Source: Chloroflexota bacterium
Lineage (GTDB): Bacteria; Chloroflexota; Anaerolineae; Promineifilales; Promineifilaceae
Length of the DNA stretch: 34,789 bases
Assembly: GCA_046484685.1 (NCBI GenBank)
Contig: JAWOIM010000197.1
Location: forward strand, 1 to 34,789
Direction: 5' to 3'
Shown: piece by piece, positions 1-34,789 of the stretch
Position numbering within the stretch: the first letter of the stretch is position 1
Layout: each line of letters begins with the position of its first letter
Made by a program: the position numbers and the translations under genes
The notes under the pieces: generated by a model
The model's input: only the letters and a program-made list of their open reading frames with translations
Databases searched by the model: none
What the model was told of the DNA's origin: nothing

Positions 1-365
1 CTGGCGGCCAGGTCGTCGGTAATAATGCCGACAATGACGCCCGTTGTTTTGCCCTCCCCTTTCACCACATCGACAACCTGTCCCGTCACTTTGCCGTCAG
101 CTACGCGCTTCCAAAAGTTGTATTTTTGGGTAGTGGTGTCAGCAATATGGCCTATTTGGGCAATTTGATCTGGGCGGGGACCGGTAGAGATGTAGACGGA
201 AACGGCCGTTTCGCTGTACTCGCTTGGTTCATGGTAGAGGTAGAGGGCCTTACCGGGTTTGACGTGTTGCTCGATGATGGCCTGGCGGTCGCTCCCATCG
301 TCATTTTGGAAGCTTACACCCACCACTTTGGTGACAAATGTGTAGTGGTCGCTGTGGTCACTCAT
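1..365 (-). CDS. HIRAN-domain protein, N-terminal part (ORF runs off the left edge, so absent from the ORF track)
   Basis: Reverse-strand ATG at 365-363 gives MSDHSDHYTFVTKVVGVSFQNDDGSDRQAIIEQHVKPGKALYLYHEPSEYSETAVSVYI...GVIVGIITDDLAA. It is open to position 1. The VxGVxF...G..L.L.hEP....A..V pattern is typical of HIRAN domains. Confidence 0.7.
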   Translation of the reverse strand, partial: MSDHSDHYTFVTKVVGVSFQNDDGSDRQAIIEQHVKPGKALYLYHEPSEYSETAVSVYISTGPRPDQIAQIGHIADTTTQKYNFWKRVADGKVTGQVVDVVKGEGKTTGVIVGIITDDLAA

Positions 366-391
366 GATTTCCTGCCAATTTGCTGGCTTAT

Positions 392-446
392 TGTTTCAAA
401 ATGAAACAGTTTCGGGTTGACAAACCCGAATCACCTCGCGTATACT
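392..446. promoter_or_regulatory. Divergent control region: dyad TGTTTCA-AAA-TGAAACA (392-408) plus sigma70-like promoter TTGACA (417-422), 18-bp spacer, TATACT (441-446), facing the HTH gene
   Basis: Read directly from the sequence. It lies between the divergent HIRAN (-) and HTH (+) genes. The dyad half-sites equal the canonical parS half-site TGTTTCA. Confidence 0.55.
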
Positions 447-487
447 TTGCACAACTTGTTTAATTTGCTTATAGATTGGAGATTGCC

Positions 488-688
488 GTGGAAGAAAAAT
501 GGCTCACAACAACGGAAGTGGCTGAGCGGCTAAATGCCACCTCTCAGGCAGTGCGGGATTGGATTCGCGCTAAGCAATTCCCCAACGCGCGGCCAAAAAG
601 CCCGGTGCCCAGAAGTCCTTTTGAAATTCCTGAATCCGATGTATTAGCCTTTGAAGAAAGACGGCGGCAATCCATTCACAATCAGTAG
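488..688 (+). CDS. Excisionase/MerR-type helix-turn-helix DNA-binding protein (Xis or regulator)
   Basis: WLTTTEVAERLNATSQAVRDWIRAKQFP resembles the excisionase-family HTH. GGAG at 478-481 lies 6 nt before GTG 488 (the ORF track starts at TTG 476). Confidence 0.7.
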   Translation: MEEKWLTTTEVAERLNATSQAVRDWIRAKQFPNARPKSPVPRSPFEIPESDVLAFEERRRQSIHNQ

Positions 689-698
689 AAAAGATAAG

Positions 699-747
699 AA
701 AACGGCCGTTCCCCGGTACTCTCGCAAAGTTGGAGAACGGCCGTTTA
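699..747. repeat. Two copies of the iterated palindrome AACGGCCGTT (701-710, 736-745) between the HTH gene and the tRNA fragment
   Basis: gaaAACGGCCGTTcc ... gagAACGGCCGTTta, read directly. Confidence 0.9.
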
Positions 748-782
748 AGCGAACCTTAACAGCCAAATAACTTGACCGTTTG

Positions 783-845
783 AGCGGGCATCGGGATTCG
801 AACCCGAGATGACAGCTTGGGAAGCTGTAGTGTTAGCCACTGATC
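783..845 (-). other. 3' portion of a tRNA-Gly(CCC) gene (D-loop to discriminator), putative attP/att core
   Basis: On the minus strand: anticodon arm ACAGC-TTCCCAA-GCTGT (anticodon CCC), T-arm TCGGG-TTCGAAT-CCCGA, and 3' acceptor strand TGCCCGC plus T. No complementary 5' acceptor strand (GCGGGCA) or D-stem 5' strand lies upstream. It sits next to int. Confidence 0.65.
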
Positions 846-903
846 CAGTATACAAAAAATGGCTGTGTTAGTGGGGTATAAAAGAGATACAAAAAAGTAA
901 CAA

Positions 904-1923
904 TTACGGCTCTTCAAAATACCTTGCCCGCAATTCATCCTCGGTCCGCACGGCATAAACAGCGGCCGTAAACTCCGGACTGCTGTGGCCTAACCAGGCC
1001 GAAACGGTGGCCAGATCATAGCCGCCGTTGAGCTGACGGATGGCAAAACCATGCCGGAAGGCATGAGCGTTGCACCTGGGTGGATCGCCGGCGGCCTGCC
1101 GTAGACGCTTCAATAACGCTGACATACCGTTTCTGGTAAAACGGCCGTTGTGGCGCGTCGTAAACAGTGGCCCGTCAATCCCCGGCCGCTGCTTTATCCA
1201 TTCAGCCAACAAGCTGGCCTCACGGCCCCGGCCGTAGACCCAGCGCGGCTTGGCCCCCTTTCCTACCACGTGAACGGCAAAGCGCCGCTCCCCATCCTCT
1301 TGCCATAACTCAAACCTTCCGGCGTCAGCGTCCATCCCGATTAACTCACTAAGCCGGCAACCGGTGGCCCACAGCGTGGCTACCACCGCCCGGTCCCGCG
1401 ACAGGTCGGCCGCAGCCAGGAGCTTCTCGTAGCTGCCCCGGCTAATGGCTTTCGCCTGGCGTTGATTTTCCTGCAAGTAGGGAACGGCAGCGGCAGGGTT
1501 GATGGCGACGATACCATTGCGTTGCAGTCGGCCGTAAATGGTTCGCAGCGTTCTCAGATAGCTATTAATTGTGACCGGCCGGCAGCTATCGCCGGCAGCT
1601 AGCTCGCATTGCCAGCGATGAATATCTATAGGCGAAACGGCCGTTAGCTCCACATCTCCTAGGAATCGGATCAGGCTTCTAACAGCTACTCCAAACTGAC
1701 GGCGTGTATCGGCGGATATGTCGATTATGCCGGAAGCGTTGGGGGCAGCCAGATCAGGAATGTGAGACAGAGGAATTTGTGCCGTTGCTTGTTTCAGCCA
1801 GTCAATAGCCATAGAGACAACCTCAAAAGTTATTTGGTATCCAACGTTGGATTTTACGGCCGGAAACGGCCGTTTAGTCATGGCGGCGTGGCCTGGTCGG
1901 GGCACGCCGTCTATTTTAATCAT
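904..1923 (-). CDS. int: Tyrosine recombinase / phage integrase
   Basis: ATGCRLSEL..., HAFRHGFAIRQL, LGHSSPEFTAAVYA give the R...HxxR...Y catalytic signature. It is adjacent to the tRNA fragment. The start is uncertain (ATG 1923 or downstream). Confidence 0.9.
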   Translation of the reverse strand: MIKIDGVPRPGHAAMTKRPFPAVKSNVGYQITFEVVSMAIDWLKQATAQIPLSHIPDLAAPNASGIIDISADTRRQFGVAVRSLIRFLGDVELTAVSPIDIHRWQCELAAGDSCRPVTINSYLRTLRTIYGRLQRNGIVAINPAAAVPYLQENQRQAKAISRGSYEKLLAAADLSRDRAVVATLWATGCRLSELIGMDADAGRFELWQEDGERRFAVHVVGKGAKPRWVYGRGREASLLAEWIKQRPGIDGPLFTTRHNGRFTRNGMSALLKRLRQAAGDPPRCNAHAFRHGFAIRQLNGGYDLATVSAWLGHSSPEFTAAVYAVRTEDELRARYFEEP

Positions 1924-2032
1924 CTGCGATTATTTAGCAACTGAGTACATGGAAGTAATCATTGCTTTACTACATTAATAAACAGCAGCACAAACCGAGA
2001 AAGAACATTATTTACACAACACGGAGGCAACA

Positions 2033-2164
2033 ATGTCAAAACTCAATGAATTACAACGCAAAATCAACGAAGCCGCGGCCGCCGGCAACGTAACCGAGGC
2101 TGCTCGTCTGTCGCAAATCTATGTCAAACTGTACAAGGAATTGGAGGAAACGGCCGTATCATGA
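2033..2164 (+). CDS. Small hypothetical protein (43 aa), first gene of the early operon
   Basis: GGAGG lies 6 nt upstream of ATG 2033. Sequence: MSKLNELQRKINEAAAAGNVTEAARLSQIYVKLYKELEETAVS. The stop overlaps the next start (ATGA). Too short for the ORF track. Confidence 0.5.
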   Translation: MSKLNELQRKINEAAAAGNVTEAARLSQIYVKLYKELEETAVS

Positions 2165-3168
2165 TGATTTCACCTGAGCTTAGCAACCCGGCCACCGTGC
2201 TGCACGTCCTGAGCTACAAATCATCGCTGCCGGTTTTGATTGCGATGTGTATGGACGATTGTCCGCGACCGGTCAAGGTCAAATGGCTCGAACGGCGCAC
2301 CGGCATCACCAGGCACACCATCAATGAGAGTCTGATCTACTTGATGGAATCGCTGCAAATCGTCTTTCGCAGCGGCATCAAGCGGGCGTCGGCCTGGTGG
2401 CTGGCCAACGGAATCAGACAGCTACCGCTGCCATTCGTGCAGCATTTATCAGACGCAGACACGAGACCGTTCAACATGCTATCAGATGGACAGCAGATCA
2501 GCGTGGGATCTGACCACCGGACCATCGACGGCGGACCCGGCCGGCCTATTGCCGACCACCGGACCCCCGACCGCGAATCCGGCCAGCAAGCGCACCTGCT
2601 GCCATCCAGCGGCCAGTTGAACGGCTCTCATCATTCAATAATGGTGGATCATCCACCATTAACGCATGTTGTTGTTGATCATAGTATTAAAGATCATGAT
2701 CTTGTAATAAATGATCAACAACAACAAGAGCCGATAATGGTGGAAAATTTACCATTATCGGCCAGCCCCACCCGGCTGTTGCTGCGCTGGATGGGTGTCG
2801 ATGAGCCACTGCCCACCCAATTTGCCGATGCTGACCCGGCCTGGCCGCTGAGCTGCTACTGGTACAGCCAGGTGTGTGGAATGGGCAATCCGGCCGGCTA
2901 CGTGGCCAAGCGGCTGCGGACCGGCCAGGGCTGCCCACGGCCGTGGGCAAAGCTGGCACACACCTGGTTGAGTATGACCACAGAGAATCAGCTTGTCCTG
3001 CTGGATGAGTTGGCCGACCCGTACACGCGGGCAACCGGCCGGATCAGCCTGCCGTCCGATTTTCCGTTTGTGCCCTATCGGGAGGTTTTGCAACTATACC
3101 GGGCGACCGGTGGTGAGTTTGTGCCGGCGGAGATGATGCCTGTGGATAAAGGTGTGGATAACGATTAA
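2161..3168 (+). CDS. Putative replication initiator / winged-helix DNA-binding protein (function inferred)
   Basis: N-terminal wHTH-like segment KWLERRTGITRHTINESLIYLME. A central low-complexity linker (HHSIMVDHPPLTHVVVDHSIKDHDLVINDQQQQEPIMVENLPL) is encoded by the repeat block at 2637-2761. The gene sits at the head of the early operon. Confidence 0.5.
   Translation: MMISPELSNPATVLHVLSYKSSLPVLIAMCMDDCPRPVKVKWLERRTGITRHTINESLIYLMESLQIVFRSGIKRASAWWLANGIRQLPLPFVQHLSDADTRPFNMLSDGQQISVGSDHRTIDGGPGRPIADHRTPDRESGQQAHLLPSSGQLNGSHHSIMVDHPPLTHVVVDHSIKDHDLVINDQQQQEPIMVENLPLSASPTRLLLRWMGVDEPLPTQFADADPAWPLSCYWYSQVCGMGNPAGYVAKRLRTGQGCPRPWAKLAHTWLSMTTENQLVLLDELADPYTRATGRISLPSDFPFVPYREVLQLYRATGGEFVPAEMMPVDKGVDND
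2637..2761. repeat. AT-rich block of nested inverted/direct repeats with five GATC sites inside the initiator-like gene (candidate origin)
   Basis: TAATGGTGGA (2639-2648) / TCCACCATTA (2652-2661). GTTGTTGTTGATCAT (2668-2682) / ATGATCAACAACAAC (2711-2725). AAGATCATGATCTT (2690-2703). CCGATAATGGT (2731-2741) / ACCATTATCGG (2751-2761). GATC at 2647, 2677, 2692, 2698, 2713. Confidence 0.6.
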
Positions 3169-3219
3169 GGCAACAGCACCAAGCCCCGCCAAAAAAAAAT
3201 GATCGATAAGGAGAATAAC

Positions 3220-3651
3220 ATGATTCAGAAACAACAAAGCCTCATCCAATTTGCAGAGTTAGACGACATGCTCAAGGAACTGAATCCCGGCGATGTGGTG
3301 CGAGTGCAGTCCATATGTATTACCGAAGCTGAAGGATACAACGGCCTGGTCTCTGTACGTTGCTGGGGCGTGGCCGTCCGCCACATTACCAAAAAGGGGT
3401 TGATTTTATCTTGCTGGCTCCCTGCTTACCGCACCCAGATTATGGGGCAAAGCGAGAAAGGTAAAGAGAAAAAGGGCTGGGAATTGACCTATGATATGGA
3501 GCAGCAAATTAAACCACATCTCAAAGCATTCGATCTGGATATACGTCCGGGCATTGTCTTTTTAGATTTGGGAGCCAGCTTGCTTGTAAAAGCGAATTGG
3601 GCCAATCGTCCTCAGAAAACGGAGCAAGTTGATGATGGAAATAGCAATTAA
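3220..3651 (+). CDS. Hypothetical protein
   Basis: AAGGAG at 3208-3213 lies 6 nt before ATG 3220 (ORF track start 3199). No recognisable motif. Confidence 0.65.
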   Translation: MIQKQQSLIQFAELDDMLKELNPGDVVRVQSICITEAEGYNGLVSVRCWGVAVRHITKKGLILSCWLPAYRTQIMGQSEKGKEKKGWELTYDMEQQIKPHLKAFDLDIRPGIVFLDLGASLLVKANWANRPQKTEQVDDGNSN

Positions 3652-4288
3652 AGACCGGCCCGGCCCCAGCGCCACTGATGTATCCCAACGAATCATTGAG
3701 CCAGGTGATTTGATGGAATACAGCCGGCGCACATATTTCATCGATGACGACTGTGCCGATCTGGTACGGCCGTATGAGCGGCAGGTGCGGCCGGTGGCGG
3801 TGAAGGCTCCGTTACTGACTGCGCCGGCCCTGTGGCCTCACCGGCCGAAGGAGCAAATTGCTGTGGGTTACGCAGAGTATTTTACTGATGAGCGCTGCGC
3901 GGAGATTGCGCAGCGGGTAAGGGAAGGAGAAAGCTTTTCGTCCGTGTGCCACACCTATGACGCCTCGGCGCCGACCATTAAACGTTATCTGACGCTGGCC
4001 GGCTGGGATTATCTGACGGGATTACGGGCGGTGGCTAAGAAGCGGGAGCAGGCGGACAAGGTTGAGCCGGCGCGTTCGCGCGCGAACATTGAGGAAACGG
4101 CCGTTTCTGTGGCTGAGCCTGAGATGGTGGAGGAAACGGCCGTATCTGTAGCCGATGGCAAAACGGCCGTTTCTGTGGCTGACGGGCTGGATAGATTGAT
4201 TAGCTTACGGCGGCTGACCCAGGAGCTGCAAGCTGCCGGCGTCGGTGTTGAGATCAGCGGGGAAATATCCGTAACATTACGCTTTTAA
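3629..4288 (+). CDS. Hypothetical protein with an HTH-like segment and three ETAVSVA(D/E) repeats
   Basis: Overlaps the previous gene. ESFSSVCHTYDASAPTIKRYLTLAG looks HTH-like. The EETAVSVAEPEMVEETAVSVADGKTAVSVADG repeats are encoded by three copies of the iterated palindrome. Confidence 0.65.
   Translation: MMMEIAIKDRPGPSATDVSQRIIEPGDLMEYSRRTYFIDDDCADLVRPYERQVRPVAVKAPLLTAPALWPHRPKEQIAVGYAEYFTDERCAEIAQRVREGESFSSVCHTYDASAPTIKRYLTLAGWDYLTGLRAVAKKREQADKVEPARSRANIEETAVSVAEPEMVEETAVSVADGKTAVSVADGLDRLISLRRLTQELQAAGVGVEISGEISVTLRF
4074..4087. promoter_or_regulatory. Perfect 14-bp palindrome GTTCGCGCGCGAAC, a variant of the TGTTCGC-NN-GCGAACA dyad family, inside a CDS
   Basis: Read directly. It ends 3 nt before the first 26-bp ETAVS repeat unit (8 nt before its AACGGCCGTT core at 4096). 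Confidence 0.35.
4091..4182. repeat. Three ~26-bp direct repeats, each carrying the iterated palindrome, inside a CDS
   Basis: gaggAAACGGCCGTTTCTGTGGCTGA (4091-4116), gaggAAACGGCCGTaTCTGTaGCcGA (4131-4156), caaAACGGCCGTTTCTGTGGCTGA (4159-4182). Confidence 0.85.
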
Positions 4289-4290
4289 GC

Positions 4291-4322
4291 AAAAAGGCCG
4301 GTGTGTGACCACCAGCCTTTTT
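4291..4322 (+). terminator. Rho-independent terminator-like hairpin after CDS 3629..4288
   Basis: AAAAAGGCCGGTG-tgtgac-CACCAGCCTTTTT: 8-bp GC-rich stem with one mismatch, flanked by an A-run and a T-run. Confidence 0.6.
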
Positions 4323-4337
4323 AGAGGGAATCTTTTT

Positions 4338-4826
4338 ATGCAAAGACAAATGGATACTACCACTGTCACTACGATTGAACAAATATACCAACCAGGCGCA
4401 GCCTGGCTCAATGACGCTCTGGCCGACATCGTAGCCAGGCAGCCTGGCTACGTCTATTTGCTCCACCTGGCAGAGCCTATCGGCCAGCGGCAATCAGCAG
4501 CAGCGCGGGCAGCCCACGGCCTACCCCCTAGACAGAAGCAAAACTACAGGCCAACTGCCAGGCATTACCTGGGATGGTGTAAGGACCTGGCAGCGCGTAT
4601 GCAGGCCCACCAACAGGGAAACGGCAGCCGGTTTATGGCGGCCGCGAAACGGTCTGGGGTTGATTTTCAAGTAGTGCGCGTTTGGGTCGGGGATCGGGCA
4701 TGGGAACGGCAGCTAAAGGGGCGCAAAAATGCTCCCAGGCTTTGCCCGATCTGCAATAGCCCCATCCAGCGCAGTATTTTTGAATTAACGCCAGCCCAAA
4801 TTGAATACGAACTAATTGGATTCTAG
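4338..4826 (+). CDS. GIY-YIG-like nuclease-family protein (tentative)
   Basis: GYVYLLHL ... RHYLGWCKDLAARMQAHQQGNGSRF ... ERQLKGRKNAPRLCPIC. GAGGGA lies upstream of ATG 4338; the ORF-track start 4305 falls inside the terminator hairpin. Confidence 0.5.
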   Translation: MQRQMDTTTVTTIEQIYQPGAAWLNDALADIVARQPGYVYLLHLAEPIGQRQSAAARAAHGLPPRQKQNYRPTARHYLGWCKDLAARMQAHQQGNGSRFMAAAKRSGVDFQVVRVWVGDRAWERQLKGRKNAPRLCPICNSPIQRSIFELTPAQIEYELIGF

Positions 4827-4835
4827 GAGACCACA

Positions 4836-5237
4836 ATGACCCAACCAATAGCAGTTTCGCGAACCCCCGAACAGCGCGATGTGTGGCAGAAAGTCTTCGG
4901 CCGGCACTGGATGTACCTGGCCGATGATGTGGCGCGTTTTGCCGAGTTTCCGGACCACGGCCCCACCTTGTTCTATCTGCTGGACCTGGATCGGATAACC
5001 GACAATCAGATGACGGCGGCCGTCGAACATCTAGCCAACAAATTTGACCTTGACCTTGATCAGGTGCGGGCAGACATACAACAGCTTGGCCTACCGGTCC
5101 TGGTAGAAAATGTGGACGTTTGGTTTGCCTCACCAATAGAAGATATTACCCGCTATAACTCGCCTTGCCGGTGTGGTTTTGCGGGCAGACTGCCGGCCGG
5201 CTCTGATTGCCCGGCCTGCCAAAAGGAGACGAATTAA
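4836..5237 (+). CDS. Hypothetical protein with a C-terminal Cys cluster
   Basis: GGAG lies before ATG 4836. C-terminal CRCGFAGRLPAGSDCPACQ looks zinc-ribbon-like. Confidence 0.65.
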   Translation: MTQPIAVSRTPEQRDVWQKVFGRHWMYLADDVARFAEFPDHGPTLFYLLDLDRITDNQMTAAVEHLANKFDLDLDQVRADIQQLGLPVLVENVDVWFASPIEDITRYNSPCRCGFAGRLPAGSDCPACQKETN

Positions 5238-5238
5238 C

Positions 5239-5754
5239 GTGACTGACAATTTCACCATTACCGGCGTAAAAAAAATCATGGTACATCACGATTCGGGCGC
5301 AACCCGATTCGACAGCGACATCGAACTAATGGCCGCCATGCGTGGCATTGACCGGCACACGCTGGCCAACGCATTAGGACTTTTTCATCTCGGTCGCGAG
5401 TTGGAGGATGATATGGAAGGAGTCGCTTGCTTTCTGCAAGCGGCCGGGGCTGATGTGGTCTGGGTGCTGCGCGGCGCACAATATGCCTCACTGGCTTACG
5501 ACTTCAATCAATGTCCGTATTGTGACAGCCAGATCGAAATGGAGCCACTGGACCCAATAAACGACACATTTCAATGTACCGGCCTGGATCAACACCAGTT
5601 CCATATAAGCGACTTGCCTCATGGGGCCGAATTGCAAATAGCAGGCTCCCAAGCAGCCCCCCACCCCATGGTCATTTTAGCCAGGCTTCCGGCCGGCGAT
5701 AATGGTCCGGCTGGAATTTCATTTTATGGTGAGACAAAAGGAGGTGATGCTTAG
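5239..5754 (+). CDS. Hypothetical protein with a CxxC motif
   Basis: AAGGAG at 5223-5228 precedes GTG 5239, right after the previous stop. The ORF-track start 5173 would overlap the previous gene by 65 nt. Contains CPYCDSQ. Confidence 0.55.
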   Translation: MTDNFTITGVKKIMVHHDSGATRFDSDIELMAAMRGIDRHTLANALGLFHLGRELEDDMEGVACFLQAAGADVVWVLRGAQYASLAYDFNQCPYCDSQIEMEPLDPINDTFQCTGLDQHQFHISDLPHGAELQIAGSQAAPHPMVILARLPAGDNGPAGISFYGETKGGDA

Positions 5755-5817
5755 CGATTTGACACCAGACCACTGCCACCCTAACTGCTTATGGTCCTCT
5801 TCCTGGCAGTGGTCACA

Positions 5818-5877
5818 GAAACGGCCGTTTTCTGGCAGGATGATTGGCAACCCCTAAATGGAGAAAACGGCCGTTTT
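5818..5877. repeat. Two intergenic copies of the iterated palindrome (5820-5829, 5866-5875)
   Basis: agaAACGGCCGTTttctgg ... gaaAACGGCCGTTtttt. Confidence 0.9.
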
Positions 5878-5888
5878 TTACAAACAAA

Positions 5889-5930
5889 TAGCCCGCCTGG
5901 CAAATGGCTAACGGGCCACCAGGCGGGCTA
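5889..5930. repeat. Intergenic hairpin with 12-bp perfect arms
   Basis: TAGCCCGCCTGG (5889-5900) / CCAGGCGGGCTA (5919-5930), 18-nt loop, no T-run on the + strand. Confidence 0.6.
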
Positions 5931-5997
5931 AATCCAAACGGATTGTGCTGATTCTAGCACAGTCTGTCAATTCTCAAAGAGAGACAGAGAGGCAGTT

Positions 5998-6528
5998 ATG
6001 ACAGACATTATTAGTTTTGCGTTTACGTTCATGTTGTTTTTGGTAGATATATTCACGCTGTTTTTGATCGGCGGAATATTCTACATCATCGGTCTGGCCA
6101 TTCATACGATGGCCAGCAACCGCACGCCAAGATGGGATTCCATCTTCTACGTGCTGGTGATCTTGATGATGGCCATATGGCTGGTGCGCTGGTATCCAAC
6201 CCAGATAATCAGCAGCGTGCGTGTGTCGATGCAGGAGAGCCGGCCAGAAGCGGACCTGCTCCGTACTGAGGTACAGTATTGGCTGCCCGGCCTGGACCAG
6301 TGGCAGCCAACCCCGACCTGGGAACCGGCCCCGGCCGCTGCCCCGGTCGCGCCGCCGGCAGCCGACAAGATACCAGAGGAGGCCGTCGAGGTGCCACAGC
6401 CTCAACCTACGGAAACGGCCGTTTCACCCACGCCTATACCAACGACCACACCTACGGCCGTGGCCACCTTCGACCCGCACACCTGGAATCCGGCCACGCC
6501 GCCGCCCACACCGGAGAGACGACAATGA
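5998..6528 (+). CDS. Integral membrane protein with a proline-rich C-terminal tail
   Basis: Three hydrophobic helices (FAFTFMLFLVDIFTLFLIGGIFYIIGLAI; IFYVLVILMMAIWLV). The tail is rich in P/T/A. Confidence 0.7.
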   Translation: MTDIISFAFTFMLFLVDIFTLFLIGGIFYIIGLAIHTMASNRTPRWDSIFYVLVILMMAIWLVRWYPTQIISSVRVSMQESRPEADLLRTEVQYWLPGLDQWQPTPTWEPAPAAAPVAPPAADKIPEEAVEVPQPQPTETAVSPTPIPTTTPTAVATFDPHTWNPATPPPTPERRQ

Positions 6529-6908
6529 AACAGCGATTGATTGACCTCCGCGAACTGATGTGGGATCGGCCTGAGAACCGGCTGATCAGCATCTCACTGT
6601 TTGTGTTTTTCTGGACTGGTCTAGCCATCGGCCTGCTGGTGTTGGGGTGGTGGCTGTGGCCGGTGGCGTGGACCGACGCGACGCCGGCCCATCTGGACCC
6701 GACCTACCGCACCATCTACCTGCGCCAGACGGCCGACCTCTACGCCTACGAGCAGGATCCTGATCGAGTCATTGAGGCCCTGCTGCACTGGCGCGGCGAC
6801 CGGGCTGCCTGCGACCTGGCCCGCCAGGTCGCTGATCCGGCCGAAAAGGCACGGCTTGTGATGACGGCTTATACGATCAATGGCATCGGTTGTACCTGGG
6901 AGGATTGA
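6525..6908 (+). CDS. Single-pass membrane protein
   Basis: ATG 6525 overlaps the previous stop (ATGA). MKQRLIDL...ISISLFVFFWTGLAIGLLVLGWWLW. The ORF-track start 6279 lies out of frame inside the previous gene. Confidence 0.65.
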   Translation: MKQRLIDLRELMWDRPENRLISISLFVFFWTGLAIGLLVLGWWLWPVAWTDATPAHLDPTYRTIYLRQTADLYAYEQDPDRVIEALLHWRGDRAACDLARQVADPAEKARLVMTAYTINGIGCTWED

Positions 6909-6909
6909 C

Positions 6910-8124
6910 ATGGAACTGACAGATACCCGCATCGGCATCATCTCATTCGCGTTCATGGCAGGTTTGATTGCCACGCAGACGCTGATCCAGGCTGGCCTTA
7001 TTACCGCTCTGGTCGTTGGCCTGATGCTGGCCTACGTGCGCGGCTGGCTGACCGGAATCCTGAGTTACCTGGGGCCGCTGGTCTGGCGGCTGCTGGCCTG
7101 GCTGCGCTCATTTATGGTAAAGCCAGTAGATGAAGAGGCATTGTATGACCGCTATGACATATTGCTGGGGCGCGACCCGCTGACTGGCACGCCAGATGTA
7201 GAGAACCTGTCTGACCTACAGCATGTTGGGGTTTATGGCACAACCAGGTTCGGCAAGACGACTTGGCTACGTTCCATCCTGCACCATCTCATCAGTCACC
7301 ACCGGCCGAGTGAGCTGCGCCTGGTCATTAGCGATCCCAAGCAGCTAGATTATGCCATCTATTCCAACTTATCGTTTCTGATGTGCCCCATTGCCAAAAA
7401 CAGACGCGAAACGGCCGTGGTGATCGAGATGTTGATTACCGAGATGGAACAGCGGCAGGTGTTGTTTGGCGAGTTTGCCACACGCGATCTGTGTGACAAT
7501 CTGGATCGGTATATAGAGCTAAGCGGCCAACAGCTACCGCGTGTGGTGGCCATATTTGACGAATTGGCCGATGTTGTCGAGCCTGGCAGCAAGGCCGAGG
7601 CTGATCTAATCCGCCTGGCCAAAATGGGTTTGGCGTTCGGAATCCAATTGATTCTGGGTACGCAACGGCCGTCAAGCAAGGTTGTGACTGGTGAGATCAA
7701 AAGTCAAATGTCATCGAAGCTCGTAACCTGGATGCCGACGAGCCGTGAGTATGGCGTGGTGGCGGAGATACCTAAGGAGATGTATCAGGAAATGCCGAGA
7801 CAACGAGGCCGATTTATGGCCTATACGTCGAAGGGCTGGCGCTTTATGCAGGGTCGGCAAGTGCCAGATCGTCAACTGGTGGCATTGGCACGGCGGATGA
7901 GTGGCCGGCCGCGCCGCTGGCCCAGCACACCGGCCGGCGAAACGGCCGTTTCGCCATCGCCTGAATGGGATGGTGGCGATGAGGACAAAATGGAGTTAAT
8001 CCGCCAATTTGCCGCTGAACTACATAAACGGCCGTCTATCAATGAAACGGCCGAGCGATTTGATGTGAGCCGGCCAACGGCTATTAAATACCTGAAAATG
8101 ACGCTGGGAGAGGCTGAGGGGTAA
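6910..8124 (+). CDS. FtsK/SpoIIIE-family DNA translocase ATPase with N-terminal TM helices and a C-terminal HTH
   Basis: Walker A GTTRFGKTT, Walker B VVAIFDELAD, and LILGTQRPS (the FtsK TQRP motif). N-terminal hydrophobic helices. C-terminal FDVSRPTAIKYLKM. GGGAGGA lies before ATG 6910. Confidence 0.85.
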   Translation: MELTDTRIGIISFAFMAGLIATQTLIQAGLITALVVGLMLAYVRGWLTGILSYLGPLVWRLLAWLRSFMVKPVDEEALYDRYDILLGRDPLTGTPDVENLSDLQHVGVYGTTRFGKTTWLRSILHHLISHHRPSELRLVISDPKQLDYAIYSNLSFLMCPIAKNRRETAVVIEMLITEMEQRQVLFGEFATRDLCDNLDRYIELSGQQLPRVVAIFDELADVVEPGSKAEADLIRLAKMGLAFGIQLILGTQRPSSKVVTGEIKSQMSSKLVTWMPTSREYGVVAEIPKEMYQEMPRQRGRFMAYTSKGWRFMQGRQVPDRQLVALARRMSGRPRRWPSTPAGETAVSPSPEWDGGDEDKMELIRQFAAELHKRPSINETAERFDVSRPTAIKYLKMTLGEAEG

Positions 8125-8146
8125 AGCACAGGCAAAAGGTATGTTG

Positions 8147-8235
8147 TTTTACCCCCTACCTCTGGGGTTTACCCCATTTGACTACCCTATTTGACTACCT
8201 GCTTTACTACCTGATTGACTATGAATTTGACTACC
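8147..8235 (+). repeat. Array of about seven direct repeats (TTTACCCC x2, then TTTGACTACC-type x5) directly after the FtsK-like gene
   Basis: TTTACCCC at 8148 and 8168. TTTGACTACC at 8177, 8190, 8226. TTTACTACC at 8203. ATTGACTATG at 8214. Spacing is 11-13 bp. Confidence 0.8.
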
Positions 8236-9219
8236 TGGATTCCTACGCTGATTGTGATTTTTGCGCCGCCGCTGGCCGTGCTGCTGCTGCGCCGTCGCTG
8301 GTTGGCCTGGCGTCGGGCACGCATTAGCGGCCTGCTTATATCTATGTGGCTGGTCTCGCTGATGCCGGTGTGCAGCGTCATGGTAGAGATCGTTGCGCTG
8401 ACGATTGTGGCGCATGAAGCCGCGGCTCAGGATGTTCGCACGCGAACAATGTCGGCATCTGTTCACGATGAACAGATCGCGGCGGCCGCCACGCGCCACC
8501 AGGTGGACCCGCAGTTGGTGGCGGCCATTATCGAGGTAGAGAGCGCCGGCAATGAAACGGCCGTTTCGCCGGCCGGTGCGCTGGGCATTATGCAGATTAT
8601 GCCTGATACGGCCCGGGACCTGGGTCTGCAACGGCCGTTTGATGCCGGCGACAACATCGAGGCCGGTACGCGCTATCTGGCCTGGCTGATTGATTATTTT
8701 GGGGGTGATGTGGAAACGGCCGTTATGGCCTACCACGGTGGCCCCGGCCGGCTTCAGCGCAGCGGGCCGCGAGACATTGACCGGGAATATTTGCGACTGG
8801 TGCAGGTTGCCTATGAGCGGCAGCCGGTGGGCACCGTCCGGCTGCCTTATGCGCCAGGCACGCTCTACACGGCAATGGACAATTATCCGCATGGTGATGG
8901 CAACTGGCCCGGCCGCGACTTCCTGGCCCCCTGTGGCTCGCCGCTCCTCAGCCCTCTGGACGGCTGGGTGGAACGCACCGGCCGTGATTCCTATACCGGC
9001 CCCTGGGGCAGCGAGAATACCTATTTGCTTATTACGGCCGGTGAGGTTGAGGTGATGATGATGCACGGCCGTTACTCGGTGGCGGCCGGGCAGCGGGTGC
9101 AGCAAGGCGATTTGATAGGATTTGTGGCCAATGAGGGTAACAGCTCGCAGTGTCATGATCATATATCGGTGAGAGTAAACGGCCGTTTGGTCGATATTTT
9201 AGGTTTATTAGCAGATTGA
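8215..9219 (+). CDS. Membrane-anchored bifunctional murein hydrolase (lytic transglycosylase SLT domain plus M23 peptidase domain)
   Basis: IIEVESAGN...GALGIMQIMPDTA is SLT-like. GRDFLAPCGSPLLSPLDG ... GDLIGFVANEGNSSQCHDHISV is M23-like. Hydrophobic N-terminus. The start is uncertain (TTG 8215, ATG 8221 or ATG 8449). Confidence 0.8.
   Translation: MTMNLTTWIPTLIVIFAPPLAVLLLRRRWLAWRRARISGLLISMWLVSLMPVCSVMVEIVALTIVAHEAAAQDVRTRTMSASVHDEQIAAAATRHQVDPQLVAAIIEVESAGNETAVSPAGALGIMQIMPDTARDLGLQRPFDAGDNIEAGTRYLAWLIDYFGGDVETAVMAYHGGPGRLQRSGPRDIDREYLRLVQVAYERQPVGTVRLPYAPGTLYTAMDNYPHGDGNWPGRDFLAPCGSPLLSPLDGWVERTGRDSYTGPWGSENTYLLITAGEVEVMMMHGRYSVAAGQRVQQGDLIGFVANEGNSSQCHDHISVRVNGRLVDILGLLAD
8433..8448. promoter_or_regulatory. 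Dyad TGTTCGC-AC-GCGAACA inside the hydrolase ORF, immediately before in-frame ATG 8449
   Basis: Exact reverse-orientation copy of the 16-mer found at 12031, 21304, 31445 and 34533. Confidence 0.4.
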
Positions 9220-9233
9220 AAAGGAGTATGACG

Positions 9234-10217
9234 ATGCAATATATAGGACTTGATCTCGGTTTTGGTAATATCAAAATTTTTTCAGAGCAAGGCGGCCTGG
9301 TGCTGCCCAGCCACGTGGCCACTGCCGGCCAGGCCGTGACGGTTGCGGCTGATGACGGATTGCACACCGGTAAACGCCCTGACCTGGTGGAGCTGGACGG
9401 CCATCAATTTTATGTGGGCACGGCTGCCCACAGTTGGGGGCGGCCCATCGAGGCGCTGGATTACGGCCGGCTGCACGGTGGGCCGGAAATCCGGGCACTG
9501 GTGTACGGTGCCCTTTCGGCCCACGAATGTGATGGGCCGGCCACCTTATACGTTGGGCTGCCGTTGGAGCCATTGAGCGGCGATGCAGCCAACGTGGCGG
9601 CGACGGTGGCCAGCATCCGGGAATGGCTCTGCGGCCGCCACGCCTGGCGCATTAACGGCCGTTCGCGGCAGATTGAGATCGCCGCCGTGAAAATTAGCAG
9701 CCAGCCGGCCGGCGCGTACTTTGATTACCTACTAAACAACGACGGCCGGCCGCATCCGCAGCGGGCCGGGCTGATCAAGGAGGAAGTGGGGGTGGTTTCG
9801 CTGGGATTCAACACGCTGGAACGGCTGGTATTACGTGAGGGTGAAATTGTGCAGCGATTTACGGCCGGCAGCACAAGCGGGGTACGGCGGCTGCTGACGT
9901 TGCTCAATACTCAGGGCGATTACACGCTGGGTGAATTGGATGATTTGCTGCGCTCCGGCGGGCTGCATGAGGATCGGCTGAACCCGGCCCTGGATACCTG
10001 GGGCCGTGAGGTTGTCGGTCAATTGGAGGCAACCTGGGGCACGAATTGGCGGCGTTTCGGCCGTATTCTATTGGTCGGTGGCGGTGCCTTAATCCTGAAC
10101 GGTCGTTTGATGCCAGTCTTTCGCGGCAAGGCAACATTGGCCAGCGACCCGGTATTGAGCATTGCCAAAGGGCTGTATAAGCTGGCCCTATTCCACCAAC
10201 AGCGGGGGCAGGCATGA
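9234..10217 (+). CDS. parM: Actin-like segregation ATPase (ParM/StbA family)
   Basis: MQYIGLDLGFGNIKIF (phosphate-1 motif), VGVVSLGFNTLE, ILLVGGGALIL. AAGGAG at 9221-9226 precedes ATG 9234. Confidence 0.75.
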   Translation: MQYIGLDLGFGNIKIFSEQGGLVLPSHVATAGQAVTVAADDGLHTGKRPDLVELDGHQFYVGTAAHSWGRPIEALDYGRLHGGPEIRALVYGALSAHECDGPATLYVGLPLEPLSGDAANVAATVASIREWLCGRHAWRINGRSRQIEIAAVKISSQPAGAYFDYLLNNDGRPHPQRAGLIKEEVGVVSLGFNTLERLVLREGEIVQRFTAGSTSGVRRLLTLLNTQGDYTLGELDDLLRSGGLHEDRLNPALDTWGREVVGQLEATWGTNWRRFGRILLVGGGALILNGRLMPVFRGKATLASDPVLSIAKGLYKLALFHQQRGQA

Positions 10218-10453
10218 GTGCAGGACGGCCGTCGCTGGATTGTGAGGTTCATGTGATCCGCATCGCTCTGTCTTTGCGAACCGGTGAAGACAATGACCTG
10301 ATCCAGTGGTTTGAATCGCTGCCGCCGCGGGGTCGCAGCGCGGCTGTAACTGCGGCGCTGCGATCTGGTGATGGGGTTCAGGCATTTGAAACGGAAACGG
10401 CCGAAGTTGATCCCGCAGCCCTGGAAATGGCTTTTTCCGATCTGACTTTTTAA
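10214..10453 (+). CDS. Ribbon-helix-helix protein in the ParR position
   Basis: ATGA overlap with parM. VIRIALSLRTGEDNDLIQWFESLPPRGRSAAVTAALRSG fits a beta-strand/helix/helix RHH pattern. Confidence 0.55.
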   Translation: MSAGRPSLDCEVHVIRIALSLRTGEDNDLIQWFESLPPRGRSAAVTAALRSGDGVQAFETETAEVDPAALEMAFSDLTF

Positions 10454-10463
10454 TAGGGAATGT

Positions 10464-10500
10464 TTGTTACAAAAAATAAGATAGTAATTTTTTGTAACAA
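10464..10500. repeat. AT-rich inverted repeat after the parMR-like pair (terminator or operator)
   Basis: TTGTTACAAAAAAT (10464-10477) / ATTTTTTGTAACAA (10487-10500), 9-nt loop. Confidence 0.6.
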
Positions 10501-10514
10501 CTCAGGATGGCAAC

Positions 10515-10730
10515 ATGAAACGAATGACAGATGATTACGTCCACATTCGCCATAGAATGACGTTGAAACCATCACATGATTACATGCGATTATTGGAAGC
10601 CCTGGCCGAATTCTGCCGGCATAATCCAACTGTGTCAGAGCATTTGGATTGGTTTCTCCGAGCGTATGCTGATGAGGACTGGGCCAGCGCCAGCGCCAAA
10701 CAGAAGGAAGGATTAAATGAACATCTTTAA
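10515..10730 (+). CDS. Hypothetical protein
   Basis: ORF with an AGGATGG upstream purine run; no motif recognised. Confidence 0.55.
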   Translation: MKRMTDDYVHIRHRMTLKPSHDYMRLLEALAEFCRHNPTVSEHLDWFLRAYADEDWASASAKQKEGLNEHL

Positions 10731-10899
10731 TTTACTCTGGTTTATCGTCGGCTGCGCCAGTGGCTATGTGGCGACATTGATGATCATATTTATTATGACG
10801 GTGGATAGAGACGGCCGTTTGCCCTACGAACCGCCGGCCATTAAATGTGAGTATATGATCGGTGTCAATGGCCAAAACGGAGAAAGTCATGAACGATGA
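10717..10899 (+). CDS. Small membrane protein
   Basis: MNIFNLLWFIVGCASGYVATLMIIFIMTV is one TM helix. Overlaps neighbours at both ends. Confidence 0.55.
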   Translation: MNIFNLLWFIVGCASGYVATLMIIFIMTVDRDGRLPYEPPAIKCEYMIGVNGQNGESHER

Positions 10900-11227
10900 A
10901 TCTAAATTAGCCTGGATACTACGCCAGTTGATTACCAGCGAAACGCCAAAGAAACGGCCGTTACCGCACGGGTTGGCACTCTCCTGGCATCCCGCTGGTG
11001 ACGACGGCATTTGTGAATTATGGATTGGGAGGCGTGACAGCCAGCCGTCCGAGCAGGAAGATCGAACTGTGCTGGGCGAATTGGCCGCGGCCGCCAAAGC
11101 AGAAGGTCTGACAATCGCTGAGATGCGAATGTCACCGGGTCAGCATATTCGAGGCCGGCGCGGGTCATATGGCGTCACCATTTTTCGCTTTCGCCTATAC
11201 AAGCAACCGCCATTGCCATTGAGTTAA
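10889..11227 (+). CDS. Hypothetical protein
   Basis: GGAGA lies 5 nt before ATG 10889 (ORF-track start GTG 10862). Confidence 0.6.
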   Translation: MNDESKLAWILRQLITSETPKKRPLPHGLALSWHPAGDDGICELWIGRRDSQPSEQEDRTVLGELAAAAKAEGLTIAEMRMSPGQHIRGRRGSYGVTIFRFRLYKQPPLPLS

Positions 11228-11233
11228 TGTGTA

Positions 11234-11251
11234 ATGTTTGCACGCAAACAT
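11234..11251. promoter_or_regulatory. 8-2-8 dyad ATGTTTGC-AC-GCAAACAT, 2 nt upstream of the parB-like Shine-Dalgarno
   Basis: Perfect arms. GGAGGA at 11254-11259, ATG at 11263. The outer TGTTT/AAACA matches canonical parS TGTTTCACGTGAAACA. Confidence 0.55.
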
Positions 11252-11262
11252 ACGGAGGAATT

Positions 11263-11922
11263 ATGAGCCTTTACGACATACCCTTATCTATCATCCGAGA
11301 TAACCCCTGGCAAACACGCCTGGCCATCGACCCCGATCACGTTGCCGAATTGGCGGCTGACATCAAACGCAATGGTCTGCTGCAGCCGGCCGTGGGCCGC
11401 GTTGTCTTCGACACGGCTGCCGAATTCCGCATTTTGTCCACTGACGATGTGAAAAAGCTAAACGAGACCGATATGTTGGGCAGCCAGCGAGGGATATACG
11501 TGCAGCTGGCCCTGGGCCACAATCGCCGGGCTGCGTTTGGCGTGCTGGCCGCTGACGAGCCGGACAAATACGGCCGTCTCCCCATCCAGATCGGCTACTA
11601 CACTGACGAGCAAATGGCCAAGATGGCCTGGTCCGAAAATGAGCAGCGCCTGGACTTATCGCCGCTGGAAGAGGCCCAGGCCATCCAGAAGGCCATGACC
11701 GACTTCGGTTGGTCCCAGGCCGCGGCCGGTGAGAATTTCGGCCTCGGCCGCGCCACCGTCGCCAATAAGCTACGCCTGCTCAAATTGCCAAGCGAGGTTC
11801 GGGAGCAGCTCCACAGCGGCCAGATCAGCGCCCGCCAGGCGTCGGCAATGCTGCCACTCTACAGCCTGCCCGAATCGGCCCTAAGCTGGGCTGAAGACAT
11901 TCACTCTCGGCTTCCGGAATGA
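11263..11922 (+). CDS. ParB/Srx-fold N-terminal domain protein with HTH (ParB-like partition/regulatory protein)
   Basis: NGLLQPAVGRVV and LALGHNRRAAF (ParB N-domain motifs), then GLGRATVANKLRLLKLPSEV (HTH). GGAGGA RBS. The ORF-track start 11227 overlaps the dyad. Confidence 0.75.
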   Translation: MSLYDIPLSIIRDNPWQTRLAIDPDHVAELAADIKRNGLLQPAVGRVVFDTAAEFRILSTDDVKKLNETDMLGSQRGIYVQLALGHNRRAAFGVLAADEPDKYGRLPIQIGYYTDEQMAKMAWSENEQRLDLSPLEEAQAIQKAMTDFGWSQAAAGENFGLGRATVANKLRLLKLPSEVREQLHSGQISARQASAMLPLYSLPESALSWAEDIHSRLPE

Positions 11923-12027
11923 GCAGGCAGCCATCGTGTGCCTATGCTGTGGCCTCGGCTCAGCCAACATCGGCGACATTGAGAGCCGATATTGTGGCTT
12001 TTGTAATGCGTTCCATTAACAACAAGA

Positions 12028-12047
12028 GGTGTTCGCGTGCGAACACC
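12028..12047. promoter_or_regulatory. 9-2-9 dyad GGTGTTCGC-GT-GCGAACACC downstream of the parB-like gene
   Basis: Contains the recurring 16-mer TGTTCGCGTGCGAACA. Confidence 0.55.
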
Positions 12048-12079
12048 CCGGCAAATTTGCCGGGGTAATGTTTGATTTT
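12046..12079 (+). terminator. Perfect 20-bp palindrome CCCCGGCAAATTTGCCGGGG followed by T-rich sequence (likely terminator of the partition/early operon)
   Basis: 8-bp GC stem with an AATT loop, then TAATGTTTGATTTT. Confidence 0.5.
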
Positions 12080-12099
12080 GGCTAACCAAATTCAAACAT
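12068..12099. repeat. Imperfect 14-4-14 inverted repeat ATGTTTGATTTTGG-CTAA-CCAAATTCAAACAT
   Basis: 13 of 14 arm positions pair. The outer ATGTTTG/CAAACAT equals the arms of the 11234 dyad. Confidence 0.6.
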
Positions 12100-12127
12100 G
12101 ATTATCCTCATGAATATAGGTGTGATT

Positions 12128-12180
12128 AAAGCCCATGATTAAACCCTATGATCCGCTCATAGGGTTTAATCATGGGCTTT
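12128..12180. repeat. Perfect 24-bp-arm inverted repeat with a 5-nt loop
   Basis: AAAGCCCATGATTAAACCCTATGA (12128-12151), TCCGC, TCATAGGGTTTAATCATGGGCTTT (12157-12180). Confidence 0.85.
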
Positions 12181-12240
12181 ACCTCTGGATGCTGCCCGCA
12201 CTACTATTAGCAGGTGGCTATGCTTCCGTAATTGTGTATA

Positions 12241-12615
12241 ATGTACACTATGTATACGAACGGCCGTTCTTATATCCGCACTACCGACCACAGCCGGGCT
12301 GCAACCTGGCAACGGATTTTCGGCACCGACCGTCTCCCGGTCCGGGCTGACCAGCCGCGTTGGATTTGTGACCGCGCCGGCGAACGGCTGGTCTACGATC
12401 TCGATATGTCCCAAATGCCGGGGCCAGCCGTCCACTGTTTGGCGGCACATGTGGCACGCCTGGCACGGCAGCCATACATGTTAGTGCTGTCGGATATTGA
12501 GTCGAGGGGATTCTGGGTGGATGCAGCAGACTGTTGGGTGGAAGAGGAAACGGCCGTAGATAAACGGCCGTTTTTTCTTTACCCTGATTTTGTGGGGGGC
12601 TATGCCTATGCCTAA
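12241..12615 (+). CDS. Hypothetical protein (first gene of the late block; start uncertain)
   Basis: ORF 12232..12615 has ATGs at 12241 and 12250, just after a TATAAT at 12236-12241. No SD. Its end overlaps the HNH gene. Confidence 0.5.
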   Translation: MYTMYTNGRSYIRTTDHSRAATWQRIFGTDRLPVRADQPRWICDRAGERLVYDLDMSQMPGPAVHCLAAHVARLARQPYMLVLSDIESRGFWVDAADCWVEEETAVDKRPFFLYPDFVGGYAYA

Positions 12616-13015
12616 GCGGGCACAACGGCCGTGTAAAGCGTTGGGGTGTGGCAACCTGGTCGATGCGGGCTATTGTCCGGATCATGAGGGGGCTAATGGG
12701 CCAACGGTGTACGATGAGCAACGGCCGTCGGCCGCCAGGCGTGGCTACGACCACACTTGGCGAAAGCTGCGACGCATGATACTGAGGAGACATCCATTGT
12801 GTGCCGACCCTGATGGCGTCCACGCCGCAAGGGGGGCCGTGGTACGGGCCACGGACGTGGACCACATCACACCATTGGCAGATGGTGGAACCAACAACAC
12901 AAACAACCTACAACCGCTCTGCCACTCATGTCACAGCAGGAAAACGGCAGTGGAGTCGAGCGGCTGGGGCGGCAGGGGTAGGGGGGAGTCAGAATTTATC
13001 GTCGGCCGAAGCTAG
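12602..13015 (+). CDS. HNH endonuclease (terminase-associated type)
   Basis: CPDHEG...RRGYDHTWRKLRR...DVDHITPLADGGTNNTNNLQPLCHSCHSRKT. Positioned immediately upstream of terS/terL as in HK97-like cos phages. Confidence 0.85.
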   Translation: MPMPKRAQRPCKALGCGNLVDAGYCPDHEGANGPTVYDEQRPSAARRGYDHTWRKLRRMILRRHPLCADPDGVHAARGAVVRATDVDHITPLADGGTNNTNNLQPLCHSCHSRKTAVESSGWGGRGRGESEFIVGRS

Positions 13016-13083
13016 ACCGTTCGGGTGGTAAAATTATTTCGGCCGCGAATTAGCCGAAAAACCCGCAAAGGTATATAACAGTT

Positions 13084-13569
13084 ATGTCAACTCCTGGCAG
13101 GAAACCTAAACCAACTCGATTGAAGGAAGCCCAGGGCAACCCTGGGAAACGGCCGTTACCGAAACGAGAGCCGAAACCACAGACGGAAGTCAAGCGGCCC
13201 TGGGGTCTGGGGCAGGGGGAACAGCGGAAGTTCTGGGACCAGCACGCCGGCGAGTTGGAGCGGCTGGGGGTGCTGACGGGGGTGGACACGGCTGCCTTCC
13301 GGCTGATGGCTGAGCATTATGCGTTTGCGGTGCAGGCCGCGAAGGAATTGAGGGCGGAGGGAACGCTGACAGTGGAGGGCCGGGAGGGGCCAAAGAAACA
13401 CCCGTTGCTTCAGGCGCTGCGTGACAACAGCCTGGCCTTCAAGGCGTATGCGACCGAATTCGGGATGACGCCCTCCAGCCGGGCGAGGTTGCACTTGCCG
13501 CCGGAAGCGGAGCAGCTCAGTATAGCGGATGCGCTCTTCCGGGCGGTGGAGGAAGCGATTGATGAGTGA
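13084..13569 (+). CDS. terS: Terminase small subunit (P27 family)
   Basis: GRKPKPTRLKEAQGNPGKRPLPKREP ... GVLTGVDTAAFRLMAEHYA ... FGMTPSSRARL. Confidence 0.85.
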   Translation: MSTPGRKPKPTRLKEAQGNPGKRPLPKREPKPQTEVKRPWGLGQGEQRKFWDQHAGELERLGVLTGVDTAAFRLMAEHYAFAVQAAKELRAEGTLTVEGREGPKKHPLLQALRDNSLAFKAYATEFGMTPSSRARLHLPPEAEQLSIADALFRAVEEAIDE

Positions 13570-13744
13570 TAGGAATTTGCAGGTTGAGGTTGTGATGAAT
13601 GATATGCCGAAGATGACGATGGATGTAACGATCAGGGTGCAGCATGGGTGGCGGCTGCGACTGCGGTTGTGGCTGGGAACGTGGCTGCTTGGTTTGGCGG
13701 CGCGGGTGTTGAATTCTGAGATTGAGATCGTCATCGAGGAGTGA
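13562..13744 (+). CDS. Small hypothetical protein with a hydrophobic segment
   Basis: ATG 13562 overlaps the terS stop. LWLGTWLLGLAARVL. The stop overlaps the terL start region. Confidence 0.45.
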   Translation: MSDRNLQVEVVMNDMPKMTMDVTIRVQHGWRLRLRLWLGTWLLGLAARVLNSEIEIVIEE

Positions 13745-13746
13745 TA

Positions 13747-15450
13747 ATGGGGCTGCGCTTCACGGCGGAGCAGTATATTGATGATGTGCTGAGCGGAAAG
13801 GTGGTGGCTTGCCGCTGGGTGCGGTTGGCGTGTGAACGGCACCGGCGTGATTTGGAGTTGGGCCACGAGCGGGGATTGTATTTCGATAAGCGGAAGGCGA
13901 TGGTGGTTATCGCCTTCTTTTCGATCTTGCGGCATAGCAAGGGAGAATGGGCGGGGCGGCCGGTGCTGCTGGAGCCGTGGCAGCAGGCTCATTTGTGGAT
14001 ATTGTTTGGGTGGCAGCGGCAGGATGGCACGCGCCGATTCCGTACCAGTTACATGGAGGTGGCCAGGAAGAACGGTAAATCTACCATTGCGGCCGGGGTG
14101 GGATTGTACCTGCTGGTAGCAGATGGGGAGCCTGGCGCGGAGGTTTATACGGCGGCGACGAAAAGAAAACAAGCGAGAATCATCCACCAGGAGGCGATTC
14201 GGATGGTGCGGCAGTCGCAGGAGCTGCGGCAGGAGCTGCAAATCCATGTGGATAATATTTACAGCCGGACAAACTACTCCAAGTATGAGCCGCTGGGCCG
14301 GGATAGTGAAACGGAAGATGGGCTAAATGTGCATGGGGCGCTGGTCGATGAGCTGCACGCGCATAAGACGGGCGGCATGTGGGATGTGCTGGAGACGGCG
14401 ACGGGATCGCGCCGGCAGCCGTTGATGTATGCGATTACGACGGCCGGCACGAATCGGCAGACGATTTGTTTTCAAATGCACGATTACACCAAGAAGGTCC
14501 TGGAAGGCACGGTTGAAGATGATGCCCATTACGGCATCATTTACTCGCTGGACCGGGAAGCAGGGGAGGGGGTGAGCGAGGGGGATATTGAGGATTGGAC
14601 GGATGAGGCTTGTTGGATTAAGGCCAATCCTAATCTGGGTGTGAGTAAGAAGCTGGATAATTTGCAGGATAAGGCAACGAAGGCGAAGGAGATGCCAGGC
14701 CGCCGCAGTGTCTTCCAGCAGAAGGAGTTGAATATCTGGGTGCAGGCGGCGGGCCGGTGGATTCTGCCGGAGCGGTGGCGGGCCTGTGACCTGGGGCCGG
14801 TGGATATGGGCCGTCTGAAGAAACGGCCGTTTTGGGGTGGCCTGGACCTGGCTTCGACGCTGGACCTGACGGCGTGGGTATTGGTTTTTGATCCGGATGA
14901 GGAGGGGGTACGGCCGTTGCTGGCCCGCTTCTGGCTGCCGGAAGATAACCTAATGGCGCGGGTCAAGAATGACCGGGTGCCGTATGATGTCTGGGTGGAT
15001 CAGGGGTATATTGAGCTGACGCCGGGCAATGTAGTGGATTATGATTTTATCCTGGCGCAGGTAGAAGAGGATATGGCCGAGTTTGAAAATAAGGAGCTGG
15101 CTTTTGACCCCTGGAACGCGACGCATGTGTCGAACAAACTGGGGGAAAAGGGGGCCACGATGGTGGAGTTTCGGCAGGGGTTTGTGTCGATGAATCCGGC
15201 AGTGAAAAGTTTGGAGGTGGCCATCCAGAAGCGGACAATCAACCACATGGGGAACCCGGTCCTTACCTGGATGGCTGACAATGTGATTATGGTGAGTGAC
15301 CCGGCCGGGAATCAGAAGCCGGATAAGAGTAAAAGTATTGAGAAGATTGACGGGATTGTGGCGCTGTTGATGGGCCACCAGCGGGCTGTACTAGCCGGTG
15401 GCGGTACGACCGCCTCGGTATATGAAGAGCGGGGGTTAATGGGCATATGA
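13747..15450 (+). CDS. terL: Terminase large subunit
   Basis: About 567 aa. Walker-A-like ARKNGKSTIAAGVGLY. DELH (LVDELHAH) Walker B-like. Position after terS. GAGGA precedes ATG 13747. Confidence 0.9.
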   Translation: MGLRFTAEQYIDDVLSGKVVACRWVRLACERHRRDLELGHERGLYFDKRKAMVVIAFFSILRHSKGEWAGRPVLLEPWQQAHLWILFGWQRQDGTRRFRTSYMEVARKNGKSTIAAGVGLYLLVADGEPGAEVYTAATKRKQARIIHQEAIRMVRQSQELRQELQIHVDNIYSRTNYSKYEPLGRDSETEDGLNVHGALVDELHAHKTGGMWDVLETATGSRRQPLMYAITTAGTNRQTICFQMHDYTKKVLEGTVEDDAHYGIIYSLDREAGEGVSEGDIEDWTDEACWIKANPNLGVSKKLDNLQDKATKAKEMPGRRSVFQQKELNIWVQAAGRWILPERWRACDLGPVDMGRLKKRPFWGGLDLASTLDLTAWVLVFDPDEEGVRPLLARFWLPEDNLMARVKNDRVPYDVWVDQGYIELTPGNVVDYDFILAQVEEDMAEFENKELAFDPWNATHVSNKLGEKGATMVEFRQGFVSMNPAVKSLEVAIQKRTINHMGNPVLTWMADNVIMVSDPAGNQKPDKSKSIEKIDGIVALLMGHQRAVLAGGGTTASVYEERGLMGI

Positions 15451-15779
15451 GTACAAGAGAAAATGGGATCAAACTGCTGAATAATTTACTGGAAGCACAT
15501 GGCACAATCTATGTATTAGTACCATCGCTAATTGGTGCCGACTGGCTGGATACGGCAAAATCTAAATGGGTAGAGCTAGAGATGGAAATGGGGGTCTCAT
15601 TTGCATACAAAATGCTGTTCCATCTGCCGGCCGGTAATGTCAATCTGGATTTATTTGAGATGATTGTGATAGGCCGGCAGTTTTATCGGCTGGTTGAACC
15701 AAAGCGCCCGGATGATTTTGCGCTGGGGCTGCGGATGATTCTTCTTAGCCGGCGGCCGGCAGACAATGGGGAAAAATGA
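15447..15779 (+). CDS. Hypothetical protein
   Basis: ATGA overlap with the terL stop; no motif. Confidence 0.6.
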   Translation: MSTRENGIKLLNNLLEAHGTIYVLVPSLIGADWLDTAKSKWVELEMEMGVSFAYKMLFHLPAGNVNLDLFEMIVIGRQFYRLVEPKRPDDFALGLRMILLSRRPADNGEK

Positions 15780-15940
15780 TGGATAGATACGATGTGATGG
15801 CGCTGGTGGGGCTGGTGTTGGTGGGGGTTGGGTTGTGGCTGGTGTCTATTCCGTTGGCGCTGGTAGCAGTGGGTGGGCTGCTGATGGTGGGGGCGATGCT
15901 GGGGGCACGCCGTAAATCTGCGGGCAGCAGGAATGGCTAA
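15776..15940 (+). CDS. Small two-helix membrane protein (54 aa; below the ORF-track cutoff)
   Basis: MMDRYDVMALVGLVLVGVGLWLVSIPLALVAVGGLLMVGAMLGARRKSAGSRNG. Overlapping stop/start at both ends. Confidence 0.5.
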   Translation: MMDRYDVMALVGLVLVGVGLWLVSIPLALVAVGGLLMVGAMLGARRKSAGSRNG

Positions 15941-16140
15941 TGGACGACCAGATCGGCTATGTGGAGATTCGGCGGCTGAGCAAGCTGTTGTTTGAGTATG
16001 ATCCGGACCGGGATTTGGTGCGGATCAAGCTGCGGGGGCGGGATGAGCCGATTGTGGTAGATTTACGGGAATATTGGACGGCTGGCCGGTTTGAGAATGC
16101 CAACCGGCCGGGCCACAGGGAAATGGTGAAGGAAATATGA
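15940..16140 (+). CDS. Hypothetical protein
   Basis: TAATG overlap upstream, ATGA overlap downstream. Confidence 0.55.
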   Translation: MDDQIGYVEIRRLSKLLFEYDPDRDLVRIKLRGRDEPIVVDLREYWTAGRFENANRPGHREMVKEI

Positions 16141-16385
16141 ATGAGAATGAATTGCTAGAAGGTTTCAAGTCTATGAGAGAGAGGCACAAAAAGCGGGAAG
16201 AGGGGCGAATGCAGGAAACGGCCGACCTGATTTATGCTTTCTATCGGCAATTGATTAGAAAAGGGATGCCGCAAGAGGCGGCGACGCATATTACAGGATG
16301 TTATGTTGCGGCTGCAGCGGAGCGGCCGCGGCGGCCCAGAAGCACTTTTGATATGGATTCTCTGTACAAGGATAGTAGGGAATAA
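16137..16385 (+). CDS. Hypothetical protein, paralog of the next gene
   Basis: LIRKGMPQEAATHITGCYVAAAAE versus LLERGVGQAEAAHITGCYVASLVA in 16385..16594. Confidence 0.6.
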   Translation: MNENELLEGFKSMRERHKKREEGRMQETADLIYAFYRQLIRKGMPQEAATHITGCYVAAAAERPRRPRSTFDMDSLYKDSRE

Positions 16386-16594
16386 TGGACGAAAAAAACG
16401 AGCTATGGATGCAGGAAATGGCACGGCGGGCAGAACAGAGTGAGGCGGCAGCGGCTGACTTTGCAAATACTACGGCTACGTTTCATTTGAGATTGCTTGA
16501 GCGGGGTGTGGGACAAGCTGAGGCAGCGCATATCACCGGTTGTTATGTGGCAAGTTTGGTAGCGGGAGCCACAGGAGGAAAGCGCAATGGGTAA
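16385..16594 (+). CDS. Hypothetical protein, paralog of the previous gene
   Basis: Shared HITGCYVA motif; TAATG overlap. Confidence 0.6.
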   Translation: MDEKNELWMQEMARRAEQSEAAAADFANTTATFHLRLLERGVGQAEAAHITGCYVASLVAGATGGKRNG

Positions 16595-16793
16595 AAAGGT
16601 TGTGTATTTAGAAACGGCCCGGATGGGTGGTAAGTCAACAATTGCGAAGGTTGCGTATTCAGATGCACCTGCGAACGTTGATGATGATGAGCTGCCAGAG
16701 TTGGTTCGGGCGGTAATATCTGCGTATGGTGAATCGCCTATGACGAGGGCGTTGAGGGTTTCGGCCGAGATAGAGAAGTTGCTCAAGGAGTAG
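16587..16793 (+). CDS. Hypothetical protein
   Basis: AGGAGGAA precedes ATG 16587. Confidence 0.6.
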   Translation: MGKKVVYLETARMGGKSTIAKVAYSDAPANVDDDELPELVRAVISAYGESPMTRALRVSAEIEKLLKE

Positions 16794-16797
16794 CTGT

Positions 16798-17121
16798 ATG
16801 GAAATTACAAAAGTTGAAATTGGTGAACACATTATAGGCATCCAAGAGGTAGAAGGGCAAATGCTCTATTTACCGCTTATGGACAATGATGAACATAAAC
16901 ACTATTTTTGTTGGAGCTTAGAAGCTGCTTTGATAACCCGGCTTTACTACATGAGACATCAGACCATAAATGACATGTTTCTGATCAACATTATGCACGA
17001 ACTGGGAATAAAAGATAATCAGCCGGGGACAACATATAACTGGCCATCGACCAGGCTTGCTGTTTTAGCGACTGTTGACGGCCGTACAGTAGAGATTTCG
17101 CGCACTTTCGGGCGACAGTGA
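16798..17121 (+). CDS. Hypothetical protein
   Basis: AAGGAG precedes ATG 16798. More AT-rich than its neighbours. Confidence 0.6.
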   Translation: MEITKVEIGEHIIGIQEVEGQMLYLPLMDNDEHKHYFCWSLEAALITRLYYMRHQTINDMFLINIMHELGIKDNQPGTTYNWPSTRLAVLATVDGRTVEISRTFGRQ

Positions 17122-17136
17122 AACGGCCGTAACCAG

Positions 17137-17877
17137 TTACAGACTAAGCTCTTCTAGTCGGCTCCATATAGCCAGGCGCTCTAAACGGGGCATTCGTTGC
17201 AAACCATCAGCCCATCGCTCTGCCTTACGTTTTATTCTTTCCCGCTCTCTGAAATTGTCACCTAGATGACTGTAATCGTGCAATCGTTTTGGTTCTGGGT
17301 AGTTCATCCACAGATACTCTTTAACTGGCCGCCCACTGCGAGTATAGGTGTCGAAGCACGTTGTATTCCAGTTGCTTAAGTATTGTTTATAAAGGGGACT
17401 GTTATAGCTGGAGATAGCTACCATGCACGGCAGTTCCTGAATAATTCCCAGCAGGCTGGCATGTTCTTTTTGCGTGGCAAACTCATGTCGATACAACGGA
17501 CGGTGACTGCTACGGGTCTTCATAAGGTATGGTGGATCAAGGTAGACAAACTCACCGCCTTGAAACGAATAGTTAGCCAAAAAGTCTAATGCGTTTTGGC
17601 GTTGGAACCACCAGGTAACATCGTCACTTATGACGGTGGCCGCGCCTATCGTCAAATCTGGCGATTGGTGCCGGCCGCTATCGCTAGATTTAACGATGTC
17701 GCCGGCAGTCGCCCGCAGTGCCTCAAGGTCCAGGTCAATGCCGATGTTCATTTGTGCCGGCCGCTTGTTTAGAGCGACTGCCCCCCCTCCCAGAAATGGT
17801 TCTATGTAAGTGGTGTGAGGTGGTATTAAGTTGATGATTTTTTGGTATAGGTTACCTTTTCCGCCTGGATAGCCCAT
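17137..17877 (-). CDS. DNA N6-adenine methyltransferase, Dam-like (D12 class), orphan
   Basis: YPGGKGNLYQKIINLIP...YIEPFLGGGAVAL (AdoMet motif) and VYLDPPY (catalytic DPPY). No adjacent endonuclease. Confidence 0.8.
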   Translation of the reverse strand: MGYPGGKGNLYQKIINLIPPHTTYIEPFLGGGAVALNKRPAQMNIGIDLDLEALRATAGDIVKSSDSGRHQSPDLTIGAATVISDDVTWWFQRQNALDFLANYSFQGGEFVYLDPPYLMKTRSSHRPLYRHEFATQKEHASLLGIIQELPCMVAISSYNSPLYKQYLSNWNTTCFDTYTRSGRPVKEYLWMNYPEPKRLHDYSHLGDNFRERERIKRKAERWADGLQRMPRLERLAIWSRLEELSL

Positions 17878-17898
17878 CGTGCTTCCCCTTTCATCGAG

Positions 17899-18071
17899 TA
17901 TCGTTAGATATGACGTTGCTGAAGCATCGCCTAATGTAGCGATGCTTTCCGGATCCTATCGCTAGATGTGACGATGATTACCGGTTCCCATCGCTAAATG
18001 TGACGATGATGGCCATTATCGCTGAAAATGACGATGGTGTCAAGCGGCCGCTATCGTTAGATGTAACGATG
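17899..18071. repeat. Six ~20-bp repeats yATCGyTArATGTGACGATG in the 630-bp non-coding gap upstream of the methylase gene
   Basis: Starts at 17899, 17925, 17957, 17989, 18017, 18052. Each has internal ATCG...CGAT symmetry. Spacing is 26-35 bp. Confidence 0.85.
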
Positions 18072-18140
18072 GTGCAGCAAAGAACGGCCGTAACCAATGG
18101 GAGGCTACGGCCGTTTCTGGGACATTGCTTTGAGAAATGG

Positions 18141-18176
18141 AAAAGGCCCGGCCTGTAAATAGGCTGGGCCTTTTCT
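18141..18176. terminator. Strong bidirectional-looking intrinsic terminator hairpin
   Basis: AAAAGGCCCGGCCT-gtaaat-AGGCTGGGCCTTTT: 10-bp GC-rich stem with one G-U pair, an A-run upstream and a T-run downstream. Confidence 0.65.
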
Positions 18177-18367
18177 GTGGGCTATGCCCAATTTTGCCCC
18201 ACATAAAAGGGGAAAAATTCCGGTGCGGGCTATGCTCCCGGTGGGCCGGTCTCCTATTGGTATAGGGGGAGGGGATAGTCACCGGCTTGGGTTGAATCAG
18301 CAGGTCGCCAGCGACTCAACTCCGGGGAGAGTTTAGCACGGCCGTTCTGTTGGGGCAAGCGGTAGGC

Positions 18368-18397
18368 TTGACGGATTGGGGCAGGTTGTTGTACTAT
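18368..18397 (+). promoter_or_regulatory. Candidate late promoter TTGACG, 18-bp spacer, TACTAT
   Basis: TTGACG at 18368-18373, TACTAT at 18392-18397. Followed by a leader of about 85 nt ending in a terminator. Confidence 0.35.
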
Positions 18398-18413
18398 TGA
18401 ATCAAATTTAGCT

Positions 18414-18460
18414 GAGCGCCTTTGAGCGCCGCCTGGTGTCTGTGAGTGCCTTCGAGCGCC
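18414..18460 (+). repeat. Phased GAGCGCC repeats in the leader upstream of the portal gene
   Basis: GAGCGCC at 18414, 18424, 18454 and GAGTGCC at 18444. Spacings are multiples of 10 bp. Confidence 0.7.
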
Positions 18461-18489
18461 GCACCGATAACCGGGCGGCGCTTTTTTTT
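18455..18489 (+). terminator. Strong rho-independent terminator 19 nt upstream of the portal start
   Basis: AGCGCCGC(a)CCG-ataac-CGGGCGGCGCT followed by eight T. Confidence 0.75.
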
Positions 18490-18507
18490 GTTTACTTGTG
18501 GATTGCA

Positions 18508-20547
18508 ATGGGATTCTTGACAGGCTTATTTGAAAAGCGAGCGTTGGAGATGCCGGCAGCCTGGGAGCGATGGCTGGGGAATATGGATGCGGCATCGGGC
18601 GTGACGGTGACTGAATATAATGCGCTGCAATATGCGGCAGTGTTTGGCGCGGTGAGGATTCTGGCGGAATCCTGCGCGGTGCTGCCGCTGCTGACTTACC
18701 GACGACTGGACCGGCGCGGCCGGGAACGGGCGTCGGATTTCTATTTGTATGACATCCTGGCCAAGAATCCGAACCCGGAGATGACGGCGTATGAGTTTCG
18801 GGAGACGCTGACGGGCCACCTGGCGACGTGGGGCAATGGCTACGCGGAGATTGAGTGGGGCAATGATGGCCGGGTGCGGGGGCTGTGGCCGCTGCGGCCG
18901 GACCGGATGCGGGTACAGCGTATCAATGGGGAACTGGTCTATCGTTTTTCGTTGGGGACGGGTGAGCCGAAGCTGCTCTCTTCGATGCGGGTGCTGCACC
19001 TGCGTGGCCTGGGATTTGATGGGTTGGTGGGCTATTCGCCGATTGCGCTGCAGCGGCAAATGTTGGGGTTGGGGATGGCGGCCGAGGAATTTGGGGCCAG
19101 ATTCTTTGGCAATGACGCGCGGCCGGGCGGTGTATTGGAGCATCCGGGGGAGCTTAGCCCCAATGCCCATAAGAATTTGCTGACGAGTTGGGAGAGCCGC
19201 CACCAGGGATTGAGTAAGCAGCACCGGATTGGCATCTTGGAAGAGGGGATGAGCTATAAGCAGATCGGGATTCCACCCGGCGACGCGCAATTTTTAGAGA
19301 CGCGCCGCTTCCAGAAGGAAGAGGTGGCCGCCTGGTACCGGATTCCGCCCCACATGATGGGCCTGATGGAGCGGGCCACTCACAATAATGTGGAGCATAT
19401 GTCGATTGAGTTCGTCAAATTTACGCTGCTGCCCTGGCTGACGCGCTGGGAGCAGCGGGTAGAGAAGCAGCTCCTACTGCCCAGCGAGCGCGGCCGGCAT
19501 TTTGTGGAGTTTCTGGTGGACGGGCTGCTGCGGGGTGATGTGGAGAGCCGCAGCCAGGCGTATGCTGTTGGCCGGCAGTGGGGCTGGTGGAGCGCCAATG
19601 ATGTTCGTCAGATGGAGAATCAGGGACCGGTGGAGGGGGGCGACGTGTACCTGGTGCCTCTGAATATGGTACCGGCCAATCAGGCAGGGGCCGGTTTAAT
19701 GGCCGGGCCTGGTGAACGCAGTGTGGGGCTGCGGCGGCTGCTGGATGTGGGCACCTCTGTGGGGCTGCCGGCAGGAATGACAGACGGGAACGGCGCTGAG
19801 CAGCGGGCAGAACGGGCAGAGCGTGGCCGGCAGGTGGCGGCGCTGCGACACCGGTTGCAGCAGGTGCAGGCACCGGTGTTTGCCGACGTGATCGGCCGGG
19901 TGCTGCGTCGGGAGATTGCCGACGTGGGCCGGCAGGCTGAGCGCTGGTTGGGGCAACGCAGCCTGGCAGAGTTTGAGGATTGGCTGACGAATTTTTACAA
20001 CGAGCATGAAACCTGGGTGGCGGAGCAGATGGGGGCGTCGATGCTGGCCTATGGGGAGATGGTGGCCACGGCCGTGGGTGAGGAGCAGGCAGCGGCCGCG
20101 GCTGATCTGCCGGATACGGATCAATTTTTGCGCAGCTATATTTTGAGCTATGCCACCAGGCATGTGGCCCGTAGTGCAAAGCGATTACGGGAGGCGCTGG
20201 CGCAGGCGGATCCGGGTGAGGAGATGGCAGCGCTGGATGAGGTATGGACTGACTGGCGCGACCGGCGGCCGGCCGGAGATGGGCTGGATGAAAGCGGCCG
20301 GCTGAATAATGCCGTGACGCTGGCGGTACTGACTGTGCTGGGGGTGCGGAGTAAGGCGTGGGTGGCCTTTGGCGATAGCTGTCCCTACTGTACGGAGTTG
20401 AGCGGGATGACAGTGCGACTGGAGTATGACTTTGTGGATTTGGCGGAAGGAATTACGGTGGCCGATTTGCCGCCGCTGATTCCGTCGCGCCGGGTGGGGC
20501 ATCCGCCGGCGCATCGTGGCTGTGATTGTTTGATTGTGGGTGGATAA
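18508..20547 (+). CDS. Portal protein (HK97 family) fused to a C-terminal MuF/SPP1-gp7-like minor head domain
   Basis: The N-terminal ~420 aa are portal-like (WGNGYAEIEW..., FLETRRFQKEEVAAWYRIPPHMMG). The C-terminus has NNAVTLAVL...GDSCPYCTELSGM...GHPPAHRGCDC, the MuF-type CPxC...H..C.C signature. The start is taken as ATG 18508, downstream of the terminator (ORF track 18436). Confidence 0.85.
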   Translation: MGFLTGLFEKRALEMPAAWERWLGNMDAASGVTVTEYNALQYAAVFGAVRILAESCAVLPLLTYRRLDRRGRERASDFYLYDILAKNPNPEMTAYEFRETLTGHLATWGNGYAEIEWGNDGRVRGLWPLRPDRMRVQRINGELVYRFSLGTGEPKLLSSMRVLHLRGLGFDGLVGYSPIALQRQMLGLGMAAEEFGARFFGNDARPGGVLEHPGELSPNAHKNLLTSWESRHQGLSKQHRIGILEEGMSYKQIGIPPGDAQFLETRRFQKEEVAAWYRIPPHMMGLMERATHNNVEHMSIEFVKFTLLPWLTRWEQRVEKQLLLPSERGRHFVEFLVDGLLRGDVESRSQAYAVGRQWGWWSANDVRQMENQGPVEGGDVYLVPLNMVPANQAGAGLMAGPGERSVGLRRLLDVGTSVGLPAGMTDGNGAEQRAERAERGRQVAALRHRLQQVQAPVFADVIGRVLRREIADVGRQAERWLGQRSLAEFEDWLTNFYNEHETWVAEQMGASMLAYGEMVATAVGEEQAAAAADLPDTDQFLRSYILSYATRHVARSAKRLREALAQADPGEEMAALDEVWTDWRDRRPAGDGLDESGRLNNAVTLAVLTVLGVRSKAWVAFGDSCPYCTELSGMTVRLEYDFVDLAEGITVADLPPLIPSRRVGHPPAHRGCDCLIVGG

Positions 20548-20557
20548 AAGGTGACTT

Positions 20558-21274
20558 ATGAGTAGCCAATATTTAATTGAGCGTCGATTTGTGGATGATG
20601 TGGAGATGCGTGTCGATAAAGACGGCCGTATCGAAGGCTATGCGGCCGTCTTCAATGAGTGGAGCCAGAATCTGGGCGGCTTCCGGGAGCGGGTCGCGCC
20701 GGGGGCATTTACTAATACGCTGGCTGAAGGGGCGGACGTGCGCGCTCTTTTTAATCATGATCCGAATGTGGTATTGGGCCGGCGCAAATCCAAGACGCTG
20801 GAGGCGGTGGAAGACAGCCGGGGGCTGCAATTCCGGGTTTCGCCGCCGCAAACACGGACGGTGGAAGAGATGGTATTGGAGCCGATCCGGCGCGGGGATG
20901 TAAGCGGGGCCTCTTTTGATTTCCGGGTACGGGGCAAAGAGGGAGACCACTGGTGGGAAGAGGAGGGGTGGACGCTGCGCGAACTGCGGGATGTGGATTT
21001 ACGCGAAGTGGGGCCGGTTACCTATCCGGCCTATACGGGCACGGACGTGCAGGTACGCAGCCTGGTGGCCATTGATTCATTTTTGCGGAGCGCGCGGCCA
21101 GGGGCTGAGGCCGGGATGGTGCAGCGCATGATTGAGCAGTTGCAGACACTGCTGGCGGAGACTGAGAGCCAGGCGGACGATGTTTCTGAGGCTGAGGAAG
21201 CAACCAGGGCGCAGGCGCGGCTGGTGGACTTCCAGCAGCGGCGGCGGTGGCTGGAACTGGCGCAATTGGTTTAG
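20558..21274 (+). CDS. Prohead protease (HK97 family)
   Basis: IEGYAAVFNEWSQNLGGFRERVAPGAFTNTL...LFNHDPNVVLGR. Position between portal and capsid. Confidence 0.85.
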   Translation: MSSQYLIERRFVDDVEMRVDKDGRIEGYAAVFNEWSQNLGGFRERVAPGAFTNTLAEGADVRALFNHDPNVVLGRRKSKTLEAVEDSRGLQFRVSPPQTRTVEEMVLEPIRRGDVSGASFDFRVRGKEGDHWWEEEGWTLRELRDVDLREVGPVTYPAYTGTDVQVRSLVAIDSFLRSARPGAEAGMVQRMIEQLQTLLAETESQADDVSEAEEATRAQARLVDFQQRRRWLELAQLV

Positions 21275-21303
21275 TAATTGATTTAGCACTTAACAGATTG
21301 AAG

Positions 21304-21319
21304 TGTTCGCGTGCGAACA
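21304..21319. promoter_or_regulatory. Dyad TGTTCGC-GT-GCGAACA, 8 nt upstream of the capsid gene Shine-Dalgarno
   Basis: GGAGGA at 21328-21333, ATG at 21341. AACAGATT lies 5 nt upstream, as at the 31443 copy. Confidence 0.55.
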
Positions 21320-21340
21320 TTTCGCATGGAGGATAGGACG

Positions 21341-22663
21341 ATGACTTTGGAAGTGATGGAACTGCGCCGGCAGCGGGCCAACCTGGTGCATGAGGCGCGT
21401 AATTTATTGGAAGCGGCCGAGGGTGAAAACCGGGATTTGTCGGCCGAAGAGCAAACGCAGTGGGATCGGATGATGGGTGATGCCGGCACTTTGGGCACGC
21501 GCATTCAGCGGGCTGAGCAAATTCGCAGCCTGAGCGCCGATCTGGGTGATGTGGAGCAGCGCGGGACGCGGCCTGATCCGGAGGATGGCCAGGGCCGAGG
21601 CGATGAACTGACTCAGGAATTCTTCAGCCGGGGGATGCGCCTGGTGGGTGAGAGCCGCAGCGATTGGCAATCTGATCAGGAATGGCAGCGATTGGTACGG
21701 GCCAGCCGGTCGGAGCCGCGGCAGGCAATGACGCAGTATCTGCGGTTTGGTCGGGATGTGATGCCCCCTCACCAGGTGCGTAACTTGCAGGCCGACAGCC
21801 AGCCGAAGGGCGGCTATCTGCTGACGCCGCTGCAATTCGTGGACATGCTCATCAAGAATGTGGATGACATGGTGTTTTTGCGTCAGTGGGCTACGGTGCT
21901 GACCCTGGGGTCGGCGGAGAGCCTGGGCGCGCCTACGCTGGAATCTGATCCGGCAGATGCGGACTGGACCAGCGAGCTGAAGACCGGCCAGGAAGATGAC
22001 AATATGGAATTCGGCCGGCGCGAACTGCATCCCCACCCGCTGGCAAAGCGGATCCGGATTAGCCGCAAGCTGCTGATGAAGCTGCCGAATGTGGAGAGCT
22101 TTGCGGCGCAGCGATTCGGGTACAAATTTGCCATTACCTGGGAGAAGGCGGGGATGCTGGGCACCGGGGCCAATCAGCCTCTCGGTGTCTTCGTGGCCTC
22201 CAACCAGGGTATCAGCACGGCGCGGGATGTGGTCGGTGGTAATACGGCGACCTCCATCACGTTTGACGGGCTGATCACGTCGAAATATGCGTTGAAGGGG
22301 CAGTATTGGCCGCGGGCGCGCTGGCTCTTCCACCGGGATTCGCTGGCCCAGATCGCGAAGTTGAAGGACCTGGAAGATCGGTATCTGTGGCGTGAATCGG
22401 TGCGAGCCGGCGAGCCGGACCGGCTGCTTAATCTGCCGGTCTTTATGAGCGAGTATGCTCCGAATACCTTCACGGCCAATCAGTATGTCGGGATGTTGGC
22501 TGACTTTAGCTGGTACTGGATTGCCGACAGCATGAGCTTCGACATTCAACGGCTGGATGAGTTGTATGCCGAGAGCAACCAGGTGGGCATGATTGGCCGC
22601 CTGGAGAGTGACGGGCAGCCGGTGTTGGAAGAGGCTTTTGTACGGGTGCAGTTGGGCAGCTAA
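21341..22663 (+). CDS. Major capsid protein (HK97 family)
   Basis: N-terminal coiled-coil delta-like region, then KGGYLLTPLQFVDMLIKNVDDMVFLRQWATV. About 440 aa. Strong RBS at ATG 21341 (ORF track GTG 21311 lies inside the dyad). Confidence 0.9.
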   Translation: MTLEVMELRRQRANLVHEARNLLEAAEGENRDLSAEEQTQWDRMMGDAGTLGTRIQRAEQIRSLSADLGDVEQRGTRPDPEDGQGRGDELTQEFFSRGMRLVGESRSDWQSDQEWQRLVRASRSEPRQAMTQYLRFGRDVMPPHQVRNLQADSQPKGGYLLTPLQFVDMLIKNVDDMVFLRQWATVLTLGSAESLGAPTLESDPADADWTSELKTGQEDDNMEFGRRELHPHPLAKRIRISRKLLMKLPNVESFAAQRFGYKFAITWEKAGMLGTGANQPLGVFVASNQGISTARDVVGGNTATSITFDGLITSKYALKGQYWPRARWLFHRDSLAQIAKLKDLEDRYLWRESVRAGEPDRLLNLPVFMSEYAPNTFTANQYVGMLADFSWYWIADSMSFDIQRLDELYAESNQVGMIGRLESDGQPVLEEAFVRVQLGS

Positions 22664-22672
22664 ATCATAATC

Positions 22673-22707
22673 CGTGAAGCGTGAAGCGTGAAGCGTGAAG
22701 CGTGATA
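22673..22707 (+). repeat. Heptanucleotide tandem repeat (CGTGAAG) x4 plus a partial unit
   Basis: Units at 22673, 22680, 22687, 22694, then CGTGATA. Lies in the 67-nt spacer after the capsid stop. Confidence 0.9.
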
Positions 22708-22730
22708 TGCGATTGATGGAGGATTGAACG

Positions 22731-23153
22731 ATGAACTTGAGTAAAGCGGTAAAAGTAGTGTTTGCGGCCACGGCGGCCGGGGCGGCCACAACGGACGTTG
22801 AGGGTGCCGTGATTGATATGCAGGGGTATCTGGGCTGTGCGTTTGTGGGCCGGATAGCGGTAGGAGCCGCCGGTAACTTTGCCTATGCCCAGCAGGGGGC
22901 TGCGTCGAATTTGTCGGATGCGGCTGATCTGCCTGATACGCAGACGGTCATTGCGGACGACAATGATTCGTTCCTGGTGGATGTGTACCGGCCGGAGAAG
23001 CGATACCTGCGCGTGGTGGTAGAGCGAGGCACATCGACGGCGACGGGCGACATCTATGCGCTGTTGTATGACCCGGTGAAACAACCGGTGGCGCATGGGG
23101 CAACTGTTGAAGATACGCTGGCGGTCAGCCCGGATGAGGGAACGATTAGTTAA
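22731..23153 (+). CDS. Hypothetical head-associated protein (position of a decoration/accessory head protein)
   Basis: GGAGGA RBS; Ala/Gly-rich; no motif. Confidence 0.6.
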   Translation: MNLSKAVKVVFAATAAGAATTDVEGAVIDMQGYLGCAFVGRIAVGAAGNFAYAQQGAASNLSDAADLPDTQTVIADDNDSFLVDVYRPEKRYLRVVVERGTSTATGDIYALLYDPVKQPVAHGATVEDTLAVSPDEGTIS

Positions 23154-23240
23154 AACATGATGGAGGCGAAACGTGATGGGCTTGACGCCCGTCACGTTTC
23201 GCGCCTGGCGTTGGCGGTGCATGCACCGGAGGTGGATGGT

Positions 23241-23615
23241 ATGGCTAAGGAAATGAGGATCAAGATGAATACGGCAGCAGCCAGTCCAAAGTGGCAGGCG
23301 TCGCCGCAGCAGGAAGTGACGGTGCCGGCGGCTGAAGGCAAGGTGCTGATAGAGCGGGGGTTTGCGACGGCCGTGGTACCGAAGGGAGAAACGGCCGTTG
23401 TGCCGGCGTCTGGGCTACGTAACCGAGGAGATGAGCCGGTTACGGCCGTTTCGGGCATTGGGCCGGCGACGGCCAAATTGCTGGCCACGATTGGCATCGA
23501 GACGGTGGCGCAGTTGGCCGGGGCGACGGTCGAGCAGTTGGCACCGCTGGATGGTGTTCGCGAAGAAACAGCAGAGCAGTGGTTAGAGGGGGCACGGGCT
23601 TACCTCGATGGCTAA
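23241..23615 (+). CDS. Protein with a C-terminal helix-hairpin-helix motif
   Basis: GIGPATAKLLATIGIETVAQLAGATVEQLAPLDGV. GGAGGTGGA precedes ATG 23241. The ORF-track start 23157 has no RBS. Confidence 0.6.
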   Translation: MAKEMRIKMNTAAASPKWQASPQQEVTVPAAEGKVLIERGFATAVVPKGETAVVPASGLRNRGDEPVTAVSGIGPATAKLLATIGIETVAQLAGATVEQLAPLDGVREETAEQWLEGARAYLDG

Positions 23616-24240
23616 TCGAACCAGTGGCAGCCTGGCGGTCGTTGTGCCTCCGCAAATAGAACCGGTGGACCTGGAGAAAATCCGGGGCCACCTCCGGATC
23701 GACATTGGCGAGGAGAACAGCGAACTGGCCGGCTACATCAGCGCGGCGCGGGTGATGGTTGAGGAGCAGACGTGGCGGGCGCTGTTGACGCAGACGTTGC
23801 AGTATCGCCTGGACGCCTGGCCTCAGGGCCGGGAGATTCTGCTGCCGCGGCCGCCGCTGCAATCGGTATCGAGCGTGACCCTGCACCTGGCAGATGGCAG
23901 CAGCGAGGTGTGGGATGATGCGGCCTACCTGGTGGACCCGGTGGCAGAGCCGGGGCGGTTGGTGCTAGGGCCGGGCGAATCCTGGCCACGGGGGACGCTG
24001 CGGCCGGCTGCCGGCATTGTCATTGAGTATGTGGCAGGCTGGCCGGGGGTGGACGCGGTGCCGATGCCGATTCGCCAGGCGATTCAGTTGATGGTTGGTG
24101 ATTGGTATGAGAACCGGGAAAACACGCTCATCGAGCGGGGGGCAAATGTGGCCTCGCTGCCGCTGAGTATGAAATGGCTGCTGATACCGTACACGCTGCA
24201 TGATAACCGGTTTCTGGAACAGGAGCAGGGATTGCGATGA
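23608..24240 (+). CDS. Head-tail connector (gp6-like, QLRG-type)
   Basis: LEKIRGHLRIDIGEENSELAGYISAARVMVEEQTWRALLTQT...LLPRPPLQSVSSV...IRQAIQLMVGDWYENRE. Confidence 0.8.
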   Translation: MANRTSGSLAVVVPPQIEPVDLEKIRGHLRIDIGEENSELAGYISAARVMVEEQTWRALLTQTLQYRLDAWPQGREILLPRPPLQSVSSVTLHLADGSSEVWDDAAYLVDPVAEPGRLVLGPGESWPRGTLRPAAGIVIEYVAGWPGVDAVPMPIRQAIQLMVGDWYENRENTLIERGANVASLPLSMKWLLIPYTLHDNRFLEQEQGLR

Positions 24241-24578
24241 GGGCAGGTAGAATGCGCCACCGGCTGGCGATTCAGGCCAAAGCGGCCGCGCCGGATGCGT
24301 ATGGTCAGGAGGTAATTGATTGGCAGGACGTGGCCATCGTGTGGGGCAGCGTGGAGCCGATCAGCGGCCGTGAGCTGGTGGAACTGCGGCAGGAGTTGGG
24401 CGAAGTGACAACGCGCATCCGGCTGCGGTATCGCCGGGATCGTCTGACACCAGAGATGCGGATTTATTGGTCGGTCCATGATATTTACTACGACATTGCT
24501 TCTGTGACCAATACAGGGGAGCGGAATCGAGAAACGGTAATTATTGCCCAAGAGGTGGTTGGCCATGAGCAGCGGTGA
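24237..24578 (+). CDS. Head closure / head-tail adaptor protein
   Basis: MRHRLAIQ...DAYGQEV.DWQDVAIVWGSVEPISGRE...IRLRYR...IYYDIASV. ATGA overlap. Confidence 0.75.
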   Translation: MRAGRMRHRLAIQAKAAAPDAYGQEVIDWQDVAIVWGSVEPISGRELVELRQELGEVTTRIRLRYRRDRLTPEMRIYWSVHDIYYDIASVTNTGERNRETVIIAQEVVGHEQR

Positions 24579-25011
24579 TGTGCAGTTGCTGAATGAGGCT
24601 GAGGTAAAGGCGGCTATAAAGCGGCTGGGTCCGGCTGCAGCGAAGGTGCTGGAAACGGCCGTTAATGAGGCGGCCGACGTGGTTGTCAGGGCAGCCAACC
24701 CGCTGGCCCCGCAGCCGGTCATCGAGAAGGAAACGGTGGCCAAGAGTGAGAGCCGGGTGGAAGTAGACGTGGGGCCGCCGAAAGAGAAGTGGTATTACCG
24801 ATTCGCCGAACGGGGCACGCGGCCGCATGTGGTGAATCCACGGGGAAAGAAGGCGCTGCACGGTGGGGGCGATCAGTTCTCTTCAGGGCATATGGTAGGT
24901 GGGGTGGCGCAACGGCCGTTTCTGCGGCCCGCTCTCGATGAGAATGAAGCCCAGGCCCAGACGGCGGCCGGCAAGGTCTTCAAGCGAGCGGTTGAGGCTG
25001 AGGCAGAATGA
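24565..25011 (+). CDS. HK97 gp10-family head-tail joining protein
   Basis: FAERGTRPHVVNPRGKKALH...VAQRPFLRPAL. AGAGGTGG precedes ATG 24565. Confidence 0.75.
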   Translation: MSSGDVQLLNEAEVKAAIKRLGPAAAKVLETAVNEAADVVVRAANPLAPQPVIEKETVAKSESRVEVDVGPPKEKWYYRFAERGTRPHVVNPRGKKALHGGGDQFSSGHMVGGVAQRPFLRPALDENEAQAQTAAGKVFKRAVEAEAE

Positions 25012-25400
25012 CGATTGAAACGGCACTACGGACGCTGATTGTCAATGATGAGGACATTGGGGCGCTGATCGGGGAGCGCTGCTACCCGCTGCGGATTCCG
25101 CAAGATGTAGAGCGGCCGGCAATCGCCTACCGTCGTATCAGCGGCAAACGTGTCGTCAGCCACAGCGGCCCCAGCAACCTGGCACGGCCACGCTTTGAGT
25201 TTGAGTGTGTGGCCAGCCGGTACAGCGACCTGGTGGCGCTGGCCAACGGGCTGCGGCGATTACTGGACGGCCGTAAGCATACGGTAGCCGGGGTAGAGAT
25301 TCAGGCCGGCTTCATCGAGAATGAAGCGGATGATTACGGCGACGTGGCACAGCTATACGGCCGTCGCCTGGATTTTTTCATCTGGCACCGGGAGGTATGA
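25008..25400 (+). CDS. Tail completion/terminator protein (DUF3168-like)
   Basis: IGERCYPLRIPQDVERPAIAYRRISG...RPRFEFECVA; position before the major tail gene. Confidence 0.65.
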   Translation: MTIETALRTLIVNDEDIGALIGERCYPLRIPQDVERPAIAYRRISGKRVVSHSGPSNLARPRFEFECVASRYSDLVALANGLRRLLDGRKHTVAGVEIQAGFIENEADDYGDVAQLYGRRLDFFIWHREV

Positions 25401-25401
25401 A

Positions 25402-25608
25402 GTGGCTGATCAGCAGGAATTGTATGGAATAAATTCGTGGCATGGGCAGCGAGTGTACCAATGCTCCCTGTGCCCTTTTGACACCCGCCGGCATTTTAGC
25501 GTGCTGGCTGAGCATATGTATCGCCGGCATGGCAAGTTGATTTATGCGGCGAGCAATGAGATTTCGACCACGGTCGAAGCGAATACGGAGGATTTGAGCG
25601 ATGAGTGA
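25402..25608 (+). CDS. Small C2H2-type zinc-finger-like protein
   Basis: GGGAGG lies 6 nt before GTG 25402. YQCSLCPFDTRRHFSVLAEHMYRRH. The ORF-track start 25321 overlaps the previous gene by 80 nt. Confidence 0.5.
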   Translation: MADQQELYGINSWHGQRVYQCSLCPFDTRRHFSVLAEHMYRRHGKLIYAASNEISTTVEANTEDLSDE

Positions 25609-26023
25609 TGCACTAGCAGCATTTGGAACATTTTTGAAAATCGGCGATGGTGCGGGCACTGAAGTGTTTACGACCATTGCCGAGGTACGTGATATTAAGG
25701 GGCCGAATATCACACTAAACACGGCTGATGTGACCAATCATGACAGCCAGGGATGGAAAGAGATCATCGGCACAATCATCGATGCCGGTGAGGTTACGTT
25801 TGGTATCAACTTCCAACCGACTGAAGCAACTCATGATGATTCTACCGGCCTTCTTTCTGATCTGCTCGGCCGTGTCAAACGGAATTTCCAATTGGTATTC
25901 CCGGATACGACCACGTGGACCTTTACGGCGCTGGTCACCAACTTCAACCCGGATGAACCGGTGCAAAATGAATTGACGGCCGATGTGACGCTGGAACTTA
26001 CCGGCAGTCTAGGATTTGCATAA
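25601..26023 (+). CDS. Major tail protein (TP901-1/phi13-like)
   Basis: FGTFLKIGDGAGTEVFTTIAEVRDIKGPNITLNTADVTNHDS...GEVTFGINF...TFTALVTNFNP; about 140 aa. Confidence 0.8.
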   Translation: MSDALAAFGTFLKIGDGAGTEVFTTIAEVRDIKGPNITLNTADVTNHDSQGWKEIIGTIIDAGEVTFGINFQPTEATHDDSTGLLSDLLGRVKRNFQLVFPDTTTWTFTALVTNFNPDEPVQNELTADVTLELTGSLGFA

Positions 26024-26035
26024 GAGAGGAGTAGG

Positions 26036-26425
26036 ATGGCTACATTAGCAACTAGAGAACAGATTTTAGGGATTGAAGATGCCGAATACCGTGATGTGGA
26101 AGTGCCACAATGGAATGGCCTGGTGGTCAGGCTGAAGGCGCTGACGGCGCTGGAGCGAGACCGATTCGACGGCACGATGACGACCGGCCGCGGCAAAAAT
26201 GTAAAAGTCAACTGGGAACATGCACGTGCCCGGCTGATTGTGGCTACGGCCGTGGATGAGAAGGGCGAGCCGCTCTTCACCCACAAAGACATCGAAGCGC
26301 TCTCTCAGAAAAATGCAGCGGCCGTTGATGTGTTGTTTGCGGCCGCGCAGGAATTATGCGGCATCACCAACCGGGATATTGAGGACCTGGCGGGAAACTT
26401 AAAGAGCAGCCGGAGCGAAGAGTAG
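26036..26425 (+). CDS. Tail assembly chaperone (G-like, zero-frame product)
   Basis: Position between the major tail and tape measure genes. EVPQWNGLVVRLKALTALERDRF. Confidence 0.8.
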   Translation: MATLATREQILGIEDAEYRDVEVPQWNGLVVRLKALTALERDRFDGTMTTGRGKNVKVNWEHARARLIVATAVDEKGEPLFTHKDIEALSQKNAAAVDVLFAAAQELCGITNRDIEDLAGNLKSSRSEE

Positions 26426-26742
26426 CGTTTCGGCTGTGCCTGGCACTGGGCCAACTGCCCCCAGATCGGCTGCTGGCCCAGCTCAGTCCGCAGCAGTGGG
26501 ATGAGTGGCTGGCCTTTCTACTCCTGGAGCCGATAGGGGAGCAGCGGGCCGACTGGCGGTCGGCACTGGTGGCGGCGATTGTAGCCAACAGCACGCGGGA
26601 TCCCAAGAAACGGCGTAAGCCATTTCAGCCAAAGGATTTCATGCCCGATTACGAGAAAGGGATCAACCGGCAGCCGGCAGACTGGCGGGCTATGAAACAA
26701 CTGGCAAAGATGCTGCATGAAGCATACAAGAAGAAAGATTGA
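26036..26742 (+). CDS. Tail assembly chaperone, -1 frameshift product (G-T-like)
   Basis: Slippery heptamer G_GGA_AAC at 26392-26398 in the zero frame. The -1 frame is open from 26383 to TGA 26740-26742. It encodes ...QQWDEWLAFLLLEPIGEQRADWRSALVAAIVAN...DFMPDY, typical of T extensions. Confidence 0.7.
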
Positions 26743-26772
26743 GGCAGAGGCGCGCAGGCGCAGAGGATTGTA

Positions 26773-28554
26773 ATGGCGACGCTGGCAACGCTGGTGGTCA
26801 AATTAGTTGGTGATATTGCCGACTTCCAAGAGAAGATGGATTCGGCCGCGGATCGGGTGCAATCGGCCGGGCGGACGATACAGTCGGCCGGGCGGACGAT
26901 GACTACCCACGTCACGGCCCCGCTACTGGGGGCGGCGGTTGGCGCTACTCATTTTGCCAATCAATACAATGCCGGCATGGCCAACGTGGCCAGCCTCGGT
27001 GAGGAAGCGCAGGCCCACATTGCGGAGTGGAAGCCGTTGGTGCAGGACATTGCCATTGAGGTGGGTAAATCGACCGGCGATATGAGCGATGGCCTTTACA
27101 ATGTGGTTTCTGCGTTTGGTGTGGCTGATGACACGCTGGATGTGCTGCGGATCAACGCGCTGGCGGCCGCCGCCGGATTGTCTACGACGACGGAAGCCAT
27201 TGATTTAACCAGTGCTGTGACGAAAGCTTACGGCGATACCTCGGCGGAAGCCGTGCAGCACGCAGCAGATTTGGCGCTGCGTACTGTACAGTTGGGTCAG
27301 ACCACCTTCCCGGAACTGGCTGCCAGTGTGGGTAAGGTTACGCCGCTAACTAACGCCCTGGGCGTCAGTCAGGAAGAATTGTTTGCTGTTATGGCCACGG
27401 CGACGGGTGTGACCGGTGGCGCGGCCGAGGTCTCCACTCAATTGCGCGGTGTTTTGCAAGCATTGATGGCACCTACCAGAGATATGGCTGTGGTGATGGA
27501 TTCGTATGGCTATTCCAGCGGAGAGGCGATGCTGGAGGCATTAGGGCTGCACGGTGTTATGGAGCTGCTGGTTGCTGACGCTGAAGAGGGTGGCTATCCC
27601 CTTCAGGCGCTCATCGGCAGCATCGAAGGGCAGACATTGGCAATGGCTATGGCCGGGTCATTAAGCGACGAGTATGTAGCAAAACTGGGAGAGATGGGCG
27701 ACGTAGCGGGGACCGTGGATGAAGCGGTGGCGGCCCAGACCGAAGGCGTCAATGCTAACGGATTCGCCATGCAGCAGGCAGGGGTACGGGCACAGGTGAT
27801 GGCGGAGCGAGTGGGGGATGCCCTGGCCCCGGCGCTGACGGCGCTGCTGATTGCGGCGGAGCCGGTTATCGGCTGGCTGGAAGAGGCGGCTACCTGGTTT
27901 GCTAATGCCGACCAGGAGCAGCAGTTGTTGATTGCCGGTGTACTGGCGGCCGTGGCTGCCATTGGGCCGCTGCTGATGGTGATTGGTACGCTGACGACGG
28001 GGCTGGGTGTAGTGGCCTCTGTGATTGGATTTTTGTTGAGTCCCATTGGGCTGCTGATTGCGGCTGTGGTGCTGCTGGGGTATATGATTTATACCAATTG
28101 GGACATGATTACGGGAGTGCTGGCCGCGGGCAAAATGGCCTGGGACGCGATCTGGGGGGCCATTGGGCGCAAGCTGGATGAAGTCTGGACCACCCACATT
28201 CAACCTATCTTTGCGGCAATCGAGGGCTTTGCCAATTGGCTGAGCGGCATTTCCTTTAACATCAATATACCCATCCCCGACATTCCAGATTGGATGAAGC
28301 CGGGCAGCCCCCTGCCGCTGCATACGGCCTGGCAGGATTTCCACCAGTTTCTCAACCGGGCGGATTTTGAGCCGCAGTTTGCGCTGCCAGGTGGCGGCGA
28401 TATGGGTGGGGTAGGGCCGCCGGCCGGTGGTGGCGGTAGGGATATTTACTATATCAGTATTGAGGCCGAGGATGAAACGGCCGTGGAGCGGGCGGTCGGC
28501 CGGGCATTGGACCGGGTGGGCGTAAACGCAGCTAACCGGAGGCGGGGACGATGA
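26773..28554 (+). CDS. Tail tape measure protein
   Basis: 593 aa, helical Ala-rich. Core LVQDIAIEVGKSTGDMSDGLYNVVSAFG...INALAAAAGLSTTTEAIDLTSAVTKAYG. C-terminal hydrophobic helices. Confidence 0.85.
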   Translation: MATLATLVVKLVGDIADFQEKMDSAADRVQSAGRTIQSAGRTMTTHVTAPLLGAAVGATHFANQYNAGMANVASLGEEAQAHIAEWKPLVQDIAIEVGKSTGDMSDGLYNVVSAFGVADDTLDVLRINALAAAAGLSTTTEAIDLTSAVTKAYGDTSAEAVQHAADLALRTVQLGQTTFPELAASVGKVTPLTNALGVSQEELFAVMATATGVTGGAAEVSTQLRGVLQALMAPTRDMAVVMDSYGYSSGEAMLEALGLHGVMELLVADAEEGGYPLQALIGSIEGQTLAMAMAGSLSDEYVAKLGEMGDVAGTVDEAVAAQTEGVNANGFAMQQAGVRAQVMAERVGDALAPALTALLIAAEPVIGWLEEAATWFANADQEQQLLIAGVLAAVAAIGPLLMVIGTLTTGLGVVASVIGFLLSPIGLLIAAVVLLGYMIYTNWDMITGVLAAGKMAWDAIWGAIGRKLDEVWTTHIQPIFAAIEGFANWLSGISFNINIPIPDIPDWMKPGSPLPLHTAWQDFHQFLNRADFEPQFALPGGGDMGGVGPPAGGGGRDIYYISIEAEDETAVERAVGRALDRVGVNAANRRRGR

Positions 28555-29900
28555 CACGGGTTTTGAGGCTCTATGCCGGCGGTGATGAAATCAATTTTGA
28601 TGGCAGTAATGGCTACCGACTGTTGTATGAAGGCTGGTCGCCGCAGGTAGCGCAGATTGTAAAACGGCCGTTGACGGCACTGCCACCTGTTCTGCCGGTC
28701 GAAGAAGAGTGGTCGATCCGCGTTGAGGGAGACGATGTTGATGAGGTTATGGAGCGGTATCGTCGTCTCTCTAATTTTGGCAACCTGGCCCGGCAGTGGT
28801 GGGACGGGGAGAACGTGACGGCACGGCGAGTTGCCTACCGGCCGCGCACCAGCACGGCCGTCGTGGGCGAGGATGTATTGATACCACCATGGACCATCCG
28901 GGCACCATCCGACTTTGATTTTGTCCCCGATGGTGTAGGTCTAGGCACACGCTCTAATCCGGTACGCTTACGGTTCACCCGGCGAGGGTACTGGACACGT
29001 GGTAGCCAGACGGTGGCGCAAAGCGGCGTTGCCGCCAATCAGCCGGATACCATTGTGGCTGATTTCGCCGCCAGCAATGACATCACAGGGCCGATGATTG
29101 TACGCATGGCTATGGGCTACGGCAGTTCCGTTACCGGGCTGCGCGGTGTGTTGATGGCCAGCAATCACATCAGTTCGATTGCCATCAAAGAAGCAGAAGA
29201 TGTGGCTACTCTCGTTTCTTCTGGGGGCAGCAATGTAGCTATCGGTGCAGCTCGCGGCGGCAACGTGCGCCGATTTACGGCCAGTGCCAGCCAGCAAAGC
29301 GCCTATTACGAGCTGACGGTCGGCCAAAAGACGCGCCTGAAACGGGCACGGGTGTATGCGCTCATCAAAAATAACGGTAACAGTCAATGGCTGATCCGGT
29401 CGAAAATCGGACCGGGATCAGCGGCAGCCAGTTCATTTAATTTCGATGTAAGCGGTTGGCAGATTATTCCGATTAACAGCGAGACGCAGATGATTTATTG
29501 TGGCAGCTATGCTGTGAACAACTTCACATCGGTCACAAACTACGTCGGACTGGATTTACGCAGCATGGCCACCAGCAGTGATACGCTGGACATAGATTTC
29601 TTTGTTCATTTGATGGATGACGAAAACAGCCACGCTACACAAATTGATTTAGCGGGATCGGGTACCTCCTGGACGCCCACGGTAAATCATGAGTACATGG
29701 TTGGACCGAACCCCTTCGTGAGCAATGCGAGCATATTCCCGGCTGCTGATTTTCGCGGCGATACATTTTATGCCATGAGTGGTAATCGCTGCGTAGCCCT
29801 GTGGGTTCCGATTGGCCACAGCACGTTCGGTCATCCGGCAACATTGTCGAGCATTGAACTTTCAGCAACGCAACTGCTGGTGGATGTGATGCCCCGATGA
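28551..29900 (+). CDS. Minor tail protein (distal-tail-protein position)
   Basis: ATGA overlap with the tape measure stop; assignment by synteny only. Confidence 0.55.
   Translation: MTRVLRLYAGGDEINFDGSNGYRLLYEGWSPQVAQIVKRPLTALPPVLPVEEEWSIRVEGDDVDEVMERYRRLSNFGNLARQWWDGENVTARRVAYRPRTSTAVVGEDVLIPPWTIRAPSDFDFVPDGVGLGTRSNPVRLRFTRRGYWTRGSQTVAQSGVAANQPDTIVADFAASNDITGPMIVRMAMGYGSSVTGLRGVLMASNHISSIAIKEAEDVATLVSSGGSNVAIGAARGGNVRRFTASASQQSAYYELTVGQKTRLKRARVYALIKNNGNSQWLIRSKIGPGSAAASSFNFDVSGWQIIPINSETQMIYCGSYAVNNFTSVTNYVGLDLRSMATSSDTLDIDFFVHLMDDENSHATQIDLAGSGTSWTPTVNHEYMVGPNPFVSNASIFPAADFRGDTFYAMSGNRCVALWVPIGHSTFGHPATLSSIELSATQLLVDVMPR

Positions 29901-34789: not shown

Follow-up and report, generated by a model that had tools for sequence, protein, structure and literature searches.

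We found that an AT-rich island and the two palindromes that flank it probably form a phage replication origin located inside the gene of its own initiator, which would bind it; from the sequence evidence we put the probability of this reading at about 0.7. The island lies in a 34,789-bp stretch of DNA (the window) from a temperate, siphovirus-like phage of soil Chloroflexota, the ends of the contig overlapping by 7 nt only. Chloroflexota are abundant in soil and wastewater and hard to culture, and we know of no experimental work on the replication of their phages. An origin inside an initiator gene had been put forward in a first-pass annotation of the window, and selection on the DNA, the layout in relatives and the likeness to phage lambda all agreed with that proposal.

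The proposed origin core occupies positions 2637–2761 and is marked by its base composition, its duplex stability and its codon bias. Its length (125 bp), its low GC content (34%, with 56.8% for the window) and its location within the open reading frame 2161–3168 were as first described. ATAATGGTGGA is present at 2638 and 2734, 96 bp apart, and TCCACCATTA at 2652–2661. Four repeat copies had been counted, in two inverted pairs about 96 bp apart; the pairs and the spacing held, but the fourth copy is incomplete (ACCATTAT at 2751–2758), so the second pair reads GATAATGGT-N9-ACCATTATC and includes no full fourth copy. Both sites nevertheless fit TAATGG-N11-CCATTA with zero mismatches, and this pattern had no third occurrence in the window. 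Site A1 (2638–2662) is the palindrome TAATGGTGGAT-c-ATCCACCATTA, a proposed iteron to which the gene's own product would bind as a dimer, and site A2 (2730–2762), GCCGATAATGGT-N9-ACCATTATCGGC, is the proposed second binding site; the A1–A2 distance of 96 bp corresponds to about nine helical turns. Between the sites, the 15-bp inverted repeat reported earlier around AAGATCATGATCTT proved exact (GTTGTTGTTGATCAT at 2668–2682 and ATGATCAACAACAAC at 2711–2725), and it could be extended to 18-nt arms with one mismatch (2665–2682 and 2711–2728) around a 28-nt spacer. This core inverted repeat, CATGTTGTTGTTGATCAT/ATGATCAACAACAACAAG (2665–2728), is the proposed DNA-unwinding element. The central palindrome AAGATCATGATCTT (2690–2703) marks the dyad centre of the island, and the same 14-mer is identical in two related loci, L002 and L004. 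A search for the island motifs across the window gave no occurrence outside the island, and we rejected the idea that they are genome-wide operator sites because every one of them is unique within the window. Neither a promoter nor a terminator was found within the island.

No other 130-bp stretch of the window forms a less stable duplex than the island, and as single-stranded DNA the island is predicted to fold into three hairpins (−41.9 kcal/mol, z = −12.4). The cumulative G−C curve reaches its minimum at 2773. GC skew had been suggested as a check, and the position of the minimum is compatible with an origin, but the signal is weak and confounded by the switch of gene orientation at about 1930–2030; as the minimum tracks gene orientation, we gave it little weight.

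Analysis of codon choice demonstrated a strong bias in the island, where 34 of 43 codons have A or T in the third position compared with 15.6 expected from the amino acids, and GC3 is 0.21 versus 0.68 (P = 4e-10). Where a residue is conserved, the fraction of homolog codons that are identical is 0.87 within the island, compared with 0.43 for the folded domains (Fisher P = 4e-9). Judged from these codon comparisons, selection on the island acts on the DNA and not on the peptide, and in the structural model the coding constraint is weakest in the disordered linker, where the island sits. The linker also carries two GC-rich 34-nt direct repeats (GACCACCGGACC...) on the forward strand at 2512–2587, which are 42 bp apart and encode DHR(T/P). 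Homologs have two to three DHRPL repeats, spaced 42–45 bp, with synonymous differences, and codon identity in the DHR repeats (0.39) is not above that of the folded domains. We considered whether these repeats form another class of DNA site, but this was unsupported, synonymous sites being as free as in the domains, and by sequence they are probably a peptide repeat of the linker rather than DNA sites.

The forward-strand gene at 2161–3168 encodes a putative replication initiator of 335 aa. Its AlphaFold2 model consists of an N-terminal winged-helix domain (aa 1–105, nt 2161–2475), assigned from weak winged-helix matches, and an all-helical C-domain (aa 200–330, nt 2758–3150), both with pLDDT >90, joined by a disordered linker (aa 108–196, nt 2482–2748) with pLDDT <50. 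The island spans 0.47–0.60 of the gene, within the disordered region, which bears out the earlier view that it encodes a linker between a wHTH-like N-terminal region and a C-terminal domain. The protein had no match in Pfam, PHROG or NCBIfam, and the suggested HMM search against replication-initiator families thus assigned it to no curated family. In the PDB, the fold closest to the N-domain was that of the centromere-binding protein TubR at E = 0.74, a generic winged-helix similarity; the C-domain fold had no match in the PDB. A BFVD search yielded only phage HTH and replication proteins, as weak two-domain matches with a best E of 8e-4. Homology to lambda O was not detected by hhalign (probability 0.2%), and DnaA_N is absent from the protein, with none encoded elsewhere in the window according to tblastn. 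By these comparisons the protein belongs to an undescribed family without demonstrable O homology, and our literature search found no description of this initiator family or of the ACGGCCGT octamer.

Related loci were then compared with the window. Five closer homologs were read (L001–L004 and L010, about 31–50% identity). All four of L001–L004 (about 35–50% identity) have the same order of elements, namely a site, a GTTGTTG..GATC core and a second site. Their half-sites vary (TAATGG/CCATTA, TAATGC/GCATTA, TAATCC/GGATTA and TAATTC/GAATTA), and in four homologs a change at half-site positions 5–6 on one half is matched by a change on the other. Both sides had changed in 5 of 9 pairs, and the observed score for palindrome symmetry was reached by 0 of 500 shuffles. 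In the flanking palindromes 86.9% of cells pair, compared with 26–47% in slid controls. Such in-step change fits a protein-dimer site and an RNA or single-strand hairpin alike. L010 (31% identity) has a related core and two unlike palindromes. Loss of the repeat island from homologs had been named as a check on the origin proposal; the island is kept in the closer homologs read, favouring an origin.

The layout recurs in six relatives at greater distance, among them proteins with lambda-O-like N-domains and DnaA_N tails: palindromic iterons, in many cases with 42-bp phasing, together with an AT-rich trinucleotide inverted repeat. About three to eight palindromic iterons lie in the linker of L005, L007, L008, L009 and L012, alongside such an inverted repeat, and the iteron period is 42 bp in L005 and L009. 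Inverted repeats of the form (GTT)n/(AAC)n, (GAT)n/(ATC)n or (GTA)n/(TAC)n were identified in L002, L003, L005, L007, L008 and L012 at 0.41–0.56 of the gene. L004 and L010 have related cores, and the inverted-repeat scan of L001 gave no arm of at least 12 nt. Spacings of 42, 93, 96, 105, 106 and 126 bp were seen, each approximating whole helical turns, and the position and layout are kept down to about 23% protein identity. Furthermore, a crude peptide search of 50 relatives revealed the peptide trace of an inverted repeat (VVVV..QQQQ, DDDD..HHHH or VVV..TTT) in 21 and a peptide repeat with at least three copies in 24. Megablast of window positions 1–12000 matched no GenBank phage, and searches of IMG/VR and JGI metagenome contigs by protein patterns found no related locus.

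The C-domain links the family to replication. In the family profile that we built, with the window protein as founding member, the C-domain corresponds to about positions 190–325, and proteins whose N-domains differ are matched there with E-values of 1e-11 to 1e-20; the family so defined has 165 members. Among these C-domain relatives, N-domains match PHROG families named 'replication initiation O-like' (phrog_391 at 5e-19). DnaA_N (PF11638) was detected in 19 of 50 relatives and scored above the Pfam cut-off in P0003 and in the L003 protein. When set beside DnaA domain I and the families phrog_391 and phrog_26369, the C-domain relatives thus carry DnaA_N-like tails and, in some, O-like HTH starts, whereas the window protein has neither a DnaA_N tail nor an O-like N-domain.

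We infer binding, melting, helicase recruitment and origin function along the following lines. Dimers of the 335-aa protein would bind A1 and A2 through the N-terminal winged-helix domain, and the two sites, about nine helical turns apart, would bracket the 34%-GC core. Binding, perhaps aided by transcription through the gene as in lambda, may destabilise the core, whose (GTT)n/(AAC)n inverted repeat could melt or extrude hairpins. The helical C-domain, which in many relatives is extended by a DnaA domain-I-like tail, would then recruit the host helicase and replisome. The host would supply the replication enzymes; the phage had been described as lacking its own, and indeed no helicase, primase or polymerase was recognised among the scanned ORFs of the window and no other replication gene was seen in it.

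Other functions for the palindromes were weighed against an origin. The winged-helix protein could bind them for partition, the palindromes then being a centromere that serves the ParM-like and ParB-like genes, or for autoregulation or immunity, rather than for initiation. The window does encode an actin-like ParM relative (9216–10217) and a ParB-HTH protein (11227–11922), ParB-HTH genes adjoin or lie near the homologous gene in L009 and L005, and TubR was the top PDB fold match of the N-domain, though at the E-value of 0.74 given above. Phased repeat arrays such as those described here are, moreover, typical of plasmid centromeres. Against this, DnaA_N tails occur in relatives, as do lambda-O-like N-domains with an annotation as replication initiators. 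For a centromere, the AT-rich inverted repeat that separates the sites would have no obvious purpose, and the layout recurs in L012, L007 and L010, where the short stretches available contain no partition gene. The segment at 10431–10570, between the ParM-like and ParB-like genes, is a better centromere candidate; it is AT-rich and contains a perfect 14-bp inverted repeat. We therefore regard a partition, autoregulatory or immunity site as unlikely. A constraint on the mRNA, with three hairpins controlling how the initiator transcript is translated or how stable it is, for instance as targets of RNase III, would account for the very strong folding (z = −12.4) and for in-step changes that preserve pairing. 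Rfam returned no known RNA family, only sub-threshold matches to generic long-hairpin models (plant miRNA hairpins); these occurred on both strands, as did the symmetry, which is equal on the two. G-U pairs are nearly unused (2 of 99 cells), and the outer TAAT/ATTA is invariant with variation at positions 5–7 only, which is how a protein-recognition site behaves. The arrays of relatives, with up to eight palindromes, 1–3-nt centres and a 42-bp period, also fit DNA-binding dimers and not RNA stems, making an RNA element a quite improbable explanation.

The island could also be attP, or could serve the neighbouring tyrosine integrase as some other recombination site; the integrase gene lies on the reverse strand at 904–1923, about 0.7 kb away, and an AT-rich segment with an inverted core-like repeat and flanking repeats has the anatomy of an attP. 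In the integrated prophage L004, however, the homologous gene and its island are intact beside the integrase gene, indicating that the island is not attP. Cellular genes of L004 (a UvrD-like helicase, a DinB-like protein and an AAA ATPase) begin just past the integrase, placing the crossover site on the other side of int. The gene is intact beside cellular genes in L012 as well, and no tRNA gene was present in the window or in L001–L004. A recombination site was accordingly rejected and retains scarcely any credibility. It is also highly improbable that the island has no function and is low-complexity sequence or a palindromic mobile insertion tolerated by the linker. The linker is indeed disordered and tolerant, and repeat numbers do differ among relatives, but the position and layout persist in relatives with as little as about 23% protein identity, synonymous sites are constrained (P = 4e-9), the two halves of the palindromes vary together, and no target-site duplication was found beside the island. 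An origin bound by its own initiator thus remained our preferred reading.

The island contains five GATC sites (2647, 2677, 2692, 2698 and 2713; overall 2647–2716), all of them within GATCAT or ATGATC. Overall, the window has 135 GATC compared with 124.9 expected from shuffles, so that about 0.27 would be expected per 70 bp, in agreement with the earlier figure of about 0.3. Five GATC per 70 bp were reached in 2 of 300 first-order Markov simulations; the five sites are located in inverted-repeat arms and are therefore not independent. GATC enrichment of the origin region was seen in L001, L002, L004, L005 and L010 and not in L003, L007, L008 and L009, and is thus missing in 4 of 10 loci. On the reverse strand at 17137–17877 the window encodes a D12-class N6-adenine DNA methyltransferase (PF02086, E = 1.4e-14) with the motifs FLGGG and DPPY. 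It had been called a Dam-type methylase; the D12 class stands, but its score against TIGR00571 (dam), 49.8 bits, is below the NCBIfam cut-off of 114.85. The only PDB matches were a weak one to DpnM (2dpm; E = 1.2e-6), which spans the catalytic region, and one to a further adenine methyltransferase (E = 8.6e-4). About 80 residues lie between motif I (residues 27–33) and DPPY (residues 114–117), a stretch that is longer in canonical Dam. The portions of related loci that were retrieved contained no homolog of the methylase. Origins with functional GATC clusters include E. coli oriC with SeqA and oriR of plasmid P1, and the window resembles both in that GATC is concentrated in or beside an AT-rich unwinding region, here a proposed one, and the genome also encodes a Dam-class methylase; it differs in that its methylase falls below the Dam cut-off and the enrichment is absent in 4 of 10 loci. 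For this last reason gating of the origin by methylation stays speculative, and the claim that GATC methylation gates initiation as at oriC was not upheld.

A broader reading would combine three parts, and taken jointly we consider it rather doubtful: an undescribed family of Chloroflexota phage and prophage initiators, a fixed origin layout borne by the linker, and gating through methylation of clustered GATC in some lineages, including this phage. The family would combine a winged-helix N-domain and a helical C-domain of its own, followed in some members by a DnaA domain-I tail; the layout would comprise 42-bp-phased palindromic iterons around a trinucleotide inverted repeat free of stop codons; and gating would depend on GATC adenine methylation by a phage-encoded methylase other than a canonical Dam. 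If true, the gating would be methylation control of an origin outside Proteobacteria and without SeqA, a protein that to our knowledge is confined to some Proteobacteria. If the origin reading is true, the 1-kb segment 2161–3168 would be a self-contained initiator-plus-origin cassette and a possible seed for a plasmid vector for Chloroflexota, and the family would offer about ten natural protein/site variants as a ready specificity series. The family also shows a strongly symmetric DNA element written into coding sequence by way of a disordered linker and trinucleotide repeats whose complements are stop-free. Its peptide traces (tandem 14-residue repeats, VVVV..QQQQ) could key metagenome searches for in-gene origins.

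The closest comparison is with ori-lambda, present in lambdoid phages including Stx phages, where iterons, an AT-rich tract and an inverted repeat lie in gene O (PMC7466680). In the lambda sequence we located the palindromic iterons at 0.39–0.46 of gene O, followed by the AT-rich tract and a 12+4+12 inverted repeat at 0.55. As in lambda, the proposed origin of the window lies in the middle of the initiator gene, between a DNA-binding N-domain and a C-domain, and combines palindromic iterons with an AT-rich tract and an inverted repeat; in both, iteron number varies among relatives, adding or removing protein residues, and replication depends, or here would depend, on host enzymes. The earlier proposal of an ori-in-O arrangement was therefore right as to layout, but the protein is no demonstrable O homolog. 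The interdomain position, palindromic repeats as putative iterons and an AT-rich meltable tract are those of a lambda-type in-gene origin, whereas the window belongs neither to the lambda O family nor to the O/P module: it has no detectable O sequence homology, and no P-like or DnaC-like helicase loader was matched among the ORFs downstream of the initiator (3199–6908). The window has two palindromic sites, one on each side of the AT-rich core, while lambda has a one-sided array of four and some relatives of the window have up to eight. Spacing is 42 bp or multiples of the helical turn here and 20–24 bp in lambda. The inverted repeat of the window lies inside the AT-rich element and is built from trinucleotide repeats, and its GATC cluster has no counterpart in lambda ori.

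In-gene origins are also found outside lambdoid phages. In SPP1 (oriL in gene 38) and in the lactococcal phages TP901-1 and Tuc2009, repeats bound by the initiator lie within the initiator coding sequence. These systems involve other protein families and hosts, and their repeats are predominantly direct, whereas those of the window are palindromes around an inverted-repeat core; in the window, too, the repeats lie inside the gene of the putative initiator.

The plus-strand open reading frame at 2161..3168 encodes a protein of 335 amino acids, and the repeat island inside it (2637-2761) has a GC content of 34% in a window of 34,789 bp with 56.8% GC. The island comprises a palindromic site, A1 (TAATGGTGGAT-c-ATCCACCATTA, 2639-2661), a core whose left arm (CATGTTGTTGTTGATCAT, 2665-2682) and right arm (ATGATCAACAACAACAAG, 2711-2728) enclose a central palindrome (AAGATCATGATCTT, 2690-2703), and a second site, A2 (GCCGATAATGGT-N9-ACCATTATCGGC, 2730-2762). 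The anatomy described in the first-pass annotation was confirmed in the sequence, except that of its four repeat copies three were full and the fourth was only partial. TAATGG-N11-CCATTA fitted exactly at A1 and A2 and at no other place in the window, and the remaining island motifs were likewise unique. As single-stranded DNA the island formed three hairpins (-41.9 kcal/mol, z = -12.4), and as duplex it was the least stable 130-bp stretch in the window.

When codon choice was analysed, the third base was A or T in 34 of 43 island codons, against 15.6 expected for the residues encoded there under the codon usage of the phage itself, and GC3 in the island was 0.21 versus 0.68 (P = 4e-10). The window gene was then aligned by codon with five homologs, and codon identity was scored where the amino acid matched that of the window. 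The same codon was used at 87% of identical residues in the island versus 43% in the N- and C-domains (Fisher P = 4e-9); selection at the island acts on the DNA. GC-rich direct repeats upstream of the island (2512-2587), which encode DHR(T/P), had a codon identity of 0.39 with no excess over the domains, and were thus treated as a linker peptide feature or as neutral. The DHRP(L) peptide repeat occurs in two to three copies at 42-45 bp spacing in the disordered linker of the window protein and of homologs L001 and L002; its copies vary at synonymous sites, DNA-level constraint is absent, and a possible role is that of a short linear motif contacting some host partner. In an AlphaFold2 model built on 22 sequences, pLDDT was above 90 for both a winged-helix N-domain (aa 1-105) and an all-helical C-domain (aa 200-330) and below 50 for the disordered stretch between them (aa 108-196, equal to nt 2482-2748), bearing out the proposed linker between a wHTH-like N-terminal region and a C-terminal domain. 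Since the island codes for disordered sequence, the element is placed exactly where the protein tolerates arbitrary sequence.

A word-indexed protein search returned just two homologs; two others, both in Chloroflexota MAGs, came from scanning species-representative genomes. All four (L001-L004) had an AT-poor-to-AT-rich dip at the matching place, a GTTGTTG..GATC.. and ..TGATCAACAA core, and flanking 23-bp palindromes of shared geometry whose half-sites differed in base at positions 5-6: TAATGC/GCATTA at two sites in L001, TAATCC/GGATTA at three in L002, and TAATTC/GAATTA at two in both L003 (left half of the second degenerate) and L004. Across the 11 sites of the window and these homologs TAAT/ATTA was invariant, 5 of 9 symmetric positions had changed on both sides, pairing cells reached 86.9% versus 26-47% with the partner column slid, and none of 500 shuffles attained the observed covariation score. 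Distances between sites (42, 93, 96, 105, 106 and 126 bp) approximated whole helical turns. Such change in step is what co-evolution of a dimeric protein with its recognition sites should produce, as between lambdoid O proteins and their iterons.

A full HMMER search with a three-sequence profile (E up to 1e-3) matched 165 proteins. About 20 were full-length relatives; many others had the C-domain alone in common, with other N-domains and usually a DnaA_N tail after it. Tandem peptide repeats were found in almost all relatives' linkers, which also held runs like VVVV..QQQQ, DDDD..HHHH or VVV..TTT, the in-frame reading of (GTT)n/(AAC)n, (GAT)n/(ATC)n or (GTA)n/(TAC)n inverted repeats. The DNA of six relatives confirmed this. 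L005 carried seven copies of AGATCGGAA-N3/4-TTCCGATCT with a 42-bp period plus TTGTTGTTGTTGTTGAT/25/AACAACAACAACAACAA; L007, TGCTGAA-N3-TTCAGCA in five copies and one around AACATGTTGTTGTTGTTG/14/...; L008, GGTAAATTTTCACC in two copies and one around ATGATGATGATGTTGTTA/14/...; L009, eight copies of CTAATGGCGGA-T-TCCGCCATTAG with a 42-bp period; and L012, about five copies of AAACCCGTCAT/ATGACGGGTTT plus (GTA)3..(TAC)3, while the L010 core resembled that of L004. The repeat island is kept in the four close homologs, and its layout recurs in the wider family. Across the family genes scanned, most of the longest inverted repeats fell within the linker, between ~0.3 and 0.58 of gene length; in L001 no arm reached 12 nt at the scan threshold, and L002 and L009 each had one shorter repeat near the 3' end as well. 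Complements of these trinucleotide repeats should be free of stop codons in any frame, which would account for the trinucleotide form of AT-rich inverted repeats within an ORF.

The window protein had no match in Pfam, PHROG or NCBIfam; the evidence for replication was drawn from its relatives. With Foldseek, its PDB matches were only generic winged-helix ones, and in BFVD it weakly matched HTH and replication proteins of phages over two domains (best E = 8e-4). DnaA_N (PF11638) was found in 19 of 50 relatives, above the Pfam cut-off in P0003 and the L003 protein, and NCBI names one relative 'DnaA N-terminal domain-containing protein'. Three relatives with the common C-domain (P0020, P0022 and P0024) have N-domains matching PHROG 'replication initiation O-like' or 'replication initiation protein' families, one N-domain of a C-domain-sharing relative matched phrog_391 at 5e-19, and relatives' tails matched the end of phrog_26369, 'replication initiation protein'. 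One of these O-like proteins is encoded in L012, and its linker has the same iteron-plus-inverted-repeat layout. The proposal that the island is a replication origin inside its own initiator gene is well supported by these comparisons, and we put its probability at roughly 0.7.

The same protein-site pair might instead serve as a centromere or operator. We consider this improbable, as the DnaA_N and O-like links favour replication and a better centromere candidate, with a perfect 14-bp inverted repeat, lies at 10431-10570 between ParM-like and ParB-like genes. The in-step change of the half-sites, taken alone, is also compatible with hairpins, but a role of the island at the RNA level is unlikely, given that both strands are equally symmetric, that hardly any G-U pairs are used and that the palindromes of relatives have short centres and come in arrays. 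Chance or mobile insertion was excluded by conservation and suppressed synonymous change. Use of the island as attP was also excluded: L004 retains both gene and island undisrupted next to its integrase gene, and cellular genes start on the far side of the integrase.

We then examined the GATC cluster that had been linked to the putative origin. Five GATC sites fall within 2647-2716, where the earlier estimate of about 0.3 agrees with ~0.27 expected per 70 bp from the window-wide count (135 versus 125 expected); only 2 of 300 Markov simulations produced five within 70 bp. Over the whole window GATC was neither avoided nor enriched. The putative origin regions of the window, L001, L002, L004, L005 (15 GATC versus 0.69 expected) and L010 were enriched and those of L003, L007, L008 and L009 were not; GATC therefore recurs in some lineages, in part as a by-product of the GTTGATCA arm, but does not define the family. 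The 'Dam-type' methylase, whose gene lies between those for terminase and portal but on the opposite strand, is a D12-class adenine methyltransferase (PF02086), but its score against the Dam model was 49.8 bits, under the cut-off of 114.85; its PDB matches were DpnM, across the catalytic region (1.2e-6), and a further adenine-specific methyltransferase (8.6e-4). No methylase homolog was found in the fetched parts of the other loci. Methylation gating of the putative origin is possible but unsupported, and a Dam link to it is speculative.

The gene content is that of a siphovirus-like temperate phage, with small and large terminase, portal, protease, major head protein, tape measure, holin, a tyrosine integrase (904..1923, minus strand) and an HTH_17 excisionase-like gene (476..688). 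As the first-pass annotation had claimed, no helicase, primase or polymerase was recognised among the window ORFs scanned. In the early region an FtsK/SpoIIIE-like ATPase (6880..8124) is followed by a lytic transglycosylase/M23 peptidase (8215..9219), a pairing more usual in Gram-positive conjugative elements than in tailed phage. An HNH endonuclease (12590-13015) immediately precedes the small terminase gene (13084..13569), an arrangement known from HNH-assisted cos packaging. This integrase-bearing phage also encodes a ParM-like actin relative (9216..10217) and a ParB-HTH protein (11227..11922); the AT-rich stretch 10431-10570, with its perfect inverted repeat TTGTTACAAAAAAT/ATTTTTTGTAACAA at 10464-10500, may be a centromere, which would hint at a plasmid-like state. 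Two genes annotated without function 3' of the initiator-like gene (3199-3651 and 4305-4826) are conserved in related loci (L003 4734-5339 and 4269-4724; L004 11992-12381), and one, itself without a Pfam match, contains GYVYLLH...HYIGW, which looks like a GIY-YIG nuclease motif. On the minus strand at 1-395, a stop-free stretch (131 aa in the first 480 nt) continues past the contig's left end and by eye is HIRAN-like (GVSFQNDDGSDRQAII...); the contig ends have just 7 nt in common (CTGGCGG). The closest relatives of the 2161..3168 gene are in MAGs labelled Ardenticatenaceae, Anaerolineae and Chloroflexota, and the public runs that have words in common with the window come from soil metagenomes. 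The window's commonest 8-mer is a palindromic octamer, ACGGCCGT, with GAAACGGCCGTTTC as its extended consensus (61 versus 0.8 expected; for example at 202, 702, 737, 2150, 4097, 4136 and 4163). It occurs in all three reading frames, often as the peptide ETAVS, at 0.9-2.2 per kb in each related Chloroflexota locus (L001-L010, L012), and also in cellular parts of L004 and L012. It seems to be a lineage-specific palindrome of the host, highly iterated, and a literature search gave no description of it.

The interest of these results lies mainly in the family-wide layout, with a symmetric DNA element encoded within a disordered linker; the origin reading would be a first handle on Chloroflexota phage replication. 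The arrangement had been likened to lambda ori in gene O, and in layout the island is the same in kind, but homology of the window protein to O was undetectable (hhalign probability 0.2%) and it lies outside the O family. A P-like gene is also absent here. The lambda origin sits mid-O, and Stx phages with six iterons and 13 extra residues are known (PMC7466680). Gene O of lambda (NC_001416) carries its four annotated iterons (ATCCCTCAAAACGAGGGA and variants), all of them palindromes, at 0.39-0.46 of its length, where they encode a low-complexity stretch of the protein; after them come a 40-bp AT-rich tract and, at 0.55 of the gene, a 12+4+12 inverted repeat. Unlike lambda ori, the window has sites on both sides of the core and its inverted repeat within the AT-rich element, and phasing here is 42 bp or whole helical turns, compared with 20-24 bp in lambda.

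Follow-up and report, generated by a model that had tools for sequence, protein, structure and literature searches.

A four-gene membrane cassette

Positions 5998-9219 of the window (the whole 34,789-nt stretch of DNA analysed) encode two small membrane proteins, MP1 and MP2, a FtsK/SpoIIIE ATPase of 404 residues and a TM-anchored hydrolase with SLT and M23 domains. A repeat array lies inside this cassette, where the ATPase gene ends and the hydrolase gene begins (Table 1). A preliminary description had called four membrane-associated genes here; all four are confirmed by open reading frames, Pfam and a transmembrane scan, and the three families proposed for them, FtsK_SpoIIIE, SLT and Peptidase_M23, were each matched.

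Table 1. Coordinates of the cassette, its repeat array and the adjoining partition genes.
Feature	Position	Strand	Basis or remark
MP1, 176 aa, Pro/Thr-rich C-terminal tail	5998..6528	+	ORF
MP2, 127 aa, single-pass membrane protein	6525..6908	+	ORF, TM scan
FtsK/SpoIIIE-type ATPase, 404 aa	6910..8124	+	Pfam PF01580 (FtsK_SpoIIIE), 3.1e-19
Inverted repeat copy GGGGTAAA, reverse complement of TTTACCCC	8118..8125	-	contains the FtsK stop codon
AT-rich conserved spacer AAAAGGTATGTTG, with -10-like TATGTT	8134..8146	+	alignment; separates inverted from direct copies
Two TTTACCCC copies (8148-8155 and 8168-8175), either side of CTACCTCTGGGG	8148..8175	+	
Five TT(G/T)ACTA(C/T)(C/G) direct repeats, reaching into the hydrolase start	8176..8235	+	
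Membrane-anchored peptidoglycan hydrolase: 2 TM, SLT lytic transglycosylase, M23 endopeptidase	8221..9219	+	
ParM-like actin (ALP_N) and 79-aa RHH-like ParR candidate	9228..10453	+	neighbours, outside core

The stop of MP1 overlaps the start of MP2 (ATGA). A Kyte-Doolittle scan places transmembrane segments of MP1 at residues 13-31 and 48-66. Described at first as a proline-tailed protein with three such helices, MP1 keeps the tail, but its helices number two or three: two are clear, and the long first hydrophobic stretch possibly holds two. In nearly all related loci an MP1 homologue lies immediately 5' of the gene for the FtsK-like ATPase, and MP2 homologues are found in L001, L002, L004, L064, L066, L072, L073 and L026. 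MP1 has no match above cut-off in Pfam and none in PHROGs, PADLOC or plasmids; MP2 matches no known family, and neither protein matches Spd.

The ATPase starts at ATG 6910, one base after the MP2 stop; an alternative start at 6880 was rejected because homologues use ATG 6910. It also matches the phage family phrog_1358 (2.3e-37). The AF2 model (pLDDT 85.5) shows three N-terminal transmembrane helices (residues 5-69), a motor with a RecA-like core (about 80-330), a linker that is disordered (340-349) and, at the C-terminus, an HTH of three helices (357-399, nt 7978-8106; pLDDT 90.5). Among 33 homologues there is no variation at Walker A K116, at Walker B D217/E218 or at T251-Q252-R253. In Foldseek, the best match of the motor is FtsK on dsDNA (6t8o/6t8b/2ius; E 2e-20, TM 0.58), followed by the conjugative coupling protein TcpA, with T7SS and HerA ATPases further away. 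The structures nearest to the HTH are all DNA-binding HTH domains, at non-significant E-values. It has no wing and no Ftsk_gamma signal: of the TraB-like winged HTH suggested earlier, the HTH holds, as a plain three-helix bundle, and the wing does not. Nor is the protein a TraB family member by sequence, as it scores 19.8 bits with the TraB profile NF041214 against a cut-off of 800.

The hydrolase (Pfam SLT, 2.7e-28; Peptidase_M23, 4e-12) has transmembrane segments at residues 5-23 and 33-51 and a loop RRRWLAWRRAR. Its reading frame opens with TTG at 8215 and has its first ATG, a tentative start, at 8221, inside the array. In all loci the hydrolase lies 3' of the array, with a constant M23 domain and an optional SLT domain. 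A role as phage lysis enzyme is ruled out by a separate cassette of glycosidase and holin at 32667-33939.

A repeat array at the ATPase-hydrolase junction

The C-terminal HTH and the adjacent direct repeats both proved real, the latter as the two TTTACCCC and five TTGACTACC-type copies first reported 3' of the translocase stop; the inverted copy and the AT-rich spacer are additions to that reading. The five TTGACTACC-type units start at 8176, 8189, 8201, 8213 and 8225 (spacing 13, 12, 12 and 12 bp), and TRF finds 6.2 copies of period 12. The motif has no other occurrence within the 34.8-kb window, where exact TTGACTAC is present three times, each time as part of the array. Allowing one mismatch raises the count to 23, versus 12.75 expected, and none of 100 shuffles gave as many.

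Placed over the hydrolase start and after a -10-like element, the array has the position of a promoter or operator, so HTH binding could be purely regulatory. A promoter scan called no promoter at the AT-rich spacer. The alignment shows that the element TTTACCCCCTACCTCTGG is kept across loci. A TAT-rich element stands at the position of AAAAGGTATGTTG in most of them.

Conservation and co-variation across related loci

The four genes form the only block conserved throughout 15 related loci. In 13 of these an array with equal layout (five to seven units, 11-13 bp apart) occupies the equivalent junction; L004 and L073 have the HTH without a statistically clear array. An inverted copy with the locus-specific motif, such as GTTAAGTTAAG in L072, is found at or near the stop codon in 12 related loci. 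Of the DNA-binding domains, only the HTH is found together with the array at each locus.

The repeat sequence switches with the recognition helix (helix 3) of the HTH, between TTTACC, GTTACC, TTTAAC and TGCAC. Helices S(R/K)PTA(I/V)KY go with TTTACC or TTGACTACC, SRPVAVRM and SRPIAVKV with GTTACC or GTACC, and SRRTYYGW with TGCAC; with SRQTAAAW the repeat is TTTAACA, a switch shared by the inverted copies at the stop codon, which become TTAAC. This co-variation is based on about five motif classes, some of which differ subtly (T versus G at one position). Because the array recurs at the same junction and changes with the C-terminal helix of the translocase, it is not incidental promoter or RBS context absent from homologues, a possibility that the preliminary description had raised together with a spread of the block among strictly lytic relatives. 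Every relative represented by enough DNA carries an integrase; none of them is therefore visibly strictly lytic. In L004 and L026 the cassette lies beside an integrase, without recognisable virion genes.

Partition genes adjoin the cassette in many loci, as ParM/ParR, ParB-HTH or, in L026, ParA. The ParM-like protein (ALP_N, 5e-15; phrog_691) and ParR occur in about half of the related loci; six or seven loci have the array without them (L002/L003, L063, L064, L065, L066, L071 and L072). By alignment, the RHH strand of the ParR-like p79 is similar in the window and in L026, where the arrays are unrelated. For the ParB-like protein there is a separate candidate site, the parS-like palindrome TGTTCGCGTGCGAACA, with seven matches in the window versus 0.01 expected and a copy directly 3' of the parB-like gene in L067/L068. 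As stated earlier, there is no relaxase or VirB4, nor any other T4SS family, among the 30 window proteins scanned with Pfam. The best plasmid match lies in a conjugation-like DUF87-M23-FtsK/SpoIIIE cluster of Paenibacillus.

Comparison with known systems

Four features define TraB systems (PMC4447253, PMC5365140): a motor of the FtsK type, a motif at the C-terminus that recognises DNA, clt repeats (direct, 8 bp long) and Spd proteins as partners in the membrane. The cassette resembles TraB/clt/Spd of Streptomyces plasmids and AICEs (pSVH1, pSAM2) in its single FtsK-like, membrane-associated putative dsDNA translocase, its predicted C-terminal DNA-recognition motif, a candidate cis site of ~8-bp direct repeats adjoining the translocase gene, and small membrane proteins encoded alongside, with no relaxase or T4SS; both belong to elements with an integrase and their own replication, in hosts that grow, here probably, as multicellular filaments (PMC4447253, PMC3429521). 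The cassette differs in having no TraB-level sequence similarity (404 aa versus 639 positions in the TraB model), a wingless HTH, no visible GntR TraR/Kor regulator or Nudix Pif, and a dedicated SLT/M23 hydrolase, whereas TraB and Spd proteins only bind peptidoglycan. Where those systems reside on plasmids or AICEs of actinomycetes, this cassette is carried by a tailed temperate phage of Chloroflexota.

Cellular FtsK-KOPS and SpoIIIE-SRS provide the best structural match of the motor, and they too are loaded on 8-bp motifs by a C-terminal DNA-binding domain, as we infer here. However, the phage protein is about one third of their size, gives no Pfam signal for a 4TM N-domain, alpha-domain or gamma-domain, and has a motif confined to a single locus, unlike KOPS and SRS, which are spread over the genome with a polarity. 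Gram-positive T4SS (TcpA/TcpG of pCW3, ConQ/CwlT of ICEBs1) share the pairing of a TM-anchored FtsK-like ATPase with a two-domain wall hydrolase; TcpA is the second-best structural match, and the best plasmid match falls in the DUF87-M23-FtsK/SpoIIIE cluster. Unlike these systems, the window has no detected VirB4, relaxase, VirB6/VirB8-like proteins or oriT, and their coupling proteins have no sequence-reading HTH with adjacent repeats. The comparison with CwlT made in the preliminary description is apt for a two-domain wall enzyme, but only as an analogue: the catalytic domains are SLT and M23 here, muramidase and NlpC/P60 in CwlT.

Outside Actinobacteria, TdtA of Thermus thermophilus ICEth1 (transjugation), a membrane-bound hexameric ATPase of the FtsK/HerA superfamily, pushes dsDNA out of the donor from a small tRNA-integrated element (PMC5365140). 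TdtA is HerA-like, without a DNA-binding domain, cis repeat array or hydrolase, and its partners are NurA and a restriction enzyme. The FtsK/SpoIIIE-like proteins known from phages (phrog_1358/3551: Mycobacterium cluster phages, Bacillus phages) belong to the same superfamily, but the similarity is ~30% identity over the ATPase core alone, and no full-length relative was found among them. The SLT and M23 pair also occurs in SPbeta CwlP (annotated cwlP / tape measure), which is a virion tail protein, whereas the hydrolase here is TM-anchored and encoded in the early region.

Possible functions of the cassette

By analogy, the cassette may be a TraB/clt/Spd-like, T4SS-independent module for sequence-directed, membrane-anchored dsDNA translocation, the explanation that we tentatively prefer. 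It is suggested by a motor closest to true dsDNA pumps with invariant catalytic residues, N-terminal TM helices and a confidently modelled C-terminal HTH, and an array that stands out statistically and occurs only once in the genome. Further arguments are the conservation of the cassette over 15 loci with repeats that co-vary with helix 3, the independence of the array from ParM/ParR, a ParB-like protein with its own candidate site, the separate lysin-holin pair, the two loci without recognisable virion genes, the probably filamentous hosts, a growth form that TraB-type transfer is argued to suit, and the conjugation-like Paenibacillus cluster. The earlier TraB/clt interpretation survives in part, through a conserved, portable cassette with an array, but not as membership of the TraB family. 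Against translocation speak the missing TraB-specific homology, MP1 and MP2 without a Spd match, the wingless HTH without Ftsk_gamma, the operator-like place of the array, the two loci without a clear array (L004 and L073), the roughly five motif classes behind the co-variation, and the frequency of FtsK-like genes in phages without a known transfer role; a Chloroflexus vOTU with integrase and FtsK is already listed as a carrier of an accessory gene (PMC8597652). As the phage can use its full virion route, it also needs no second way of transmission. To our knowledge, no conjugation of the TraB kind is documented in Chloroflexota.

An array-guided pump might instead move extrachromosomal or replicating phage genomes away from closing septa or to both daughters, complementing the ParM/ParR and ParB-like genes, with the hydrolase and membrane proteins localising it to the division site. 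FtsK and SpoIIIE do likewise, steered by 8-bp polar sequences; partition genes lie close by, and M23 and SLT enzymes are division-associated families. We consider such a segregation device rather unlikely: the motif is confined to one locus, unlike KOPS or SRS, the host has its own FtsK, and the cassette is kept where ParM/ParR are missing. With their integrases and att-like sites, these phages need no such device for stable inheritance, and clearing a septum of DNA calls for neither a special wall hydrolase nor two further membrane proteins. A mainly regulatory function, also rather unlikely, would make the array the promoter or operator of the hydrolase (and parMR) operon and the HTH-bearing membrane ATPase a kil/kor-like autoregulator, acting otherwise in, for example, T7SS-like protein export, control of wall remodelling or filament fragmentation. 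The operator-like geometry, with an inverted copy upstream, fits this idea, EssC/EccC are the next-best relatives by sequence and structure, and Streptomyces traB is toxic if unregulated and tightly controlled (PMC4447253). Yet the five to seven tandem sites, spaced 12 bp apart, far exceed the needs of a simple operator, T7SS ATPases have several ATPase domains where this protein has one, no WXG/Esx-type substrates are encoded nearby, and the closest fold is the dsDNA-bound FtsK motor; moreover, regulation and loading are compatible with each other.

Superinfection exclusion or defence by the prophage, in which the membrane pump and its partners would intercept or expel incoming DNA, appears improbable. 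Such genes fall in the moron/host takeover class of PHROGs, the cassette lies in the integrase-proximal region, and in PADLOC the ATPase domains (FtsK/HerA type) of SspH, mad8 and HerA are matched weakly; these matches are limited to the generic core of the ATPase, and none of its three partners matches a defence family. A cis array on the phage's own DNA that co-evolves with the HTH is unexpected for a device against foreign DNA, and the cassette is the most conserved block of the family, unlike typical fast-turnover defence morons. It is very improbable that the array serves ParR (as parC) or the ParB-like protein (as parS) as a partition centromere, or is a set of replication-origin iterons, and adjoins the translocase gene by coincidence. 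R1 parC consists of 11-bp direct iterons flanking a promoter upstream of parM, and no intergenic region upstream of parM in the window lies closer to that gene than the array. It nevertheless persists in the loci without ParM/ParR, the ParR-like strand is similar despite unrelated arrays, and the ParB-like protein has a distinct candidate site. The early genes 5' of the cassette, the expected place of any replication genes, are not conserved between loci, whereas the array position is fixed.

The carriers of the cassette form a family of temperate phages, probably of filamentous Anaerolineae within the Chloroflexota. Filamentous growth is deduced from taxonomy: the host lineage is Ardenticatenaceae/Promineifilaceae-like, with filamentous members (PMC6753630, PMC10746286). 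TraB-type transfer has been argued to suit hyphal or filamentous growth (PMC3429521), and the host filaments would parallel mycelial Streptomyces. Under the translocation explanation, the ATPase, presumably a hexameric ring, would be anchored in the cytoplasmic membrane by its N-terminal helices, and its flexible C-terminal HTH domains would read the five to seven short repeats and the inverted copy on the ATPase stop codon, loading the pump onto the phage's own DNA. The bound HTH would probably also throttle the promoter of the hydrolase (and parMR) operon. MP1, whose proline-rich tail could span the wall, and MP2 may act as Spd-like accessory channel or scaffold proteins, while the hydrolase would open the peptidoglycan locally. 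Excised or replicating phage dsDNA would then be pumped through a membrane, septal or lateral, into the neighbouring cell of the filament.

A temperate tailed phage carries a four-gene membrane cassette

The 34,789-bp window is the genome of a temperate tailed phage. It encodes packaging (HNH, TerS, TerL) and structural proteins (portal, prohead protease, HK97-type capsid, tape measure), and a lysis pair lies at its end. The contig ends have just 7 nt in common in a circularity check. ARAGORN finds no complete tRNA near the integrase in the window; the partial tRNA and the Xis-like ORF at this gene fit an attP containing the 3′ end of a tRNA. Over the late region (13000-34789), GC skew reaches strongly positive values (0.2-0.33); in the early 1-13 kb it is near zero.

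Several repeats occur outside the cassette. A 32-bp tandem repeat (2.7 copies, TRF score 109) is flanked by a D12 adenine methyltransferase gene and the portal gene, and the capsid gene is followed directly by 4.7 perfect tandem copies of a 7-bp unit (CGTGAAG). The stretch that separates the ParB-like gene from the HNH/terminase genes holds a dense cluster of palindromes, which may serve as cos/pac site, origin or regulatory region.

The preliminary description called four consecutive membrane-associated genes, all of which are present as described: two small membrane proteins (MP1 and MP2), an FtsK-type ATPase (the translocase) and an SLT plus M23 hydrolase. A plasmid search gives no homologues of MP1 and MP2. 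The hydrolase combines two TM helices with SLT (2.7e-28) and M23 (4e-12) domains, of which M23 is constant and SLT optional across related loci. It is rejected as the endolysin of a lysis cassette, because its gene lies in the early region and a separate glycosidase and holin cassette (32667-33939) is present.

Coordinates of features in the window and in related loci (L numbers)
Feature	Locus	Position	Strand	Remarks
Xis/AlpA-like HTH ORF	window	476-688		beside integrase
Partial tRNA, att-like region	window	~795-860		T-arm-like GGTTCGAATCC on minus strand
Tyrosine integrase	window	904-1923	minus
MP1	window	5998-6528		2-3 TM helices, Pro/Thr-rich tail
MP2	window	6525-6908		one TM helix; overlaps MP1 stop
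Repeat array	window	8118-8235		TTTACCCC copies at 8148 and 8168
Inverted repeat	window	10464-10500		14-nt arms, TTGTTACAAAAAAT / ATTTTTTGTAACAA
ParB-HTH protein	window	11227-11922		231 aa
Palindrome cluster	window	12028-12181		includes perfect inverted repeat, 25-nt arms (12127-12151 / 12157-12181)
D12 adenine methyltransferase	window	17137-17877	minus
32-bp tandem repeat	window	17925-18010
7-bp tandem repeat	window	22673-22705
Glycosidase	window	32667-33551		lysis pair
Holin	window	33583-33939		lysis pair
AACGGCCGTT sites (examples)	window	201, 4096, 6414, 7941, 8556, 9178, 34521
TGTTCGCGTGCGAACA sites	window	4074, 8434(-), 12031, 21305, 31445, 34534		at gene-block boundaries
TGTTCGCGTGCGAACA site	L067	10524		at gene-block boundary
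TGTTCGCGTGCGAACA site	L068	11296		at gene-block boundary
Second ATPase and integrase region	L004	14701-19356
DUF87/HerA-type ATPase	L066	10668-11543
DUF87/HerA-type ATPase	L071	6052-6924
DUF87/HerA-type ATPase	L069	15914-16771
DUF2637 membrane protein	L064	7513-8223
DUF2637 membrane protein	L072	6851-7561

The translocase resembles FtsK and ends in a predicted HTH

HMM searches for FtsK_SpoIIIE, SLT and Peptidase_M23 match all three families. The translocase, for which homologues indicate a start at 6910 and a length of 404 aa, matches FtsK_SpoIIIE (PF01580) at 3.1e-19 and 69.7 bits (gathering cut-off 24), as well as phrog_1358. Among 5.8 billion proteins searched, its full-length relatives form only 33 clusters, 34-75% identical and all about 400 aa long. 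Walker A K116, Walker B FDE (D217/E218) and the TQRPS motif (T251-Q252-R253) are invariant in the 33 sequences of the family alignment. The next matches are cellular FtsK proteins, about 30% identical in the ATPase core alone; these have the 4TM (PF13491), alpha (PF17854) and gamma wHTH (PF09397) domains, none of which is found in the translocase. Its C-terminal domain, searched separately, gives no FtsK gamma signal either. There are no close relatives in GTDB representative genomes, IMG/VR, INPHARED phages or PLSDB plasmids, the best match being about 30% identical in the ATPase core; the family is known solely from metagenome assemblies, and a look-up of the homologues gave no recorded names.

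In the AF2 model (pLDDT 85.5), three N-terminal helices precede a RecA-like core, which a disordered linker joins to a three-helix bundle at the C-terminus. For the motor, the best Foldseek matches are FtsK bound to dsDNA (6t8o/6t8b/2ius; E 2e-20 to 1e-19, TM 0.57-0.58), followed by TcpA, the coupling protein of pCW3, and then EccC/EssC, with HerA far behind. Modelled alone, the C-terminal domain is predicted to be a three-helix HTH without a wing (pLDDT 90.5). Its nearest folds are the DNA-binding domains of LexA, sigma region 4, LsrR, FapR, GntR-type and LuxR-type proteins, with E-values that are all non-significant.

NCBIfam models score the translocase at 72 bits for FtsK, 55.6 bits for EssC (TIGR03928, cut-off 778) and 19.8 bits for the TraB equivalog NF041214 (E 2.3e-4, cut-off 800). 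By these scores, it is a member of the FtsK/SpoIIIE superfamily outside the TraB family. A T7SS ATPase (EssC/EccC) is rejected on the EssC score and the single ATPase domain. A T4SS conjugation module is rejected as well: the 30 window proteins scanned include no VirB4-type ATPase or relaxase family, and the preliminary description had seen neither.

The cassette is conserved in related loci

An all-against-all comparison with 15 related loci from metagenome assemblies identifies MP1, MP2, translocase and hydrolase as the only block common to all; the early region outside the cassette is different in each locus. An integrase is encoded in all loci for which enough DNA is available, and most also have terminase, portal and capsid genes. 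The gene order is int - two unknown genes - MP1 - MP2 - FtsK - M23 - ParM - ParR-like - antirepressor in L004 (GCA_002754885.1), and ParA ... MP2 - FtsK - SLT/M23 - ParM - ParR-like - int in L026. No recognisable virion genes are present in the recovered DNA of these two loci, and no convincing att repeats bound the L004 element.

Beside this virion-less element, L004 encodes a YdjM+SNase protein, an unrelated second FtsK_SpoIIIE+AAA_22 ATPase (476 aa) and a second integrase, which may constitute a tandem mobile element. In three other loci, a small (~290 aa) DUF87/HerA-type ATPase adjoins the hydrolase or the ParB-like gene; it is a second ATPase of the FtsK/HerA clade, below VirB4 size. Two loci have a DUF2637 membrane protein downstream of the hydrolase. 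The one in L064 was considered as a bridge to actinomycete spread genes and rejected, since searches gave neither a plasmid match nor literature of use.

An acyl-CoA dehydrogenase encoded in the host flank of L004 shares 84-93% identity with proteins from MAGs of Anaerolineae, Ardenticatenaceae and Promineifilaceae. The window has 29 copies of the palindrome AACGGCCGTT, often extended to GAAACGGCCGTTTC, where 0.02 would be expected; some lie between genes and others within them, where they encode recurrent 'ETAVSP' peptides. L001, L002, L004, L026, L064 and L065 also have it at high frequency, and this sharing, which includes the L004 host flank, ties the window to the Anaerolineae lineage of L004. 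In that lineage the palindrome seems to be highly iterated; a literature search on it found nothing relevant. Published work describes Chloroflexota of the Ardenticatenaceae/Promineifilaceae type as filamentous (PMC6753630, PMC10746286). The L066 locus was recovered from a wastewater metagenome.

The repeat array varies together with the HTH

The direct repeats reported after the translocase gene are real, as judged by repeat finding and shuffles. Two TTTACCCC copies are followed by five TTGACTAC-type units at spacings of 13, 12, 12 and 12 bp. To these we add an inverted copy, GGGGTAAA, which spans the translocase stop codon and is separated from the direct copies by a conserved AT-rich spacer, AAAAGGTATGTTG. 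All exact copies of the motif in the window lie within the array, and the one-mismatch count is above that of every shuffle. A structured RNA or terminator at the array is rejected: Rfam gives no match, the fold z-score is only -1.35, and a U-tract is absent.

An array of the same layout occupies the translocase-hydrolase junction, an intergenic span of 45-200 bp, in 13 of the 15 loci, contrary to what would be expected of promoter or RBS context absent from homologues. At the stop codon, or close to it, come one or two inverted copies, followed by a TAT-rich spacer; the first direct copy lies inside a conserved ...ACCTCTGG/GTCGAGAG element, and 4-6 further copies at 11-13 bp reach the hydrolase start. 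There are 5-7 direct units per array, and the L065 array is in inverted orientation. With a crude exact-6-mer statistic, most array regions rank in the top 0.2-3% of their own locus; the statistic fails for L004 and L073. The repeat sequence varies across the loci together with helix 3, the recognition helix of the HTH.

Helix 3 of the translocase HTH and the array repeat in related loci
Helix 3	Repeat	Loci
S(R/K)PTA(I/V)KY	TTTACC(CC) / TTGACTACC	window, L001, L022, L063, L064, L065, L067, L071
SRPVAVRM	GTTACCCC	L002
SRPIAVKV	GTTACCACC / GTACCCCC	L066, L069, L070
SRQTAAAW	TTTAACA; stop-codon inverted copies switch too, to GTTAAG	L072
SRRTYYGW	TGCAC / GTGCAA	L026

Other proteins fit the array poorly. 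Six or seven loci with an array have no ParM/ParR (L002/L003, L063, L064, L065, L066, L071, L072), L066 and L071 have an array and no match to the ParB-like protein, and the other cassette products (MP1, MP2, hydrolase) belong to the membrane or wall. This leaves the HTH of the translocase as the sole DNA-binding domain that both accompanies the array and co-varies with it, and this co-occurrence makes it the candidate array binder.

A 16-bp palindrome, TGTTCGCGTGCGAACA, resembles canonical parS (TGTTNCACGTGAAACA) and has 7 matches against 0.01 expected. It is a candidate site of the phage ParB-like protein, and a copy lies directly 3′ of the parB-like gene in L067 and L068. The ParB-HTH protein of the window, by its length, is a short form without the long C-terminal part; almost every related locus encodes one of about 550-690 aa. 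A perfect inverted repeat directly 3′ of the ParR-like gene may act as a terminator or as a site for ParR.

Possible functions of the cassette

The cassette anatomy matches the functional logic of the Streptomyces TraB/clt/Spd system. There, TraB is a hexameric, FtsK-like pump that recognises, through its C-terminus, direct 8-bp repeats beside its own gene; together with small membrane spread proteins, and with neither relaxase nor T4SS, it carries dsDNA in unprocessed form from one compartment of a multicellular host to another (PMC4447253, PMC3429521, PMC5365140). The preliminary description had proposed a TraB-type translocase, which holds in part: clt-like direct repeats of about 8 bp lie beside the gene, but the sequence family is not TraB. 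The predicted three-helix HTH, which has no wing, is at most a candidate counterpart of the TraB C-terminal DNA-recognition domain. The cassette also differs in its dedicated SLT/M23 hydrolase and its phage carrier in Chloroflexota. Our tentative first choice is a TraB-like role in transfer or spread.

Septal segregation or clearance comes next and appears unlikely; a KOPS-like genome-wide guide motif is rejected, the array motif being limited to one locus. Less likely again is a mainly regulatory array accompanied by some other ATPase function. The array covers a promoter-like element and the hydrolase start, so it probably regulates in addition to any other role; a promoter scan calls no canonical sigma-70 promoter there, and the conserved TAT-rich element is the sole visible feature. 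We regard exclusion or defence as improbable: PADLOC matches only the ATPase core of SspH, mad8 and HerA, the partner proteins have no match, and a known anti-phage system is rejected. The lowest probability falls to a centromere or origin. The array lies close to partition genes, but as parC of ParMRC it is rejected, since loci that lack parMR still have it and since the ParR-like proteins of the window and L026 have similar RHH strands despite unrelated arrays. An array of ParB-like sites is rejected too, the over-represented parS-like palindrome being a different sequence.

The TraB-like reading can be extended, more doubtfully, to a second, virion-independent transmission route in temperate tailed phages of filamentous Anaerolineae. 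The phage would excise and replicate, the TraB-like pump would load on the repeat array, and naked phage dsDNA would pass through the septum to neighbour cells of the same filament or of touching filaments.

Implications

We found no earlier description of the four-gene cassette, its putative cognate array or the HTH-repeat co-variation. Phage FtsK-like genes are already known as a category (phrog_1358). A Chloroflexus vOTU with integrase and FtsK was listed earlier, without analysis (PMC8597652). The cassette architecture is unusual and well supported; the function, proposed by analogy, would give a candidate role to phage FtsK-like genes now annotated just "moron" or "accessory". Even under conservative readings, the loci provide a compact, naturally varied set of putative cognate HTH-repeat pairs (TTTACC, GTTACC, TTTAAC, TGCAC), which makes the recognition hypothesis directly testable by swaps.

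To our knowledge, T4SS-independent dsDNA conjugation has so far been essentially confined to mycelial actinomycetes. Genetic tools are almost entirely lacking for Chloroflexota, although these bacteria abound in wastewater and sediments. Should the pump recognise the array and carry phage DNA from cell to cell, the boundary between transduction and conjugation would blur, T4SS-independent dsDNA conjugation would reach Chloroflexota, and this would be the first TraB-type conjugative spread outside Actinobacteria. The phages would then be phage-AICE hybrids, with the virion-less L004 and L026 at the AICE-like end of one continuum, and such a phage could spread along its multicellular host without leaving it.
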